Positions 1 through 32,550 of a stretch of 32,550 nt of DNA are shown in pieces. This stretch comes from an uncultured bacterium (lineage in GTDB: Bacteria > Bacteroidota > Bacteroidia > Cytophagales > Cyclobacteriaceae). How positions within the stretch are numbered: the first letter of the stretch is position 1; the number at the start of each line of letters is the position of its first letter. The DNA lies in contig CBDVAV010000001.1 in assembly GCA_965372055.1 (NCBI GenBank), positions 1 to 32,550 of the forward strand, in the 5' to 3' direction. The notes beneath the pieces were generated by a model. That model had not been told where the DNA came from. It worked only from the letters and a program-made list of their open reading frames with translations, and searched no databases. The translations under genes were made by a program, and so were the position numbers.

Positions 1-35
1 AAGTCATTCCTGCGAAGGCAGGAATCCAGAATAAC

Positions 36-206
36 ATGAATAAATATTTCGTTTACATCTTGACAAGTAAACGGAACGGGAATTTTTACATATGTATGAC
101 CAATGATGTTGAAAGACGGGTATATGAACATAAGGTGGGGATAATAAAGGATAAAAAGTTTATTGTAACGTTATTCCTGCGAAGGCAGCAATCCAGAGCA
201 ATATGA
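36..206 (+). pseudogene. GIY-YIG (UPF0213-like) nuclease, N-terminal fragment only
   Basis: Translates to MNKYFVYILTSKRNGNFYICMTNDVERRVYEHKVG, the GIY..YIG half of this family. It then runs into unrelated sequence and the hairpin repeat (..LFLRRQQSRAI*). Confidence 0.7.
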
Positions 207-334
207 ATAAATATTTCGTTTACATCTTGGCAAGTAAACGGAACGGCCCTCTTTACATAGGTATGACCAATGATGTTGAAAGACGGGTATATGAACATAA
301 GGTGGAAATAATAAGGATAAAAATATTATTGTAA
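203..334 (+). pseudogene. GIY-YIG nuclease, second N-terminal fragment (tandem copy)
   Basis: Translates to MNKYFVYILASKRNGPLYIGMTNDVERRVYEHKVE, followed by non-homologous IIRIKILL*. Confidence 0.7.
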
Positions 335-434
335 CGTCATTCCTGCCTTCGCAGGAATGACGTTAAAGCAAAAGTGTTAAAACTATGCATACATATCTTC
401 AAAAAATAATCAGTAGTAAGCATAAATAAGCAAA

Positions 435-1202
435 ATGAAACCAAGACCATACATTCTGGCAGAAACAAATTGGAAATTTGTTAAGGAAACCAACTTTAAT
501 GTGGCAGTTCTTCCATGGGGAGCTACTGAGGCCCACAATTATCATTTGCCCTACGGCACTGATAATTACCAGAGCGATTATATTGGTGAAAAAAGTGCAG
601 AATTAGCCTGGAAGAAAGGCGGGAAAGTAATTCTTTTGCCAACTGTTCCTTTTGGGGTAAATACCGGTCAACTGGATATAAAACTTTGCCTGAATATTAA
701 CCCTAGTACCCAATTCAGTATTCTAAAGGATCTGGTGAAGGTGCTGACAAATCATAATATCAAAAAGCTGGTGATCCTCAATGGCCATGGAGGAAATGAT
801 TTCAAGCCCTTGATCCGAGAGCTGTATGATACTTACCCAGAGGTTTTTATTTGTTGTGTTAACTGGTACCAGGCCACCAACCTCAAAGACTATTTTGATG
901 AACCCGGTGATCATGCCGGCGAAATGGAAACCAGTAACATGATGCACATCACCCCGGAGTGGGTATTACCTCTTGAGGAAGCAGGCAGCGGTAAAGCAAA
1001 GAATTTCAGATTTGATGCATTCAAAGAAGGGTGGGCCTATTCACAAAGATTGTGGACAAAAATAACCGAGGATACAGGCGTGGGCAATCCCAAAGGAGCA
1101 TCCGCCGAAAAAGGTGTAAAGCACCTGGATGCTTGTGTAGGGAAAATTGGAAATTTCCTGTTCGAGTTGTCCGAAACTGAGTTGGAGGATTTGTACGAGT
1201 AG
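435..1202 (+). CDS. Creatininase (creatinine amidohydrolase) family protein
   Basis: 255-aa ORF with the N-terminal PWGATEAHNYHLPYGTDN motif and a later LNGHGGN...GDHAGEMETS metal-ligand pattern typical of the family. Confidence 0.8.
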   Translation: MKPRPYILAETNWKFVKETNFNVAVLPWGATEAHNYHLPYGTDNYQSDYIGEKSAELAWKKGGKVILLPTVPFGVNTGQLDIKLCLNINPSTQFSILKDLVKVLTNHNIKKLVILNGHGGNDFKPLIRELYDTYPEVFICCVNWYQATNLKDYFDEPGDHAGEMETSNMMHITPEWVLPLEEAGSGKAKNFRFDAFKEGWAYSQRLWTKITEDTGVGNPKGASAEKGVKHLDACVGKIGNFLFELSETELEDLYE

Positions 1203-1238
1203 GTAATCTTAGAGATCCATAATCCTTACCCCCTTTAC

Positions 1239-2666
1239 CTACTCTACACTTAAATTTTCCAGATATAACTTTTTATTAATAAAATCAATTTCCATGGTCT
1301 TAAATTGACTAAAGAAGCTCATCCCTAACAGAATCCCACTTTTTTCAAGTCCCATCCTTTTGGTAGCAAATAAGCTGGAAATGATCAATAACGGGACATC
1401 CTTAAATAAATCATTTTCAATCTTAATTTCTGAAATTTGCCCCTCGATGGCATCCGATTTTTCACCACTGAGTCCACCAACACCACTATTACCAATAGTT
1501 GAGTATTCAATGTGGTTATTGACAACCAAACTACTTGCAATCACCGATCTTCTGGCACCAATATCAATAAGGAAATCTATTGGGACATCTTGTATTACAC
1601 CTTTTATGAACAGAAGATTATACGCGGTATTTAATGAAAAATTATGATCAAATGAGTTTATATCTCTGTCTTCCTGGTTCATAAACTTAACCATACCCCT
1701 TTCTTCATTAATTCTCTCTATCCTAATAATTTCTGCTTGTTTCAAAATTTCAATACCAATAACACCAATGATATGATGTTTTTGAAGGAATTCCGGAAAA
1801 TCCCTTAATACACTTATTTCAAGATCAACTAGCTTTATGTCGCCCATCTCAAATGATGAAAGTTGAGCAACCCCTAAAAAATTATCATCTTCAACTACTC
1901 CTGTAGCCGCCAACATTTGGCCTTTATTTTCGGTTGATCCTTCTTTGGAATAAGCAATTGAAGTCAATTTGGAAATCTTTATGTTTTCTGGCAAAGCCCT
2001 TTGTATGAGAACAAGACCTCCTGAAGCCCCGGTGTCAAGTATATATTTCCCAACCTTACCACTTGGAAGTTTAGCCTCAACCACTATCCAACTATCGATT
2101 TTCTCAAATGGTACACTCCCTGATATTACTTTAGTTGGGATGTTTATTCTTGTTTCCAGTGTAATTGAATAATCATTTGAATCCATGGGGATCATTCCTC
2201 CAAATATATCTATTACAGGACCGTCATCTTCGTTAATAACATCATAATTATCAATAATAAATGCCTGTTTATAGCCTTTTCCATTAATAACATTCACCCT
2301 TATCTGGTACTTTTTAAGATCATCATATAAAATAGAAGGGTATGATTTTTCTTCCCCATCGCCTGTTTTATATGTTATGTGTAGTGTGCCATTACTGTTT
2401 TTAACAATGATTGCTCCTTCTCTGTCCGATGGTTTGACAAAATTCGCAGCTTTCCCTTCGCTTAGTGGAAGAATAGTGGTGATTATGGAAGGATCAGTTA
2501 ATATCTTGATTTGATCTTTTTCAATATGTATTTTTTCAAAGACCACTTCATTAGCATGTTCTTTGACAACAATTATTGTGATACCTTTTCCTGATAGTTT
2601 TTGGGCATTACAGATTTGTCCACTCAAGAAAAGCCCCAAAAGCAAAAGTCCTAATGCAAATTTCAT
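1239..2666 (-). CDS. Secreted protein with two retropepsin-like aspartyl protease domains
   Basis: Start moved to MKFALGLLLLGLFLSGQICNAQ (signal peptide). There are two D-[TI]-G-A motifs, YILDTGASGGLVL and FLIDIGARRSVI, each in a ~100-aa retropepsin-like context. Confidence 0.65.
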   Translation of the reverse strand: MKFALGLLLLGLFLSGQICNAQKLSGKGITIIVVKEHANEVVFEKIHIEKDQIKILTDPSIITTILPLSEGKAANFVKPSDREGAIIVKNSNGTLHITYKTGDGEEKSYPSILYDDLKKYQIRVNVINGKGYKQAFIIDNYDVINEDDGPVIDIFGGMIPMDSNDYSITLETRINIPTKVISGSVPFEKIDSWIVVEAKLPSGKVGKYILDTGASGGLVLIQRALPENIKISKLTSIAYSKEGSTENKGQMLAATGVVEDDNFLGVAQLSSFEMGDIKLVDLEISVLRDFPEFLQKHHIIGVIGIEILKQAEIIRIERINEERGMVKFMNQEDRDINSFDHNFSLNTAYNLLFIKGVIQDVPIDFLIDIGARRSVIASSLVVNNHIEYSTIGNSGVGGLSGEKSDAIEGQISEIKIENDLFKDVPLLIISSLFATKRMGLEKSGILLGMSFFSQFKTMEIDFINKKLYLENLSVE

Positions 2667-2771
2667 TATATCATATATGTTTATGATGGCAATATATAGA
2701 AGGTGATGCAATTAAATACTAGAAGTATAGTTAAGAAGTGTTAACAATAGTTAATAACAGTTAAACTGGAT

Positions 2772-2807
2772 TGTCTGAAACTGAATTAGAGGATTTGTAC
2801 AAGTAGG
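2772..2807 (+). pseudogene. Displaced copy of the last 11 codons plus stop of the creatininase-family gene
   Basis: tgtctgaaactgaattagaggatttgtacaagtagg matches 1168-1203 (tgtccgaaactgagttggaggatttgtacgagtagg). It encodes LSETELEDLYK* against LSETELEDLYE*. Confidence 0.75.
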
Positions 2808-2886
2808 AAGGGTATAGGTTTTAATACAATGTTTATAAGGATTTATACTTAGGAAATAAATCTTCACTAATATAGCAGCACACCAC

Positions 2887-2929
2887 AAGTCATTCCTGCC
2901 CCGTAATAAATACGGGGCAGGAATGACTT
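2887..2929. repeat. Perfect 19-bp-stem hairpin, an extended member of the gtcattcctgc...gcaggaatgac palindromic repeat family
   Basis: aagtcattcctgccccgta - ataaa - tacggggcaggaatgactt. The arms are exact reverse complements. No flanking T-run on either strand. Confidence 0.9.
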
Positions 2930-3037
2930 CAGGAGAAGCTGTGGAGTTTCTTAAACATTCCTTCATTATACTACTCATTTCTCCATATTTTACTTTGGAT
3001 CTCAGGTCAACTGATAACAAATGCAACCCATGTACTT

Positions 3038-5431
3038 CTAGCGACTCAGCCACACTTTCATCTCCTCGCTGGCCTCCAATTTTTCTATCTCTGCCCGGGC
3101 CTTTTCTACTTGTTCCCGACCTTGCTGAATGATCTGTTGAAATCTGGGGTCATCCCACAGGCTTTCCAAAGGTGGATCATACAAGGCGAAATCGTGCAGC
3201 CCATCACCAAAGCCAAAATTTCCATAATGTTCCAGCCATTTCAAAGCCTCATCCTTGTCACCTAGTTGGGCATATACTTTGGCCAGTTCGTAGCCAATTC
3301 CTTTTGCCCACTGTCTTTTCCTGGCCACTACTTCCAGCAGGAAGTCCCTGATCTCGATCAAGTTTTGATGGGCCTCTTCCTCTTTTCCATTTTGTTTTAA
3401 TACATAACTGTACATGTGTTTATCGTTATACCCTTGAATTCTAATTACATCAGGTGAGCTGTCGTACAATTGTCTAAAATACTTTTCCGATTCATGGTAG
3501 TTGCCATTCATCATATTAATGATGGCCAGATGATACAGTACCTGGCCTTCAGGATTGATAGCTTTCAATTTTTCAGCAATGGGCAGGTTCTGTTTAAATT
3601 TTCCCTGGCAACGGTTAGTGTGAGCTAATCCTCCATAAGCTAGCACATGATCAGGTTGAATCTTTATCACTTCATTAAAATAATGCTCCGCTTTTTCGTA
3701 GTCTCCAACACTTAAGTAAAGCCGTGCGAATTGCATATAAAGTTCTGTTAACTCAGATCCTTTGATCAATGGCGAGGCTCTTACCAGCAATCTGAAGCGA
3801 ACTGAAAAATTATTTTCTAGGAAGTGAATATCGGCCAGTTGTAACATGGCCTCAGTATAGTTAGGGTTGATTTCCAGCGCCTGATCTAGGTCTTCCAGGG
3901 CTTGGGTTTTGGAGTTGGCAATCCAGTAGTAGTACTGACCTCGGAGGGTATAGGCCTCAGCAAGATTAGGATCTATTTCCAGTGCCCGGTTGCAAAGCAT
4001 CAACATGGAATCCAGTGGTTGCTCATCCAGGTATTCCCTAAAAAAATTTCTATCATAATAAACTTCGGCCAAACCGGCATAGGCCAGCGCAAAATTGGGA
4101 TCAGCTTCCAGGGCACGACGATACAGGCTTACTGCATTTTCGTAATCCTGGTTTTCGGTCTTGTTGTGGTATCGCTTGGCATATTGCTTTCCCCTTATAT
4201 AATATTCGTATGCTTCAGTGCTTTCCGTTGCCAAGGTTGTTAATCCTGATACTTCTTCTGGGGATATCTTTAATTTCAGTTGACTCACAATCTCTTCAGC
4301 TATCTTTCTTTGAATATCAAAAATACCCCGCGTGGTGTATTCTGAAGTGAAGTTATCTGCCCAAATATGCCTGTCATCATCTGTACTTATTAGCTGTGCG
4401 GTAATCATTATCTGGTCTTCTGATTTACGTACACTTCCTACTAATAAGTAACTTACTTTCAACTCTGTACCTATTTCATTAGCTGGTTTTTTCGTGTCCC
4501 GGTATTGTTCCACGGAGGTTCTTGAAATTACCCTTAGTTCTCCCATCTTCTGTAAGTTTGTAAGGATGTCTTCCATTACTCCATCAGCGAAATATTGTTG
4601 GTCTCCTTGCGGGCTCATGTCCGCAAAAGGAATTACTGCAATTGATTTATCAATTATCTTTACTGTTTCACTATCCTTTTGGTTATTATAAAAGAAATAA
4701 GCTAAAGCAAGGATTAGAATTACACCTATGGAAGCTAAAAGGATTTTGCTCTTGTTTTTTGGTTTTGATTCTATTGAAGGAGAAGCGATTGTAGATGTTG
4801 ATTGGACTCCTTCTTTTTCAATCTTGAAAGAATCTCCAATTTTCAGTCCTGATACTATCTCTTGTATAGCATTTGCTACTTTGTTGATTTGATTGCGATA
4901 ATTAGTCCTATTCAGATTATCTTCTTTGTTGTCCTCCGGTTTGAGTGGTCTGTTTACCCCTGGCTCTTGATATACAAAATCAATTGATCTTAAAAAGCCA
5001 ACCTCATCTTCTACTAACTGTCTATCTGCATCACTAATATCATGAATCCTTATAGGTAAAACCCTACTTGCAGTATTGCCATTTGGAAGTTCTACTTTCA
5101 AACCATGATCGTCAGCTTCCGCCATTTTATTGAATGCCAAAAATTCATTAGTCCAGGCGAAGCTATTGGGGTCACAGTAGGTTTTAGATATGATGGGGAT
5201 AAAGATTAAACACTTTAATTTCTTAGCTAAGGAATCATCTACATCATGAGTTTCCAGTAAACCATCGTATGGGTTTTCATCAAAATAGATGGAGATGTAT
5301 TCTTTGAAAGTAGCTTCAATCTCACTCTTTAATGTATTGATAAACTCTGTAACCCATCCATCCAGTTTGTTATCCTTCTGGCGATAACTGATGAAGATGT
5401 CATATTCGTAGCCTGGGATAATTGAAGGCAT
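3038..5431 (-). CDS. TIR domain - single TM - TolB-N-like module - TPR repeat protein (paralog 1)
   Basis: 797-aa ORF. The N-terminus YDIFISYRQKDN...LIFIPIISKTYCDPNSFAWTNEFLAF is TIR-like. One hydrophobic helix ILLASIGVILILALAYFFY spans aa 230-248 (nt 4688-4744). KSIAVIPFADMSPQGDQQYFADGVMEDILTNL follows, then ~400 aa of TPR-like repeats. Confidence 0.85.
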   Translation of the reverse strand: MPSIIPGYEYDIFISYRQKDNKLDGWVTEFINTLKSEIEATFKEYISIYFDENPYDGLLETHDVDDSLAKKLKCLIFIPIISKTYCDPNSFAWTNEFLAFNKMAEADDHGLKVELPNGNTASRVLPIRIHDISDADRQLVEDEVGFLRSIDFVYQEPGVNRPLKPEDNKEDNLNRTNYRNQINKVANAIQEIVSGLKIGDSFKIEKEGVQSTSTIASPSIESKPKNKSKILLASIGVILILALAYFFYNNQKDSETVKIIDKSIAVIPFADMSPQGDQQYFADGVMEDILTNLQKMGELRVISRTSVEQYRDTKKPANEIGTELKVSYLLVGSVRKSEDQIMITAQLISTDDDRHIWADNFTSEYTTRGIFDIQRKIAEEIVSQLKLKISPEEVSGLTTLATESTEAYEYYIRGKQYAKRYHNKTENQDYENAVSLYRRALEADPNFALAYAGLAEVYYDRNFFREYLDEQPLDSMLMLCNRALEIDPNLAEAYTLRGQYYYWIANSKTQALEDLDQALEINPNYTEAMLQLADIHFLENNFSVRFRLLVRASPLIKGSELTELYMQFARLYLSVGDYEKAEHYFNEVIKIQPDHVLAYGGLAHTNRCQGKFKQNLPIAEKLKAINPEGQVLYHLAIINMMNGNYHESEKYFRQLYDSSPDVIRIQGYNDKHMYSYVLKQNGKEEEAHQNLIEIRDFLLEVVARKRQWAKGIGYELAKVYAQLGDKDEALKWLEHYGNFGFGDGLHDFALYDPPLESLWDDPRFQQIIQQGREQVEKARAEIEKLEASEEMKVWLSR

Positions 5432-5566
5432 AGGGTTCTAATTGCTCTAATTAAGGAGTGAAATTACGATTTTTCTACTGATTTTTATAATCAATGATAT
5501 ATCAGGTATCAACATTTTCTTTACCTTGTCTATTGATTAACTTCATCTTGAATTAACACTCGCATC

Positions 5567-6889
5567 ATGGAGAATAAAACAAATAATATCACGTTGAATC
5601 AATTGCCAAATGGAAACAGGAGAGATTTTGTAAAAAAGAGTGGCCTGGCTGCTGCATCTTTAATTGTTGCCCCTTTTTTGACAAATGCTAAACAACAGCA
5701 CCCTGTACTATGGAAGCAGTTTCCCGAAATAAACGATGATGATTACCTGTGGAAATGGGTACAGAATTCATACACGGTTTCGTCAACGGTATCAAATTTT
5801 AACAATGGATCTGTGAGCCCACAGCCCAAAGTGGTACAGGAAGTGTTTGAATTTTATAACCGGTTGTTCAATGAAACACCCTCACGCTACATGTGGAGCA
5901 GCCAAGATAAGGTAGAGTCCGTGAGAGAGAAACTGGCGGAGATTGGCGGCTGCGAGGCAGACGAGTTGGCAATTAACAGAAACACAACAGAGGCCATCAA
6001 TACTATAATTTGGGGATTGAACCTGAACCAGGGAGATGAAGTTGTACTCTCGGAACAAGATTATTCCACGGTAATGAAAACCTGGGAGCAGTAGGAAAAA
6101 AGGCATGGCATTGTCTTAAAATATATCTCCTTTGACCTTCCGGTGGAAGATGAAACCCTGATTGTGAATACTTATGTCGCTGCAGTAACTTCAAAGACCA
6201 AGGTAGTGACCATCACCCATGTGAACAACCTCAACGGTAATGTTATGCCAGTGAAAGCCATCGCTGATGCGGTAAAAAAGAAAAACCCCAAAGTACAGGT
6301 GCTGGTGGATGGTGCCCATGCATTCGCCCACATCGATTTTAATATCTCCGACCTCAATTGCGAATTTTATGGGGCCAGTTTGCACAAATGGTTGTGTGCC
6401 CCATTCGGGACGGGATTATTATATATTAAGAGAAGTGTGATAAAAGATATCTGGCCTTTGTTTCCTTATATGGATCCCCAATCAGGCGATATCAGGAAGT
6501 TTGAAACTTTAGGCACACGCATGTTACCGGCAGAACTTTCCATTGCCAGGGCCTTAGATTTCCAGGAAACCATCCAGATAAAGCGCAAAGAGAAACGATT
6601 GCGCTACTTAAAAGATTATTGGATCCAAAGAGTGGCCGAGATACCCAATGTGGTAGTAAAAACTTCCATGAAACCGGAATTTTCCTGTGCTTTGGGATCT
6701 TTTTCCCTCAAAAATATGGATCATGGTGAATTAAGTATCCGACTTTTAAAAGAGTATCATATTCACACTACCTACAAAGCAGACAAGCACAAGAAGTTTG
6801 AAGGAATGAGGATCACCCCTCATGTTTATACCAGGATCTCTGAATTGGATAGATTGGTGAAGGGCATAAAGGAGTTGGCTAAAGTCTGA
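5567..6889 (+). pseudogene. Class-V (isopenicillin-N-epimerase / cysteine-desulfurase-like) PLP aminotransferase with a Tat signal, interrupted by one in-frame TAG at 6092-6094
   Basis: ORFs 5567..6094 and 6143..6889 are in the same frame. Read-through gives ..TWEQ*EKRHGIVLKYISFDLPVEDETL.. The N-terminus is NRRDFVKKSGLAAASLIVAPF, and an ASLHKW PLP-lysine context is present. Confidence 0.8.
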
Positions 6890-6904
6890 ATTTTTAAAGG
6901 ACTT

Positions 6905-6960
6905 CTGGTAATGTTGGTAAGGTCAAAACTTTGGGAACGCGTATGTTTCCGGAGGTACTG
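6905..6960 (+). pseudogene. Short diverged fragment homologous to an internal part of the aminotransferase
   Basis: Translates to SGNVGKVKTLGTRMFPEVL, against SGDIRKFETLGTRMLPAEL encoded at 6484-6540. Confidence 0.6.
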
Positions 6961-7316
6961 TGCATGTAAGGATGAACAAGCTGGAAGTTTTTGGAATAGT
7001 AAAAGGTACAACCCTGGACCTGGACCCCACGAACCCTGGCTATGATATCACTGCTTTTCTGGGAATCTACCTGAAGAAAAGCTCTTTGTATGACCCTGTA
7101 CTGGAACAGCTTGAAAAAATACCTGAAATCACTAACATCCATTATACTACAGGTAACTACAGTATGTTTGTCAAGCTTTATTGCAGGGATACCCAGCACC
7201 TGAAAGAAGTGCTGCATGAATAAGATTCAAAAAGTGAGGGAAATATCCAGGACTGAGATTATATATCGCTTGAAGAAAGCCTAAATAGGCATATTCATTT
7301 GACGATTGATGGTTGA
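6960..7316 (+). pseudogene. Lrp/AsnC-family regulator lacking the N-terminal HTH and carrying frameshifts near the 3' end
   Basis: The ligand-binding half is recognisable: GYDITAFLGIYLKK..IHYTTGNYSMFVKLYCRDTQHLKEVLHE. The tail NKIQKVREISRTE / ISLEESLNRHIHLTIDG* is only readable after frame changes. The intact tail copy at 13757-13866 serves as reference. Confidence 0.7.
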
Positions 7317-7317
7317 T

Positions 7318-7340
7318 AATTAGTAATTAGTAATTAGTAA
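7318..7340. repeat. Heptanucleotide microsatellite (aattagt) x3 plus a partial unit
   Basis: Direct reading gives aattagt aattagt aattagt aa. Confidence 0.9.
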
Positions 7341-7440
7341 TCACTAGTTAGTAGAATGTGATTTTGGAATTTTGTACATGCACTTTCTATGTGTATAGTT
7401 TTATAAACTAAGAACTGACAACGGACAACCGAGAACTGAA

Positions 7441-10026
7441 TTACAAATCCTCAGGCTCAGGAAAGTTATAGGTGGCAACCAGTGCCATAACTTCTGCTTT
7501 CTTTTTTTTCTGTTTGGTAACTAGTTCCTTGAAACGGGGGATTTCTCTAATATTATCGTAGAAGGATTCTGAAAAAGGATCTAAATATCCATTGTCTATT
7601 GCTTTTCCCATCCAGGATAATGCTTCTTCTTGTTGATCAAATAAAGCATAATATAAAGCCAACTGGGCCATTATGTTGTTATCTTCAATTAAAATTGGGT
7701 TATTGTCATATCTTTCAAAAAAATTGTCAATTCGATCCTCGCAAATTGTTTGAGATTCCTGTGTTTTCCCTGTTTTTAAATAACTGTCTGCTACAAAATT
7801 GTAGGTTCCGTGCCAATGATCGGGAGTGTCCATCAAATATCTTATTGAATCTTTATTCAATTCTTCGTAATAGTCCGTAACATCCTGATATCTCCCCATC
7901 ATCCATAGACTAGTTATTTTTCTTAGATGCAATGAGGAACTATCCCTATTTAATTCAAATAGGTTTTCAGATATTTCAAGATATTTCTCAATATTCATCA
8001 ACTTCCGATATACCCTATTAATGGTGCTTAGATTCCCAGACGTTTTACCGAATTCAAGATCTTTTTCTAGATAGATCTGCGCAGTTTCATAATTACCTAA
8101 ATCCACATGCATCTGCCCAATAATATGAATTGCATGGACTCTGTGTAACGAAAGCTGTTTTTTTATTGCTTCCATGCTGCCTTTAAAATCTCCAACTGTT
8201 AAAGACCAGCTTTGTAAGTTGTGCAGAGCAGCCAGATAGTTGGGATTTATTGATAAGGTTTTTTCATAATACTTTAAAGCCTCCTTAATTCTTCCTTCAA
8301 TTTGACTAGTAACCGCTAGAGCTTTATAGCACTCTGCACACTGATTATCTAGTTCTAATCCCAAATTAGCATATGCTTTTGCTGAGTCGATCCAGTTATG
8401 AGGATAATTATATTGAAACCATCTTTGCATGAAAGCGTTTGCCAGCCCACCATAAGCAGCTGCATATTTTGGATCTTTTTGTACGGCAAGATTTAACTGT
8501 TCGATGCCAAGTTCATTAGACGTCAGGTTATATTGTCGATATAGCTGTCTGCCTCTTTGAAAATGCTCATAGGCTTCTATGTTTTCTGTTTGAGCCTTAG
8601 TGATGAGGGCCACCTGCTGTGGTACTATCTTCAACTTCAATTCTCCTACAATATTTTCAGCAATTTTTCTTTGGATTTCAAATAGACTTTTTGCCGCATA
8701 ATCAGAAGTAAAATTATCTGCCCAAATGTGGCTGTCATCTCTGGTATTAATCAACTGGGCTGTAATCATAATTTGATTGGCAGCTTTTCGTACACTTCCT
8801 TCCAACAAGTAACTGACATTTAGTTCATCACCAATTACAGGGGCAGATTTGTCGGTATTTCTATATTGTTCGACCGACGTTCTGGAAATTACTCTCAATT
8901 CGCCCATTCTTTGCAACTGTGTAAGTATATCCTCCATTACCCCATCAGCAAAGTATTGCTGGTCTTTGTCATCGCTCAAATTGGTAAATGGAATGACAGC
9001 TATTGATTTGTCAATTTCTTCAGATACTACTTGTTCAGTACTGCTTTGAGGATAGATCATGAACAAAGCCACTACTGTAACTACAAGGAGTAAAATAAAG
9101 GTATTACTGGTTAGTGGTTTTTTTTGGGCATCAGTAAAGGGATTATCCCTTGATGCTGCTGAACCTGTTTTAATAAACCCCTGTGGACTTCTCTCAAACA
9201 ACCATGCCATGAGGATTGAAATGGGAAAAAGGATTATCAAAATAAATGGAACTATCTGCAACATGTTTTGGGGCAAGCCAATCACCCCGGCACCTTTCCA
9301 AATAGCTATTGAAATCAATAGATAAACTAAACTAACCCTTAATACATTCCTGCGCTTCAATTCTGAAGTTACTTGTGTTTTCTTTGGTGTTGGTGTTTCT
9401 TTTTCTCCAGGATCAGATTCTTCCCATGACTCTGCTGTTTTAATCCCTGATATTATCTCCTGTATGGCATTGGCAACTTTGTTAATTTGGTTACGATAAT
9501 TAGTCTTATTTAGATTATCCTCTTTGCTGTCCTCTGGTTTTAAAGGCCTGTTTACTCCTGCCTCTTGGTACACAAAATCAATTGATCTCAAAAACCCTAT
9601 TTCATCCTCAACTAGTTTTTTATCTGCATCATCTATATCATGTATCCTGATTGGTAGTACCCTGTTTGCAGTATTGCCATTGGGTAGGTTTACTTTTAAG
9701 CCATGTTCATCATTAGCTGCCAATTTATTGAACGCCAGAAACTCATTGGTCCAGGCGAAACTGTTTGGATCGCAATAGGTTTTGGAAATGATGGGAATGA
9801 AGATCAAGCACTTTAGTTTTTTGGCCAAAGAATCATCAACATCATGGGTTTCTCCTAATCCATCAAAAGGGTTTTCATCGAAGTAAATTGAGATGTCTTC
9901 TTTGAAGGTAGCTTTAATCTCCCGGTTCAGGCTTTCCACAAACTCAGTTACCCAGCCATCTTGGTTATCATTCTGTCGATAACTGATGAAAATATCATAT
10001 TCGTAGCTTGGGATGATTGAGGGCAT
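7441..10026 (-). CDS. TIR domain - 3 TM - TolB-N-like module - TPR repeat protein (paralog 2)
   Basis: 861-aa ORF. The first ~200 aa are nearly identical to paralog 1. Three hydrophobic segments lie at about aa 228-249, 257-277 and 309-326. KSIAVIPFTNLSDDKDQQYFADGVMEDILTQL follows, then a divergent TPR-like C-terminus. Confidence 0.85.
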   Translation of the reverse strand: MPSIIPSYEYDIFISYRQNDNQDGWVTEFVESLNREIKATFKEDISIYFDENPFDGLGETHDVDDSLAKKLKCLIFIPIISKTYCDPNSFAWTNEFLAFNKLAANDEHGLKVNLPNGNTANRVLPIRIHDIDDADKKLVEDEIGFLRSIDFVYQEAGVNRPLKPEDSKEDNLNKTNYRNQINKVANAIQEIISGIKTAESWEESDPGEKETPTPKKTQVTSELKRRNVLRVSLVYLLISIAIWKGAGVIGLPQNMLQIVPFILIILFPISILMAWLFERSPQGFIKTGSAASRDNPFTDAQKKPLTSNTFILLLVVTVVALFMIYPQSSTEQVVSEEIDKSIAVIPFTNLSDDKDQQYFADGVMEDILTQLQRMGELRVISRTSVEQYRNTDKSAPVIGDELNVSYLLEGSVRKAANQIMITAQLINTRDDSHIWADNFTSDYAAKSLFEIQRKIAENIVGELKLKIVPQQVALITKAQTENIEAYEHFQRGRQLYRQYNLTSNELGIEQLNLAVQKDPKYAAAYGGLANAFMQRWFQYNYPHNWIDSAKAYANLGLELDNQCAECYKALAVTSQIEGRIKEALKYYEKTLSINPNYLAALHNLQSWSLTVGDFKGSMEAIKKQLSLHRVHAIHIIGQMHVDLGNYETAQIYLEKDLEFGKTSGNLSTINRVYRKLMNIEKYLEISENLFELNRDSSSLHLRKITSLWMMGRYQDVTDYYEELNKDSIRYLMDTPDHWHGTYNFVADSYLKTGKTQESQTICEDRIDNFFERYDNNPILIEDNNIMAQLALYYALFDQQEEALSWMGKAIDNGYLDPFSESFYDNIREIPRFKELVTKQKKKKAEVMALVATYNFPEPEDL

Positions 10027-10123
10027 TATGGATTTGGTTTAAGCCTTGAATTTAGTGATTTCTAAGCAATGATGCACTAATAGTGAAATGTGCCTTGAAA
10101 GTTAATAGAGGTCTATTTCAAAA

Positions 10124-10212
10124 TTACATTACAATACAGAAAGTGAATTACAATTCCATTGGGCACCTAATCGTGGGTAATTTCTCTAGTGTTTTAGCCT
10201 CTTTGGTGATGG
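10124..10212 (+). repeat. Intergenic element R, copy 1
   Basis: ttacattacaatacagaaagtgaattaca..gcacctaatcgtgggtaatttctctagtgttttagcc. The conserved blocks are shared with R2-R4. Confidence 0.85.
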
Positions 10213-10288
10213 TTACCCCATTGCATATGGTTTTAATACGTTGTAATTTTCCACACATACTTGGACTGAATTCCTACATTTTGTTGAA

Positions 10289-10858
10289 ATGAGCCATTTC
10301 GAATTTGTATCCGTTGCACTATCTATAGTCATAGGCCTGGCCTTAGCACTCTTGCTCACATCTAGCCTGGCCCTTTTCAAAGCTAGGAGAAGTGTTCGAC
10401 TCCATTGGATACCCTTTCTTTGGGCTTCTTATATCTTTGTTTCTCAAATCCAAATTTGGTGGGCAATATATGGGCTAAGCATACTTGACACCATATCTGG
10501 TTACACCTTTATGCTATTATTACTAATGGCCATCTTGCTCTTCATAGCTGGAGGGCTAGTTCTGCCGAACAATTCACAAATGACAGTCAGTTTACTTGAA
10601 TACTTTCAAAATGACGGGCGATATGGCGTACTTGCATATGCTACTTTCTGGCTAATTGCTTTCATTGGAAATCTCAGTGTTTTCAGTTTGCCTTTTTGGG
10701 ATCCTGCTAACATAACCTTATTTATTTTGATGACACTTGCGCTATGGGCCTTTCGAACGCACCGTATGCTCGCGATAGCCACAATTCTTTATGGTATAAC
10801 CCTAATTATCAACACCTTGATTGCTCAAGTAGCCCTGGAAAATATTTTGGGATGGTAG
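10289..10858 (+). CDS. Hypothetical polytopic membrane protein
   Basis: 189-aa ORF with about six hydrophobic segments and no recognisable motif. It is the only plus-strand gene in the island. Confidence 0.55.
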   Translation: MSHFEFVSVALSIVIGLALALLLTSSLALFKARRSVRLHWIPFLWASYIFVSQIQIWWAIYGLSILDTISGYTFMLLLLMAILLFIAGGLVLPNNSQMTVSLLEYFQNDGRYGVLAYATFWLIAFIGNLSVFSLPFWDPANITLFILMTLALWAFRTHRMLAIATILYGITLIINTLIAQVALENILGW

Positions 10859-10922
10859 CAGTAGAAAGGCATTTAGGGGTTCAAACCGGTCAACCCTGAT
10901 TCAAGGATCATTTATTAACAAA

Positions 10923-11008
10923 ATACATTCCAATACAGAAAGTGAATTACACTTATGGTCTGCACCTAATCGGTGGTAATTTCTCCAGTGTTTTCGCCCA
11001 TGTGATTG
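10923..11008 (+). repeat. Intergenic element R, copy 2
   Basis: atacattccaatacagaaagtgaattacac..gcacctaatcggtggtaatttctccagtgttttcgcc. Confidence 0.85.
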
Positions 11009-11051
11009 TTATGTGGATTGATGCTTGGATTGAATATGTTTAGAACCAATC

Positions 11052-12845
11052 CTATTGTTTTAGAGAAAACCTAGGCATGGACTTTAATTTATTAGGATCA
11101 ATTCCTGCTTCAATTAATCGTGCTTTAAAATTTGGGGCTGCATCAATATCAAATGGGATATAGTACGAAAACCGAAATCCCATTTTTTCAAAAAAACGTT
11201 TATAGTAATTTTTTTCTGATAACTGATTATCAAATTTAGATATAAGGTTGTTGGCAGTTTCTACTTCCCCTAATTCCCAATATATCCAAACCACTCGAAG
11301 AAATTGCCAACTTTCATAATCAAGATTATCCAGGTCAATTTGTGGATCAAAAACCTGACCTAACAAAGCTTTGCCAAAATTGATTGCTATCACATCACTT
11401 GAGTTTTTAAGGCTATCTGCAATTAACTTACTCTCACCCATCATTAACCTTAACAGGAGCCTAGATGATCGGGCATAATCGTTATTGCTGGTAATGCCAA
11501 GATTTTCTGCTTTATCTAAAACATTCTTGGCCTCTGATAAATTACCTGAATGAATGTAGATATTTGCAAAGTAAAGATGTATAAATGGGTTATACGGATC
11601 ATTAGTAATTTCTTTATTTAAGATACTAAATACTCCCTCTTGACCAATTTTTAAATATATGAAATCATTTACAAATTGAGAGGTTATTAAATAAGATGGC
11701 TTATAGTTAGAAATAAAATCAGACGCTATCTGTGGTATATCAGACCAATCATTCAGATGGATATGTAGAGTAATATTTAAAATTAATTGAATTGCTTCAT
11801 CACGAATGAAACTGATAGCATATCTATAGTTACTTATTTGTAACTCTATTGCATTCTTAATTGAAAGATCTACATCCTCAGGCCCTGGCATGGTATAATA
11901 AACATAATGATTATAAGCATCAGCCTTTAAATAGTATGCAATACCTATTGTTGAATCCAATGCTAATGCCTTATCCAGAAACTCGTTTGCCTTCCATAGG
12001 GTAAATGTTCTTGGATAAATATTATGAAAATCGTTAAACAATTTTTTTCCTCTTAGAAGGTATTGATAAGCTTCAATATTCTTTGTGCCCGCTACAGCAA
12101 GATTTTCTCTTGCACTATCATCTAAAATGATATTTAAGGCTCGAGCAATTTTATTGGCTATTTCTGTCTGGACTTCAAATAATTCATCATACTTACGATT
12201 AAAGGTTTCAGACCAAATGTGTACATCATCATTTGCCCTTATTAATTGTGTTGTTATTCTCAAATTGTCATCAATTTTTCTTACCGATCCTTCAAGAACG
12301 TAATTTACATTTAAAGTATCGGCCAGTTTTTTAATTGTCAGCCCTTTACCTTTAAATGCAAATGATGAGCTCTTCCCTCTTAACTCTAGTTCTTCAACCT
12401 GGAATAAACTGTTAAGGATCTCCTCGCTCAAGCCATCCGAAAACCATTCCTGATCCTTATCTGGAGACATATCATCAAAAGGCATAACAGCAATAGATTT
12501 TTCCGATGCAATAACATTTTGATTAGCAATTTCAACCTCAACATCTTCAGATTGAATTAGGACATTAACAACAAAGACAGAAGCTAACAAAAGAATAATG
12601 GCATGCAATAAAAGCTCTCGTTGCTGTATGTTCCGTGATTCTGATTTTCCATGAAACCATGCATAAATCAATACAGCAGGCAAGCCGAAAATGGCAATTA
12701 TTATAAATATGTCAAAAATCTTAGCATTCCAGCCATATTTTTCAACAAAAAAATTGAGGGCCTCAATTAATACCCAACCACCACCCAAGTAGATAACCAG
12801 TGTTTGTTGTATTTTACGTTCTTTTAATTGATGAACAAAGGGCAT
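11052..12845 (-). CDS. 3 TM - TolB-N-like module - TPR-like repeat protein without a TIR domain (paralog 3)
   Basis: 597-aa ORF. The N-terminal 3-TM module ends in YAWFHGKSE (paralog 2 has MAWLFERSP). KSIAVMPFDDMSPDKDQEWFSDGLSEEILNSL follows, then a helical-repeat C-terminus. Confidence 0.8.
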   Translation of the reverse strand: MPFVHQLKERKIQQTLVIYLGGGWVLIEALNFFVEKYGWNAKIFDIFIIIAIFGLPAVLIYAWFHGKSESRNIQQRELLLHAIILLLASVFVVNVLIQSEDVEVEIANQNVIASEKSIAVMPFDDMSPDKDQEWFSDGLSEEILNSLFQVEELELRGKSSSFAFKGKGLTIKKLADTLNVNYVLEGSVRKIDDNLRITTQLIRANDDVHIWSETFNRKYDELFEVQTEIANKIARALNIILDDSARENLAVAGTKNIEAYQYLLRGKKLFNDFHNIYPRTFTLWKANEFLDKALALDSTIGIAYYLKADAYNHYVYYTMPGPEDVDLSIKNAIELQISNYRYAISFIRDEAIQLILNITLHIHLNDWSDIPQIASDFISNYKPSYLITSQFVNDFIYLKIGQEGVFSILNKEITNDPYNPFIHLYFANIYIHSGNLSEAKNVLDKAENLGITSNNDYARSSRLLLRLMMGESKLIADSLKNSSDVIAINFGKALLGQVFDPQIDLDNLDYESWQFLRVVWIYWELGEVETANNLISKFDNQLSEKNYYKRFFEKMGFRFSYYIPFDIDAAPNFKARLIEAGIDPNKLKSMPRFSLKQ

Positions 12846-12879
12846 TAGTGGATTTAGTTTACCAACATTAAAAATAGTA
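12846..12879 (-). promoter_or_regulatory. Shared 34-nt leader box (P-box) abutting the start codon of 11052..12845
   Basis: tagtggatttagtttaccaacattaaaaatagta matches 15130-15163 with 2 mismatches. Confidence 0.6.
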
Positions 12880-12926
12880 TAAATCCCTCAAAATTCTTAA
12901 TCCTTATAAATCAGCTCCTTAAATGG

Positions 12927-13010
12927 TTACATTACAATACAGAAAGTGAATTACACGTACGGATGCACCTAATCGAAAGTGATTTCTCCAGTGTATTCGC
13001 CTTTGAGGGT
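12927..13010 (+). repeat. Intergenic element R, copy 3
   Basis: ttacattacaatacagaaagtgaattacacgtacggatgcacctaatcgaaagtgatttctccagtgtattcgcc. Confidence 0.85.
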
Positions 13011-13014
13011 AAGC

Positions 13015-13581
13015 TTACTTTTTTGATTCTAATTCAGATATCCAATTATTTAGTTTGTTAATTTTTATCTGAAGATCCCCCTTGCCCTGGACATGGTGTC
13101 TGGTTAACCAAAAGACCACACCCCCTATACTCAGTACCATGGATGATCCAAAAATTATTAATATTGTCAGCGTTATTTCAGGCATAATAAATTGCATCAT
13201 TCCAATTATAAATACAATGAGTCCTGGTATAAGTGGGAGAAGAGTCCACCAAAAAACACTTCTTTGCAGTTTGTATGTGTTTTGATACCAACCAATCCAG
13301 TACTTAAAATAGTCTAATGTTTCTTCCCTAGATGGCGGTTCATCCTTTCTCATCCTATTTCTAATAATGTATAGAATAATATACAGGGTTCCTGTTGCAA
13401 TAAGTATAGAACCGATTGGTAATAAAATCGGTGCATCCTTGAATAAGTATGCATAAAAGAGGAAAAAAATTATCAAGAATATTCCTGCTGATATTTCACG
13501 AGTGTTACTCTTTGATAAAGACTTTTTGAACTCGTCAGTTTCCTGAAACATCGCTGCTTCATCATTAATTAATCCATCCAT
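13015..13581 (-). CDS. Hypothetical membrane protein (about 4 TM)
   Basis: 188-aa ORF with hydrophobic segments such as GIFLIIFFLFYAYLF and LLPLIPGLIVFIIGMMQFI. No recognisable family. Confidence 0.55.
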   Translation of the reverse strand: MDGLINDEAAMFQETDEFKKSLSKSNTREISAGIFLIIFFLFYAYLFKDAPILLPIGSILIATGTLYIILYIIRNRMRKDEPPSREETLDYFKYWIGWYQNTYKLQRSVFWWTLLPLIPGLIVFIIGMMQFIMPEITLTILIIFGSSMVLSIGGVVFWLTRHHVQGKGDLQIKINKLNNWISELESKK

Positions 13582-13756
13582 ATGGCGAATAATTTGATTC
13601 CAAGTATCTAAAATCTAAATCTTTATTGCTATGACATTTACATAGTTGCTGTTCAATAACTAATAACTTTAAATTTAATAAGTTATGTTGATTTGTAAGG
13701 GTGTTTTGTACAGTATTGTGTGTGTAATAGTTTAATTGACATTAAAAATATGAGGT

Positions 13757-13866
13757 AAGTGCTGCATGAAAAGATCCAAAAAGTGAGTGGGATATCCAGG
13801 ACTGAGACTATTATATCGTTGGAAGAAAGCCTTAATAAGCATATTCATTTGACGATTGATGATTAG
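13757..13866 (+). pseudogene. Isolated 3' fragment of an Lrp/AsnC-family gene (last ~36 codons, frame intact)
   Basis: Encodes VLHEKIQKVSGISRTETIISLEESLNKHIHLTIDD*. It aligns at the nucleotide level with 7207-7316. Confidence 0.75.
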
Positions 13867-13882
13867 TAAGTTCGAAGGTATG

Positions 13883-13996
13883 TTACATTACAATACCCTC
13901 CTTCACTTCGTTTCGGTAGGCAAGCAGAAAGTGATTTACACGTACAGTGTACACCTAACTTGGGGTAATTTCTCCGGAGTTTTCCCTTTGGTGGTA
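13883..13996 (+). repeat. Intergenic element R, copy 4 (carries a 28-nt insertion at 13897-13924)
   Basis: ttacattacaatac[28 nt]cagaaagtgatttacacgtacagtgtacacctaacttggggtaatttctccggagttttccc. Confidence 0.8.
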
Positions 13997-14073
13997 TCAG
14001 GTACACACCCAATTTTCAAGCTATAGATAAGGCCCCAAATTTGTTTTATATTTGTGTTGGTGGTAGTATATAG

Positions 14074-15123
14074 TTATTTCCTTTCACCAAAAAAGTCCAT
14101 TACTTCAAGTGTCGAATGAGCTTCTCCTTTTATTTCTTTTCCATTTATTTTTAAATCCAAAACGGTTTTAGAAACAAATCTGGCATACCATGTTCTCCAT
14201 TCGCTGTTCTCTCCAAAAGGAAATGATGCTACAAGCTGTTGGCCCTGAAATCGAATGTAATTATATCCTTTAGCTCCATTGACAATATACATACAATCAC
14301 TACTTATTTTTTTGCCAGTATTCGGATGTGGAACTTTTTCACCCTCTAAACAAACAACTTCATCATTAATAGCATCAATCAGAACTTCATGTCCTTTTGC
14401 CAGATAAACAAATTTAGTTTCTTCTCCACCATTCGCAGGATTAAATCTAACCGATGAAGTAACCGTAGTAATTCCATCTACTTCCGCTGGACTCCATAAC
14501 CAATCACCCAAAATTTCATTCATCGGACAGTTTCCCCAGTTATGATCGTGATATCCACTTCCTGTAATCTCATGAATTTCACCGTTAATAGTTATGGTTC
14601 CTTTTATATTTGCACTTGGAACTGCACATAGCCATGCAAAATACTTTCCATCTGCATCCCAATAACCTGTGCCTGGTTTATAAGTAGGAACCGTTTTATC
14701 AATAATGATATGTAGGCCACAGTTTCCTTCAATCTCATCAGGATCTAAATAGATTTCATATTTGTCCAATCCGTCTAATGATTTGATGAAATGCTTATTA
14801 AATTGGGTATTACAAAAATCTTTTTGGATGAATACCTTTTCATAGTCGATGTCTATTCTCTTTTCAATGATAGAACCTTTTTCATTGGCCATATTAATAT
14901 TAATAAACGAAAACGGATTTCCCTTTTTATCAACTTCATAATAATAATTTACAACAAAAAACAAACCATTGGATAAATGTCCATCGGTATACCACCATTC
15001 AAATTCTCCAGAATTTAAATTAGATGGATCTAAACGTTGGCCATCTTCCCATGGTTCCGATTGATTTTTTGTGAGACCATATGCCTTGTAGTCCGCATCT
15101 GATGTTTTTAATAAACCTTTCAT
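14074..15123 (-). CDS. Hypothetical protein, tentatively of the CrtC/AttH-like (hydroxyneurosporene-synthase superfamily) fold
   Basis: 349-aa ORF. The EWWYTDGHL and GSGYHDHNWG motifs resemble that superfamily from memory only; this is not verified. Confidence 0.45.
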   Translation of the reverse strand: MKGLLKTSDADYKAYGLTKNQSEPWEDGQRLDPSNLNSGEFEWWYTDGHLSNGLFFVVNYYYEVDKKGNPFSFININMANEKGSIIEKRIDIDYEKVFIQKDFCNTQFNKHFIKSLDGLDKYEIYLDPDEIEGNCGLHIIIDKTVPTYKPGTGYWDADGKYFAWLCAVPSANIKGTITINGEIHEITGSGYHDHNWGNCPMNEILGDWLWSPAEVDGITTVTSSVRFNPANGGEETKFVYLAKGHEVLIDAINDEVVCLEGEKVPHPNTGKKISSDCMYIVNGAKGYNYIRFQGQQLVASFPFGENSEWRTWYARFVSKTVLDLKINGKEIKGEAHSTLEVMDFFGERK

Positions 15124-15129
15124 GCCTTT

Positions 15130-15163
15130 TAGTGGGTTTAATTTACCAACATTAAAAATAGTA
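15130..15163 (-). promoter_or_regulatory. P-box copy 2, 6 nt upstream of the start codon of 14074..15123
   Basis: tagtgggtttaatttaccaacattaaaaatagta. Confidence 0.6.
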
Positions 15164-15386
15164 ATGTTTAGGGATTTAGGCTAATCGTTGTGGGCTGAGT
15201 GATCTTCGTGTATAGGAGGTTCAGGTATTTTCAGACTCAATGAGTTAACATGAAGGAAAAAATCTCTAAAAATCGGAATAGAGGACGTCTTTTCTAGTAC
15301 GATTATATTGGAATTAATGATGGAATATGATCATGAGGAAGATAATTACTTGAAACTCATTAAAACCACCTTAAATGAAAAATAAT

Positions 15387-15824
15387 TTAAGGAATTGATA
15401 TCATGTCATTTTCTGTAAATACTTTTGTTTTAATAAGTAAACCACTCCGATATTTTATTTTCATTCTTTTAGGAACATTAATCATGGGATCATCTATCTC
15501 TAGCGTTCTATGGGAAGCAAGCATTTTAAGTTTATTGTTTTGTACTTTTTTTCTGACCGAATCTGTTACGTTTAAATCATTTTCATCATTATCAATTCCA
15601 TAATAAGCTTCAATGATCTCAAATTTATTCCCCCATAACTTAATAATTATTAATAAAGAAATAATCACAATTCCTATTAACCATAAAATTGAGATTTTTA
15701 CATCGATGATTTTTAACGCCTTAATCCATGGAACACCTTCTATCCGTCCTATTATAATTAGAAAGGTGTAACCACCTAATGTTCCTAAAAATCCTTTCAA
15801 AATATGACCTCCCCACTTTTTCAT
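15387..15824 (-). CDS. Hypothetical membrane-anchored small protein
   Basis: 145-aa ORF with two N-terminal hydrophobic segments and a soluble C-terminal ~75 aa (AYYGIDNDENDLNVTDSVRKKV..IDDPMINVPKRMKIKY). Confidence 0.5.
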   Translation of the reverse strand: MKKWGGHILKGFLGTLGGYTFLIIIGRIEGVPWIKALKIIDVKISILWLIGIVIISLLIIIKLWGNKFEIIEAYYGIDNDENDLNVTDSVRKKVQNNKLKMLASHRTLEIDDPMINVPKRMKIKYRSGLLIKTKVFTENDMISIP

Positions 15825-16204
15825 ATATTATTCCGATCTAGTAAAATTTTTTAACGAATTTTGGAAGAATGATCAATCATTAAAAAGATCATTTACTTCA
15901 ATCCTTTATATTAAGAATTATATACACTTTTTGATATACTTGTCTCCATTCAATTTGAATTATTTTTACTCTAAGATTAGTTCCTGTTTCTGGTAGTCTA
16001 TTGAAATTTACCAAATCGTTCCAATGCGGATTGACCTATAATAATGGTAGATTTTGATTATGATGTCGTCACTTTGGTATAATGAACTTGATAATCCTCA
16101 CTGAACTATGTATACTCACTCTAACTAGTTAATAATCAATCTATAATAAAACAGCTATAATTATAGGTTGCACATTAGGTGAGAGAATCCATAAAAACTA
16201 CAGC

Positions 16205-16270
16205 ATTCCCGAGTTGGACAGGCTGGTGAAGGGCATAAAGGAGTTGGCCAAAGTCGGAATTTGTAAATAG
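16205..16270 (+). pseudogene. Displaced, diverged copy of the 3' end of the aminotransferase gene
   Basis: Encodes IPELDRLVKGIKELAKVGICK*, against ISELDRLVKGIKELAKV* at 6836-6889. There are 9 mismatches in 58 nt, mostly at third codon positions. Confidence 0.8.
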
Positions 16271-16415
16271 AATCCCAATTGTATTTATTTTGAACCTTTC
16301 GGGAACTTTATATAATTCATTAATTGTTATGATGGATTAGGTGATTATTTTGAAATTGATGTTAATCAACAATACCGAAACTAATTTTCAATTGGAACGT
16401 ATACCCGTTTAATTC

Positions 16416-16490
16416 ATGAAAAATAAATTACATTTCTTCTTTTGTTGTTGCTGTTGTAAAATCTATAGCGAGAGGGGAGAGGATATGTAA
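16416..16490 (+). CDS. Poly-Cys leader peptide 1 (24 aa): MKNKLHFFFCCCCCKIYSERGEDM
   Basis: ATG at 16416 and TAA at 16488. Five consecutive Cys codons occupy 16443-16457. The 3' end overlaps a candidate antiterminator strand, and terminator 1 follows. Confidence 0.6.
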   Translation: MKNKLHFFFCCCCCKIYSERGEDM

Positions 16491-16516
16491 TTAGTTACTA
16501 TATGTAAGAATTTACA

Positions 16517-16546
16517 GGCCTTTCCCCAACAGGAAAGGCTTTTTTT
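16517..16546 (+). terminator. Intrinsic terminator 1
   Basis: Stem gcctttcc (16518-16525) / ggaaaggc (16532-16539), 6-nt loop, then a 7-T run at 16540-16546. Confidence 0.8.
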
Positions 16547-16634
16547 ATGATTTTTAATTAAAGCAACAAAGCCAAAGAAATGGCTTCATCAATAATTATG
16601 AAATATAAATTTTACCGAAGTGAAAAATAAAATT

Positions 16635-16694
16635 ATGAAAAACCCGGCAATCGATTGCTGTTGTTGTAAGGCCTGTTCGAAACCTCCGGGATAG
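16635..16694 (+). CDS. Poly-Cys leader peptide 2 (19 aa): MKNPAIDCCCCKACSKPPG
   Basis: ATG at 16635 and TAG at 16692. Four consecutive Cys codons occupy 16656-16667, with a fifth at 16674. Terminator 2 follows. Confidence 0.55.
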   Translation: MKNPAIDCCCCKACSKPPG

Positions 16695-16731
16695 TCCATA
16701 TTGTCTAGCTAGTGAAAAGCTAAATGACCAT

Positions 16732-16759
16732 GGCCTTTCCCAACAGGAAAGGCTTTTTT
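16732..16759 (+). terminator. Intrinsic terminator 2 (near-identical to terminator 1)
   Basis: Stem gcctttcc (16733-16740) / ggaaaggc (16746-16753), 5-nt loop, then a 6-T run at 16754-16759. Confidence 0.8.
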
Positions 16760-16766
16760 GTTATTA

Positions 16767-16837
16767 GACAGCGTGGCCGAGTGGTTAGGTGGAGGTCCGC
16801 AAAACCTTAAACGGCGGTTCGATTCCGCCCGCTGTCT
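16767..16837 (+). tRNA. tRNA-Cys (anticodon GCA at 16799-16801), no encoded CCA, C instead of U at position 33
   Basis: Hand-folded cloverleaf. Acceptor GACAGCG/CGCTGTC with discriminator T. D arm GCC-GAGTGGTTA-GGT. Anticodon stem GAGGT/ACCTT with loop CCGCAAA. Variable loop AAAC. T arm GGCGG-TTCGATT-CCGCC. Confidence 0.8.
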
Positions 16838-16865
16838 CTTTTAAGTGATTTAACCGAGTATAAAT

Positions 16866-18974
16866 ATGAAAAGCTTTAGAACTGAAATTGAAAACCCCGA
16901 AGTTGAAAAAGACATTATTGAATTAGAGAAGAAAATTTATCAATTCAATAATAAAAAAATTGATGAAGAAAAATTCAGGGGTCTTAGGTTAGCAAGAGGA
17001 ATTTATGGTCAAAGACAACCTGGAGTGCAAATGATCAGGATCAAACTTCCTTACGGAAAACTGACAGCAGACCAAATGATACGGATTGCTGATGTCTGTG
17101 ATGAATATTCCAATGGAAATCTCCATACTACCACCAGACAAGATATTCAAATACATTATGTAAGTCTTGATAAAACCCCCGAATTATGGGCAAAACTAGA
17201 GAAAGATGATATTAGCTTAAGAGAAGCTTGTGGAAATACTGTCCGTAATATTACAGCTTCGGCCATTGCTGGAATTGACCCTAATGAACTTTTTGATGTT
17301 ACCCCGTATGCACAAGGGTTTTTTGAATATTTCTTAAGAAACCCCATTTGTCAGGATTTGGGAAGAAAATTCAAAATATCATTTTCATCAAGCGATGATG
17401 ATTCTGCCTTCACATTTATGCACGACATCGGGTTTATTCCCCGGTTGAAAAAAGTTGGAACAGAAGAGGTCAGGGGATTTAAGGTGTTGATAGGTGGAGG
17501 TTTGGGGTCAAGGCCTCTTGTGGCAAAGGTTGCCCATCACTTTCTGCCTGATAGTGAAATTTTACCATTTACTGAATCTGTTTTGAAGGTCTTCGATCGT
17601 TATGGTGAACGGAAACGTAGAAACCGTGCCAGGTTAAAATTCTTGCTTGAAGATATTGGGCTTGATGTGTTATTGAGATTGGCAAAAGTAGAAAGGCCCA
17701 GCAGTGCTTCCGAAATCTTTCCATTTGAAACAGTAGAGAAGGTCTTCCAAACACCTGAAAAAAGAAGTATTGGAGAGGTTACAGTGACCAATAAGTCCAA
17801 ATATAAAGATTGGGTTACGACCAATACATTTGAACAGAAGCAAAAGGGGTTTATGGGTATTAAAATACGGTTGTTGATTGGTAATATAGATACCATGCGA
17901 TTTAGAAAACTTGCCAAGCTGGTTAAGCTATATGCTGGAAATGATCTGCGGGTCACCATCAACCAAGGGTTGTTTATAAGGTTTGTGCCTAAGAAGTATC
18001 TACCTTATTTCTTTAATCAATTGGATGAATTGGGGCTTGCTGAGCCTGGTTTTGATAGTGTTTCTGACATTACTACCTGCCCGGGCACAGATACTTGCAA
18101 CCTGGGTATCTCAAGTAGCACCGGAATGACCCGCGAATTGGAGCAAATTCTAATGGAGGAATATCCAGAGTTGATCCATAATACTGCCCTAAAGATCAAG
18201 ATCAGCGGTTGTATGAATTCATGTGGACACCATTCAACAGCAAGTATTGGGTTGCATGGAAGCACTCTCCGTGTAAAAAACAAAGTAGTGCCAGCCATGT
18301 TGGTCCATCTTGGTGGTGGCCCATTAGGTGCCGGACAGGGTAGTATGGCTGAAAAATTAACAAAAATACCAAGCAAGAGAATCCCTGATGCTTTAAGGGT
18401 TTTGCTTGATGACTACCAGGAGAATGGCCAAAATGGAGAATATTTCAATGCCTATTATTTGAGACAAGGCAAGCTATATTTTTTAAACTTACTTCAGCCC
18501 TTCGCGGTCACTGGTAATTTAATGCCAACAGATTTTATTGATTGGGGCCACAGCGACAATTTTAAAACTGCGATAGGTATCGGTGAGTGTGCAGGAGTCA
18601 CCATAGATCTGGTAGCAACACTGTTTCTGGAAGTAGAAGAAAAACTTGATAATGCATTATCGTCCCTTCAGGATGAAGCTTATGCAGACTCTATATATTT
18701 TAGTTATGCTGCTTTCATTAGTGCTTCCAAGGCGATGTTGATCAGTGGGGGTATTGAGACCAATACTCATGCCGGAATTATTTCCTTGTTTGATGAAACA
18801 TACGTGGATACCAACATAGTTTACATTGATGGGCAGTTCAGCAGCATGGTATTGAAAATGAAGAATACTGAACCAACTGGAAAGTTTGCCGAAGAATACC
18901 TGGCAGAAGCCATGGGATTTCATCAACAATTACAGAAAGCAAGAGAAAACCAATTGATCAATGAAAAGGGCTGA
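16866..18974 (+). CDS. Assimilatory sulfite reductase hemoprotein, NirA/Sir/CysI family, long (702 aa) form
   Basis: Siroheme-[4Fe-4S] cysteine clusters are present: TCPGTDTCNLG and KISGCMNSCGHH. There are duplicated nitrite/sulfite reductase ferredoxin-like halves and a ~140-aa C-terminal extension. Confidence 0.85.
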   Translation: MKSFRTEIENPEVEKDIIELEKKIYQFNNKKIDEEKFRGLRLARGIYGQRQPGVQMIRIKLPYGKLTADQMIRIADVCDEYSNGNLHTTTRQDIQIHYVSLDKTPELWAKLEKDDISLREACGNTVRNITASAIAGIDPNELFDVTPYAQGFFEYFLRNPICQDLGRKFKISFSSSDDDSAFTFMHDIGFIPRLKKVGTEEVRGFKVLIGGGLGSRPLVAKVAHHFLPDSEILPFTESVLKVFDRYGERKRRNRARLKFLLEDIGLDVLLRLAKVERPSSASEIFPFETVEKVFQTPEKRSIGEVTVTNKSKYKDWVTTNTFEQKQKGFMGIKIRLLIGNIDTMRFRKLAKLVKLYAGNDLRVTINQGLFIRFVPKKYLPYFFNQLDELGLAEPGFDSVSDITTCPGTDTCNLGISSSTGMTRELEQILMEEYPELIHNTALKIKISGCMNSCGHHSTASIGLHGSTLRVKNKVVPAMLVHLGGGPLGAGQGSMAEKLTKIPSKRIPDALRVLLDDYQENGQNGEYFNAYYLRQGKLYFLNLLQPFAVTGNLMPTDFIDWGHSDNFKTAIGIGECAGVTIDLVATLFLEVEEKLDNALSSLQDEAYADSIYFSYAAFISASKAMLISGGIETNTHAGIISLFDETYVDTNIVYIDGQFSSMVLKMKNTEPTGKFAEEYLAEAMGFHQQLQKARENQLINEKG

Positions 18975-19788
18975 CAATTTGCCAAGGTTTACTTTAGTCG
19001 GGGCAGGTCCGGGAGATCCCGAACTTATTAGTATCAAGGGTGCAAAAGCAATACAAAAGGCTGATGCCATACTCTATGATGCACTAATCCACAAAGAGCT
19101 ATTGGATTTTGCCCGGGCAGACATACCCAAAATATCCGTGGGTAAAAGAGCCGGAATGGCTGCCATCCTCCAAACTGAAATCAACCAACTGATAGTTGAT
19201 TATGCCATTCGCTATGGTCATGTGATTCGGTTGAAGGGGGGAGATCCCATGATTTTTGGAAGAGGTGCAGAAGAGATAGACTATACGAACAAATTTGGGA
19301 TTCCCTCTGAAGTTATTCCGGGAATATCCAGTGCTACAGGAATTACCAGTTTGATGAAAATCCCTGTTACCAAGCGAAATATTAACCAGAGCTTTTGGGT
19401 AATAACAGGCACCACTAAAACCGGGGATTTATCACGGGATATCCCAATAGCTGCCCAGTCCAAAGCCACGGTCATCATATTGATGGGGGTTAAGAAATTG
19501 AGAGAGATCGTTGCAATTTATAGGTCATTTGGTAGAGAAGAGACCCCTATTGCCCTAATTCAAGACGGTTCGCTTCCAACCCAGAAAGTAGCCTTCGGGA
19601 GAATTGACAATATTTTGTCTGAGGTGAGAGCAAAGAAAATCAGAACTCCTGCCATAATTGTAATTGGAGAGGTTTTGAACACGGTTGAATCGTTATCTGT
19701 TTTCAATGATCTTGAAATTTTATTTGAGAAAGAAGCCATTAATGCAAATGAGTACCAATCAACTATATCCTATATTTCTCAATCTTAA
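18961..19788 (+). CDS. cobA: Uroporphyrinogen-III C-methyltransferase (SUMT)
   Basis: Motifs VGAGPGDPELISIKG, RLKGGDPMIFGRG and IPGISS. The start overlaps the upstream stop by 14 nt. Confidence 0.9.
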   Translation: MKRADNLPRFTLVGAGPGDPELISIKGAKAIQKADAILYDALIHKELLDFARADIPKISVGKRAGMAAILQTEINQLIVDYAIRYGHVIRLKGGDPMIFGRGAEEIDYTNKFGIPSEVIPGISSATGITSLMKIPVTKRNINQSFWVITGTTKTGDLSRDIPIAAQSKATVIILMGVKKLREIVAIYRSFGREETPIALIQDGSLPTQKVAFGRIDNILSEVRAKKIRTPAIIVIGEVLNTVESLSVFNDLEILFEKEAINANEYQSTISYISQS

Positions 19789-20329
19789 AAAGCTACATGT
19801 CCTGATAATTGGCGGTGGTGAAGTAGGATTGGAAAAACTCCGGTTCATGATTTCCAATTCACCGGGGGCACAGGTCGCTTTAGTGGCACCCAAGATCAAG
19901 CCTGGAATTATTGATATATTCAAATCTGCAAACGGTGTGGAACTCCTTGAAAGGCAGTTTAATGAAAAGGACCTTGAAGGAAAGGGGATTATAATTCTTG
20001 CTACCAATAATAACAAACTTAATCTTCAAATAAGAAATATGGCCAGGGCAAAAGGAATACTGGTAAATGTTGCAGATACACCTGAATTGTGTGATTTCTA
20101 CCTTGGTTCCATCGTGACAAAAGGGAATCTTAAAATCGCCATTTCAACCAATGGGAAATCCCCGACTTTCTCCAAAAGAATTCGGCAATTCCTGGAGAAT
20201 TCTATACCTGATGAAACACCTCAATTGTTGAGAAACCTAAATGCCATCAGGGATTCCCTGGAGGGAAATTTGAAAGAAAAAATCCAAGAATTAAACAGCC
20301 TCACCGAAATCCTTGTGAGAAAGCCATGA
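19742..20329 (+). CDS. Precorrin-2 dehydrogenase / sirohydrochlorin ferrochelatase (CysG N-terminal domain-like, SirC/Met8 type)
   Basis: Rossmann motif VLIIGGGEVGLEKL, then NVADTPELCDFYLGSIV. An internal start (MQMSTNQLYPIFLNL) was chosen because the longer ORF overlaps cobA. Confidence 0.8.
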   Translation: MQMSTNQLYPIFLNLKKLHVLIIGGGEVGLEKLRFMISNSPGAQVALVAPKIKPGIIDIFKSANGVELLERQFNEKDLEGKGIIILATNNNKLNLQIRNMARAKGILVNVADTPELCDFYLGSIVTKGNLKIAISTNGKSPTFSKRIRQFLENSIPDETPQLLRNLNAIRDSLEGNLKEKIQELNSLTEILVRKP

Positions 20330-21006
20330 CAAATATTAAAAGTATAACCAAAGAGGAATTGGATTCATTGAATTCAAAATACAAGAACCTTGATCCCAAA
20401 AGTAGAATTGAAGATTTACTTAAAGATTTTCAAACGGATAAGATATTACTGACATCTTCATTTGGGGCAACTTCAATTATGTTAATTCACATGTTTAACC
20501 AAGTAAATCCTAACCAGGTTGTTTACTTTATTAACACTACTTATCATTTCAATGAAACCCTGGATTATCGAAACTTAATCATCGAAAGGTTCGGATTGAA
20601 TGTAAAAGAGTTAAAGGCTGGCGAATATGAGAATAGATTTACCAGAGAATATAAAGCCTGGGAAAAAAACCCGAACATTTGCTGCTTCATTAACAAGGTA
20701 GATCCTTTTAATAGATTAAAACCCAAACATGATGTTTGGGTGTCAGGCCTGATTGGTTTCCAAAATACCTTTAGAAAAGAACTGAACATTTTTGAAAAAA
20801 CAGCGGATATTATAAAATTCCACCCTTTAATAGATCTCTCTAAAAATGAAGTAGCCAATTATATTAAAATGCACGACCTGCCAATACATCCATTGGTTAA
20901 CAAAGGTTATGATTCAATTGGTTGTAAACATTGCTCTATTAAAGGACAGGGTCGTACAGGCCGTTGGCTGAACAATGCCAAAACAGAATGTGGACTTCAT
21001 GTATAA
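20326..21006 (+). CDS. cysH: Assimilatory adenylyl-sulfate/phosphoadenylyl-sulfate reductase (thioredoxin), Fe-S (APS) type
   Basis: PAPS_reduct fold (LTSSFGATS) and C-terminal ECGLH. The cysteine pairs NICCF and GCKHC form the CC...CxxC [4Fe-4S] signature of APS reductases. Confidence 0.9.
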   Translation: MTNIKSITKEELDSLNSKYKNLDPKSRIEDLLKDFQTDKILLTSSFGATSIMLIHMFNQVNPNQVVYFINTTYHFNETLDYRNLIIERFGLNVKELKAGEYENRFTREYKAWEKNPNICCFINKVDPFNRLKPKHDVWVSGLIGFQNTFRKELNIFEKTADIIKFHPLIDLSKNEVANYIKMHDLPIHPLVNKGYDSIGCKHCSIKGQGRTGRWLNNAKTECGLHV

Positions 21007-21194
21007 GTGAAAATCAATAGTTTTATTATTTAGGTGTCAACTTTTAGAGGCATCGGATAATGCTATATATTAACTAAAAATCATATACTTTTGATTGTTA
21101 TTGTGTCAGGTATCACACCCTGTCATACACCAAAATAGTAGTAATCTGATTGCTGGACAGAAATCATGTTTTGATGATATTGCAAAGTGCAACA

Positions 21195-21487
21195 AAGTCA
21201 TTCCTGCGAAGGCAGGAATCCAGAATATGAACCTAATGTTGGGGTTTTAAGGAGTGTACAGCAAAATATGGTGTAAAAAGCCTTGTTTGTTATGAGACAT
21301 TTGATGATCCAATGTCAGCAATTATTCGGGAATAAAGAATGCAGAAATGGTAAAGAGTACGGTAGATCAAGCTTATTGAAAAGTGAATATGAGTTGGGAA
21401 GACTTGTCAAAGCAGTGCTATCACTCAAGCAATTTTCTTCCACTCACCAAATGGTTAACTGGATTCCTGCCTTCGCAGGAATGACTT
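21195..21487 (+). mobile_element. 293-bp MITE-like unit: perfect 27-bp terminal inverted repeats enclosing a decayed GIY-YIG nuclease 3' half
   Basis: 21195-21221 (aagtcattcctgcgaaggcaggaatcc) is the exact reverse complement of 21461-21487. The interior reads GFKECTAKYGVKSLVCYETFDDPMSAIIRE*RMQKW*RVR*IKLIEK.., then NMSWEDL after a frameshift. Confidence 0.75.
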
Positions 21488-21532
21488 AATCGCCAAACTT
21501 CCAATATTTAAGATTGAAATTGATAATAGCCA

Positions 21533-22105
21533 ATGCCAGCAATAATTGAGATAGAAACCAAACGCCTGAAACTTCGACAATGGAAAGTGGAAGACAGGCC
21601 ATCCTTTGCATCCATAAATGCCGACCCTGATGTGATGAGATATTTTCCAAGGATGCTGAGTGCCAAAGAAAGTGATTACATGGTCCAAAGACACCAAAGA
21701 TTAATTGCAGAAAGAGGTTGGGGCTTTTGGGCTTTGGAAATGATTAAAGAAAGGAAATTTATTGGTTTCGTTGGGCTTAATTCCCCTGATTATGATTTGC
21801 CATTTACTCCTTGTGTAGAAATTGGCTGGAGGCTAGCGAGGGAACATTGGGGCCAAGGATATGCCACGGAGGCAGCAAAGGCGTCATTAGGAATTGCATT
21901 TGATAAGCTTAACCTTTCTGAAGTGTATTCCTTTACACCAGTATCAAACACAAAATCCCTGGCAGTGATGGAGAGGTTGGGGATGAACAATACCAATAAA
22001 AACTTCAATCATCCTAAAATTCCAGGAAACAGTCCATTGCGGGAACATGTACTCTATAAGATAGACAGGAAGGCTTGGACAATAGAAGAACCACGGAAGG
22101 ATTAA
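21533..22105 (+). CDS. GNAT-family N-acetyltransferase (RimJ/RimL-like)
   Basis: Motifs IGWRLAREHWGQGYATEAAKA and MERLGM are typical of the Acetyltransf_3 type. Confidence 0.8.
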   Translation: MPAIIEIETKRLKLRQWKVEDRPSFASINADPDVMRYFPRMLSAKESDYMVQRHQRLIAERGWGFWALEMIKERKFIGFVGLNSPDYDLPFTPCVEIGWRLAREHWGQGYATEAAKASLGIAFDKLNLSEVYSFTPVSNTKSLAVMERLGMNNTNKNFNHPKIPGNSPLREHVLYKIDRKAWTIEEPRKD

Positions 22106-22133
22106 CAAACTTGGAAATGAAGTGCTTCCCTTT

Positions 22134-22511
22134 TTACTTTTTAAGGAATTTGAATGTCTTATTGAATTTGGACAATGGATCTTTGATGGCCAATAAGTAA
22201 TAGCCTGGGGCTAAATCCGACACATTGAACCTATAATGGTAATTATCGATCTTTTGAGGCTTCATATCGATGGTATTGCCTATTATATTATAGAGTATCA
22301 ATGTAGGATTTACCACTGCTTTATCAAAAGTTGCTAGATTGACCAAGGTAATATTAAGAAAATCAGTTGTAGGATTAGGATACAGATCAATCTTTACCTG
22401 ATTTAGTTGAGGAAAATCCGATTGTCCAGCAGAGGTTTTGTCTTCCTGTGCCATCACATTAGATGCTGTGCAACAGAAAACCACGATAAATATGTTGACA
22501 ACCCTCATCAT
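22134..22511 (-). CDS. Small secreted protein with a T9SS C-terminal sorting domain
   Basis: Start moved to the signal peptide MMRVVNIFIVVFCCTASNVMAQ. The C-terminus is LYPNPTTDFLNITL...LAPGYYLLAIK. Confidence 0.65.
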   Translation of the reverse strand: MMRVVNIFIVVFCCTASNVMAQEDKTSAGQSDFPQLNQVKIDLYPNPTTDFLNITLVNLATFDKAVVNPTLILYNIIGNTIDMKPQKIDNYHYRFNVSDLAPGYYLLAIKDPLSKFNKTFKFLKK

Positions 22512-22622
22512 ATTACAATTAATCAGTTTTTTATATACAAAAATCAAACCAATATAATAATAGAATGTTCTTTTCGTTTAATCCTTAATTGTTATACGAT
22601 CCAATTTGCAGAAAAGTTGGGA

Positions 22623-24125
22623 CTATAATTCTTCGATTGTTTTAAAAACCTTACTTAAATAATGAATTATATCGGAAGCAATTAAAGCTTGCTCAGATAG
22701 TTCGAAGGCAGCAAGGTCCCCAGCTTTGCCGTGCAGGTAAACCCCCAATATTGCAGCTTTATCAGGAGCATAGCCCTGGGCTAGAAGTCCGGAAAGTATA
22801 CCTGTCAACACATCGCCACTGCCACCGGTTGCCATACCTGGATTGCCCGTATTATTAAAATATATTGAGCCGCCCGGTATTGAAATAGAAGTGTTTGCGC
22901 CCTTTAAAACAACGATTTGACCATGTTTGTCTGAAAATTCTTGTTGAGCATTTAGCCTTTCAAGGCTGTTATTTTGATCACCCAGCAATCTGTCAAATTC
23001 TCCGATATGGGGTGTGATAATTGAATTTACAGGCAATAGTTGGATCATCTCCCTGTTAGCAGCTAAAATATTGATGGCATCTGCATCAACGATCATTGGG
23101 TGCGGCCAATTTTGCAACAGTTCTGAAAAAGCCCTCCTGGTCCTGTCATCGGTACCTATTCCCGGTCCAATGGCAATAGTATTGAAATTTTCCAGATCAG
23201 GTAAGGATGAAAAGATATCTTCATCCCTATCCGTGGAAACCATGGCTTCAGGAACACCATTTTGTAATATTTGGTAACCGCAACGGGGGCTATGAATGGT
23301 TAACAATCCTGCTCCAGTCCTCATACAAGCCCGTCCTGCCAAAACTGCTGCACCCATTTTCCCATATCCTCCACTGATAAGCAATGCGCGGCCAAAATTC
23401 CCTTTATGGGAATGTTTTTCCCGTTTCCGGTACCAATTTTGGATCATCTGTTCTTCTGTAATGAAAAAATCACTTTCCTGTTTTTCGATAAAATTTTGAT
23501 CCAATCCAATATTCACTGTAGTCCAATTTCCAACATGGGCATGGTTCTCTTTCAGGAAAAAAGCCAGCTTCGGAAGCTGAAAAGAAACAGTGTGATCCGG
23601 GGTAACTATGGAATTACCTTGGGCTACATCATCACAAAACAAACCAGAAGCTATATCAATAGAAACTACTCTGTTAGGCTTTTGGTTAATAAAATCAATA
23701 ACTTCCGCGTAAAAGCCCTCAACTATTCTATTAAGGCCAGAGCCGAACAGCCCTTCAATTATGATATCCTCAGGATTAATTTCAGGCAAATCAGATTTAT
23801 TCCTGATTTCCCGAATTTCGGTTATTTTCCCCAACCTCCCAAGATTAATCTTAAAGTCTTCCGATCCTCCCTCACTTACCCTAACAACGTACACGGCAAC
23901 CTCATATCCCGCTTCAATCAATAGCCTTCCAATAGCAAGTCCATCGCCACCGTTATTTCCGGTTCCACAAAAGATGTTGATATTATTTTGATTCTCGAAG
24001 TTTTGTAAAAACCAGTTGATGAATGCAGTAGATGCATTTTCCATCAGATCAATAGAAGCGATTGGCAGGTTCTTTATCGTATATTGGTCTGCTTCCCTTA
24101 TTTTAGGAGCTGACAAGATTTTCAT
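22623..24125 (-). CDS. nnr: Bifunctional NAD(P)H-hydrate repair enzyme (epimerase + ADP-dependent dehydratase)
   Basis: 500 aa. The YjeF-N half has FCGTGNNGGDGLAIGR and the carbohydrate-kinase half has GNPGMATGGSGDVLTG. Confidence 0.9.
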   Translation of the reverse strand: MKILSAPKIREADQYTIKNLPIASIDLMENASTAFINWFLQNFENQNNINIFCGTGNNGGDGLAIGRLLIEAGYEVAVYVVRVSEGGSEDFKINLGRLGKITEIREIRNKSDLPEINPEDIIIEGLFGSGLNRIVEGFYAEVIDFINQKPNRVVSIDIASGLFCDDVAQGNSIVTPDHTVSFQLPKLAFFLKENHAHVGNWTTVNIGLDQNFIEKQESDFFITEEQMIQNWYRKREKHSHKGNFGRALLISGGYGKMGAAVLAGRACMRTGAGLLTIHSPRCGYQILQNGVPEAMVSTDRDEDIFSSLPDLENFNTIAIGPGIGTDDRTRRAFSELLQNWPHPMIVDADAINILAANREMIQLLPVNSIITPHIGEFDRLLGDQNNSLERLNAQQEFSDKHGQIVVLKGANTSISIPGGSIYFNNTGNPGMATGGSGDVLTGILSGLLAQGYAPDKAAILGVYLHGKAGDLAAFELSEQALIASDIIHYLSKVFKTIEEL

Positions 24126-24352
24126 TCTTCCTGATTCAGCATTAAATGTACAATTCCACTTCCAATAATCACCCGAATTTCTTTGGTGATAATAATATCA
24201 ATCGACAGTCAAATTTACAATCAGAAATGGAATCTTAATTAGTTAAAAAGTCAGAATAATATATTAGGCCGTATTCGATTTTTTTCTGGTTTAGTTTTAT
24301 ACAAAACAAAAACGGCTAAATAAGTTATCTTTACTATCGCAAATTCAATGTT

Positions 24353-24568
24353 ATGAAATTAACAGCAATTATAGAGAAGTCAGAAGATGACTGGTTTGTA
24401 GGTCAGATTGAAGAAATACCAGCAACGATATCCCAAGGGAAAACCATAGAAGAATTAAAGGCAAATCTTATAGATGCACTCAATCTTTTGCTGGAAGTCA
24501 ACAAAGAAAATACACAAAAAGAATACAAAGGTAAAAATGTTATTCGTGAAGAACTGATCTTTGTCTAA
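24353..24568 (+). CDS. hicB: HicB-family antitoxin (UPF0150 type)
   Basis: MKLTAIIEKSEDDWFVGQIEEIPATISQGKTIEELKANLIDALNLLLE has the typical HicB N-terminal fold pattern. A hicA remnant follows immediately. Confidence 0.75.
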   Translation: MKLTAIIEKSEDDWFVGQIEEIPATISQGKTIEELKANLIDALNLLLEVNKENTQKEYKGKNVIREELIFV

Positions 24569-24573
24569 GTGAA

Positions 24574-24758
24574 ATGAAACCGTCTGCTCAAACACCTTAA
24601 AAAGCATGGATGTATTTTACTTGAGGGAAGGAGGTAATCATTCTATCTATCTAAATCCTGCTAATAAAAAGCAATCAGCAGTTGGCAGGCACAAAGAACT
24701 ATCTGATTTATTATGTAACAAAATCTGTAAGCAACTTGGTATTTTAAAAATCAATTGA
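24574..24758 (+). pseudogene. hicA: HicA-family toxin with at least two frameshifts
   Basis: ATG is in frame 1, ..RLLKHLKKHGCILL in frame 2, and REGGNHSIYLNPANKKQSAVGRHKELSDLLCNKICKQLGILKIN* in frame 0. No single open frame exists. Confidence 0.75.
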
Positions 24759-24860
24759 ACTGAAAAGGTTAGTAGACCCATTGATTTTCTATCGCATATT
24801 GGTCTGCTTCCCTTATTTTAGGAGCTGATAAGATTTTCATTCTTCCAAATTCCGCATTAA

Positions 24861-25763
24861 ATGTACAATTTCACCTCCAGTAATCACCCGAATTTCTTTG
24901 GTGACAATAATATCAATCGACAGGCAAATTTAAGAAAAGACCACAAATGGGTTCTTAAACAGTTAAAAAATAATCAGACAGTAATAATCCCGGTAATAAA
25001 TTCACAGGTACTGATCAAGAACAGCGATCCACCTCAAATAGTTAATTTCAAAACAAACCAATTCCCAGATGCAAAGTTTGAAGACTTCATTTTGCTCGGC
25101 GAGTTTAATGGCCAAACTTATTTTACTATCTCACGAAAAAATTTTGACCTTCCAAATAATACTGAATTATATGATTTGAAGATGGTTGCTTCCTTGCTCG
25201 ATAGATCTAGCGCTGGGCTATTGGCCTTTGCCACGGGTATTGCCCATTGGCACGAAACCCACTTGTTTTGTGGAAAGTGTGGAAGTGAAACCATAGTTAA
25301 AGAAGCTGGGCACCAGCGAACCTGCAAAAACGAATCATGCCAAAGCAAGATCTTTCCTCGCACGGATCCTGCCATTATCACATTGGTTTTAAACAAGGAT
25401 GCTTGTTTATTGGGCCGAAATGATAGATGGCCAAAAGGGGTATATTCCACACTGGCCGGTTTTGTAGAACCTGGGGAAAGCCTTGAGGAAGCAGTTAAGC
25501 GGGAAGTAATGGAAGAAGCCGGGGTGATAATCAAAGAGACACAATACCATTCATCCCAGCCTTGGCCTTTCCCCTCGTCCATTATGTTGGGGTTTATTTC
25601 AATTGCAGAAAATCGTGAGCTAAATATAAATTATGATGAACTGGAGGATGCCAGGTGGTTTACAAAATATGAATTATTGGAAATGATTGAAAAGAAAACA
25701 GTTTACTTGCCCAATAAATTTTCAATTGCCAACAGGTTGATCACAGAGTGGCTTAATACTTAA
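24861..25763 (+). CDS. nudC: NAD(+) diphosphatase / NADH pyrophosphatase (Nudix, zinc ribbon)
   Basis: Zinc ribbon CGKCGSETIVKEAGHQRTCKNESC, Nudix box GFVEPGESLEEAVKREVMEEAGV, and SQPWPFPSS. Confidence 0.9.
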   Translation: MYNFTSSNHPNFFGDNNINRQANLRKDHKWVLKQLKNNQTVIIPVINSQVLIKNSDPPQIVNFKTNQFPDAKFEDFILLGEFNGQTYFTISRKNFDLPNNTELYDLKMVASLLDRSSAGLLAFATGIAHWHETHLFCGKCGSETIVKEAGHQRTCKNESCQSKIFPRTDPAIITLVLNKDACLLGRNDRWPKGVYSTLAGFVEPGESLEEAVKREVMEEAGVIIKETQYHSSQPWPFPSSIMLGFISIAENRELNINYDELEDARWFTKYELLEMIEKKTVYLPNKFSIANRLITEWLNT

Positions 25764-26389
25764 AAATTTATAGGATCAAAATGCTTGAAATGGCCATTCA
25801 TTTTAATGTTTTCTTTAGTCTTGTCCATTTCCCTCATAGTTGGAATTGAACTGCTTAAATGATCGATAAGGAATTGTTGTCTATTATTCTCACTCTTTAA
25901 TTTAAGCAATTCATATTCCTGTATTTTCGTTAACCCTACTTTATGGGCCAGAGAAAACGAATTATGGTAATTCTCCAATGTGTAATTAATGTTGATCTTT
26001 AAGATTTCATAAAGTGTGTTTACAAGATCAATCAGTTTCATGCTTAATGATTCATCCCCTGCCATATCATTTGGAAAGAATTCCACTTCACCCTCAGCAT
26101 AGAGTTTTCCTTTTTTGGGGTTTTGCTGATTCAAAACATTAAAGACCCTTAAACCAAGGGTGATGATATCCATCCTACCATCATCATAAAGCTTCTCCAC
26201 TGATTTTATTTCCATTTCAGTCCCCAATTCGAGCTTTTTGTTTACATATGACGGAATGCCCAATTTCATCTTTTCCAACATACAATCATTAATCAATTCT
26301 TTATATCGGGGCTCGAATATATGAAGGTTTAGTTCCTCTCCTGGAAACACCACCAGGTTCAATGGAAATAAAGGAAGGATATTGCTCAT
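25760..26389 (-). CDS. Lon N-terminal (substrate-binding) domain protein
   Basis: The N-terminus LPLFPLNLVVFPGEELNLHIFEPRYKELI is typical of LON-domain-only proteins. Confidence 0.75.
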   Translation of the reverse strand: MSNILPLFPLNLVVFPGEELNLHIFEPRYKELINDCMLEKMKLGIPSYVNKKLELGTEMEIKSVEKLYDDGRMDIITLGLRVFNVLNQQNPKKGKLYAEGEVEFFPNDMAGDESLSMKLIDLVNTLYEILKININYTLENYHNSFSLAHKVGLTKIQEYELLKLKSENNRQQFLIDHLSSSIPTMREMDKTKENIKMNGHFKHFDPINF

Positions 26390-26464
26390 ACTTCCTTTAA
26401 CTTAATGACTGGAATTTTGTTTTGGCAATTTTCTGTAATAAGGCAATTGGGTATTCTAATCCAC

Positions 26465-27730
26465 TTACATATTGTTGACTATTTCCTGGGCAAACTCAGA
26501 GCATTTCTTTAAAGTTGCATTTTCTGTTAGCCTGTGGAAATCGTAGGTAACTGTTTTATTTGATATGGTTTTCTCCAATCCAGAATAAATAAGCTCGGTA
26601 GCTTGCTTCCATCCTATGTATTCCAGCATCATGGCTCCCGAAAGTATAACAGATCCAGGGTTCACCTTGTCCTGTCCCGCATATTTAGGAGCAGTTCCGT
26701 GGGTTGCTTCAAAAATAGCGTTGCCAGTGACGTAATTAATGTTGGCTCCGGGAGCAATCCCAATGCCTCCAACTATGGCAGCCAATGCATCAGAAATGTA
26801 GTCGCCATTGAGGTTTAAGGTGGCAATTACAGAATATTCAGCCGGACGTGTAAGTATCTGCTGTAGAAACGCATCGGCGATTACATCTTTAATGATGATC
26901 TTTCCATCCTTGATCGCCTGGTCTTGAATTTCATCGGCCACAGGTTTACCCTGCTTTTCGGTTATTCTGTCATGTTGTTGCCAGGTAAACACCCTATCAG
27001 CGAATTCCCTTTCTGCCAATTCATAGCCCCAGTTCTTGAAGGCTCCCTCTGTAAATTTCATTATGTTCCCTTTATGCACCAGGGTGACCGATGGCCTGTT
27101 GTTGTCGATGGCAAAGTGTATTGCTGCCCTTACTAACCTTTCAGTTCCTTCAAGTGAAACAGGTTTAATACCAATCGAAGCTGTTTTTGGAAAACGGATT
27201 TTTTTCACACCCATCTCATTAATGAGAAAATCCTTAATTTTCTCATTCTCCGGGGTTCCGTGCATGTACTCTATCCCTGCATAAATATCTTCTGTATTTT
27301 CCCTAAATATCACCATATCGGTGGTACTGGGGTCTTTTACCGGAGATGGCACACCTTTAAACCATCTCACTGGCCTGACACAGGAGTACAGGTCAAGTTC
27401 TTGTCTTATTGCAACATTTAGTGACCTTATCCCTCCGCCAACAGGTGTAGTTAAAGGCCCTTTGATTCCGACCAAATATTCCCTAAATATTTGTAAGGTT
27501 TCTACCGGAAGCCAGCTCCCTGTTTCTTTAAAAGCTTTTTCCCCTGCAAGCACCTCTTTCCATTCTATTTTCTTTTCTCCATTATATGCTTTTTCCACGG
27601 CAGCATCAAGCACTAATTTTGATGCAGGCCAGATGTCAATTCCTGTTCCATCGCCCTCAATAAAAGGAATTACCGGATTATCAGGTACTGTGAGATTACC
27701 ATTCTCAATGGTGATTTTTTGTTCGCTCAT
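26465..27730 (-). CDS. icd: NADP-dependent isocitrate dehydrogenase
   Basis: 421 aa with [45 protein letters not shown] and [15 protein letters not shown]. Confidence 0.95.
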
Positions 27731-27817
27731 GCTATAATTTTATTAATAATCAATATTCTGTAGAATGAGCGAATTTAACAATTTAATAGTTCAAAAAAGG
27801 GTAACCAGTGAGGAAGG

Positions 27818-28642
27818 TTAGTAACTTTCTTTTTCATTGGGAAACTCACCGGTTTTCACGTCACCAATGTAATTAGTAATGGCATTGGTGACCACCGAAT
27901 TCAAATCGGCATAAGTCCGTAAAAACCTTGGTTTAAACTCTTGGGTAATGCCCAACATATCCTGCATTACCAATACCTGTCCATCAACATAAGGGCCTGC
28001 ACCAATCCCTATTATTGGAACATTTATTTTTTCAGCCACAATTTTTGCTAAATGCGACGGTATCTTTTCCAGGACAATGCCAAAACAACCACAATCTTCC
28101 AATACTTTAGCGTCTTTCACTAATTTATTCGCTTCAGCATCTTCCTTTGCCCTAACTGTATAGGTGCCAAATTTAAATATTGATTGAGGTGTAAGTCCGA
28201 GATGCCCCATTACAGGTACTCCCGCACTTAAAATCCTGGAAACAGATTCCTGAATCTCCTTTCCTCCTTCCACTTTAACACCATGTGCCCCTGATTCCTT
28301 CATGATCCTAATAGCAGACCGCAGTGCTTCAGATGAATTTCCCTGGTATGATCCGAAGGGTATATCAACTATCACAAACGCCCTGTCAACAGCCTTCACT
28401 ACGCCGCTGGCATGGTAGATCATTTGATCGAGGGTAATGGGAAGAGTGGTTTCATTGCCAGCCATGACATTGGAGGCGGAATCCCCGACCAGTAAAACAT
28501 CTATACCAGCGGCATCGAGAATCCGGGCCATGGAATAATCGTATGCTGTCAGCATTGCAATTTTCTCACCCCGGTTTTTCATCTCCTGTAATTGGTGGGT
28601 GGTGATTTTCTTAATATTTGATTTATGAACTGACATTTTCAA
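27818..28642 (-). CDS. panB: 3-methyl-2-oxobutanoate hydroxymethyltransferase
   Basis: [32 protein letters not shown] and PIIGIGAG motifs. Confidence 0.95.
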
Positions 28643-29145
28643 TGCAAATAAACTTCCTTTTTCTTTTTATTTAGTACTACTTCAACGTGTTCATTCAAGG
28701 TGGTTGATAATTCATACCCAGTATAATTTGAAGAGATCGGAAACTGGGTATGACTACGATTTACCAATACTGCGACTTCGATCTTTTTAACTTTAATATC
28801 AAGAAAGGGTCGCATGCTGTAAGCAAATGTTTTACCAGTGTTCAACACATCGTCCACTAAAATTATGGTTTTGTTGCTCAAAGTATTTGTATCACAATTT
28901 ATAGTGGTATTGTCGGCCATTGGATTTACCTTATCAAGGTCAATCTTTACCAGATTTAACTTTATTGGTGATATATCGTCTAACTCCTTAAATAATAATT
29001 CTGCTAGTCTCATGCCTTTTTCACAAATCCCGGCAATCACCAACTCCTTTTCCCGAAAATTATTCTCATAAATCTCAAAGGCCATTCGCCTGATTTTTTG
29101 CATTACCTGGTCCCCAGTTAAAATACGATTGACAGACTTGTCCAT
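28639..29145 (-). CDS. Phosphoribosyltransferase-family protein, PyrR-like
   Basis: PRPP loop [13 protein letters not shown], and [21 protein letters not shown] matches the PyrR pattern VDRGHRELPIRADYVG. It overlaps panB by 4 nt. Confidence 0.65.
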
Positions 29146-29374
29146 ATTTCAATTTCTATATTAAGGCATTAGATGCTATGTTTAAAAGTAGGAAGAATTA
29201 ACATAATTTGCATATTATCCACTTCATCATTTCACAGATTTCCTTTCAAGCATCATTTATTCATACTTAAGGATTTCAAGAGTACATTAATATCATCATT
29301 TCAATTTTATGTATATCAGGTTCGGGGACAATTATGCACTATAATCACAATTTCTTTGAAATTGCAAATGTAAA

Positions 29375-29388
29375 GTGTAACCTTACAC
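29375..29388. promoter_or_regulatory. Perfect inverted repeat GTGTAA-cc-TTACAC 16 nt upstream of higB, a candidate HigA operator
   Basis: Direct reading. The position immediately upstream of the TA operon start fits an operator. Confidence 0.45.
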
Positions 29389-29403
29389 CATACTGTTTCT
29401 TTA

Positions 29404-29682
29404 ATGATTAAAAGCATTAAGAATAAATCCCTTAAATTACTATTTGAGAAGGGGGATAGTTCTAAAATTCGTCCTGATCAATTAAGGAATATTGAAAACA
29501 TCCTTACAAGGCTTCAAGCTGCGAAAGAAATTAAAGACATGAATGCACCAAGTCTGAAACTACATGAACTTAAAGCAGAACGTAAAGGGATTTGGGCAGT
29601 AACAGTTAATGGGAATTGGAGAATTTCATTCCAATTTAATAATGGGGATGTATTTGATGTAAAATTAGAAGATTATCATTAG
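29404..29682 (+). CDS. higB: HigB-type (RelE/ParE superfamily, killer protein) toxin
   Basis: 92 aa: KSLKLLFEKGDSSKIRPDQ...LHELKAERKGIWAVTVNGNWRISFQFNNGDVFDVKLEDYH matches the family pattern. Confidence 0.85.
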   Translation: MIKSIKNKSLKLLFEKGDSSKIRPDQLRNIENILTRLQAAKEIKDMNAPSLKLHELKAERKGIWAVTVNGNWRISFQFNNGDVFDVKLEDYH

Positions 29683-29684
29683 TA

Positions 29685-29984
29685 ATGGGAACAATGTTAA
29701 AACCGGTTCATCCTGGAAGAATTATCAGGGATGACTATCTGAAACCTTTGGAATTAACTACTGGTGCCCTGGCTGAAGCACTTGGGGTTAGTAGGCAGAC
29801 TATGGCTGCGATATTGAACGCGCGGGCCGGAGTTAGTCCAGAAATGGCTTTGAGGCTTGCAGAAGCTTTTGATACAACTGCCGATTTTTGGATAGCTATG
29901 CAAAGAAATTATGACCTATACAAGGCAAAGAAAAAATTTACTCCAAGGGGAATTGTAAAAAGAATTTACAATAATCCGATTTGA
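29685..29984 (+). CDS. higA: HigA-type antitoxin (XRE-family HTH)
   Basis: HPGRIIRDDYLKPLELTTGALAEALGVSRQTMAAILNARAGVSPEMALRLAEAF. The gene starts 2 nt after higB. Confidence 0.85.
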   Translation: MGTMLKPVHPGRIIRDDYLKPLELTTGALAEALGVSRQTMAAILNARAGVSPEMALRLAEAFDTTADFWIAMQRNYDLYKAKKKFTPRGIVKRIYNNPI

Positions 29985-29991
29985 TTTAAAG

Positions 29992-32550
29992 CTATCGAAT
30001 AACCACACGGAAAAGTTTGTAGGTGTCCTCGTAAGTTACTTGCAACAAATATAAGCCAGGATTAAATCCAGGGGTCTCTATTGTAATGGTATTTAGCCCA
30101 GTGGGCACATCATTTACCGTCTTCTCATAAACTGATTCCCCTATAGAGTTTATTAATCTAAGATTTACATTTTTCATCTCCGGGATCAAAAGCGAAATGC
30201 TGACCTGATCTTCGACTGGGTTTGGAAACGGATCAAATATTAGGGGGTGCCCTTCGAAATTTATGCAAACCTCATTGTTAGAAACATCACTCTCGATGTA
30301 TGAATCATTGAGAGGTTTCAAGGTAAAGCAAACAAATTCCAATTGTTCTTTAGTAAGGTTGGGAATTTTAAAGTCCAAAGTATAATTTCTGGATTCAAGA
30401 GGAATTATGGAACCACTAAATGATTCTACAAAGTTTAAAGTGCCCAGGTTTATTAAAATATCCATTTCATCAATTGTTACCGTTCCATTGTTGGTAATAG
30501 ACAATACAATTTTAAGGTTACCATTCTCTTCCACTAGGTTTACATTTTCCAAAGCTATTTCCAAGTCCGGAACTACTACTTGTATCAGTTTACTGTCAGA
30601 TAAGGTACAGCCAAATTCATTGGTGGCTTCCAATGTTACATTATAATCTCCAAGCACATCAAAAATGAAGGTGGTATCCCTGGCACTACTACGGGTATCA
30701 TTGGGATCCTGAAATATCCATTGAAATAAATCAGCATCTTGTGTTGTATTGGTAAAATCAACTGTTAAGGGTGCTGCACCAAATTCGATGGAAGTTTCAA
30801 ATCCCGGTGTTGGCACATCATTTACTTCCAAATTTTTCGCAACAAATTGATCGCAACCATTAGCAGTGGTGACTGTTAATGAAACCATTTGAGTCCCCGT
30901 TGAAAGAAAAGTATGATTCATTATCCCTGTTTGAGTGCTAACCGTATCTCCATTGATATCCCATAACCACTCAATCACATCATCGGCTTGTCGAACAGTA
31001 ACATCTTGGAATTCAGAAACTTGTCCTACACAAAGTGGCCCAAAGCTAAAATCTGGCAATAATTCTTCAGCAACATCTATTGATTTTGAAACGAATACTG
31101 AGCAAAAATTATCAAATGCAAGGGAAAGGTTAACCTGTCGTATACCCGGAGTTAAGAACTGATACTTAGGATCGGTTCCGGTAAGCATTTCCCCATCCAC
31201 ATCCCAGATATAATCGGTTACATTTACACCATTCGCTAATACAGAAGTGTCATGGAAATTAACAGAATCCATTACACAATTTCGCTTCCAGGTAAAATCT
31301 GCTAAAGCTGTTGGCAGTACTTCGATATTGAGGATTGTTGAGTCCTGGCAACCAAAGTTTGAAGTGGTTACTAATTTTACATTGTAATTACCAGGTTCAG
31401 AATACAAATGTGCAGGATTGATTAACGAGGATTGGTTCGCAGAAGAGGCTGGATCACCAAAATCCCATTCCCAACCTGCAATATTGGCATTATTTACTAA
31501 TGATTGATCTATGAACTGGGTTGAATCCATGGCACAGGATAGTTCACTAAAGAAATCAGTGCCTGGGTTGGAATGAACACTGACTGGTTTTGATACCTGA
31601 TTGACACAGCCCAAAGCGTTCTCTACTGACAGAGTAGCATTATAAGTACCGGGATTTATATAGAAATTTCTTGGATCGCTGATACCAACTGCAGAGTTGC
31701 CATCGCCAAAGTCCCAGTTAACGGTTGTGATTCCACTACCAGTAGTCAGGTTTGTAAATTGCATGTCGTTGGTGTGGCAGATATCTGCAAAATCAAAGTC
31801 TACGGCTGGTCCTGCTTCAATATTCAGATTCTTTTGAATTTCTGTAACACAGCCAGGAATGGAAGTTGTGAGGGTTATTGTTTTTGATCCACCTGAGAGA
31901 AAAGTGAAGGATGTGTCCTGTTGATTGGAGCTTCCTTCCCCATTAAAATCCCACGACCATGTGATAACATTATCGGGTGGGCCAGTGGTAGCGTTGGTGA
32001 AACTAATTTCATTGTTTGAACAAATTATTCCAACAGGGAATGTAAAATCCGGTATTGGTTCATCATAGATGCTGATCTCTTGCACCAGTGTATTTCCACA
32101 GGTGCCATCATCAATGGTTAAGCGGACAGGATATGTGCCAGTAGAAAGGAATTGATGGGTAGTGTTCTGTCCTGATGCTGTGTTGCCGTCACCGAAGTCC
32201 CAATTCCAGGAGAGGATAGATGGGTCGTTATTGGAAGAGGCTGTAAAGCCATTTATGTTGGTAATACAGATGTTGTTGTTTATGAAATCAATTGAAGGGG
32301 CTTGATTGTTTGTAACAGTGATGAATTTTTCAGCAATGTCTGTATTCCCACCACTATTAAAAGCCGTTAACTCAATCGCATATTGCCCTGCTGTACTGTA
32401 ACTTAACCCAGATGGCTCAATATCAGTGCTATTTGAAATGGTAGGTATACTACAATTATCTGAAAAAGATATTCTACCAACCCTATTATTACTTTCTATT
32501 GTAAATATCCTCCAGTCAGGGGTGGTTTTTACAGCACTTAACCCAGCCCC
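29992..32550 (-). CDS. Large surface protein with tandem PKD domains and a T9SS C-terminal sorting domain; 5'-partial, continuing beyond the window
   Basis: Repeated W(D/E)FGDG...Y.V.L motifs recur about every 85 aa. The C-terminus is FPNPVEDQVSISL...GLYLLQV. I checked the minus-strand frame by hand from 32086 to 32550 and found it open, so the GTG at 32085 is not the true start. Confidence 0.85.
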   Translation of the reverse strand, partial: GAGLSAVKTTPDWRIFTIESNNRVGRISFSDNCSIPTISNSTDIEPSGLSYSTAGQYAIELTAFNSGGNTDIAEKFITVTNNQAPSIDFINNNICITNINGFTASSNNDPSILSWNWDFGDGNTASGQNTTHQFLSTGTYPVRLTIDDGTCGNTLVQEISIYDEPIPDFTFPVGIICSNNEISFTNATTGPPDNVITWSWDFNGEGSSNQQDTSFTFLSGGSKTITLTTSIPGCVTEIQKNLNIEAGPAVDFDFADICHTNDMQFTNLTTGSGITTVNWDFGDGNSAVGISDPRNFYINPGTYNATLSVENALGCVNQVSKPVSVHSNPGTDFFSELSCAMDSTQFIDQSLVNNANIAGWEWDFGDPASSANQSSLINPAHLYSEPGNYNVKLVTTSNFGCQDSTILNIEVLPTALADFTWKRNCVMDSVNFHDTSVLANGVNVTDYIWDVDGEMLTGTDPKYQFLTPGIRQVNLSLAFDNFCSVFVSKSIDVAEELLPDFSFGPLCVGQVSEFQDVTVRQADDVIEWLWDINGDTVSTQTGIMNHTFLSTGTQMVSLTVTTANGCDQFVAKNLEVNDVPTPGFETSIEFGAAPLTVDFTNTTQDADLFQWIFQDPNDTRSSARDTTFIFDVLGDYNVTLEATNEFGCTLSDSKLIQVVVPDLEIALENVNLVEENGNLKIVLSITNNGTVTIDEMDILINLGTLNFVESFSGSIIPLESRNYTLDFKIPNLTKEQLEFVCFTLKPLNDSYIESDVSNNEVCINFEGHPLIFDPFPNPVEDQVSISLLIPEMKNVNLRLINSIGESVYEKTVNDVPTGLNTITIETPGFNPGLYLLQVTYEDTYKLFRVVIR

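What the first reader, a model, noticed from the sequence alone, without database searches (positions are those of the whole stretch)
6836..16262. ~9.3-kb variable island bracketed by diverged direct copies of the aminotransferase 3' end
The 58 nt at 6836-6893 and at 16205-16262 are direct repeats with 9 mismatches. Six mismatches are synonymous third-position changes (atc/att, gaa/gag, gat/gac, aga/agg, ttg/ctg, gct/gcc), and the distal copy has lost its stop (tga to gga). Everything between the repeats is accessory or decayed. It holds an aminotransferase internal fragment, two Lrp fragments, TIR paralog 2, the TIR-less paralog, three orphan membrane proteins, a CrtC/AttH-like ORF and the R repeats. 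The distal copy looks like the original or foreign gene end displaced by the insertion. No integrase, transposase or tRNA attachment site lies inside.
Basis: partly seen in the sequence, partly recalled or inferred. Interest (0 to 1): 0.65.

Follow-up and report, generated by a model that had tools for sequence, protein, structure and literature searches.

The report
Stranded aminotransferase gene-end beside patchwork accessory DNA
A 58-base leftover of an aminotransferase gene's end really does sit 9.3 kb downstream of the gene, but it is an old scar at the edge of a repeat-filled region rebuilt piece by piece, not the border of a discrete mobile island, which makes it ordinary genome wear.

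Summary
Bases 6836-6893 and 16205-16262 are direct repeats with 9 mismatches, scoring 72.5 bits against at most 37 in shuffles. Seven differences are synonymous, one is Ser/Pro and one removes the stop (P = 8e-4 for that many synonymous changes by chance). The distal copy is therefore a relic of a once-functional aminotransferase 3' end.

The "inserted variable island" reading is only partly supported.
- The window is a whole metagenomic contig from a Bacteroidota lineage whose nearest database relatives share 60-70% amino-acid identity. No long empty-site contig exists.
- Short contigs from marine-sediment runs show that relatives about 10-15% diverged already carry the distal relic with its left neighbour. 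One relative also carries the window-type debris after the aminotransferase stop. The arrangement is old.
- Variation is piecemeal. At least four different continuations follow the stop. The TIR-less paralog and the CrtC-like gene have the lowest GC3 and are almost absent from six of eight runs, while TIR2 and two membrane ORFs occur in relatives.
- There is no integrase, transposase, terminal inverted repeat or tRNA duplicate. At least five families of short repeats punctuate the interval, four of them multi-copy in the runs.

Best reading: a gene-end relic from segmental duplication or one-sided (illegitimate) recombination, inside a plasticity zone. Low interest.

The parts
5567..6889 (+). 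Class-V aminotransferase / PvdN-like periplasmic PLP enzyme (AT) with a twin-arginine signal. It is inactivated in this contig by an in-frame TAG at 6092-6094.
   Evidence: Pfam Aminotran_5 on both halves. NCBIfam SufS/PvdN-like. Read-through translation. Relatives read AAG/AGG at the TAG.
6836..6893 (+). Proximal copy of the 58-nt repeat: the last 17 codons, the stop and 4 nt.
6922..6966 (+). Relic of an internal piece of an AT gene (residues ~312-326, TLGTRM motif), 33 nt after the AT stop.
   Evidence: tblastn E 0.03. 29/40 nt identical, with synonymous-type changes. Second-best extra hit of an AT-family HMM over all six-frame pieces. Spanned by a 90%-identical contig in run X6.
6960..7305 (+). 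5'-truncated Lrp/AsnC pseudogene. It covers AsnC residues ~40-124, then continues with in-frame stops and two frameshifts.
   Evidence: Pfam AsnC_trans_reg. NCBIfam AsnC 40-124/153. Frames. Indels at 7219/7220 and 7261 relative to relatives.
7220..7311 (+). Copy A of the 'T' repeat (Lrp tail plus downstream DNA). It is multi-copy in metagenomes.
   Evidence: 89% identical to 13757-13864. Depth is 3-10x that of its neighbours.
7441..10026 (-). TIR-like / transmembrane / TPR paralog 2 (861 aa).
   Evidence: 68% aa identity to the N-terminus of the 3038-5431 paralog. TPR hits. Only weak TIR support: flax L6 TIR E 0.01. Found at 94-99% in runs X1-X8.
10121..10199 (+). R repeat copy 1, lying 95 nt upstream of the paralog-2 start when read on the minus strand.
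   Evidence: Depth is 100-590 against about 2-10 for unique DNA.
10289..10858 (+). 189-aa membrane ORF with no family match.
   Evidence: Present at 97% in run X3.
10920..10998 (+). R repeat copy 2.
11052..12845 (-). TIR-less TPR paralog (597 aa), GC3 0.26. Essentially seen only in the window-like strain.
   Evidence: Depth about 0 in X3-X8; 100%-identical piece in X1.
12845..12879 (-). Shared 5' leader ('U'), 94% identical to 15129-15163, immediately upstream of the TIR-less start.
12927..13002 (+). R repeat copy 3, lying 82 nt upstream of the TIR-less start when read on the minus strand.
13015..13581 (-). 188-aa membrane ORF.
   Evidence: Present at 92.5% in X3.
13757..13864 (+). Copy B of the 'T' repeat: the last ~37 codons of an Lrp gene plus its tail.
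13925..13993 (+). R repeat copy 4, truncated at its 5' end.
14074..15123 (-). 349-aa ORF with a weak CrtC/AttH-like lipocalin match, GC3 0.24. It carries the same 5' leader as the TIR-less paralog.
   Evidence: Depth 0 in seven of eight runs.
15142..15298 (.). 'V' repeat, very high copy in metagenomes.
   Evidence: Depth up to 560 (X3) and 3057 (X8) at 15187.
15387..15824 (-). 145-aa membrane ORF, GC3 0.23.
16101..16188 (.). 'E' element, the left neighbour of the distal relic. It is conserved in relatives and also occurs in at least one other context.
   Evidence: Contigs ending at 16188 with another continuation in X1, X2 and X8. Depth 23-37 against 5.
16205..16262 (+). Distal copy of the 58-nt repeat: a stranded aminotransferase 3' end with the stop lost (TGA>GGA). 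It may extend back to about 16178-16189 in decayed form.
   Evidence: Present with E at 85-89% in X1 and X8 and partly in X3.

Best explanation
The distal 58 nt is the stranded 3' end of a former full-length aminotransferase (AT) gene, either a second copy or a displaced allele.

Shown: it diverged from the resident gene while both were still coding. It was then cut off from the rest of its gene, before the window's lineage split from relatives that are now about 10-15% diverged in DNA.

Shown: the 9.3 kb between the copies is not one inserted mobile island. It is an old, repeat-punctuated plasticity zone between the aminotransferase and the Cys-leader / tRNA-Cys / sulfite-reductase unit, and it has been remodelled piece by piece. 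It holds pseudogene debris next to the aminotransferase stop, family paralogs (TIR-like/TPR) shared with relatives, and low-GC3 strain-specific genes (the TIR-less paralog and the CrtC-like ORF).

Inferred: the relic arose by recombination that was not site-specific. I cannot separate two routes.
(a) Tandem duplication of a [TIR-TPR(-) | aminotransferase(+)] block, followed by replacement of most of the second aminotransferase.
(b) One-sided homologous (homology-facilitated illegitimate) recombination, in which incoming DNA anchored in the aminotransferase pushed the old gene end downstream.

Inferred: the two copies are too diverged (84%, 25-nt identical core) to be an efficient excision substrate today.
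For: - The repeat is real and far above chance.
- Coding-type divergence: 7 synonymous, 1 nonsynonymous and 1 stop loss. pS is 0.62 and pN 0.025. P(>=7 synonymous of 9 random changes) = 8e-4.
- An AT-family HMM over all six-frame pieces finds only two extra hits. They are the distal relic and the internal fragment, both on the + strand and in gene order.
- The relic plus its left neighbour occurs at 85-89% in X1 (1136-nt contig) and X8 (361-nt contig), and partly in X3.
- The window-type junction from the AT end through the internal fragment to the Lrp fragment is spanned at 90% by a contig in X6.
- At least four different continuations begin 18-26 nt after the AT stop in relatives.
- Composition is heterogeneous. 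TIR2 and the 189-aa ORF look like the flanks. The TIR-less paralog, the CrtC-like ORF and the 145-aa ORF have GC3 of 0.23-0.26.
- The TIR-less and CrtC-like bins have about 0 depth in X3-X8, while AT and TIR2 are covered.
- No integrase, transposase, terminal inverted repeats or tRNA duplicate.
- For route (a): TIR1/TIR2 are paralogs placed in the same orientation relative to AT and the AT relic, with pS 0.70 against 0.62.
- For route (b): AT alleles of relatives share distal-copy states, 6 of 9 sites in X4 and 2 of 9 in X3. That puts the relic within the allelic diversity of the population. The displacement model with orphaned 3' ends is described for T6SS and Rhs loci (PMC5361080).
Against: - No long contig of a close relative exists, so neither an empty site nor a full-length second aminotransferase has been seen.
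- All comparative evidence comes from short Logan contigs of mixed populations, and links through multi-copy repeats are ambiguous.
- For route (a): no other aminotransferase remains lie upstream of TIR2, where the second copy should start, and pS is near saturation.
- For route (b): no donor is identified and no junction microhomology can be shown.
- The right flank of the relic differs, or is too diverged to align, in X1 and X8. This is also what a mobile unit ending at 16262 would give.
- The relic is better conserved between the window and the X1 relative (2 listed differences in 58 nt) than the 103 nt to its left (about 15 differences). That could mean constraint or gene conversion rather than a dead scar.
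Confidence: 0.6

Rival explanations
1. Decayed site-specific integrative element, like a CIME (cis-mobilizable element). An element carrying its own copy of the aminotransferase 3' end integrated into that gene end, leaving attL (6836-6893) and attR (16205-16262). It later lost its integrase and transfer genes and could still be moved in cis by a related element.
For: - Direct repeats made of a gene's 3' end bracket accessory DNA, with a 25-nt identical core.
- The continuation changes exactly at about 6907-6915 and at 16261-16262 in relatives.
- The element next to the distal copy (16101-16188) recurs in another context, as the end of an element family could.
- CIMEs, which keep attL and attR but have no integrase, are described (PMC5704250).
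Against: - No integrase or remnant was found.
- The homology extends on both sides of the identical core, with coding-type divergence. That fits a truncated gene better than an att site.
- The content is compositionally and phylogenetically heterogeneous.
- The arrangement is shared by relatives 10-15% diverged.
- No empty-site or excision joint appears among the displayed joints.
Confidence: 0.12
2. The distal fragment is kept because it now does something, for example as part of the promoter or regulatory region upstream of the Cys-leader / tRNA-Cys / sulfite-reductase unit. Alternatively, it is kept similar to the gene end by gene conversion.
For: - Between the window and the X1 relative the fragment shows 2 listed differences in 58 nt, against about 15 in the 103 nt to its left.
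- The 25-nt core is identical between the two window copies, although aminotransferase alleles of relatives vary at 6856, 6862 and 6865.
- The fragment lies about 150 nt upstream of the first Cys-leader ORF.
Against: - Its right flank differs in X1 and X8, so the link to the leader is not conserved.
- It has no ORF with a start codon.
- No Rfam match and no structure signal.
- The numbers are very small.
Confidence: 0.06
3. Assembly artefact. The contig is a chimera of related strains, and the second copy comes from another strain's aminotransferase locus.
For: - The window is an entire metagenomic contig.
- Several 85-100% related populations co-occur in the same kind of samples.
Against: - A 25-nt identical core is too short to mis-join contigs at usual k-mer sizes, and a mis-join would yield one copy, not two.
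- The relic with the same left neighbour is found independently in three studies.
- Pieces 100% identical to the window, from both flanks and the interior, occur at similar depth in run X1.
Confidence: 0.03

Closest known systems
Orphaned gene 3' ends left by displacement at Rhs / T6SS effector-immunity loci (model of homology-facilitated illegitimate recombination; PMC5361080)
   Same: There is a conserved upstream anchor gene. A stranded, diverged copy of the gene's 3' end lies downstream, with accessory genes in between. No integrase is present. Divergence between the resident end and the orphan end matches that between alleles in the population.
   Different: Here the gene is a periplasmic class-V aminotransferase, not a polymorphic toxin. 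There is only one orphan end plus one internal scrap. No effector-immunity logic applies, no donor or intermediate forms were seen, and the relic is old and shared by diverged relatives.
Genomic islands, ICEs and IMEs integrated in the 3' end of a gene, and their decayed CIME derivatives (PMC5704250)
   Same: Direct repeats containing the end of a target gene flank accessory DNA, and no integration genes remain, as in a CIME.
   Different: The repeats are only 84% identical, with homology on both sides of the identical core. The content is not a coherent unit in composition or distribution. No relative with an empty site was seen, no integrase family is linked, and there is no tRNA involvement.
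Tandem segmental duplication followed by pseudogenisation (gene relics)
   Same: Paralogous TIR-like/TPR genes stand in the same orientation next to the aminotransferase and next to its relic. Their synonymous divergence is comparable (pS 0.70 and 0.62).
   Different: About 6 kb of unrelated genes and repeats lie where the body of the second aminotransferase should be, and no further remains of it are detectable.
Flexible genomic islands / plasticity zones between conserved genes in marine bacteria (own knowledge)
   Same: The region is strain-variable, lower in GC, rich in repeats and contains gene-family paralogs and orphans, between housekeeping genes.
   Different: It is documented here only from one 32.5-kb contig and short metagenomic pieces. 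The flanking 'core' aminotransferase is itself a pseudogene in this contig.

Membership tests
Site-specific integrative island / CIME at a gene 3' end | Direct repeats (attL/attR) at both ends that include the 3' end of the target gene | tested here: met
   58-nt direct repeat, 49/58 identical, with a 25-nt identical core.
Site-specific integrative island / CIME at a gene 3' end | Integrase or recombinase gene next to an att site (island), or recognisable remnants of one (decayed island) | tested here: not met
   No Pfam, NCBIfam or PADLOC hit to a recombinase in any ORF. The gaps are full of stops. A CIME needs none, so this does not exclude that sub-type.
Site-specific integrative island / CIME at a gene 3' end | Presence/absence of the block as one unit among close relatives (empty site) | tested here: inconclusive
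   No long contig of a close relative was found in the genome, metagenome or protein collections. Short contigs show no displayed joint from the AT end to 16263 onward, but some joints were not displayed. Relatives carry the relic and parts of the block.
Site-specific integrative island / CIME at a gene 3' end | Coherent foreign composition across the block | tested here: not met
   GC3 is 0.34-0.41 for TIR2 and the 189-aa ORF (flank-like), against 0.23-0.26 for the TIR-less paralog, the CrtC-like ORF and the 145-aa ORF. The tetranucleotide deviation is confined to about 13.5-16.5 kb.
Site-specific integrative island / CIME at a gene 3' end | Excision products (circular junction, restored site) | not testable with these tools
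   The runs are available only as Logan contigs at depth 2-10. No raw reads of the source sample are on hand.
Displacement by homology-facilitated illegitimate recombination (orphaned 3' end) | Resident gene intact up to its end, with a diverged orphan 3' end downstream in the same orientation | tested here: met
Displacement by homology-facilitated illegitimate recombination (orphaned 3' end) | The orphan end corresponds to another allele of the same gene in the population | tested here: inconclusive
   The X4 allele shares 6 of the 9 distal states and the X3 allele shares 2 of 9. The numbers are too small to exclude an older paralog (2 against 6 changes, one-sided P about 0.15, my own binomial estimate).
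Displacement by homology-facilitated illegitimate recombination (orphaned 3' end) | Illegitimate junction with microhomology at the orphan's 5' edge; an identifiable donor | not testable with these tools
   The junction region 16178-16204 is decayed and abuts the repeat element 16101-16188. No donor sequence is available.
Tandem segmental duplication relic | Neighbouring genes duplicated in the same order and orientation, with similar divergence | tested here: met
   TIR1(-)|AT(+) and TIR2(-)|...AT relic(+). pS is 0.70 against 0.62, both near saturation.
Tandem segmental duplication relic | Further remains of the duplicated gene at the expected position | tested here: not met
   tblastn and the AT-family HMM find nothing between 7000 and 16135. 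The only other scrap, 6922-6966, lies left of TIR2.

The most novel reading that the evidence does not exclude
The short repeats that punctuate the interval (R x4, T x2, U x2, V, E), most of them multi-copy in the metagenomic runs, together with stranded gene ends, might mark an integrase-independent, repeat-mediated system. In an uncultured marine-sediment Bacteroidota lineage, such a system would shuffle single genes, especially members of the large TIR-like/TPR family, in and out of fixed chromosomal zones. The aminotransferase-end copies would then be one of its recombination scars.
Probability: 0.06. Interest if true: 0.6.

Novelty: new member of a known kind. Interest (0 to 1): 0.2.

Why it matters
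As it stands, it matters little. It is one more example of a gene-end relic at the edge of a strain-variable, repeat-rich zone. It mainly serves as a caution that diverged direct repeats made of a gene's 3' end are not by themselves att sites of an island.

It does give a dated marker for the history of this locus in an unsampled Bacteroidota lineage, because the relic is shared by relatives 10-15% diverged. The more unusual things in the neighbourhood lie outside the finding: the tandem Cys-leader attenuators with an embedded tRNA-Cys in front of the sulfite-reductase operon, and the very abundant R and V repeats.

Tried and rejected
- Empty-site search in genomes. The search for related loci with the aminotransferase found nothing in genome contigs or metagenome contigs. 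With sulfite reductase it found 27 loci, the best at 61% aa and none with the aminotransferase nearby.
- Contexts of the closest aminotransferase homologues (about 70% aa over the 248-residue query, 64-68% over the whole protein) share no synteny with the window.
- Exact-protein look-ups of window proteins returned nothing. The window's own contig is the only close entry.
- tRNA-targeted island: rejected. The single tRNA-Cys lies outside, its 3' end faces away from the block, and it has no duplicate.
- Transposon-like ends: no terminal inverted repeats at the borders.
- Defence-island reading: PADLOC gives only two marginal hits.
- Known RNA families in the interval: none apart from the tRNA. 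The R repeats show no supported consensus fold.
- 'Deletion' joints 10028>15137 and 5431>12853 seen in several runs were considered as empty-site variants. I rejected them because they land in the multi-copy U and V elements shared by upstream regions of the gene family.
- A GC-rich contig matching only 16218-16252 (X1, X2) was set aside as an unrelated organism.
- TIR identity of the paralogs' N-termini could not be confirmed by Pfam. There is only a weak match to plant TIR structures.

Full report
**1. The observation**

The stretches 6836-6893 and 16205-16262 align without gaps at 49 of 58 positions. The window's self-comparison reports the pair at E 2.9e-13 and 72.5 bits. In 40 dinucleotide-preserving shuffles the best off-diagonal direct repeat reached only 37.4 bits, so the repeat is not chance.

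Read in the aminotransferase (AT) frame, the nine differences are seven synonymous changes, one Ser>Pro change and the loss of the stop (TGA>GGA). If nine random substitutions are placed in the proximal copy, seven or more are synonymous in 0.08% of trials. pS is 0.62 and pN 0.025. The distal copy therefore spent most of its divergence as part of a working aminotransferase gene, and it was truncated afterwards.

A profile built from 56 family members and run against every stop-to-stop piece of the window in six frames finds only two hits beyond the gene itself. They are the distal piece (E 0.046) and a scrap at 6898-6966 (E 0.18), both on the + strand.

- The aminotransferase itself carries an in-frame TAG at 6092-6094, where related sequences read AAG or AGG.
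- A tRNA-Cys lies 505 nt to the right of the distal copy.

**2. Where the sequence comes from, and what can be compared**

The window is a complete 32,550-nt contig. Its sulfite reductase has no relative above 61% aa identity, either among 5.8 billion proteins or among GTDB species genomes. Its aminotransferase has none above about 70%. Loci of those distant relatives share no gene order with the window around either gene.

What does exist are short Logan contigs from marine-sediment and seawater metagenomes that match parts of the window at 85-100%. I laid eight of these runs (X1-X8) on the region.

**3. What the relatives show**

(a) The distal relic is old. A 1136-nt contig in X1 and a 361-nt contig in X8, from different studies, carry 16099/16102-16262 at 85-89% identity. 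That stretch is the relic together with the roughly 100 nt to its left. X3 carries a partial, more diverged version. To the right of 16261/16262 both contigs run into sequence that does not align to the window.

(b) The debris directly after the aminotransferase stop is also shared. A 121-nt contig in X6 spans 6859-6978 at 90%. It runs from the gene end through the internal aminotransferase scrap into the Lrp fragment.

(c) The DNA after the aminotransferase stop is nevertheless variable. In other relatives the sequence departs from the window 18-26 nt after the stop, in three further ways:
- tandem GGAAGGCTACA units followed by the Lrp-tail repeat (X1);
- an R-repeat-like sequence (X3);
- a palindromic GGTGTTAACACC sequence (X5).

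(d) Gene by gene, the interval does not behave as a unit. The TIR-like/TPR paralog 7441-10026 occurs at 94-99% in several runs. The 189-aa and 188-aa membrane ORFs occur at 97% and 92.5% in X3. The bins covering the TIR-less paralog (11010-12077) and the CrtC-like ORF (14214-14747) have almost no depth in X3-X8. They are matched by 100%-identical pieces only in X1, which evidently contains the window's own strain at low depth; X2, from the same study, has low depth over the TIR-less paralog only.

(e) Aminotransferase alleles of relatives share states with the distal copy. The X4 allele shares 6 of the 9 differing sites, the X3 alleles 2 and the X2 allele 3. The relic thus falls within the range of alleles present in these populations. 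With so few sites, an older paralog cannot be excluded.

**4. Anatomy of the interval**

Composition is mixed.
- TIR2 (GC3 0.34) and the 189-aa ORF (0.41) resemble the flanking genes (mostly 0.34-0.48).
- The TIR-less paralog (0.26), the CrtC-like ORF (0.24) and the 145-aa ORF (0.23) are lower.
- Intergenic GC is the same inside and outside the interval.
- The tetranucleotide deviation peaks only at 13.5-16.5 kb.

The spaces between genes are filled with short repeats:
- four R copies;
- two copies of an Lrp-tail repeat;
- a 35-nt leader shared by the TIR-less and CrtC-like genes;
- a 'V' element at 15142-15298;
- an 'E' element at 16101-16188.

The R, Lrp-tail, V and E repeats have metagenomic depths 4 to more than 100 times those of neighbouring unique DNA, so they are multi-copy. 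E also occurs followed by a different sequence (TGTTTAAAATCGAG...) in X1, X2 and X8.

Several apparent 'deletion' joints (10028>15137, 5431>12853) land in these shared elements and are not empty sites.

There is no recombinase, no transposase, no terminal inverted repeat and no partial tRNA copy.

**5. Explanation**

Shown:
- The distal copy is a relic of a coding aminotransferase end.
- Relatives carrying it are 11-15% diverged from the window over the relic-bearing stretch and about 10-14% in the aminotransferase.
- The block between the copies is heterogeneous in composition and distribution.
- Mobility genes are absent.

Inferred: the relic was produced by recombination that was not site-specific, and later gains and losses happened piecemeal, probably helped by the dispersed repeats. 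I cannot separate two routes.

Route (a) is tandem duplication of a [TIR-TPR(-) | aminotransferase(+)] block.
- For it: the paralogy and matching orientation of the 3038-5431 and 7441-10026 genes, and similar synonymous divergence (pS 0.70 against 0.62).
- Against it: the body of the second aminotransferase has left no trace where it should lie.

Route (b) is displacement of the old gene end by incoming DNA anchored in the aminotransferase. This is homology-facilitated illegitimate recombination, as proposed for orphaned 3' ends at T6SS and Rhs loci (PMC5361080).
- For it: the relic resembles alleles of other lineages, and a second aminotransferase scrap lies right after the stop.
- Against it: no donor or junction evidence.

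I put 0.6 on the general statement: an old gene-end relic at the edge of a piecemeal plasticity zone, not the att site of a discrete island. Within that, I split roughly evenly between routes (a) and (b).

**6. Rivals**

- A decayed integrative element that has kept its att sites but lost its integrase (a CIME, PMC5704250) remains possible at about 0.12. The breakpoints in relatives coincide with the ends of the two copies, and the E element next to the distal copy recurs elsewhere. Against it: the homology on both sides of the identical core, the heterogeneous content and the age of the arrangement.
- A functional or gene-conversion reading of the relic rests on very small numbers (2 against about 15 differences). 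I give it about 0.06.
- An assembly chimera is unlikely, at about 0.03. The relic with the same neighbour appears in independent studies, and window-identical pieces from the flanks and the interior co-occur in X1.

**7. Novelty and verdict**

Gene-end relics beside accessory DNA are a known kind of feature. This is a new instance in an unsampled lineage, of low interest (0.2). Long reads or isolate genomes of the clade would settle it, as set out in the next steps.

Noticed in passing
window 16416-16866: There are two tandem Cys-rich leader ORFs (MKNKLHFFFCCCCCK..., MKNPAIDCCCCKAC...). Each is followed by a near-identical hairpin plus T-run (16517-16545, 16732-16759). Then comes tRNA-Cys(GCA) at 16767-16838, only 28 nt before the sulfite-reductase start. 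None of 23 related sulfite-reductase loci has a tRNA within 10 kb, and 3 of 23 have a Cys-run leader ORF. This looks like cysteine-sensing attenuation with an embedded tRNA-Cys.
   Followed up: partly
window 6092-6094: The aminotransferase has an in-frame TAG. Relatives in X1, X2 and X3 read AAG or AGG at this codon, so the window has either a nonsense mutation or an assembly error.
   Followed up: yes
window 10121-10199, 10920-10998, 12927-13002, 13925-13993: The R repeats (~80 nt, all on the + strand) reach depths of 100-590 in metagenomes where unique DNA is at 2-10. Read on the minus strand, R1 and R3 lie 95 and 82 nt upstream of the starts of the two TPR paralogs. R may therefore be a family-specific upstream element rather than a mobile repeat. 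There is no Rfam match and no supported fold.
   Followed up: partly
window 15142-15298: The 'V' element upstream of the CrtC-like ORF has extreme depth in metagenomes: up to 3057 at 15187 in X8 and 560 in X3. Its nature is unknown.
   Followed up: no
window 12845-12879 and 15129-15163: The TIR-less paralog and the unrelated CrtC-like ORF share a 94%-identical 35-nt leader directly upstream of their start codons. This suggests that the CrtC-like gene took over the upstream region of a lost family member.
   Followed up: partly
window 5136-5669 and 9408-10475: The N-terminal (TIR-like) domain region of the TPR paralogs has depths of 24-305 in runs where the rest of the genes is at 2-10. This points to a very large gene family in these communities. 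Pfam does not recognise the domain as TIR, and there is only a weak match to plant TIR structures.
   Followed up: partly
window 29404-29984: A HigB-like toxin and an HTH antitoxin form a pair.
   Followed up: no
window 3-346, 21194-21231, 21459-21489: A tandem ~170-nt repeat sits at the left contig end (3-180 / 170-346, 90%). Its ~30-nt end motif recurs, in both orientations, on either side of 21283-21489, between cysH and the GNAT gene.
   Followed up: no
window 24075-24249 and 24790-24969: A 180-nt direct repeat (87%) lies in the spacer between the NAD(P)HX-repair (YjeF-N / carbohydrate-kinase) gene at 22623-24125 and the NUDIX gene at 24861-25763, and overlaps the first ~50 and ~110 nt of the two genes.
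   Followed up: no
whole window: The contig comes from a Bacteroidota lineage with no relative closer than about 60-70% aa identity in GTDB species genomes or the 5.8-billion-protein collection. Near-identical and 85-90% related DNA is nonetheless scattered through marine-sediment metagenomes of several studies.
   Followed up: partly

Follow-up and report, generated by a model that had tools for sequence, protein, structure and literature searches.

Mosaic histories of TIR, TolB-like and TPR modules in a large Bacteroidota family of putative transmembrane receptors

Two genes of the same orientation, separated by 2 kb, in a 32,550-nucleotide stretch of DNA from an uncultured member of the Cyclobacteriaceae (hereafter the window; assembly GCA_965372055.1, contig CBDVAV010000001.1) encode proteins that resemble each other in blocks, which raises the question of how such a pattern came about and what kind of protein carries it. 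The interval 7441..10026 (minus strand) is exactly one open reading frame of 861 codons, P1, and positions 3038..5431 (minus strand) hold an open reading frame of 797 codons, P2. From their translations, both are predicted to consist of an N-terminal TIR domain, a membrane module with three (P1) or one (P2) transmembrane (TM) helices, a TolB_N-like subdomain and a tetratricopeptide repeat (TPR) region. We consider it probable that P1 and P2 are old paralogs from a large Bacteroidota family of single-polypeptide receptors with re-assorted modules and TIR-based signalling. Full-length orthologs of P1 are P0001 and P0003-P0008. A third paralog, P3 (11052..12845, minus strand), was absent from an earlier note on this locus; by translation and hydropathy it has three TM helices, a TolB_N-like and a TPR-like part and no TIR or other output domain, and it is 33% identical to P1 from TM2 through TolB_N (E=1e-34). 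Three family members are thus found inside 10 kb of the window.

Domain architecture and topology

The TIR domain of P1 (subtype 'A', aa 1-199; 9430..10026, minus strand) falls below the gathering threshold of Pfam (TIR entries PF13676/PF01582), with 19.9 bits for TIR_2 against a cut-off of 28; of 20 members examined, 19 score below the threshold, yet the match covers the entire profile. Ties to solved TIR structures are weak at the sequence level (phmmer E=0.024; TIR-only profile against the PDB E=0.6), so a comparison of folds was needed. A full-length profile search of solved structures was dominated by TPR matches. The AF2 model of the N-terminal domain (pLDDT 86) has the flavodoxin-like TIR fold, and its top 44 Foldseek matches in the PDB are all TIR domains, the best being RUN1 (E=3e-5, probability 1.0, TM ~0.6). 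Its modelled fold thus marks the domain as a divergent TIR, missed by Pfam and without annotation in public databases. W92 and E95 are invariant in two alignments, of 45 and of 20 sequences, and lie in the helix 90-105 that follows the third strand of the model. Their spacing is WxxE, unlike the usual WxxxE, and an extension particular to this family, a GVNRPL hairpin and a long C-terminal helix, occupies aa 150-199. The fold and the invariant W92/E95 would fit a putative NADase; the WxxE spacing and the weak sequence ties to known TIR domains speak against one. The corresponding domain of P2 (aa 1-200; 4832..5431, minus strand) is placed in type A with a bootstrap of 100%.

The membrane module of P1 (aa 228-324; 9055..9345, minus strand) comprises a TM1-TM2 hairpin, a cytoplasmic loop and TM3, with hydropathy placing the helices at 231-249, 258-276 and 306-324; it is common to P3 and 107 of 156 family members. 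P2 has a single helix (aa 230-248; 4688..4744, minus strand), in a linker that is homologous to the linker of P0026 and equal in length to that of P0010. Hydropathy therefore agrees with the helix counts of three and one given in the earlier note, and the same in/out topology it had deduced from them fits the basic residues that precede TM1 (KRRNVLR in P1, KPKNKSK in P2), which would place the TIR domain inside and the sensor outside in both proteins.

The predicted periplasmic part begins with a TolB_N-like alpha/beta subdomain, located in P1 at aa 337-470 (8617..9018, minus strand) by matches to TIGR02800 (TolB, E=1e-4), NF007540 and FlgO (E=0.002) and by the AF2 model, and in P2 at aa 259-392 (4256..4657, minus strand). 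In P1 it is followed by a TPR solenoid (aa 471-861; 7444..8616, minus strand) with Pfam TPR matches, a C-terminal TPR_END_plus motif (NCBIfam) at 788-836 and an AF2 model of pLDDT 90; the TPR sensor of P2 (aa 393-797; 3041..4255, minus strand) also carries the TPR_END_plus motif at its C-terminus. The NCBIfam CadC model NF007540 matches below threshold (E=4e-8 to 4e-10; 4e-8 for P1), and the best match by TM-score of the modelled periplasmic part of P1 is the periplasmic domain of CadC (3LY7, 3LY8, 3LY9 and 3LYA; Foldseek TM 0.60-0.65, rmsd ~5 A). Going by the P1 model, the periplasmic part of P1 and P2, with its TolB_N-like subdomain and TPR solenoid, resembles a CadC-type sensor placed after a TM helix. 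P1 and P2 contain no cytoplasmic winged-helix DNA-binding output, the N-terminal domain being TIR; winged-helix and AraC outputs are found only in distant relatives.

Module exchange in an old family

Over aa 1-195, P1 and P2 share 86-87% of their amino acids and 80% of their nucleotides, and their TolB_N-like subdomains share 75% and 71%, respectively; the linker and last TM helix are ~20% identical. The block pattern described earlier is thus real, but the wording that the two modules are near-identical, with almost every residue shared over aa 1-200, overstates it. The TPR regions, previously described as not alignable by eye, are 26-27% identical and are collinear homologues, with 27% identity over 416 columns when compared alone (BLASTP, E=3e-23). 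Homology of these regions at an identity similar to the rest had been named as an observation that would count against a mosaic origin; they are homologous, but at 27% as against 75-87% in the conserved blocks.

Gene conversion between P1 and P2, whether recent or still under way, could homogenise the TIR and TolB_N modules in a concerted manner, in line with the position of the genes on one strand 2 kb apart and with a synonymous codon mismatch in the TIR domain slightly below random expectation (0.45 versus 0.57, z=-3.3). It is nevertheless extremely unlikely, because synonymous sites are saturated or nearly so in all blocks (pS 0.71 for TIR, 0.85 for TolB_N). The nucleotide identities given above and a longest exact match of 17 nt speak against it as well. 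One tandem array elsewhere (L046) carries different TIR subtypes side by side, which argues against genome-wide homogenisation. Both recent P1/P2 conversion and a concerted evolution of TIR domains across the genome were rejected on pS and this mixture of subtypes. Between P1 and P2 themselves there has been no recent exchange; their similar blocks have been kept by strong purifying selection on old copies (TIR dN 0.076, dN/dS ~0.03). More broadly, purifying selection on the TIR domain is very strong and the domain falls into a few deep subtypes, with omega ~0.04-0.06 in unsaturated pairs versus 0.12-0.65 for the TPR part between orthologs.

The same saturation, the low dN/dS of the TIR domain and the collinear TPR homology would also be expected if P1 and P2 were plain old paralogs, i.e., products of one ancient duplication without exchange whose modules differ by rate alone, slow in TIR and fast in TPR. 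We regard this as very unlikely, since it does not account for relationships beyond the pair. Trees of the TIR, TolB_N and TPR modules contain conflicting clades at 95-100% bootstrap, and identities in TIR and TolB_N correlate at r=0.29 (12,090 pairs). The P1 TIR domain is 86% identical to that of P2 and 85-88% to those of proteins with unrelated sensors, but 59-68% to those of its own orthologs, an order that rate differences cannot explain. Nor can they explain that P2 is at least as similar to cyclase proteins in its TPR part (51-63%) as in TolB_N (43-51%).

An exchange of modules can be followed most closely between P1 and its closest ortholog, P0001. Their TPR parts are 75% identical (pS 0.39), and their TIR domains, which belong to different lineages, 68% (pS 0.73); the P0001 TIR domain is 96% identical to that of a paralog with an unrelated sensor. 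A sliding window places the breakpoint near aa 265-275. The comparison of P0001 with P0017 has the reverse profile, with pS 0.10-0.5 in TIR and TM and 0.7-0.87 in the sensor. Together, the synonymous-site profiles show an apparent exchange of TIR and TM1-2 since the split of P1 and its closest known ortholog. It is simpler to suppose that the replacement took place in the P0001 lineage, because the TIR domains of P0001 and P0017 differ by a pS of 0.35. A donor of the type-A TIR domain of P1 was sought among P2, P0011, P0014 and P0028, all of which were rejected at saturated pS (0.71-0.83).

P2 has a different composition. Its TPR part is 51-63% identical over ~400 aa to P0121-P0129 and forms a clade with these cyclase or output-less proteins at 100% bootstrap (P0122-P0129, like P0088 and P0099, bear PF00211; P0121 has no output domain). 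The TolB_N subdomain of P2 lies outside this clade and in the P1 clade, being 74-81% identical to those of P1, P0002, P0010 and P0026 and only 43-51% identical to those of the cyclase proteins to which its TPR part is related. By tree and alignment, P2 is shown as a likely composite of a type-A TIR domain, one TM helix, a P1-clade TolB_N and the TPR of a cyclase/output-less lineage, with the chimeric junction near aa 392-405.

MaxChi on synonymous codons reached significance in six pairs from independent assemblies, P1-P0001 included (0/1000 permutations), and comparable breakpoints were seen again in unrelated Bacteroidales genomes. For P1 and P2 taken alone, heterogeneity among synonymous sites is weak (28/1000 permutations), which counts against the mosaic reading. 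Most comparison sequences are metagenome assemblies, short-read contigs or MAGs, in which any single chimera may be assembly-made, and reads of different paralogs could have been joined across the conserved TIR and TolB_N blocks. That assembly produced the chimeras in general is scarcely credible: a mis-join would give ~100% nucleotide identity instead of the 85-98% of the segments shared by P0001 and P0017, the signal recurs in at least six pairs from independent projects and in more than 20 proteins in the protein trees, and exact matches between P1 and P2 never exceed 17 nt. Phylogenetic incongruence, synonymous breakpoints and tandem paralogs, the three hallmarks of a recombining multigene family, are all present, and of the two processes the earlier note had offered, module shuffling is the one upheld. 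The genes are shown to be mosaics whose modules have separate histories. Homologous recombination between paralogs, often in head-to-tail arrays, repeatedly sets the 5' portion of one paralog in front of the 3' portion of a second, and the exchanged 5' tract varies from part of the TIR domain to the whole domain, TIR with TM, or TIR with TM and TolB_N.

A shared sensor chassis with different outputs

The family is large, with more than 7,000 matches at E<1e-10 and ~500-1000 clusters at 50% identity. The TIR domain alone yields 496 clusters (50% identity) at E<=1e-30, and among the best 150 of these the match always lies at residues 1-200. The predicted sensors are shown to fall into hundreds of types. 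On the same chassis, outputs include adenylate cyclase, Ser/Thr kinase, AraC and OmpR-type domains, and P0088, which carries a cyclase, branches from within a clade of TIR-bearing sensors. Tandem arrays hold six copies (L002) or five (L008); L046 comprises four complete members, three with TIR and one with cyclase, plus a cut-off fifth gene. No receptor of the TIR/TolB-like/TPR type was described in the literature searched.

The constant TIR domain with its invariant Glu, the hundreds of sensor variants and the tandem arrays that exchange sequence as in plant TIR-NLR clusters would suit a set of receptors for immunity or non-self recognition, directed at phages or at other bacteria, in which the TPR part diversifies and the TIR domain acts as death or alarm effector. 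TPR windows with pN/pS ~0.75-0.85 could be cited in the same sense, as could one relative that adjoins AbiEii, Fic and HicB genes. We think this rather unlikely. In a PADLOC search, the sole match was to an uncharacterised candidate at E=0.0019 and neighbouring genes matched nothing, with no Thoeris-type or other PADLOC defence system and no ThsA-like partner nearby; the neighbours in the window are housekeeping or unknown genes. The sensor is predicted to be periplasmic, whereas phage components appear in the cytoplasm, and the cyclase, kinase, AraC and OmpR-type outputs typify environmental signalling. Diversifying selection, the other process put forward earlier, is not supported by domain-level dN/dS of 0.12-0.65 for TPR, never above 1, with window peaks of ~0.8, in figures drawn from ortholog comparisons and sliding windows; the label 'immune-type' is unproven.

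An Rfam search found nothing. Apart from the family genes themselves, the window shares no synteny with the contigs that carry P0001, P0017, P0014, P0028 and P0011, and this comparison accordingly yielded no conserved partner gene. A scan of genome contigs returned no close relative of the window organism; its matches were Bacteroidales and Rikenellaceae MAGs, whose TIR domains are 57-69% identical.

For receptors of the proposed kind, the chain would run from a cytoplasmic N-terminal TIR domain through one or three TM helices to a periplasmic CadC-like sensor. Binding of a periplasmic ligand by the TPR/CadC-like sensor may alter how receptor chains associate across the membrane and bring TIR domains together, which could lead to NAD+ cleavage or an ADP-ribose-derived signal. 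Sister proteins carry a class III cyclase domain at the TIR position of the same sensor. Class III cyclases act as dimers.

Comparison with known receptor and TIR systems

Hitherto, bacterial TIR domains have been known chiefly as parts of secreted effectors and of defence systems in the cytoplasm. The present family has, where an ordinary transmembrane sensor carries its output, a database-unannotated TIR domain that is interchangeable with adenylate cyclase, and suggests TIR chemistry as a general signalling output under control from outside the cell. The dated recombination events illustrate how bacterial receptor repertoires are built through module re-assortment, and the TIR/cyclase interchange on one sensor offers a natural test, in which a cyclase is swapped in and cAMP serves as readout.

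P1 and P2 are like CadC/ToxR-like receptors (E. coli CadC, PDB 3LY7) in their cytoplasmic N-terminal output, TM segment and periplasmic alpha/beta plus helical sensor. However, the output of CadC is a winged-helix DNA-binding domain and that of P1/P2 is TIR, the helical part of P1/P2 is lengthened into a TPR solenoid, and one of their two forms has three TM helices. The TolB_N-TPR class III adenylate cyclases of Bacteroidota (cf. TIGR04510) have the same TM, TolB_N and TPR chassis and share the L046 array with TIR members; a TIR output instead of cyclase presumably means a different signal chemistry, NAD+-derived and not cAMP. With TIR NADases (AbTir, BtpA/TcpB and Thoeris ThsB; plant RUN1, L6 and RPP1), the TIR domains of P1/P2 have the fold and the invariant Trp and Glu in common, but differ by their sub-threshold Pfam score, the WxxE spacing, the additional extension at aa 150-199 and their place as the membrane-tethered N-terminal domain of a receptor.

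Animal Toll-like receptors likewise join an extracytoplasmic solenoid-repeat sensor, a TM segment and an intracellular TIR domain. In P1/P2, the repeats are TPR and not LRR and the polarity is inverted, with TIR at the N-terminus; the likeness is one of logic and does not imply common descent of the whole architecture or an immune role. As a speculative possibility, the family could be a bacterial Toll-like repertoire, with a constant active TIR domain, hundreds of periplasmic TPR sensors, new specificities made by recombination among tandem paralogs and an NAD+-derived messenger functionally interchangeable with cAMP on the one chassis. Plant TIR-NLR clusters also combine a conserved TIR domain with variable repeat sensors, tandem arrays, breakpoints and incongruent module trees, but the members of the P1/P2 family are membrane receptors without an NB-ARC ATPase, and their sensor dN/dS stays within the range given above.

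Receptor genes and their surroundings

A single ORF, P1 (861 aa), fills positions 7441-10026 on the minus strand, and its partner P2 (797 aa) lies at 3038-5431 on the same strand. P3, a shorter third relative (11052-12845, minus strand; 597 aa), carries the same 3-TM membrane module as P1 and TolB_N-like and TPR-like parts of the same sensor type, but lacks an N-terminal output domain and has only ~15 cytoplasmic residues. A similar, likewise output-less gene is found on the relative-carrying contig L048 (5508-7238).

The remainder of the window consists of housekeeping genes, namely those for creatininase, a split class-V aminotransferase, sulfite reductase, siroheme synthesis, PAPS reductase, Nnr, a NudC-like Nudix protein, isocitrate dehydrogenase, and PanB. 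Between P2 and P1, two adjacent plus-strand ORFs (5567-6094 and 6143-6889) correspond, in that order, to profile positions 3-107 and 129-335 of a single class-V aminotransferase; either the gene is frameshifted or interrupted, or the split is a sequencing error. The C-terminal part of the sulfite/nitrite reductase ORF (16866-18974, plus strand; 702 aa) weakly matches HEPN (aa 591-644, E=1.4e-4); if real, this would make the ORF an unusual fusion. Nnr for NAD(P)HX repair (22623-24125, minus strand) and the NudC-like NADH pyrophosphatase (24861-25763, plus strand) both have NAD-related nucleotides as substrates; their nearness to the TIR genes, at 12-15 kb, is probably coincidental. Directly downstream of P2 (1239-2711, minus strand) lies the gene of a 490-aa protein whose C-terminal domain is a retropepsin-like aspartyl protease (Pfam E=1.5e-12) and which weakly matches a PADLOC candidate (PDC-M08B, E=1e-5).

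An intergenic element of ~75-100 nt is present in three same-orientation copies (10114-10216, 10913-11015, and 12928-13018; chance expectation 0 copies), with the core GTAATTCACTTTCTGTATTG(T/G)AATGTA preceded by GGCGAAAACACTGGAGAAATTACC..CGATTAGGTGC. Two copies precede the starts of P1 and P3 by ~85-190 nt and the third lies just downstream of P3, with none upstream of P2. The element, which has neither an Rfam match nor a stable fold (z=-0.6), may serve as a shared site of regulation or simply represent a small repeat element; one copy of its core also occurs on contig L045 (4596-4613), downstream of the family gene P0017. Within the doubtful ORF 2751-3053, ~110 nt beyond the stop of P2, lies a terminator-like inverted repeat (2887-2929; AAGTCATTCCTGCCCCGTA / TACGGGGCAGGAATGACTT) whose 19-nt arms match perfectly and enclose a 5-nt loop.

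Module identities and outputs

The N-terminal domain scored 19.9 bits against Pfam TIR_2, below the cut-off of 28, and 19 of 20 members gave such sub-threshold matches, with the whole profile spanned. The best 44 PDB matches to its AF2 model (pLDDT 86) were TIR domains only (probability 1.0), among them RUN1, SNC1, SARM1, BtpA, AbTir, and TLRs. Residues W92 and E95 are invariant, lie in the helix after the third strand, and may form the WxxE equivalent of the catalytic WxxxE motif. The precomputed Pfam lists and source names of >200 family members do not mention TIR. With aa 1-200 as the query, 1,080 clusters (50% identity) were found at E<=1e-3, 757 at E<=1e-10, and 496 at E<=1e-30, and in the best 150 clusters the domain nearly always occupied residues 1-200 of proteins of 250-1000 aa. 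In the AF2 model of the periplasmic part (pLDDT 90), an alpha/beta subdomain leads into a long TPR solenoid. In relatives, the same sensor is joined to a class III cyclase, a Ser/Thr kinase, AraC, OmpR-type or BTAD outputs, or to none, and the cyclase protein P0088 is nested within a TIR-bearing sensor clade (bootstrap 98-99.5%).

Similarity of P1 and P2 and its age

Pairwise alignment bears out the block pattern seen in the earlier note, although "near-identical" was too strong a term for the TIR and TolB_N-like modules. Identity is 86-87% (amino acids) and 80% (nucleotides) over the N-terminal 195 aa and 75% and 71% over the TolB_N-like module (P1 337-470, P2 259-392), as compared to amino acid identities of ~20% in the linker and last TM and 26-27% in the TPR region. 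The TPR regions, which the earlier note called not alignable by eye, are homologous though highly diverged: aligned alone, they are collinear across 416 columns (27% identity, E=3e-23), and a TPR_END_plus motif forms the C-terminal end of both proteins. Hydropathy agrees with the suggested TM counts: P1 contains three hydrophobic stretches (231-249, 258-276, 306-324) and P2 a single one (230-248). In both proteins, basic residues on the cytoplasmic side support the same TIR-in, sensor-out topology.

Recent conversion between P1 and P2 is contradicted by pS values (Nei-Gojobori) of 0.71 in TIR, 0.84-0.85 in TolB_N, and ~0.80 in TPR, and by a longest exact nucleotide match of 17 nt. Synonymous codon mismatch at identical residues was 45% in TIR versus a random expectation of 57% (z=-3.3) and did not differ discernibly from the random expectation in TolB_N and TPR, while a maximum-chi-square scan of synonymous codon identity was only marginal (28/1000 permutations). 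Together, these values indicate that both genes are old and that their pattern does not reflect recent exchange. The corresponding dN values are 0.076, 0.165, and 0.89, and the conserved blocks are held by purifying selection (TIR dN/dS ~0.03).

The earlier note considered this pattern typical of immune-type or receptor families under diversifying selection or module shuffling. An immune repertoire under diversifying selection is a possible but unsupported reading: there is no PADLOC match, the window context is housekeeping, the sensor is periplasmic, and omega>1 was not found. Omega is 0.03-0.06 in TIR, i.e., under strong constraint, versus 0.12-0.65 in the fast-evolving sensor. On contig L047 (3873-9538), the relative P0028 adjoins AbiEii, Fic, and HicB-like antitoxin genes, toxin-antitoxin or defence-like surroundings that have no equivalent in the window.

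Re-assortment of modules by recombination

The family is very large: of the 8,000 candidates scored, >7,000 matched at E<1e-10, with Cyclobacteriaceae, Chryseolinea, and other Bacteroidota among the named members. Its TIR, TolB_N, and TPR modules differ in origin. P1 and its full-length orthologs are 36-75% identical in TPR but only 59-68% in TIR, whereas TIRs 82-88% identical to that of P1 occur in P2 and in a dozen proteins whose sensors are unrelated (TolB_N 22-46%, TPR 17-22%). TIR and TolB_N identities are correlated with r=0.29 (12,090 pairs).

Neighbour-joining bootstraps of the three module trees are in conflict. The TIR tree unites the relatives P0001 and P0017 (100%) and separates type A, the subtype of P1, P2, and others, from the rest (100%), while the TPR tree groups P1 with P0001, P0017 with P0018, and P2 with seven cyclase-bearing or output-less proteins (100% each). 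In the TolB_N tree, P2 falls within the P1 clade, apart from the cyclase proteins P0121-P0131 (95.5-99%); P2 and P0121-P0129 are 51-63% identical in TPR but only 43-51% in TolB_N. P2 is therefore chimeric within its sensor, with the junction at ~aa 392-405.

Breakpoints are also apparent at the DNA level. P0001 (contig L044) and P0017 share codons 26-325 (TIR and 3 TM) at pS 0.10-0.5 and 85-98% nucleotide identity, versus pS 0.7-0.87 and 20-40% amino acid identity from ~codon 330 on. P1 and P0001 show the reverse, with pS 0.7-0.93 in codons 75-260 and 0.18-0.5 in codons 450-800. Maximum-chi-square tests on synonymous codons gave 0/1000 permutations for both pairs and for four more pairs from independent Bacteroidales MAGs (L015/L024, L012/L025, L017/L029, L016/L036). 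Pure rate heterogeneity among modules is thus contradicted as an explanation of the pattern, as are assembly artefacts as the source of apparent chimeras, and the module shuffling that the earlier note had raised is substantiated by both trees and breakpoints. The best breakpoints follow residues ~89, 107, 183, 236, 330-344, and 451, a spread indicating that exchange tracts are variable and not limited to domain borders. In our own reading of the alignments, several tracts appear to end at conserved motifs, e.g., KSIAV(L/I)PF.

Family genes form head-to-tail arrays of six on contig L002 and five on L008. A five-gene same-strand tandem array on L046 (377-11044) comprises three TIR receptors of differing subtypes, one Guanylate_cyc-output (cyclase) receptor, and a fifth gene that is cut off. 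Such an array lends itself naturally to unequal crossing-over; the differing subtypes within one array exclude genome-wide homogenisation. Protein identity among the type-A TIRs of P1, P2, P0011, P0014, and P0028 is 82-93%, yet their pS is 0.67-0.87, which marks the subtype as ancient and slow-evolving.

Self-association is an established requirement of TIR NADases and of class III cyclases alike. Given this shared need and the observed TIR/cyclase interchange, we propose that a periplasmic ligand would act on the TPR/CadC-like sensor, that altered receptor association would carry the signal across the membrane, and that TIR domains thereby brought together would act on NAD+.

By TM-score (0.60-0.65), the CadC periplasmic sensor is the best PDB match to the model of the periplasmic part, in agreement with sub-threshold NCBIfam matches of the sensor to CadC, HilA, and TolB. 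Literature searches did not find a TIR-output branch of CadC/TolB_N-TPR receptors described. TIR enzymes are already known, as is the shuffling of domains in signalling receptors; new are this large, unannotated TIR-output branch of the receptor chassis (TM, TolB_N, and TPR) and the direct dating of module exchange, including replacement between TIR and cyclase.

Follow-up and report, generated by a model that had tools for sequence, protein, structure and literature searches.

To our knowledge, no system for stockpiling single genes as cassettes other than the integron is well understood. Integron detection depends on the fold of the attC site and on the IntI integrase; a CALIN needs no intI integrase. 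Non-coding intergenic repeats of ~100 nt with imperfect dyad symmetry include the enterobacterial ERIC, the pneumococcal BOX and RUP, and the Correia elements of Neisseria; within these families, insertions at fixed internal positions create variants, promoters or terminators are present in some, and Correia elements are further marked by a TA duplication and terminal inverted repeats. As far as we know, they are dispersed genome-wide and never form strictly co-oriented arrays with one copy per gene. REP/RAYT and IS200/IS605-derived elements (PATEs) have neither a target duplication nor terminal inverted repeats, and move by a strand-specific, single-strand mechanism. Among the Bacteroidota, integrons have been reported (PMC8618304), and the rAID-1 arrays of gut Bacteroidales combine repetitive intergenic sequences and skewed GC content with homologs of interbacterial-toxin immunity genes and a conserved XerD-family recombinase gene at one array end (Ross et al., 10.1101/471110).

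Here we describe R, a non-coding repeat of 77 bases that, always in one direction, separates neighbouring unrelated genes along a low-GC part of a chromosome. Our best, tentative reading is that R serves as the boundary or the recombination site in a cassette array that is integron-like without being an integron.

R occupies consecutive intergenic regions of a low-GC island

The window, by which we mean the whole 32.5-kb contig analysed, contains four copies of R, all on the plus strand. R1 (10123..10201) is a full copy of 77-79 nt between divergent genes, and R2 (10922..11000) is a full copy between convergent genes. R3 (12926..13003), also full, lies 82 nt upstream of a 597-aa gene and 11 nt past the stop codon of a 188-aa gene, both on the minus strand; R4 (13882..13989) carries a 29-nt insertion (13896-13924). 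An nhmmer search of the window returned R1 to R4 with E-values of 5.7e-24, 3e-25, 6.4e-24 and 1.8e-21, the next-best match having an E-value of 0.9, and a covariance model run with filters off scored them at 92.7, 91.4, 84.2 and 59 bits, with the next match at E 1.4. A repeat finder grouped the copies as families D5, D6, D8 and D12, and patterns for two blocks of R matched the window four times (block 1; 0.17 expected by chance) and three times (block 2; 0.00 expected). The four co-oriented copies of the preliminary description are real. By both the HMM and the covariance model they are confined to a 4-kb island (10.1-14.0 kb), with none in the other 28 kb; a supposed degenerate half copy at 15178-15214 and a compressed look-alike at 5456-5486 were detected by neither model and are non-significant. 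Across 11-16 kb, GC content is 30-34%; the rest of the window is mostly at 35-42%.

R does not code for protein, as no reading frame survives its 1-nt indels, and it is not CRISPR-like, because the spacings of 799, 2004 and 956 nt between copies contain genes; on both points the preliminary description was right. Its observation that one copy lies in each intergenic region, regardless of gene orientation, holds for four consecutive regions.

Left of R1 is an 861-aa TPR/FlgO-like gene on the minus strand (7441..10026; previously termed TIR paralog 2). The putative cassette ORFs that follow encode a 189-aa membrane protein without a Pfam match (10289..10858, plus strand, as R), a 597-aa protein with TM, FlgO-like and TPR regions (11052..12845, minus strand), a 188-aa membrane protein (13015..13581, minus strand) and a 349-aa protein (14074..15123, minus strand), the last lying between R4 and a separate module, P/X (15131..15352, minus strand). 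P/X is a real conserved element distinct from R, and is not significant as an R copy. It is directly upstream of the 349-aa gene and consists of an R-arm-like segment, ATTAGCC, a promoter-like box (TACTATTTTTAATGTTGG) and, in its X part, a minus-strand hairpin with a T-run after it; it recurs upstream of unrelated genes in contigs L006, L008, L009, L014, L019 and L023 (78-86% identity). The 861-aa gene has its closest homolog in L019 (73% identity), where P lies before the gene and a half R after it. Judging from the sequence, the leader between R3 and the 597-aa gene (12846..12925, minus strand) has the same promoter-like box as P; this leader aligns with long modules of L009, L014, L015 and L016, and together with the N-terminus of the 597-aa ORF it is 75% identical to L009 446-824. 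Directly left of R4 is what remains of an Lrp/AsnC gene's 3' end (13757..13869, plus strand; families D15 and D20), 88% identical to positions 7222-7319; Pfam AsnC_trans_reg matches at 6960-7223. R1 and the 80 nt to its left are 82-84% identical to L005 1581-1743 and L023 4281-4433, and, more generally, likeness between R copies often runs on for 20-400 nt to the left as common leader modules.

R forms co-oriented arrays with nearly one ORF per interval

Searches for R located it in metagenome contigs and in no Rfam family: against Rfam 15, only a tRNA was found at the gathering threshold, and an E-value search returned only unrelated eukaryotic families with scores well below the gathering score. 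R is carried by one GTDB genome and 17 metagenome contigs, the latter chosen for carrying R and all from one narrow lineage; two further R-bearing contigs, L019 and L023, were picked up later via protein homologs. R was absent from the plasmids, phages and viral contigs searched. Half of the contigs found by a single pattern match hold additional R copies, and many R-bearing metagenome contigs terminate within R. Copies on different contigs are 93-97% identical over 72-89 nt, and their flanks are unrelated.

Adjacent copies are co-oriented in all 16 pairs, found on 11 sequences (p ~1.5e-5 under random orientation), with start-to-start spacings of about 150 to 2004 nt. Of the 16 intervals, 14 contain exactly one ORF (70 aa or longer), which lies on the same strand as R in six cases and on the opposite strand in eight; the other two intervals are empty and 79 nt long, as between two copies in L011. 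R is found in divergent, convergent and tandem intergenic regions. Of 26 right ends, 18 face a stop codon, often 0-50 nt away, and eight face a start codon; of 20 left ends, 12 face the start of a gene and eight a stop. Gene content is heterogeneous, with cupin (two), SnoaL/DUF4440 (two), ABM, CMD, GIY-YIG, SBF and cyclase families across contigs, and 10 of 20 cassette genes without a Pfam match.

R has near-invariant arms, a variable centre and little tendency to fold

R has a variable centre of 25 nt, in which the motif CACCTAA is conserved, between two imperfectly inverted and nearly invariant arms, AATACAGAAAGTGAATTAC and GTAATTTCTCCAGTGTT. Alignment columns 8-31 and 55-78 are nearly invariant, and columns 32-54 vary and tolerate 18-nt insertions. 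The insertion noticed earlier in R4 stands, at 29 nt by alignment; it follows TTACATTACAATA, and the identical internal point carries insertions in copies of L016 and L018 (alignments A1 and A2), these inserts being 29 nt or similar. A 19-nt insert at a fixed internal point is found in L016, L003 and L005. Half-R variants recur and are themselves multi-copy. Their breakpoints lie in or close to the central CCTAA motif, but not at a single exact nucleotide, being at positions 33, 43-46, 36 and 50 of the model. The flanks of 22 R copies contain no target-site duplication or terminal inverted repeats, on which grounds we rejected R as a MITE; the inverted arms are internal and imperfect.

A two-helix architecture with a variable tip can be drawn for the plus strand of R, with 92.6% of cells paired, an outer helix of AATAC/GTGTT, all wobble pairs being G:T on this strand, and covariation in the tip only. 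The earlier statement that R has no covarying stem is nearly right, the exception being compensatory changes in the 4-bp mini-hairpin GTAC-N3-GTAC (five AU-to-CG and eight UA-to-UG); the covarying copies fall in subfamilies and therefore reflect few independent events. Paired GC-rich insertions in L016 lengthen the outer helix by 10 bp. RNA folds of both strands have no excess stability over shuffles (z -0.8 to +1.2), and RNAalifold gives no consensus structure (-0.12 kcal/mol). As single-stranded DNA, canonical copies have minimum free energies of -5.5 to -6.5 kcal/mol (z relative to shuffles, -0.7 to +0.4), and the hairpin drawn above is not the minimum free energy structure.

Similarity between near-identical contigs ends at R-family junctions

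L003 and L014 are 98% identical as far as a half R, beyond which they carry different genes. Similarly, L023 3450-4350 and L010 111-1020 share 96% identity, ending exactly at ATTAGCC; left of this junction the contigs differ, one carrying a full R and a further 17 nt, the other a P-type arm. The CMD cassette protein is 86-88% identical to products of genes in TetR-CMD operons that lack R on seven other contigs, with nucleotide similarity limited to the ORF and at most ~50 nt upstream. Here, the CMD gene is an ORF-only unit between R-family modules, suggesting that units may be captured from ordinary chromosomal operons.

The 32.5-kb contig contains no recombinase or integrase genes. Neither the ORFs of the window nor any R-bearing locus yielded a tyrosine recombinase, and intI and attI were likewise not seen. 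Only one of 20 R-bearing sequences, L001, has recombinases near R; these are two tandem large serine recombinases that look like an unrelated mobile element, because their family spans many phyla. We found no identical cassette at two different array positions, and saw no circular junction and no pair of occupied and empty R sites.

Discussion

R arrays resemble integron arrays and CALINs in that co-oriented repeats of ~60-140 nt separate single, mostly small, functionally unrelated ORFs, in being chromosomal and low in GC, and in that metagenome assemblies are broken at the repeats. As in a CALIN, at least two co-oriented sites lie less than 4 kb apart and separate ORFs and, like attC, R has conserved, imperfectly inverted arms and a centre that varies in sequence and length. 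However, the complementary core pair of attC, R'' (RYYYAAC) and R' (GTTRRRY), in which AAC/GTT is conserved, is missing from R (alignments A2 and A3); GTTAAAC (equivalently GTTTAAC) occurs in one left-flank subclass only, without a complementary partner at the other end. R also lacks the stable, imperfect single-strand hairpin of attC, with its R box, L box and variable terminal structure. In contrast to integrons, ORFs in R arrays have no orientation bias (6:8), units carry their own promoter-like leaders, and hybrid half-sites break mid-site rather than at one end; complete integrons further differ in having intI and attI. rAID-1 arrays are from the same phylum, and the repetitive intergenic sequences and skewed GC content of rAID-1 are also seen in the R island, a likeness by description, the rAID-1 motif being published only as a figure. 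In contrast to rAID-1, no XerD-family recombinase was found in the window or at the R loci. Among the Pfam matches of ORFs in R arrays (cupin, SnoaL, ABM, CMD, GIY-YIG and others; half of the ORFs had no match), no immunity-gene content was found. R arrays are most likely built on a site unlike any described one, rAID-1 having been compared by description only.

We propose that R delimits the units of a gene-cassette array on the chromosome of an uncultured Bacteroidota lineage, to which Cytophagales are the closest named relatives. The unit between two co-oriented R copies would be one gene with its own promoter-like leader. R would most likely be a double-stranded site read, via its two inverted arms, by a sequence-specific protein, and gene-sized units may be moved, deleted or replaced through recombination at or next to R-family motifs, with the central TTAGG/ATTAG motif as the candidate crossover point. 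A recombinase would act on R and would presumably be encoded elsewhere in the genome. Among the three roles put forward in the preliminary description, that of a cassette-boundary recombination site is best supported, by the consistent co-orientation, the single-ORF intervals, the unrelated small accessory genes and the divergence at R-family junctions, although no recombinase was found. We are more doubtful of the full version of this model, in which R is the recombination site of a previously undescribed non-integron cassette system of Bacteroidota. In that version, protein would bind the two inverted arms of double-stranded R, crossover would take place at the central TTAGG, and a recombinase with its gene elsewhere would assemble co-oriented arrays of self-promoted, ORF-sized units taken from chromosomal operons.

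The main rival, possible but on balance unlikely, likens R to the ERIC/BOX/RUP/Correia repeats, as a modular intergenic repeat that is selfish or neutral, or takes it for a relic of a non-autonomous single-strand transposon; either way, R would have spread through the intergenic sequence of a permissive low-GC island, together with promoter and terminator modules. Like those repeats, R is short, intergenic and non-coding, with dyad symmetry in its imperfectly inverted arms and internal insertion variants. Its discrete 77-nt unit, with highly similar copies in unrelated flanks, the sub-modules inserted at fixed points, the multi-copy halves, the gene-free pair in L011 and the lack of a linked recombinase all fit such a repeat, with which the shared leaders left of R are also compatible. 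A strand-specific insertion mechanism, such as the single-strand mechanism of REP/RAYT elements and PATEs, would account for the uniform orientation of R, and R shares with these elements the lack of target duplications and terminal inverted repeats; however, it has no paired similar sub-terminal hairpins and no stable fold, and no TnpA, RAYT or TnpB gene is near it. Unlike Correia elements, R has no terminal inverted repeats or TA duplication and, unlike any of the ERIC/BOX/RUP/Correia repeats, it forms strictly co-oriented, one-per-gene arrays. Moreover, four to five consecutive intergenic regions are all occupied while ~20 others in the contig are empty, and neither an occupied-versus-empty site pair nor a match in viral contigs, phages or plasmids was found. 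The variable centre between invariant arms argues for purifying selection on every copy, and not for recent spread.

We consider it improbable that R is a UTR element of co-regulated island genes or acts on them as cis-regulatory DNA, for instance as an operator, as an insulator or as a site for a nucleoid protein. The strongly conserved blocks, the frequent proximity of the right end to stop codons, the tendency of the left end to face gene starts and the promoter-like boxes alongside R are what such an element might show, but the neighbouring genes have no functional relation, contig breaks and junction polymorphisms are located at R, and no terminator signal is tied to it. The shared 5'-UTR or regulator role suggested earlier is poorly supported, because the orientation of R is constant while flanking genes face both ways. 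Least probable, and very unlikely in our view, is that R is a folded nucleic acid, whether as a small RNA, as an RNA motif or as the attC-type single-strand hairpin of a true integron. The extensively paired plus-strand fold, the mini-hairpin changes, the lengthened helix of L016 and the CALIN-like geometry favour this reading; against it stand the missing core pair, the window without intI, and the few independent covariation events. The small structured RNA of the preliminary description is not supported, given the lack of an Rfam match, folds no better than shuffles and no RNAalifold consensus.

Even if R is a selfish repeat, it would be a new repeat family whose strict directionality is unusual and needs explanation. 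If, instead, R bounds cassettes, then arrays with the architecture of integrons, a non-folding site and no nearby integrase would escape integron detectors, and cassette-type gene banking would have arisen more than once. The 77-nt R probe would then be a handle on the responsible enzyme and on the accessory gene pool of uncultured Bacteroidota.

R copies delimit single-gene units in a narrow lineage

The window contains four copies of R, a directional repeat of 77-79 nt, all on one strand: R1 (10123-10201, +), R2 (10922-11000, +), R3 (12926-13003, +) and R4 (13882-13989, +). All four were found by a repeat finder (families D5, D6, D8 and D12), by an HMM built from the copies themselves (E 3e-25 to 1.8e-21; next window match E 0.9) and by an unfiltered covariance-model search (92.7, 91.4, 84.2 and 59 bits; next match E 1.4), and the two conserved blocks have 4 and 3 matches in the window against chance expectations of 0.17 and 0.00. 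The four same-orientation copies of the preliminary description are thus borne out; R4 does carry an insertion, of 29 nt rather than the 28 nt given there. Neither the HMM nor the covariance model detected the half copy proposed at 15178-15214 or the look-alike proposed at 5456-5486. R had been described as neither coding nor CRISPR, and we agree on both counts: 1-nt indels among the copies break every reading frame, which excludes a coding remnant, and the distance between copies is gene-sized, which is why we reject a CRISPR array.

Our database scan used a three-block pattern, for which one copy per contig sufficed for retrieval. Among 185,579 species representatives the pattern matched a single genome, L001, a MAG labelled "Bacteroidetes bacterium", and the same kind of scan retrieved 17 short metagenome contigs with R. 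An HMM scan then revealed additional complete or partial copies, a second or a third, on 9 of the 18 contigs, several of the R-bearing contigs terminate within R, and two more arrays (L019 and L023) were reached through protein homologs. Contigs L020 and L021 encode homologs of the 861-aa TPR/FlgO-like window protein at 53% identity and have no R, so the repeat is specific to a narrow lineage. CMD homologs at 86-88% identity (L024-L033) are also without R, and there was no match in collections of plasmids, phages and viral contigs. A full-text literature search for the conserved blocks returned nothing relevant.

A script run over the R-bearing sequences found adjacent R copies to be co-oriented in all 16 pairs; 14 of the 16 intervals contain a single ORF of 70 aa or more, and the other two are 79-nt gaps. 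The ORFs between copies lie on the same strand as R in 6 cases and on the opposite strand in 8; next to the right end of R there are 18 stop codons and 8 start codons, and next to its left end 12 start codons and 8 stop codons. Given co-oriented repeats, mixed ORF strands and mixed start and stop facing, R is a boundary mark independent of gene orientation, in agreement with the earlier observation that it separates genes whichever way they point. R is a real, directional repeat that delimits single-gene units. The genes so delimited are mutually unrelated, and include an ABM monooxygenase, an SBF transporter, an adenylate cyclase, two cupins, a CMD protein, two SnoaL/DUF4440 proteins and a GIY-YIG protein; 10 of 20 have no Pfam match, and the window's own membrane and TPR proteins come on top of these.

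R is part of larger modules

Between unrelated contexts, R copies keep 93-97% identity over 72-89 nt. Similarity between contigs never passes the right end of R (..TGTTTTCGCC), and to the left it often runs on for 20-400 nt, in a few discrete leader classes. R is thus part of larger modules. A separate conserved leader module, P/X (window 15131-15352), has an R-arm-like stretch, an ATTAGCC motif and a promoter-like box directly 5' of the start codon, and recurs before unrelated genes in L001, L008, L009, L014, L019, L023 and the window. Contigs L003 and L014 share 98% identity over the 491 nt that lead up to a half R, after which their genes differ; they also differ by a 19-nt insert within R. 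Similarly, L023 3450-4350 and L010 111-1020 are 96% identical over a stretch that takes in the promoter box, the CMD gene and the R downstream of it, and their similarity stops exactly at ATTAGCC, to the left of which a full R plus 17 nt occurs in L010 and a P-type arm in L023. The L010 CMD protein has homologs 86-88% identical to it on seven contigs, each after a TetR gene and without R; nucleotide similarity to these contigs covers an ORF-sized unit only, the ORF and at most ~50 nt upstream.

In several half-R forms that are themselves multi-copy, the break falls at or beside the central CCTAA/TTAGG (model positions 43-46 and 50), suggesting that crossovers may occur in the centre of R. Other half-R forms break at positions 33 and 36.

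Conserved arms surround a variable centre

An alignment of 22 full copies has almost no variation in columns 8-31 and 55-78; columns 32-54 are variable and accept 18-nt insertions. The arms, AATACAGAAAGTGAATTAC and GTAATTTCTCCAGTGTT, form an imperfect inverted repeat around a central CACCTAA motif. Arms that are invariant around a centre that is free in every copy suggest recognition by a sequence-specific protein rather than a fold.

A hand-drawn fold pairs 92.6% of cells, with covariation only at a 4-bp mini-hairpin, GTAC-N3-GTAC (5 AU-to-CG, 8 UA-to-UG and 2 CG-to-UG changes). Since these changes define subfamilies, they represent few independent events. The earlier statement that R has no covarying stem therefore holds almost entirely, with the mini-hairpin as its sole exception. 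Folded as RNA on either strand, single copies are no more stable than dinucleotide shuffles (z -0.8 to +1.2), and canonical copies folded as ssDNA reach -5.5 to -6.5 kcal/mol with z ~0; RNAalifold gave no consensus structure (-0.12 kcal/mol), and R matched no Rfam family, whether at the gathering or at the E-value threshold.

Short GC-rich sub-modules, such as CTTGCCCGCCGAAGGAGGG and the complement-like CCCTCCTTC...GGCAAG, are inserted within some copies (L016 804-938, L003 1230-1300, L005 23-81, window 13896-13924 and L018 1091-1110). They enter R at the same two points across contigs, sometimes in both arms and able to pair; in the L016 variant, complementary insertions on the two sides add a 10-bp stem.

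The island and its surroundings

The window makes up an entire contig of 32,550 nt. Housekeeping genes lie on both sides of the R island (creatininase, sulfite reductase, sirohaem and PAPS reductase genes, isocitrate dehydrogenase and panB). GC content is 30-34% in the island and mostly 35-42% in the rest of the window. The nearest named relatives of a window protein are from Cyclobacteriaceae and Chryseolinea, and an exact-protein look-up for two window cassette proteins found none on record. Membrane and TPR proteins are also among the island genes. Two window genes previously called TIR paralogs (3038-5431 and 7441-10026) have no Pfam TIR match at E <= 0.01; what Pfam does find in them is limited to TPR repeats and a weakly matching FlgO/TolB-N-like region. 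Their family is very large in Cytophagales-like Bacteroidota (7220 matches at E <= 1e-20).

The 3' ends of two genes are duplicated as direct repeats that bracket the island or fall within it: a class-V aminotransferase (6832-6898 and 16201-16267, 84% identity) and an Lrp/AsnC gene (7222-7319 and 13771-13869, 88%). The aminotransferase is broken into separate ORFs at 5567-6094 and 6143-6889, and the HTH half of the Lrp gene is missing; together with the duplications, this suggests that the island arose through an old integration or duplication.

A second, unrelated repeat family, a GC-rich palindrome of 20-30 nt (GTCATTCCTGCGAAGGCAGGAATC), looks REP-like; copies in both orientations (1-33, 168-200, 334-366, 21195-21227 and 21459-21487; families D3, D7, D10 and I1-I3) occupy housekeeping intergenic regions, and one pair is 100% identical over 33 nt at a distance of 21 kb. 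Two near-identical terminator-like hairpins, GGCCTTTCCC(C)AACAGGAAAGGC followed by a T-run (16516-16541 and 16732-16754, ~215 nt apart), lie just upstream of a tRNA gene (16767-16837; Rfam, gathering threshold). A direct repeat of 148-180 nt (24070-24217 and 24785-24932, 87-92% identity) lies between YjeF-type and NUDIX genes, and the sulfite/nitrite reductase ORF (16866-18974) has a weak C-terminal HEPN-domain match (E 1.4e-4, residues 591-644), an unusual combination.

Possible roles of R

Independence from gene orientation argues against a UTR or terminator and for a role at the DNA level. A regulatory element, including the shared 5'-UTR or regulator site proposed earlier, is accordingly improbable. 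We consider a structured nucleic acid, such as the small RNA also proposed, more doubtful still, given the absence of an Rfam family or consensus structure, folds like those of shuffles, and covariation confined to the mini-hairpin.

The main rival, a modular selfish repeat, is somewhat unlikely. ERIC/BOX/Correia-type repeats share with R a modular design that bears insertions, but lack its strict one-per-gene, co-oriented arrays. The flanks of R have neither terminal repeats nor target duplications.

Integron CALINs share both geometry and gene content with R arrays. R nonetheless fails the attC criteria of core sequence and folding, which rules out a canonical attC, and R arrays lack an ORF orientation bias. 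A tRNA-derived att site was also rejected; R resembles the D-arm of the tRNA at 16767 over only 9 nt. No recombinase is encoded in the window. In L001, two tandem large serine recombinase genes (2492-4805; 234 aa and 553 aa) lie 260 nt from R, but homologs of these recombinases occur across many phyla and L022 (40 kb), the one contig nearly identical to L001, breaks exactly at the recombinase gene, which gives no evidence of a link to R. The rAID-1 arrays of Bacteroidales, defined by a XerD-like recombinase and immunity genes, have integron-reminiscent repetitive sequences between genes and skewed GC (10.1101/471110). R arrays resemble them in phylum, skewed GC and repetitive intergenic sequences, but we found no XerD-like recombinase, and no immunity genes among the Pfam-annotated array genes.

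Although the window encodes no recombinase, the co-oriented single-gene arrays and the junctions make the cassette-boundary recombination site of the preliminary description the most probable role, and we tentatively propose that R marks the boundaries of a non-integron cassette array or serves as its recombination site.

Follow-up and report, generated by a model that had tools for sequence, protein, structure and literature searches.

In the classical attenuators of Proteobacteria (trpL, hisL, leuL, thrL, pheL and ilvL) and in the Bacteroid-trp motif, codons for the end product are clustered in a short leader ORF, which is combined with an intrinsic terminator, mutually exclusive 1:2, 2:3 and 3:4 helices and a biosynthetic operon downstream; a ribosome at the leader stop codon occludes region 2. 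Within the Bacteroidota, leader-peptide attenuation has been documented for the his, ilv and trp operons of Flavobacterium psychrophilum (PMC9723704 and supplement). For cysteine, the leaderless polycysteine short ORF Ms5788A of mycobacteria attenuates translation through pairing of its poly-Cys tract with the Shine-Dalgarno region of the gene behind it; according to the same study of 2020, attenuation mediated by a uORF had until then not been described for cysteine (bioRxiv 10.1101/834739). Leaders with Cys tracts and without terminators were predicted in Actinobacteria (PMC1262725). The uORFC-8-2 motif, located upstream of cysS in Rhodobacterales (Alphaproteobacteria), is a predicted ribosome-mediated attenuator (PMC8632094). 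Tandem attenuators, mgtM and mgtP, are present in the leader of Salmonella mgtCBR, where the short ORFs sense different signals (PMC3641672).

A full-text literature search of incomplete coverage gave no paper that describes Cys/Met leader attenuators for Bacteroidota. To our knowledge, this phylum is devoid of the CysB, CymR, S-box and T-box systems of Proteobacteria and Firmicutes, and its control of sulfur assimilation is essentially uncharted. The window (the whole stretch of 32,550 nucleotides that was analyzed) contains two short Cys-rich ORFs, each with a terminator hairpin, ahead of a tRNA-Cys gene and genes of sulfite reduction (Table 1). As judged from modelled RNA structures and related loci, these elements probably constitute two ribosome-mediated attenuators in series, both sensing charged tRNA-Cys and gating tRNA-Cys together with the sulfite reductase/siroheme/PAPS-reductase operon.

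Table 1. Features of the putative attenuator region and the genes behind it (positions in the window).
Feature	Position	Strand	Description
Candidate promoter, Bacteroidota type	16324-16353	+	TTG, 19 nt, TTATTTTG; putative, weak, one mismatch to TAnnTTTG
Leader ORF 1	16416-16490	+	Peptide MKNKLHFFFCCCCCKIYSERGEDM; regulatory Cys codons 16443-16457, five consecutive; stop codon 16488-16490
Region 1, attenuator 1	16426-16454	+	Phe/Cys codons; predicted to pair with region 2 when the ribosome is absent (anti-antiterminator)
Region 2, attenuator 1	16465-16492	+	Core 16474-16482, GGGGAGAGG, predicted 5' strand of the antiterminator
Intrinsic terminator 1	about 16517-16546	+	Stem 16517-25/16532-40, run of 7 T, -15.5 kcal/mol
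Leader ORF 2	16635-16694	+	Peptide MKNPAIDCCCCKACSKPPG; Cys codons 16656-16667 (four) and 16674-16676 (one); stop TAG 16692-94
Antiterminator 5' strand, attenuator 2	16688-16699	+	GGGAUAGUCCAU; includes stop TAG; predicted partner 16730-16741, AUGGCCUUUCCC
Intrinsic terminator 2	16732-16759	+	Stem 16732-40/16746-54, run of 6 T, -14.8 kcal/mol
tRNA-Cys	16767-16838	+	Anticodon GCA; Rfam tRNA, 58 bits
Assimilatory sulfite reductase, ferredoxin-type	16866-18974	+	702 aa; Pfam NIR_SIR, NIR_SIR_ferr
Uroporphyrinogen-III methyltransferase (siroheme pathway)	18961-19788	+	Pfam TP_methylase
Precorrin-2 dehydrogenase/sirohydrochlorin ferrochelatase-like protein	19685-20329	+	Pfam NAD_binding_7, Sirohm_synth_M
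PAPS/APS reductase (cysH)	20326-21006	+	Pfam PAPS_reduct

Both leaders, with their Cys runs, were present exactly where the initial annotation had placed them. Regulatory codons are clustered in each of these short ORFs of the 5' leader, with five Cys codons in the first ORF and four plus one in the second. The pattern TGYTGYTGYTGY, which represents runs of four TGY codons, had three matches on both strands of the 32.5 kb, all within the two leaders; the expectation from dinucleotide shuffles was 0.05, and three or more matches occurred in 0 of 100 shuffles. Each leader has a good start context (ATGAAAAA) and is presumably translated. For leader 2, an in-frame GTG at 16620 provides an alternative start with the N-terminal extension KNKIM.

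Intrinsic terminators are located between the leader ORFs and the first regulated gene. The almost identical hairpins and T-runs that had been described 3' of each leader were recovered, the hairpins at 16516-16541 and 16732-16754 with their tails behind them, and with a 22-nt hairpin sequence common to both; a search of the window found it at these two sites only. A dispersed repeat or mobile element was rejected as the origin of the hairpin on account of these two sites. A recent origin of unit 2 as a copy of unit 1 was rejected as well, since the units can be aligned in the Cys run and the terminator only and the tandem is old among relatives. The near-identity of the terminators may reflect a shared constraint or gene conversion.

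In unit 1, regions 1 and 2 are predicted to form the helices 16426-33/16485-92, 16435-43/16475-83 and 16448-54/16465-71. The 5' arm of terminator 1 at 16519-27 (CCUUUCCCC) would double as the 3' strand of the antiterminator, and a ribosome sitting at the stop codon would mask region 2. The pairing of the region 2 core with 16519-16527, which had been proposed by eye, was identical to the constrained minimum-energy fold. Folding with a masked ribosome footprint gave a terminator probability of 0.99 in free RNA, of 0.02-0.04 with the ribosome on Cys codons 10-13, and again of 0.99 with the ribosome at the stop codon, as the trp-type logic suggested for this leader demands. The antiterminator is thus, in silico, exclusive with the terminator and gated by the ribosome. 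Its stability was -16.9 kcal/mol, compared to -6.0 +/- 2.5 kcal/mol in dinucleotide shuffles, and the fold of the whole unit had a z-score of -5.5 versus shuffles. In these equilibrium models, leader 1 would behave as a textbook trp-type attenuator.

The scan of orthologous loci that had been recommended with the first interpretation was performed on 66 related loci. Of these, 20 have Cys-rich or Cys- and Met-rich leaders with terminators upstream of the orthologous gene or operon and represent approximately 15 distinct Bacteroidota lineages (L001, L004, L006, L018, L019/22/49, L021, L023, L025, L032/33, L058, L059, L060 and L062-L066), so that the architecture is kept upstream of orthologous operons. 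The sulfite reductases of these loci are 44-61% identical to that of the window; searches of genomes, metagenomes and 5.8 billion proteins gave 61% identity for the best homologue. Tandem leader pairs were detected in about ten lineages, the second unit often being richer in Cys/Met. By sequence comparison, the tandem pair is a conserved design and not peculiar to the genome of the window. Leaders of relatives contain mixed Met and Cys codons and therefore probably sense both sulfur amino acids. Outside the Cys/Met cluster, the leader peptides diverge widely among lineages, and the Cys/Met reading frame is kept while the nucleotides diverge. Common to the lineages are the Cys/Met-rich ORF, the terminator and the antiterminator logic; no other conserved sequence or structure was found among them. 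A strict scan (short ORF with at least two Cys and at least four Cys plus Met within six residues, terminator within 120 nt) yielded 17 hits, every one of them 5' of the gene or operon and on its coding strand, and none elsewhere in 57 loci (approximately 0.8 Mb of strand sequence). One of the leaders (L062) had been called as a gene of 41 aa by the annotation pipeline. The locus of Pontibacter sp. G13 (L060) carries a leader with seven Cys codons upstream of cysH and no obvious terminator. Single units are carried by the cultured Porifericola rhodea, Pontibacter sp. G13 and Xanthocytophaga agilis.

Many Bacteroidota loci are without the element. In Flavicella-type loci (cysH-cysD-cysN-sulfite reductase), no leaders were found at the start of the operon; different conserved motifs were observed there. 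Some Bacteroidota loci appear to use a different control system, with conserved TAGGGTAA motifs and an adjacent Rrf2-type gene.

Full-length folding at equilibrium was uninformative beyond leader 1, since the terminator prevailed in unit 2 under every ribosome mask and in all homologous units tested but one (unit A of L006, mixed). Nascent-transcript and shuffle tests were therefore used. In the former, transcripts of 16 units were cut before the 3' arm of the terminator. In nearly all of these, the partner of the 5' arm was a segment that includes the leader stop codon or lies just 3' of it (P approximately 0.75-0.99), and a ribosome at the stop lowered this pairing to 0.17-0.52 in 11 of the 16. 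In the latter, antiterminator stability was compared to 200 dinucleotide shuffles per unit, and the antiterminator was more stable than the shuffles in 16/20 units (mean z = -3.3).

Leader 2 had been credited with only weaker alternative pairings. It is indeed weaker than leader 1, but the best alternative had been missed: the pairing 16688-16699/16730-16741 is a better antiterminator than both pairings proposed before. It spans the stop codon, the Cys run lies 21 nt upstream, and its stability exceeds that of shuffles (-9.5 versus -3.3 +/- 2.1 kcal/mol, p = 0.015). In free RNA, 16688-16699 pairs with 16670-16678 instead. A ribosome at the stop codon lowered the pairing of the 5' arm merely from 0.76 to 0.66 in the nascent-transcript test, and the fold of the whole unit had a z-score of -1.8. 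As the terminator wins at equilibrium in unit 2 and in all but one of the homologous units tested, the switch there would have to be kinetic. Kinetic switching occurs in many classical attenuators.

The Rfam tRNA match and the Pfam domains confirmed that tRNA-Cys and a sulfite reductase/siroheme/APS-reductase operon come next, as had been read from the open reading frames. Homologues of the sulfite reductase carry the source name 'sulfite reductase (ferredoxin)'. Translation of the precorrin-2 dehydrogenase-like gene probably begins 3' of the listed TTG. Synthesis of the amino acid that would be sensed depends on sulfite reductase, siroheme synthesis and PAPS reductase.

From 15627 to 17191, the plus strand contains no perfect TAnnTTTG box. 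Between units 1 and 2, a sequence close to the -7 box (TAAATTTT) is a possible separate promoter for unit 2. In L001, L004, L006, L019/22/49, L062, L064 and L065, a perfect TAnnTTTG box is located just upstream of leader A; in the tandem loci of relatives, no such box was visible by eye in the spacer from terminator A to leader B or in that from terminator B to the first gene. In relatives, approximately 10-20 nt separate the end of the -7 box from the leader AUG, a distance that points to a short 5' UTR. A scan for sigma-70-type promoters is uninformative for Bacteroidota. Units 1 and 2 are likely to be located on one transcript.

Between the tRNA-Cys gene and the sulfite reductase start codon lie 27 nt, and the T-run of terminator 2 ends 7 nt before the tRNA gene. 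This distance to the terminator leaves no space for an upstream promoter of its own, and the arrangement supports the assignment of tRNA-Cys to the regulated unit; co-transcription with the operon is assumed. In two further lineages (L032/L033 and L058), tRNA-Cys also directly follows terminator B. The order leader-terminator-leader-terminator-tRNA-Cys-sulfite reductase is thus found in three lineages with sulfite reductase identities of 55-59% and divergent tRNAs, which suggests selection for this wiring. Chances are about even that tRNA-Cys is an integral, co-transcribed part of a closed homeostatic loop, reached only by read-through of two attenuators that measure charged tRNA-Cys. A shortage of Cys-tRNA-Cys would then raise both tRNA-Cys and the sulfide-producing enzymes. 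Processing of tRNA-Cys by RNase P/Z would also cut the leader away from the mRNA.

According to the proposed mechanism, scarcity of Cys-tRNA-Cys would make a ribosome that translates the leader stall on the Cys codons. In this position, the ribosome would mask region 1 and leave region 2, which spans or adjoins the leader stop codon, free to pair with the emerging 5' arm of the terminator, resulting in read-through by RNA polymerase. With plentiful Cys, the ribosome would reach the stop codon and mask region 2, the terminator hairpin would form, and transcription would end at the T-run. Because the polymerase must pass both terminators, the two read-through probabilities would multiply; this should lower the basal level and make the response steeper and wider. 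With tRNA-Cys behind both terminators, charged tRNA-Cys would feed back on tRNA supply. We infer that transcription and translation are coupled at the leaders and that the system responds to cysteine.

The interpretation as attenuators, already offered in the initial annotation, is supported by the helix geometry, the stability of the antiterminators compared to shuffles, the conservation, and the absence of the motif elsewhere in the scanned loci. These lines of evidence point to a real, conserved and apparently undescribed variant of classical leader-peptide attenuation. The most serious competitor, though an unlikely one, is that only unit 1 works, and that leader 2 is either a duplicate in decay or has a promoter of its own and serves chiefly to control tRNA-Cys, so that multiplicative control would not exist. 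The weaker antiterminator of leader 2, the terminator that prevails under every mask, the small change in 5'-arm pairing, the modest z-score of the unit and the -7 box near-match TAAATTTT between the units are in its favor. However, the antiterminator of leader 2 is still significant versus shuffles and its geometry is right, the tandem has been kept in about ten lineages with a second unit that is often the more Cys/Met-rich one, and a perfect promoter box between the units was detected neither in the window nor in relatives.

That the short ORFs encode functional Cys-rich peptides (e.g. metal- or redox-active ones) with their own terminators, and that the operon is transcribed independently, seems very improbable. 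Good start contexts, individual terminators and the gene call in L062 would fit such peptides, but their sequences outside the Cys/Met cluster differ widely between lineages, and the complementarity of the stop-spanning segment to the 5' arm of the terminator is far beyond chance. In addition, no promoter box was seen by eye in the spacer that separates the last terminator of relatives from their first structural gene and that is often shorter than 100 nt, and the strict-scan hits in the loci examined lie solely upstream of sulfur-assimilation genes. There is equally little reason to expect that the terminators are governed by a protein, a small RNA or a metabolite-binding RNA instead of the ribosome, with the Cys codons being incidental. 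SAM riboswitches, T-boxes and proteins of the CymR/CysB type control sulfur genes in other phyla, and the TAGGGTAA motifs with their Rrf2-type gene indicate that another system may operate in some Bacteroidota. Nevertheless, an Rfam scan that covered the window region (E cut-off of up to 10) and, at the gathering threshold, 12 related loci yielded tRNA only, with no match to a SAM riboswitch or T-box, and the conserved features are restricted to the Cys/Met-rich ORF, whose frame is kept despite nucleotide divergence, the terminator and the antiterminator logic. A match to Rfam Phe_leader (RF01859) over 16415-16547 was rejected, as it was below threshold (25.9 bits versus a gathering score of 55, E = 0.1); the polypyrimidine strand UUCUUCUUU of region 1, which pairs with region 2, accounts for both this match and the Phe codons.

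If two attenuators in series are confirmed, a Cys or Cys plus Met attenuator would be the missing control element of sulfur assimilation for a major environmental phylum, and cysteine would join the short list of amino acids sensed by terminator-based attenuation. The locus would also represent a natural case of two attenuators of identical logic in series, with a predicted multiplicative gain and a cognate tRNA gene in the loop. The leader signature could serve as a simple finder of sulfur-metabolism operons in Bacteroidota genomes, and would flag small 'hypothetical proteins' that are mis-annotated and gene starts that are over-extended.

Among described systems, mycobacterial Ms5788A and the actinobacterial leaders share consecutive Cys codons in an upstream short ORF before cysteine or sulfur-assimilation genes, and relief of repression by stalling. 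The initial annotation had mentioned poly-Cys uORF attenuators from mycobacteria; these have been reported, but their mode is translational and works without a terminator (bioRxiv 10.1101/834739). Ms5788A lacks an intrinsic terminator, whereas each leader of the window is combined with a hairpin, a T-run and an antiterminator. A translational attenuator of the Ms5788A type was rejected for the window, since each leader has a canonical terminator, behind which a second leader or a tRNA gene comes next instead of a ribosome-binding site. The leader of Pontibacter sp. G13 resembles the actinobacterial type. The uORFC-8-2 motif has tandem Cys codons and an intrinsic terminator as well, but it controls cysteinyl-tRNA synthetase and consists of a single unit with two Cys codons and no tRNA gene. 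In mgtCBR, two sensing units likewise occur in one leader and act on the same downstream operon. The mgtCBR short ORFs are not known to rely on two separate canonical intrinsic terminators, whereas the two units described here would sense the same amino acid and have one terminator each. The doubled leader also has a parallel in tandem riboswitches and T-boxes. The closest resemblance in logic is to the classical attenuators, including the occlusion of region 2 by a ribosome at the leader stop codon; the mixed Met and Cys leaders of relatives resemble the multivalent thr and ilv leaders. The putative system differs from these in that cysteine (plus methionine in relatives) would be sensed, the operon serves assimilatory sulfite reduction, two complete attenuators are arranged in series, and the cognate tRNA gene lies within the regulated unit. 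We know of no described leader-peptide attenuator with a cognate tRNA gene inside the attenuated transcript. The Cys specificity, the doubling in series and the inclusion of tRNA-Cys in the regulated unit are the points in which this apparently undescribed variant departs from classical attenuation.

At 16416-16866 and downstream, the window carries every element named in the initial annotation: two leader ORFs, each with its own terminator (units 1 and 2), a tRNA-Cys gene and a sulfur operon. The sulfite reductase gene is followed by genes for uroporphyrinogen methyltransferase, a siroheme-synthase-like protein and PAPS/APS reductase, in that order. Runs of four consecutive TGY codons were matched three times on both strands of the 32.5 kb, every time inside leader 1 or 2 (0.05 expected from shuffles). 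The hairpin sequence of the terminators has no further copy in the window. Since the nearest upstream gene (15387-15824) is encoded on the opposite strand, terminator 1 is not the end of a plus-strand gene upstream.

Coordinates of features in the window and of motifs at related loci
Feature	Position	Strand	Remarks
Leader ORF 1	16416-16490	+	encodes MKNKLHFFFCCCCCKIYSERGEDM
Leader ORF 2	16635-16694	+	encodes MKNPAIDCCCCKACSKPPG
Terminator 1	16516-16541 plus tail (16517-16546)	+	GC-rich hairpin and T-run
Terminator 2	16732-16754 plus tail (to 16759)	+	GC-rich hairpin and T-run
tRNA-Cys(GCA)	16767-16838	+	Rfam tRNA, 58 bits
Sulfite reductase	16866-18974	+	ferredoxin-type, 702 aa
Flavicella-type motifs	L005 ~620-760; L010 ~480-620; L016 ~500-640; L009 ~690-710; L023 ~770-830		related loci

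The claimed near-identity of the two terminators was confirmed, the difference being one extra C in the loop region. Outside the terminators, the units can be aligned over the Cys run only. In most relatives the first and second terminators (A and B) differ, unlike the window pair. Gene conversion or shared constraint may account for the near-identity. The 590 nt that separate leader 1 from the divergent ORF upstream (15825-16415) hold no convincing gene; one frame reading ...GCTLGERIHKNYSIPELDRLVKGIKELAKVGICK and a stop, with its end at 16269, may be a remnant of the 3' end of some gene. As listed from its TTG start at 19685, the siroheme-synthase-like ORF shares about 100 nt with the methyltransferase gene before it (19685-19788), and its real start is probably further downstream. 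A C-terminal extension of the sulfite reductase (residues 591-644) gave a borderline Pfam HEPN match (22.5 bits, cut-off 22); NCBI records label many orthologues 'HEPN domain-containing protein', a name that obscures what they do.

Where folding included a ribosome, it was represented by a 29-nt footprint kept unpaired. Free RNA of unit 1 forms a long hairpin, in which the 5' half of the leader ORF (16426-16454, taking in Phe and Cys codons) is paired with the 3' half (16465-16492), followed by the terminator (z = -5.5 for the whole fold versus shuffles). The terminator probability was 0.99 in free RNA, 0.02-0.04 with the ribosomal A-site on Cys codons 10-13 and 0.99 with the ribosome at the stop codon, in agreement with the claim that stalling on leader 1 leads to antitermination and arrival at its stop to termination. 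When the ribosome occupied the Cys codons, the pairing of GGGGAGAGG (16474-16482) with CCUUUCCCC (16519-27) proposed earlier was recovered, by which the 5' arm of terminator 1 is sequestered. Antiterminator stabilisation was -16.9 kcal/mol versus -6.0 +/- 2.5 when the intervening segment was dinucleotide-shuffled 200 times. As in the trp, his and leu attenuators, the helices follow a 1:2, 2:3, 3:4 scheme. The Rfam Phe_leader model matched unit 1 below threshold (25.9 bits, gathering score 55), because the three Phe codons of leader 1 are part of the polypyrimidine strand opposite region 2, the 5' strand of the antiterminator.

In the complete unit 2 transcript at equilibrium, the terminator was favoured whatever the ribosome mask. 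As attenuation is kinetic, unit 2 was folded as a transcript ending just before the 3' arm of the terminator. In this cut transcript, 16688-16699 (GGGAUAGUCCAU), which includes the TAG stop of leader 2 (16692-94), pairs opposite the terminator 5' arm at 16730-16741 (AUGGCCUUUCCC) in 10 bp with two 1x1 mismatches, enclosing an inner hairpin (-9.5 kcal/mol versus -3.3 +/- 2.1, p = 0.015; 200 shuffles, made as for unit 1). In free RNA, 16688-16699 is paired with 16670-16678 instead; the latter would be the equivalent of region 1, the leader part pairing with region 2, and would be covered by a stalled ribosome. A ribosome terminating on leader 2 would cover 16688-16699, and one stalled at 16656-16667 would leave it uncovered. 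The modelled geometry is right, at a strength below that of unit 1. The earlier view that leader 2 has only weaker alternatives holds relative to unit 1, but this helix is better than both pairings then listed.

None of the collections searched contains a close relative of the window's sulfite reductase (top match 61% identical), so that the 66 loci fetched for comparison (L001-L066) provide a test of deep conservation. Short Cys-rich ORFs, mostly mixed with Met (MKRTALTFLSSYMCMCMCMCCCANSKPG..., MNNNFTYTLSTINSPMMCCMMCI, MFNIVSVNIKMVRCCPCCCSNDTERH, MNIVAKYIYKSCCCPELS) and each with a hairpin and T-run behind it, were found immediately ahead of the orthologous gene or its operon in L001, L004, L006, L018, L019/L022/L049, L021, L023, L025, L032/L033, L058, L059 (Porifericola rhodea), L060 (Pontibacter sp. 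G13), L062-L065 and L066 (Xanthocytophaga agilis). A strict scan (at least two Cys and at least four Cys plus Met within 6 residues, terminator at most 120 nt away) gave 17 matches in 57 loci. Every match lies ahead of the gene or operon and on its coding strand, with none downstream or on the opposite strand (background about 0.8 Mb of strand sequence). The antiterminator exceeded shuffles in stability in 16 of 20 units (mean z = -3.3). Of 16 units folded with a ribosome at the stop codon, 11 showed clearly reduced pairing of the terminator 5' arm. An Rfam search of 12 related loci at gathering threshold matched only tRNA. Leader A of L062 is annotated as a hypothetical gene of 41 aa.

The window, L001, L004, L006, L019/22/49, L032/33, L058, L062/63, L064 and L065 each carry two full units one after the other. 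In L001, L004, L006, L019/22/49, L062, L064 and L065, leader A is preceded by a perfect Bacteroidota -7 box (TAnnTTTG) at a distance of 10-20 nt; inspection of the relatives by eye revealed none from terminator A to leader B or from terminator B to the first structural gene. From this arrangement, a single transcript probably must cross both terminators. The window itself lacks a perfect box and has a candidate promoter at 16324-16353 (TTG, 19 nt, TTATTTTG). A tRNA-Cys(GCA) gene directly follows terminator B also in L032/L033 (2820-2892) and in L058 (3028-3100), the top homologue overall; mean column identity across the three tRNAs, that of the window included, is just 78%. In the window, it starts 7 nt past the T-run of terminator 2, a gap into which a separate promoter cannot fit. 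In L032/L033, the gap from tRNA-Cys to the sulfite reductase start contains a long G+C-rich inverted repeat without T-run (2905-2985; CCTCACTCCCTTCCCCTCTCC ... GGAGAGGGGAAGGGGGTGAGG). The database gene call P0002 of L058 (746 aa; region 3001-3133) begins upstream of tRNA-Cys and spans it; judged by the other orthologues, the gene probably begins at the ATG at 3134 (ATGCAAAGCTTTAGAACAGAA).

Corrected as described, the attenuator interpretation is supported by computational and comparative evidence, and two classical ribosome-mediated attenuators in series are the best-supported reading. Given leader translation coupled to transcription, scarce Cys-tRNA-Cys would stall the ribosome on the Cys run, covering region 1; region 2 would then pair with the terminator 5' arm and polymerase would read through. 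With plentiful Cys, the ribosome would run on to the stop, where it would cover region 2, and the terminator hairpin would form. Read-through probabilities of serial units would multiply. Co-induction of the embedded tRNA-Cys would let charged tRNA-Cys, the sensed quantity, feed back on tRNA supply. The leaders of the window are Cys-only, whereas the Met+Cys leaders of relatives may exert multivalent control, like thr and ilv leaders, which fits a pathway whose sulfide supplies both amino acids.

Other arrangements occur at related loci. L060 (CP134696.1) has a second, different leader at 50-172, about 160 nt upstream of cysH, with seven Cys codons in a row at its end (...TICCCCCCC, stop) and no obvious intrinsic terminator downstream; it is closer to actinobacterial poly-Cys leaders than to the terminator type. 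Flavicella-type operons (small membrane protein, cysH, cysD, cysN, sulfite reductase) lack the Cys leader and share repeated motifs with TAGGGTAA / GATAGGGT ahead of the first gene. In L009, an ORF ending just upstream shows an Rrf2-like Cys pattern, as read by eye. These features suggest that a protein regulator may take the place of the leader system there. Behind its sulfite reductase and methyltransferase genes, the operon of L064 includes a DUF4395 (PF14340) gene (4513-4968); going by the title of Lyubetsky et al. 2014, this domain family is reportedly linked to sulfur metabolism.

Leader-peptide attenuation is a classical mechanism. The searchable literature yielded no account of a Cys/Met leader-peptide terminator attenuator of Bacteroidota sulfur assimilation, of a doubled one, or of one carrying the cognate tRNA gene. 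In Flavobacteria, leader-peptide attenuation is documented for his, ilv and trp (PMC9723704). Cys-tract leaders are predicted in Actinobacteria, where terminators are absent (PMC1262725); those of mycobacteria were shown to work at translation, in a study stating that uORF-mediated attenuation for cysteine was previously undescribed (bioRxiv 10.1101/834739). A Cys-codon uORF with terminator is predicted upstream of cysS in Rhodobacterales (PMC8632094), and mgtCBR has known tandem attenuators (PMC3641672). The main interest of the present system lies in its breadth of conservation, serial design and embedded tRNA-Cys.

Follow-up and report, generated by a model that had tools for sequence, protein, structure and literature searches.

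The 32,550-nt stretch of DNA analysed here (hereafter, the window) carries a gene for tRNA-Cys(GCA) between two tandem Cys-codon attenuators and a sulfite reductase gene (sir). We regard it, with a probability of about 0.6, as a functional tRNA-Cys gene, probably an accessory copy, that is part of the sulfite-reductase transcription unit controlled by the attenuators. The same arrangement (hereafter, the module) was found before sir on two further contigs, L340 and L351. What appears to be new is a tRNA-Cys gene located behind attenuators that read its cognate codons, so far on three contigs, all of them metagenomic; the logic of leader-peptide attenuation, Cys-codon leaders and the cotranscription of tRNAs with ORFs are already known. 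We infer that the tRNA is expressed by read-through only, that it is processed and charged, and that it benefits the cell.

ARAGORN detected a single tRNA in the whole window, tRNA-Cys(gca) at 16767-16838(+), and the Rfam model RF00005 matched end to end at 16767-16837(+) with 58.2 bits (gathering score 29, E=2.8e-10). The 71-nt gene (16767..16837, + strand) has an acceptor stem of seven Watson-Crick pairs (GACAGCG/CGCUGUC), a T-loop reading UUCGAUU, and an anticodon stem GAGGU/ACCUU that closes the loop CCGCAAA, which places a C at position 33 (base 16798) instead of the U33 of the U-turn found in L340 and L351. The D-stem contains a G13/A22 mismatch. A three-way alignment showed the tertiary nucleotides U8, A14, G18G19, U54-U55-C56 and A58 to be present in the window tRNA and in those of L340 and L351. 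In E. coli, the identity elements for CysRS are the anticodon G34-C35-A36 and the discriminator U73, and all three tRNAs have both. The base 3' of U73 is C in each of them (window 16838; L340 2600; L351 2448), and the bases following the discriminator are CUU in the window and CAA in both L340 and L351, so CCA is encoded in none. A sequence-only reading of the window had described a tRNA-Cys(GCA) with C33 at this site, 7 nt after the U-tract of terminator 2 and 28 nt before the sir ATG. ARAGORN, the Rfam score and our own inspection bore the gene out, both distances are right, and the remaining factual statements (the acceptor stem, the T-loop, the GCA anticodon, the U discriminator and C33) were verified.

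Two units, each with a Cys-rich leader ORF and an intrinsic terminator, precede the tRNA gene. Leader ORF 1 (MKNKLHFFFCCCCCKIYSERGEDM; 16416..16490, +) contains five consecutive Cys codons (16443-16457) and is followed by terminator 1 (16516..16548, +), which has its stem-loop at 16516-16541 and then a U-tract. Leader ORF 2 (...MKNPAIDCCCCKACSKPPG; 16620..16694, +), starting at GTG 16620 or ATG 16635, has its Cys run at 16656-16667 and a further Cys codon at 16674-16676, and is followed by terminator 2 (16732..16759, +; stem-loop 16732-16754, U-tract to 16759). Terminators 1 and 2 share 87% identity, and a terminator scan returned 4 sites where 0.6 were expected. The runs of regulatory codons are CCCCC and CCCC..C in the window leaders and of the CC/CC type in L340 and L351.

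Folding predicted mutually competing structures in both units. The 3' part of leader 1 (GAGAGGGGAGAGG) has two alternative predicted partners, the Phe/Cys codon region and the 5' arm of terminator 1, and the predicted antiterminator of unit 2 consists of GGGAUAGUCCAU paired with AUGGCCUUUCCC, the latter being the 5' arm of terminator 2. With these predicted pairings, of which the 2:3 pairings were obtained when the 3' arm of the terminator was withheld from folding, both window attenuators have the classical 1:2 / 2:3 / 3:4 architecture, and the same holds for L340. The segment around the 5' arm of terminator 1 (16514-16535) is also 82% complementary over 22 nt to 16655-16676, which comprises the Cys-codon run of leader 2 and AAGGCC, making a long-range pairing between the attenuator units possible. 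No Rfam leader family reached its gathering score, the only hit being Phe_leader at window 16415-16547 (25.9 bits vs 55), and no T-box riboswitch was matched by Rfam in 15800-16900 at the gathering threshold or at E<=1. Many Bacteroidota have single or tandem leader ORFs rich in Cys(/Met) before sir, every ORF with an intrinsic terminator of the GGCCTTTCC...GGAAAGGCC type (window 16416-16759, L001, L006, L018, L019, L022, L340, L341, L345, L347-L349 and L351); these look like an uncurated Cys-leader attenuator family.

The tRNA gene is followed by an A/U-rich spacer of 28 nt without a hairpin or terminator (16838..16865, +), which would become the 5' UTR of sir once the tRNA had been cut at its 3' end. 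sir itself (16866..18974, +) encodes a ferredoxin-type sulfite reductase of 702 aa with 8 Cys, in which NIR_SIR and NIR_SIR_ferr domains and a C-terminal HEPN-like stretch were recognised. The genes downstream encode a cobA-like uroporphyrinogen-III methyltransferase (18961..19788, +; TP_methylase), a sirohaem synthase part (sirC; 19685..20329, +; NAD_binding_7 and Sirohm_synth_M; start codon uncertain) and a cysH-like PAPS/APS reductase (20326..21006, +). The operon's enzymes have 14 Cys codons in total, 8 of them in sir. No terminator was found on the + strand between tRNA and sir in the window, L340 or L351, where the spacers are 28, 33 and 53 nt long, respectively. The rest of the contig contains ordinary chromosomal genes, one with a T9SS sorting domain, and on the basis of this domain and gene content we assign the source to Bacteroidota. 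Among 5.8 billion proteins, the closest homologue of the window sir had 61% identity and none was above this value.

To describe the distribution of the module, we inspected sir loci from two sources. A first scan, using one genome per species, yielded 25 Bacteroidota loci with a sir homologue, and none of them (0/25) has a tRNA within 4 kb of sir, while in several of them sir is immediately preceded by tandem leaders rich in Cys(/Met) and by terminators. L340 and L351 were found by looking up individual metagenomic sir homologues. In L340 (JGI 3300050571, Ga0491458_000072, a 324-kb contig), the tRNA-Cys(GCA) is located at 2528-2599 (67 bits), preceded by leader ORFs at 2200-2280 and 2371-2451 and by a terminator 2 whose U-tract ends at 2516, and the sir ATG is at 2633. 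In L351 (ENA ERZ21867824, ctg107831l, a 94-kb contig), two leaders and two terminators precede the tRNA-Cys(GCA) at 2377-2447 (65.5 bits), and the sir ATG is at 2501. The order is the same on all three contigs: one promoter box, leader 1, terminator 1, leader 2, terminator 2, tRNA-Cys and sir. Upstream of the module, each contig has neighbours of its own, namely hypothetical ORFs (window), DUF3810 (L340) and a hisG in divergent orientation (L351), and the sir proteins of L340 and L351 are about 59% identical to that of the window. To judge from these comparisons, a matching isotype in the same ~100-nt gap in three lineages with about 59-64% sir identity cannot be chance, and the same module in two distant relatives removes the simple coincidence of position that the sequence-only reading had considered.

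A neighbour-joining tree built from 205 sir homologues grouped the window sir with P0074 (L351), P0002 (L340), P0003 (L001) and P0004 (L344). The tRNA is present in three of the five members of this group and is missing from L001 and L344; eight further sir loci that we examined also had no tRNA. As for the conservation of the tRNA-sir adjacency in relatives, the check proposed from the sequence alone, it is kept in L340 and L351, that is, in 2 of the 36 other loci, and absent in the other 34, so any benefit of the tRNA is not general.

The position of promoter-like sites points to transcription of the tRNA from upstream of the attenuators. A sigma-70 promoter scan is uninformative for Bacteroidota, and the -7 box TAnnTTTG was searched for instead. 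A candidate box with one mismatch (TAATTTTC; 16382..16389, +) lies 34 nt before the leader-1 ATG in the window, and the sole exact TAnnTTTG in the corresponding regions of the relatives is about 31 nt before the leader-1 ATG (L340, box at 2169 and ATG at 2200; L351, box at 1989 and ATG at 2020). After leader 1, no box was detected in the window, L340 or L351 except the U-tracts themselves, and this included the interval from terminator 2 to the tRNA, with no box-like site other than the U-tracts. Two points count against expression by read-through only: the window's own candidate box has a mismatch, and promoters in Bacteroidota can be degenerate. Between the U-tract of terminator 2, whose last base is 16759, and G1 of the window tRNA there are 7 nt (GTTATTA); this gap is 11 nt in L340 and 0 nt in L351, where the U-tract abuts G1 directly, and gaps of this size leave no room for a promoter after the terminator. 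Because no consensus promoter was found between terminator 2 and the tRNA, expression by read-through only is the likely mode, and the earlier suggestion that the tRNA is made only from transcripts reading through the terminators is supported by the short gaps, by the boxes located before leader 1 and by the continuity of the unit from tRNA into sir. The simplest reading of the sequences would be a single transcript comprising, after the promoter, leader 1, terminator 1, leader 2, terminator 2, the tRNA, sir and the rest of the operon. Directly upstream of the leader region is a 590-nt non-coding AT-rich stretch (15825-16415, GC about 0.30).

Comparison of the three tRNAs indicated selection on a working cloverleaf. 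They are only about 57-70% identical, and the cloverleaf is kept: 95% of the cells of the standard structure are paired, vs 76% in shuffles and 31-51% with slid partners. Eleven of the 21 stem pairs have changed on both sides and no Watson-Crick pair has been lost. The anticodon stem is maintained by 4 compensatory pairs, and G34-C35-A36, A37 and U73 are invariant. The only position that is never paired is 13:22, with a purine-A mismatch in all three tRNAs; E. coli tRNA-Cys has a similar mismatch, A13:A22. Service as an RNase P substrate alone would place no constraint on the anticodon, its stem or the discriminator, and for this reason we infer that the tRNA is charged by CysRS and used in decoding.

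The anticodon loops are CCGCAAA in the window (C33), CUGCAAC in L340 (U33) and CUGCAAA in L351 (U33). As both relatives have U33, C33 is not supported as an integral feature of the module and is likely a derived change private to the window contig and its lineage, a base-call error being the less likely source. The best reading is that C33 is not part of the mechanism and is tolerated by tRNA-Cys. A search of IMG/VR for C32-C33-GCA-A-A plus the T-loop pattern gave 107 matching stretches, among which were 32 distinct C33 tRNA-Cys(GCA) sequences (L028-L134) with many different acceptor stems, and the GenBank phage csAssE-Sib (OR575929, L258) has one C33 tRNA that is annotated as tRNA-Cys. C33 is plausibly compatible with decoding, to go by these sequences. 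Together, the window tRNA and the many C33 tRNA-Cys genes of phage contigs indicate that natural elongator tRNAs keep U33 less strictly than textbooks have it. Control patterns with U33 gave at least 120 matches. A literature search returned nothing relevant on C33 in bacterial tRNA-Cys. At the viral loci, C33 was also observed in 47 of 1,106 distinct non-Cys tRNAs; one contig, L094 (IMGVR_UViG_3300035564_000075), has C33 in 18 of its 29 tRNAs, of many isotypes, and tRNA-Cys is the only C33 tRNA in the arrays of L259 (OLSD01000226.1, 19 tRNAs) and L113 (4 tRNAs).

A recent phage origin of the window tRNA was considered and rejected. In a BLAST search of 50,697 phage records, matches covered part of the gene and did not exceed about 83% identity, the nearest IMG/VR tRNA-Cys matches at only 55 of 71 positions, and the 3' end of the tRNA has no att-like repeat in the window. 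No phage or mobile-element setting was recognised around the gene, the neighbours being chromosomal genes or ORFs without a Pfam match. A pattern scan of metagenomes (D-loop, C33 anticodon arm and T-loop) produced one match, a phage-like array of 19 tRNAs that is not a relative.

Taken as an attenuated unit, the module would operate as follows. One promoter upstream of leader 1 would drive the whole unit. When Cys-tRNA-Cys is plentiful, ribosomes would finish both leader ORFs and RNA polymerase would halt at terminator 1 or 2; when charged tRNA-Cys is scarce, ribosomes would stall on the UGU/UGC runs, the antiterminators would form, and the polymerase would continue through the tRNA and sir-cobA-sirC-cysH. 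RNase P would then cut at G1 and a 3' endonuclease after U73, followed by addition of CCA; a tRNA gene that does not encode CCA must be cut after U73, with CCA added afterwards. Such processing would release the mature tRNA-Cys and leave the sir mRNA with an A/U-rich 5' UTR of 28 nt, and CysRS would charge the tRNA (GCA, U73) for use in translation. A single signal, too little charged tRNA-Cys, would thereby raise both the synthesis of cysteine and the amount of its acceptor tRNA, and the new tRNA-Cys would feed back on the attenuator. The cell thus probably makes more of this tRNA when charged tRNA-Cys runs short, if the sequence features act as predicted. An attenuator of this type does not distinguish a shortage of cysteine from a shortage of tRNA-Cys; in M. 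tuberculosis, Cys attenuators fire when VapC4 does no more than cleave the only tRNA-Cys (PMC13096801). Bundling a tRNA-Cys gene with the cysteine pathway would answer both causes and feed back on the sensor. More speculatively, the extra acceptor may help capture the last cysteine for the operon's enzymes.

Several other explanations have to be weighed against an accessory, attenuator-controlled tRNA-Cys. The gene could be the sole housekeeping tRNA-Cys of the cell, expressed constitutively from an unrecognised promoter or by leaky read-through, with its position before sir an accident kept by synteny. Many bacteria have a single tRNA-Cys gene, which is in line with this explanation, as are the full set of canonical tRNA and CysRS identity elements and the strong covariation, a sign of purifying selection on a working tRNA. 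Against it, the same isotype occupies the same ~100-nt gap in three lineages whose other neighbours differ, and the absence of any base between U-tract and G1 in L351 leaves no space for a promoter downstream of the terminator. We call the gene accessory because L001 and L344 have no tRNA at the site, which is easier to understand for a dispensable copy, because the sequence changes fast (57-70% identity among the three tRNAs) and because C33 has arisen in one of them. On balance, we consider an extra copy roughly twice as likely as the cell's sole tRNA-Cys, and the constitutive housekeeping explanation in its full form rather unlikely. Alternatively, the gene might be a tRNA-shaped processing or stability element only, which RNase P and a 3' endonuclease would use to cut the structured leader off the sir mRNA and whose excised RNA would have no role in translation; a tRNA-like processing or regulatory module had been among the possibilities raised from the sequence alone. 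Cotranscripts of tRNA and mRNA that are processed by RNase P are well established, for example E. coli thrU-tufB, the window tRNA abuts both the leader and a short UTR, and C33 departs from the elongator consensus. Processing, however, needs the acceptor/T domain alone, yet GCA, A37 and U73 are invariant while so many stem pairs (11/21) were exchanged on both sides, and the anticodon stem was kept through its 4 compensatory pairs; relatives without the tRNA also manage with a terminator 25-80 nt from the ATG. We therefore think that a role in processing alone is very unlikely.

Two further explanations concern C33 itself. The C at 16798 could be a base-call or assembly error, the true tRNA having U33 like both relatives; the window comes from a single metagenomic assembly with no second copy anywhere, and the in-frame TAG in an otherwise intact aminotransferase gene is possibly another substitution error. 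Consensus substitution errors are rare per base, though, natural C33 tRNA-Cys genes occur in many independent sequences and T to C is an ordinary transition, which makes an error at this base quite improbable. The remaining explanation is a nuclease-resistant backup: C33 would let the tRNA escape an anticodon-loop RNase that destroys the U33 tRNA-Cys, and the resulting stalling in the leaders would induce the resistant copy. Phage tRNAs are reported to escape anticodon nucleases by substitutions in the loop (van den Berg et al. 2023, PMC10264068), C33 tRNA-Cys recurs in phage contigs, sometimes as the sole C33 tRNA of an array (L259, L113), and a tRNA-Cys-specific toxin triggers Cys attenuators in M. 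tuberculosis (PMC13096801). However, resistance cannot be the reason for the module when U33 is present in both L340 and L351; the genes adjoining the window tRNA include no recognised toxin or defence gene, and this tRNA is no closer than 55/71 positions to any phage tRNA-Cys. The only nuclease with data that we found, the K. lactis gamma-toxin, is not affected by C33 (PMC2275089). Such a backup appears highly improbable as the explanation. A more far-reaching combination, in which a dedicated inducible tRNA-Cys and its codon-run attenuator form a closed homeostatic loop and C33 of the window protects the anticodon loop from nucleases, is distinctly unlikely; if true, it would provide the first example of a bacterial tRNA gene whose own decoding activity governs its expression, and the C33 copy of the window would be a chromosomal counterpart of phage anti-defence tRNAs.

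The accessory, attenuator-controlled tRNA-Cys resembles several known systems in part. Leader-peptide attenuation is known for E. coli trp, his, pheA, thr, leu and ilv, and for an aminoacyl-tRNA synthetase operon, pheST. The module shares with these a codon-run ORF, an antiterminator and a terminator hairpin that exclude each other, and ribosomes that stall when charged tRNA is scarce (here predicted). It differs from them in the use of Cys codons, in having two attenuators in series and in its Bacteroidota host, and the regulated transcript begins with the cognate tRNA gene. In the E. coli thrU-tyrU-glyT-thrT-tufB operon, tRNA genes are cotranscribed with a downstream protein gene. As there, the tRNA of the module is 5' of an ORF and would be released from one transcript by RNase P and 3' processing, whereas the tufB tRNAs have no functional link to the downstream gene and no attenuator of cognate codons. 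In Firmicutes, T-box riboswitches control cysE/cysS and other genes and bind uncharged tRNA directly. In both cases, cysteine-related genes depend on the charging state of tRNA-Cys (proposed here), but sensing in the window would take place via the ribosome, and the leader region has no Rfam match to a T-box.

A parallel in what is sensed is the mycobacterial "Cys ribulon" of polycysteine leaderless short ORFs (Canestrari et al., bioRxiv 10.1101/834739). There, as proposed for the window, Cys runs in an upstream ORF sense Cys-tRNA-Cys and control sulfur/cysteine genes (10.1101/834739; PMC13096801), and the mycobacterial ORFs also respond to depletion of tRNA-Cys itself (PMC13096801). Unlike those of the window, the mycobacterial elements control translation, exposing a masked ribosome-binding site (10.1101/834739), and they have neither an intrinsic terminator nor a tRNA gene. 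The window tRNA shares with the loop-variant tRNAs of phages (PMC10264068) an altered conserved anticodon loop in an otherwise canonical tRNA, but it lies on a chromosome with no phage genes in its vicinity, and none of the phage tRNAs found resembles it closely. Our literature searches turned up no case in which a tRNA gene follows an attenuator reading the codons of that tRNA. A possible precedent, a Phe-rich leader before the tRNA-Phe gene pheV of E. coli, was rejected as no such ORF is present in MG1655. The control of bacterial tRNA genes is commonly regarded as global, exerted through growth rate and the stringent response, with no regulation of single genes. If the attenuator model is true, the module would place a single tRNA species under a gene-specific feedback that is linked to the synthesis of the amino acid it carries. 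For a charging-dependent tRNA level, natural comparisons are at hand in the three variants and in their close relatives without the tRNA.

Some further features of these loci were noted. In the window, three minus-strand ORFs (188, 349 and 145 aa) at 13015-15824 have no Pfam match. A class-V aminotransferase gene at 5567-6889 is split by the in-frame TAG at 6092-6094 (...TWEQ*EKRHG...), which reflects either a pseudogene or an assembly substitution error and bears on the trust to be placed in single bases such as C16798. Residues 591-644 of sir (window 18636-18797) match Pfam HEPN (PF05168) with 22.5 bits; no Rx4-6H motif was seen by eye in this stretch, which is common to most ~700-aa Bacteroidota sir homologues, and many of these are named "HEPN domain-containing protein" by NCBI. 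Over-extended sir N-termini were tried as a marker for hidden tRNA genes and identified only P0002, the extensions of P0170 and P0063 having no T-loop peptide. The public gene call of P0002 (746 aa; L340 2501-4741) begins within terminator 2 and takes in the tRNA-Cys gene, and its real start is at 2633, 44 codons later. Gene calls of this kind, extending across the tRNA, hide the arrangement from protein-based annotation.
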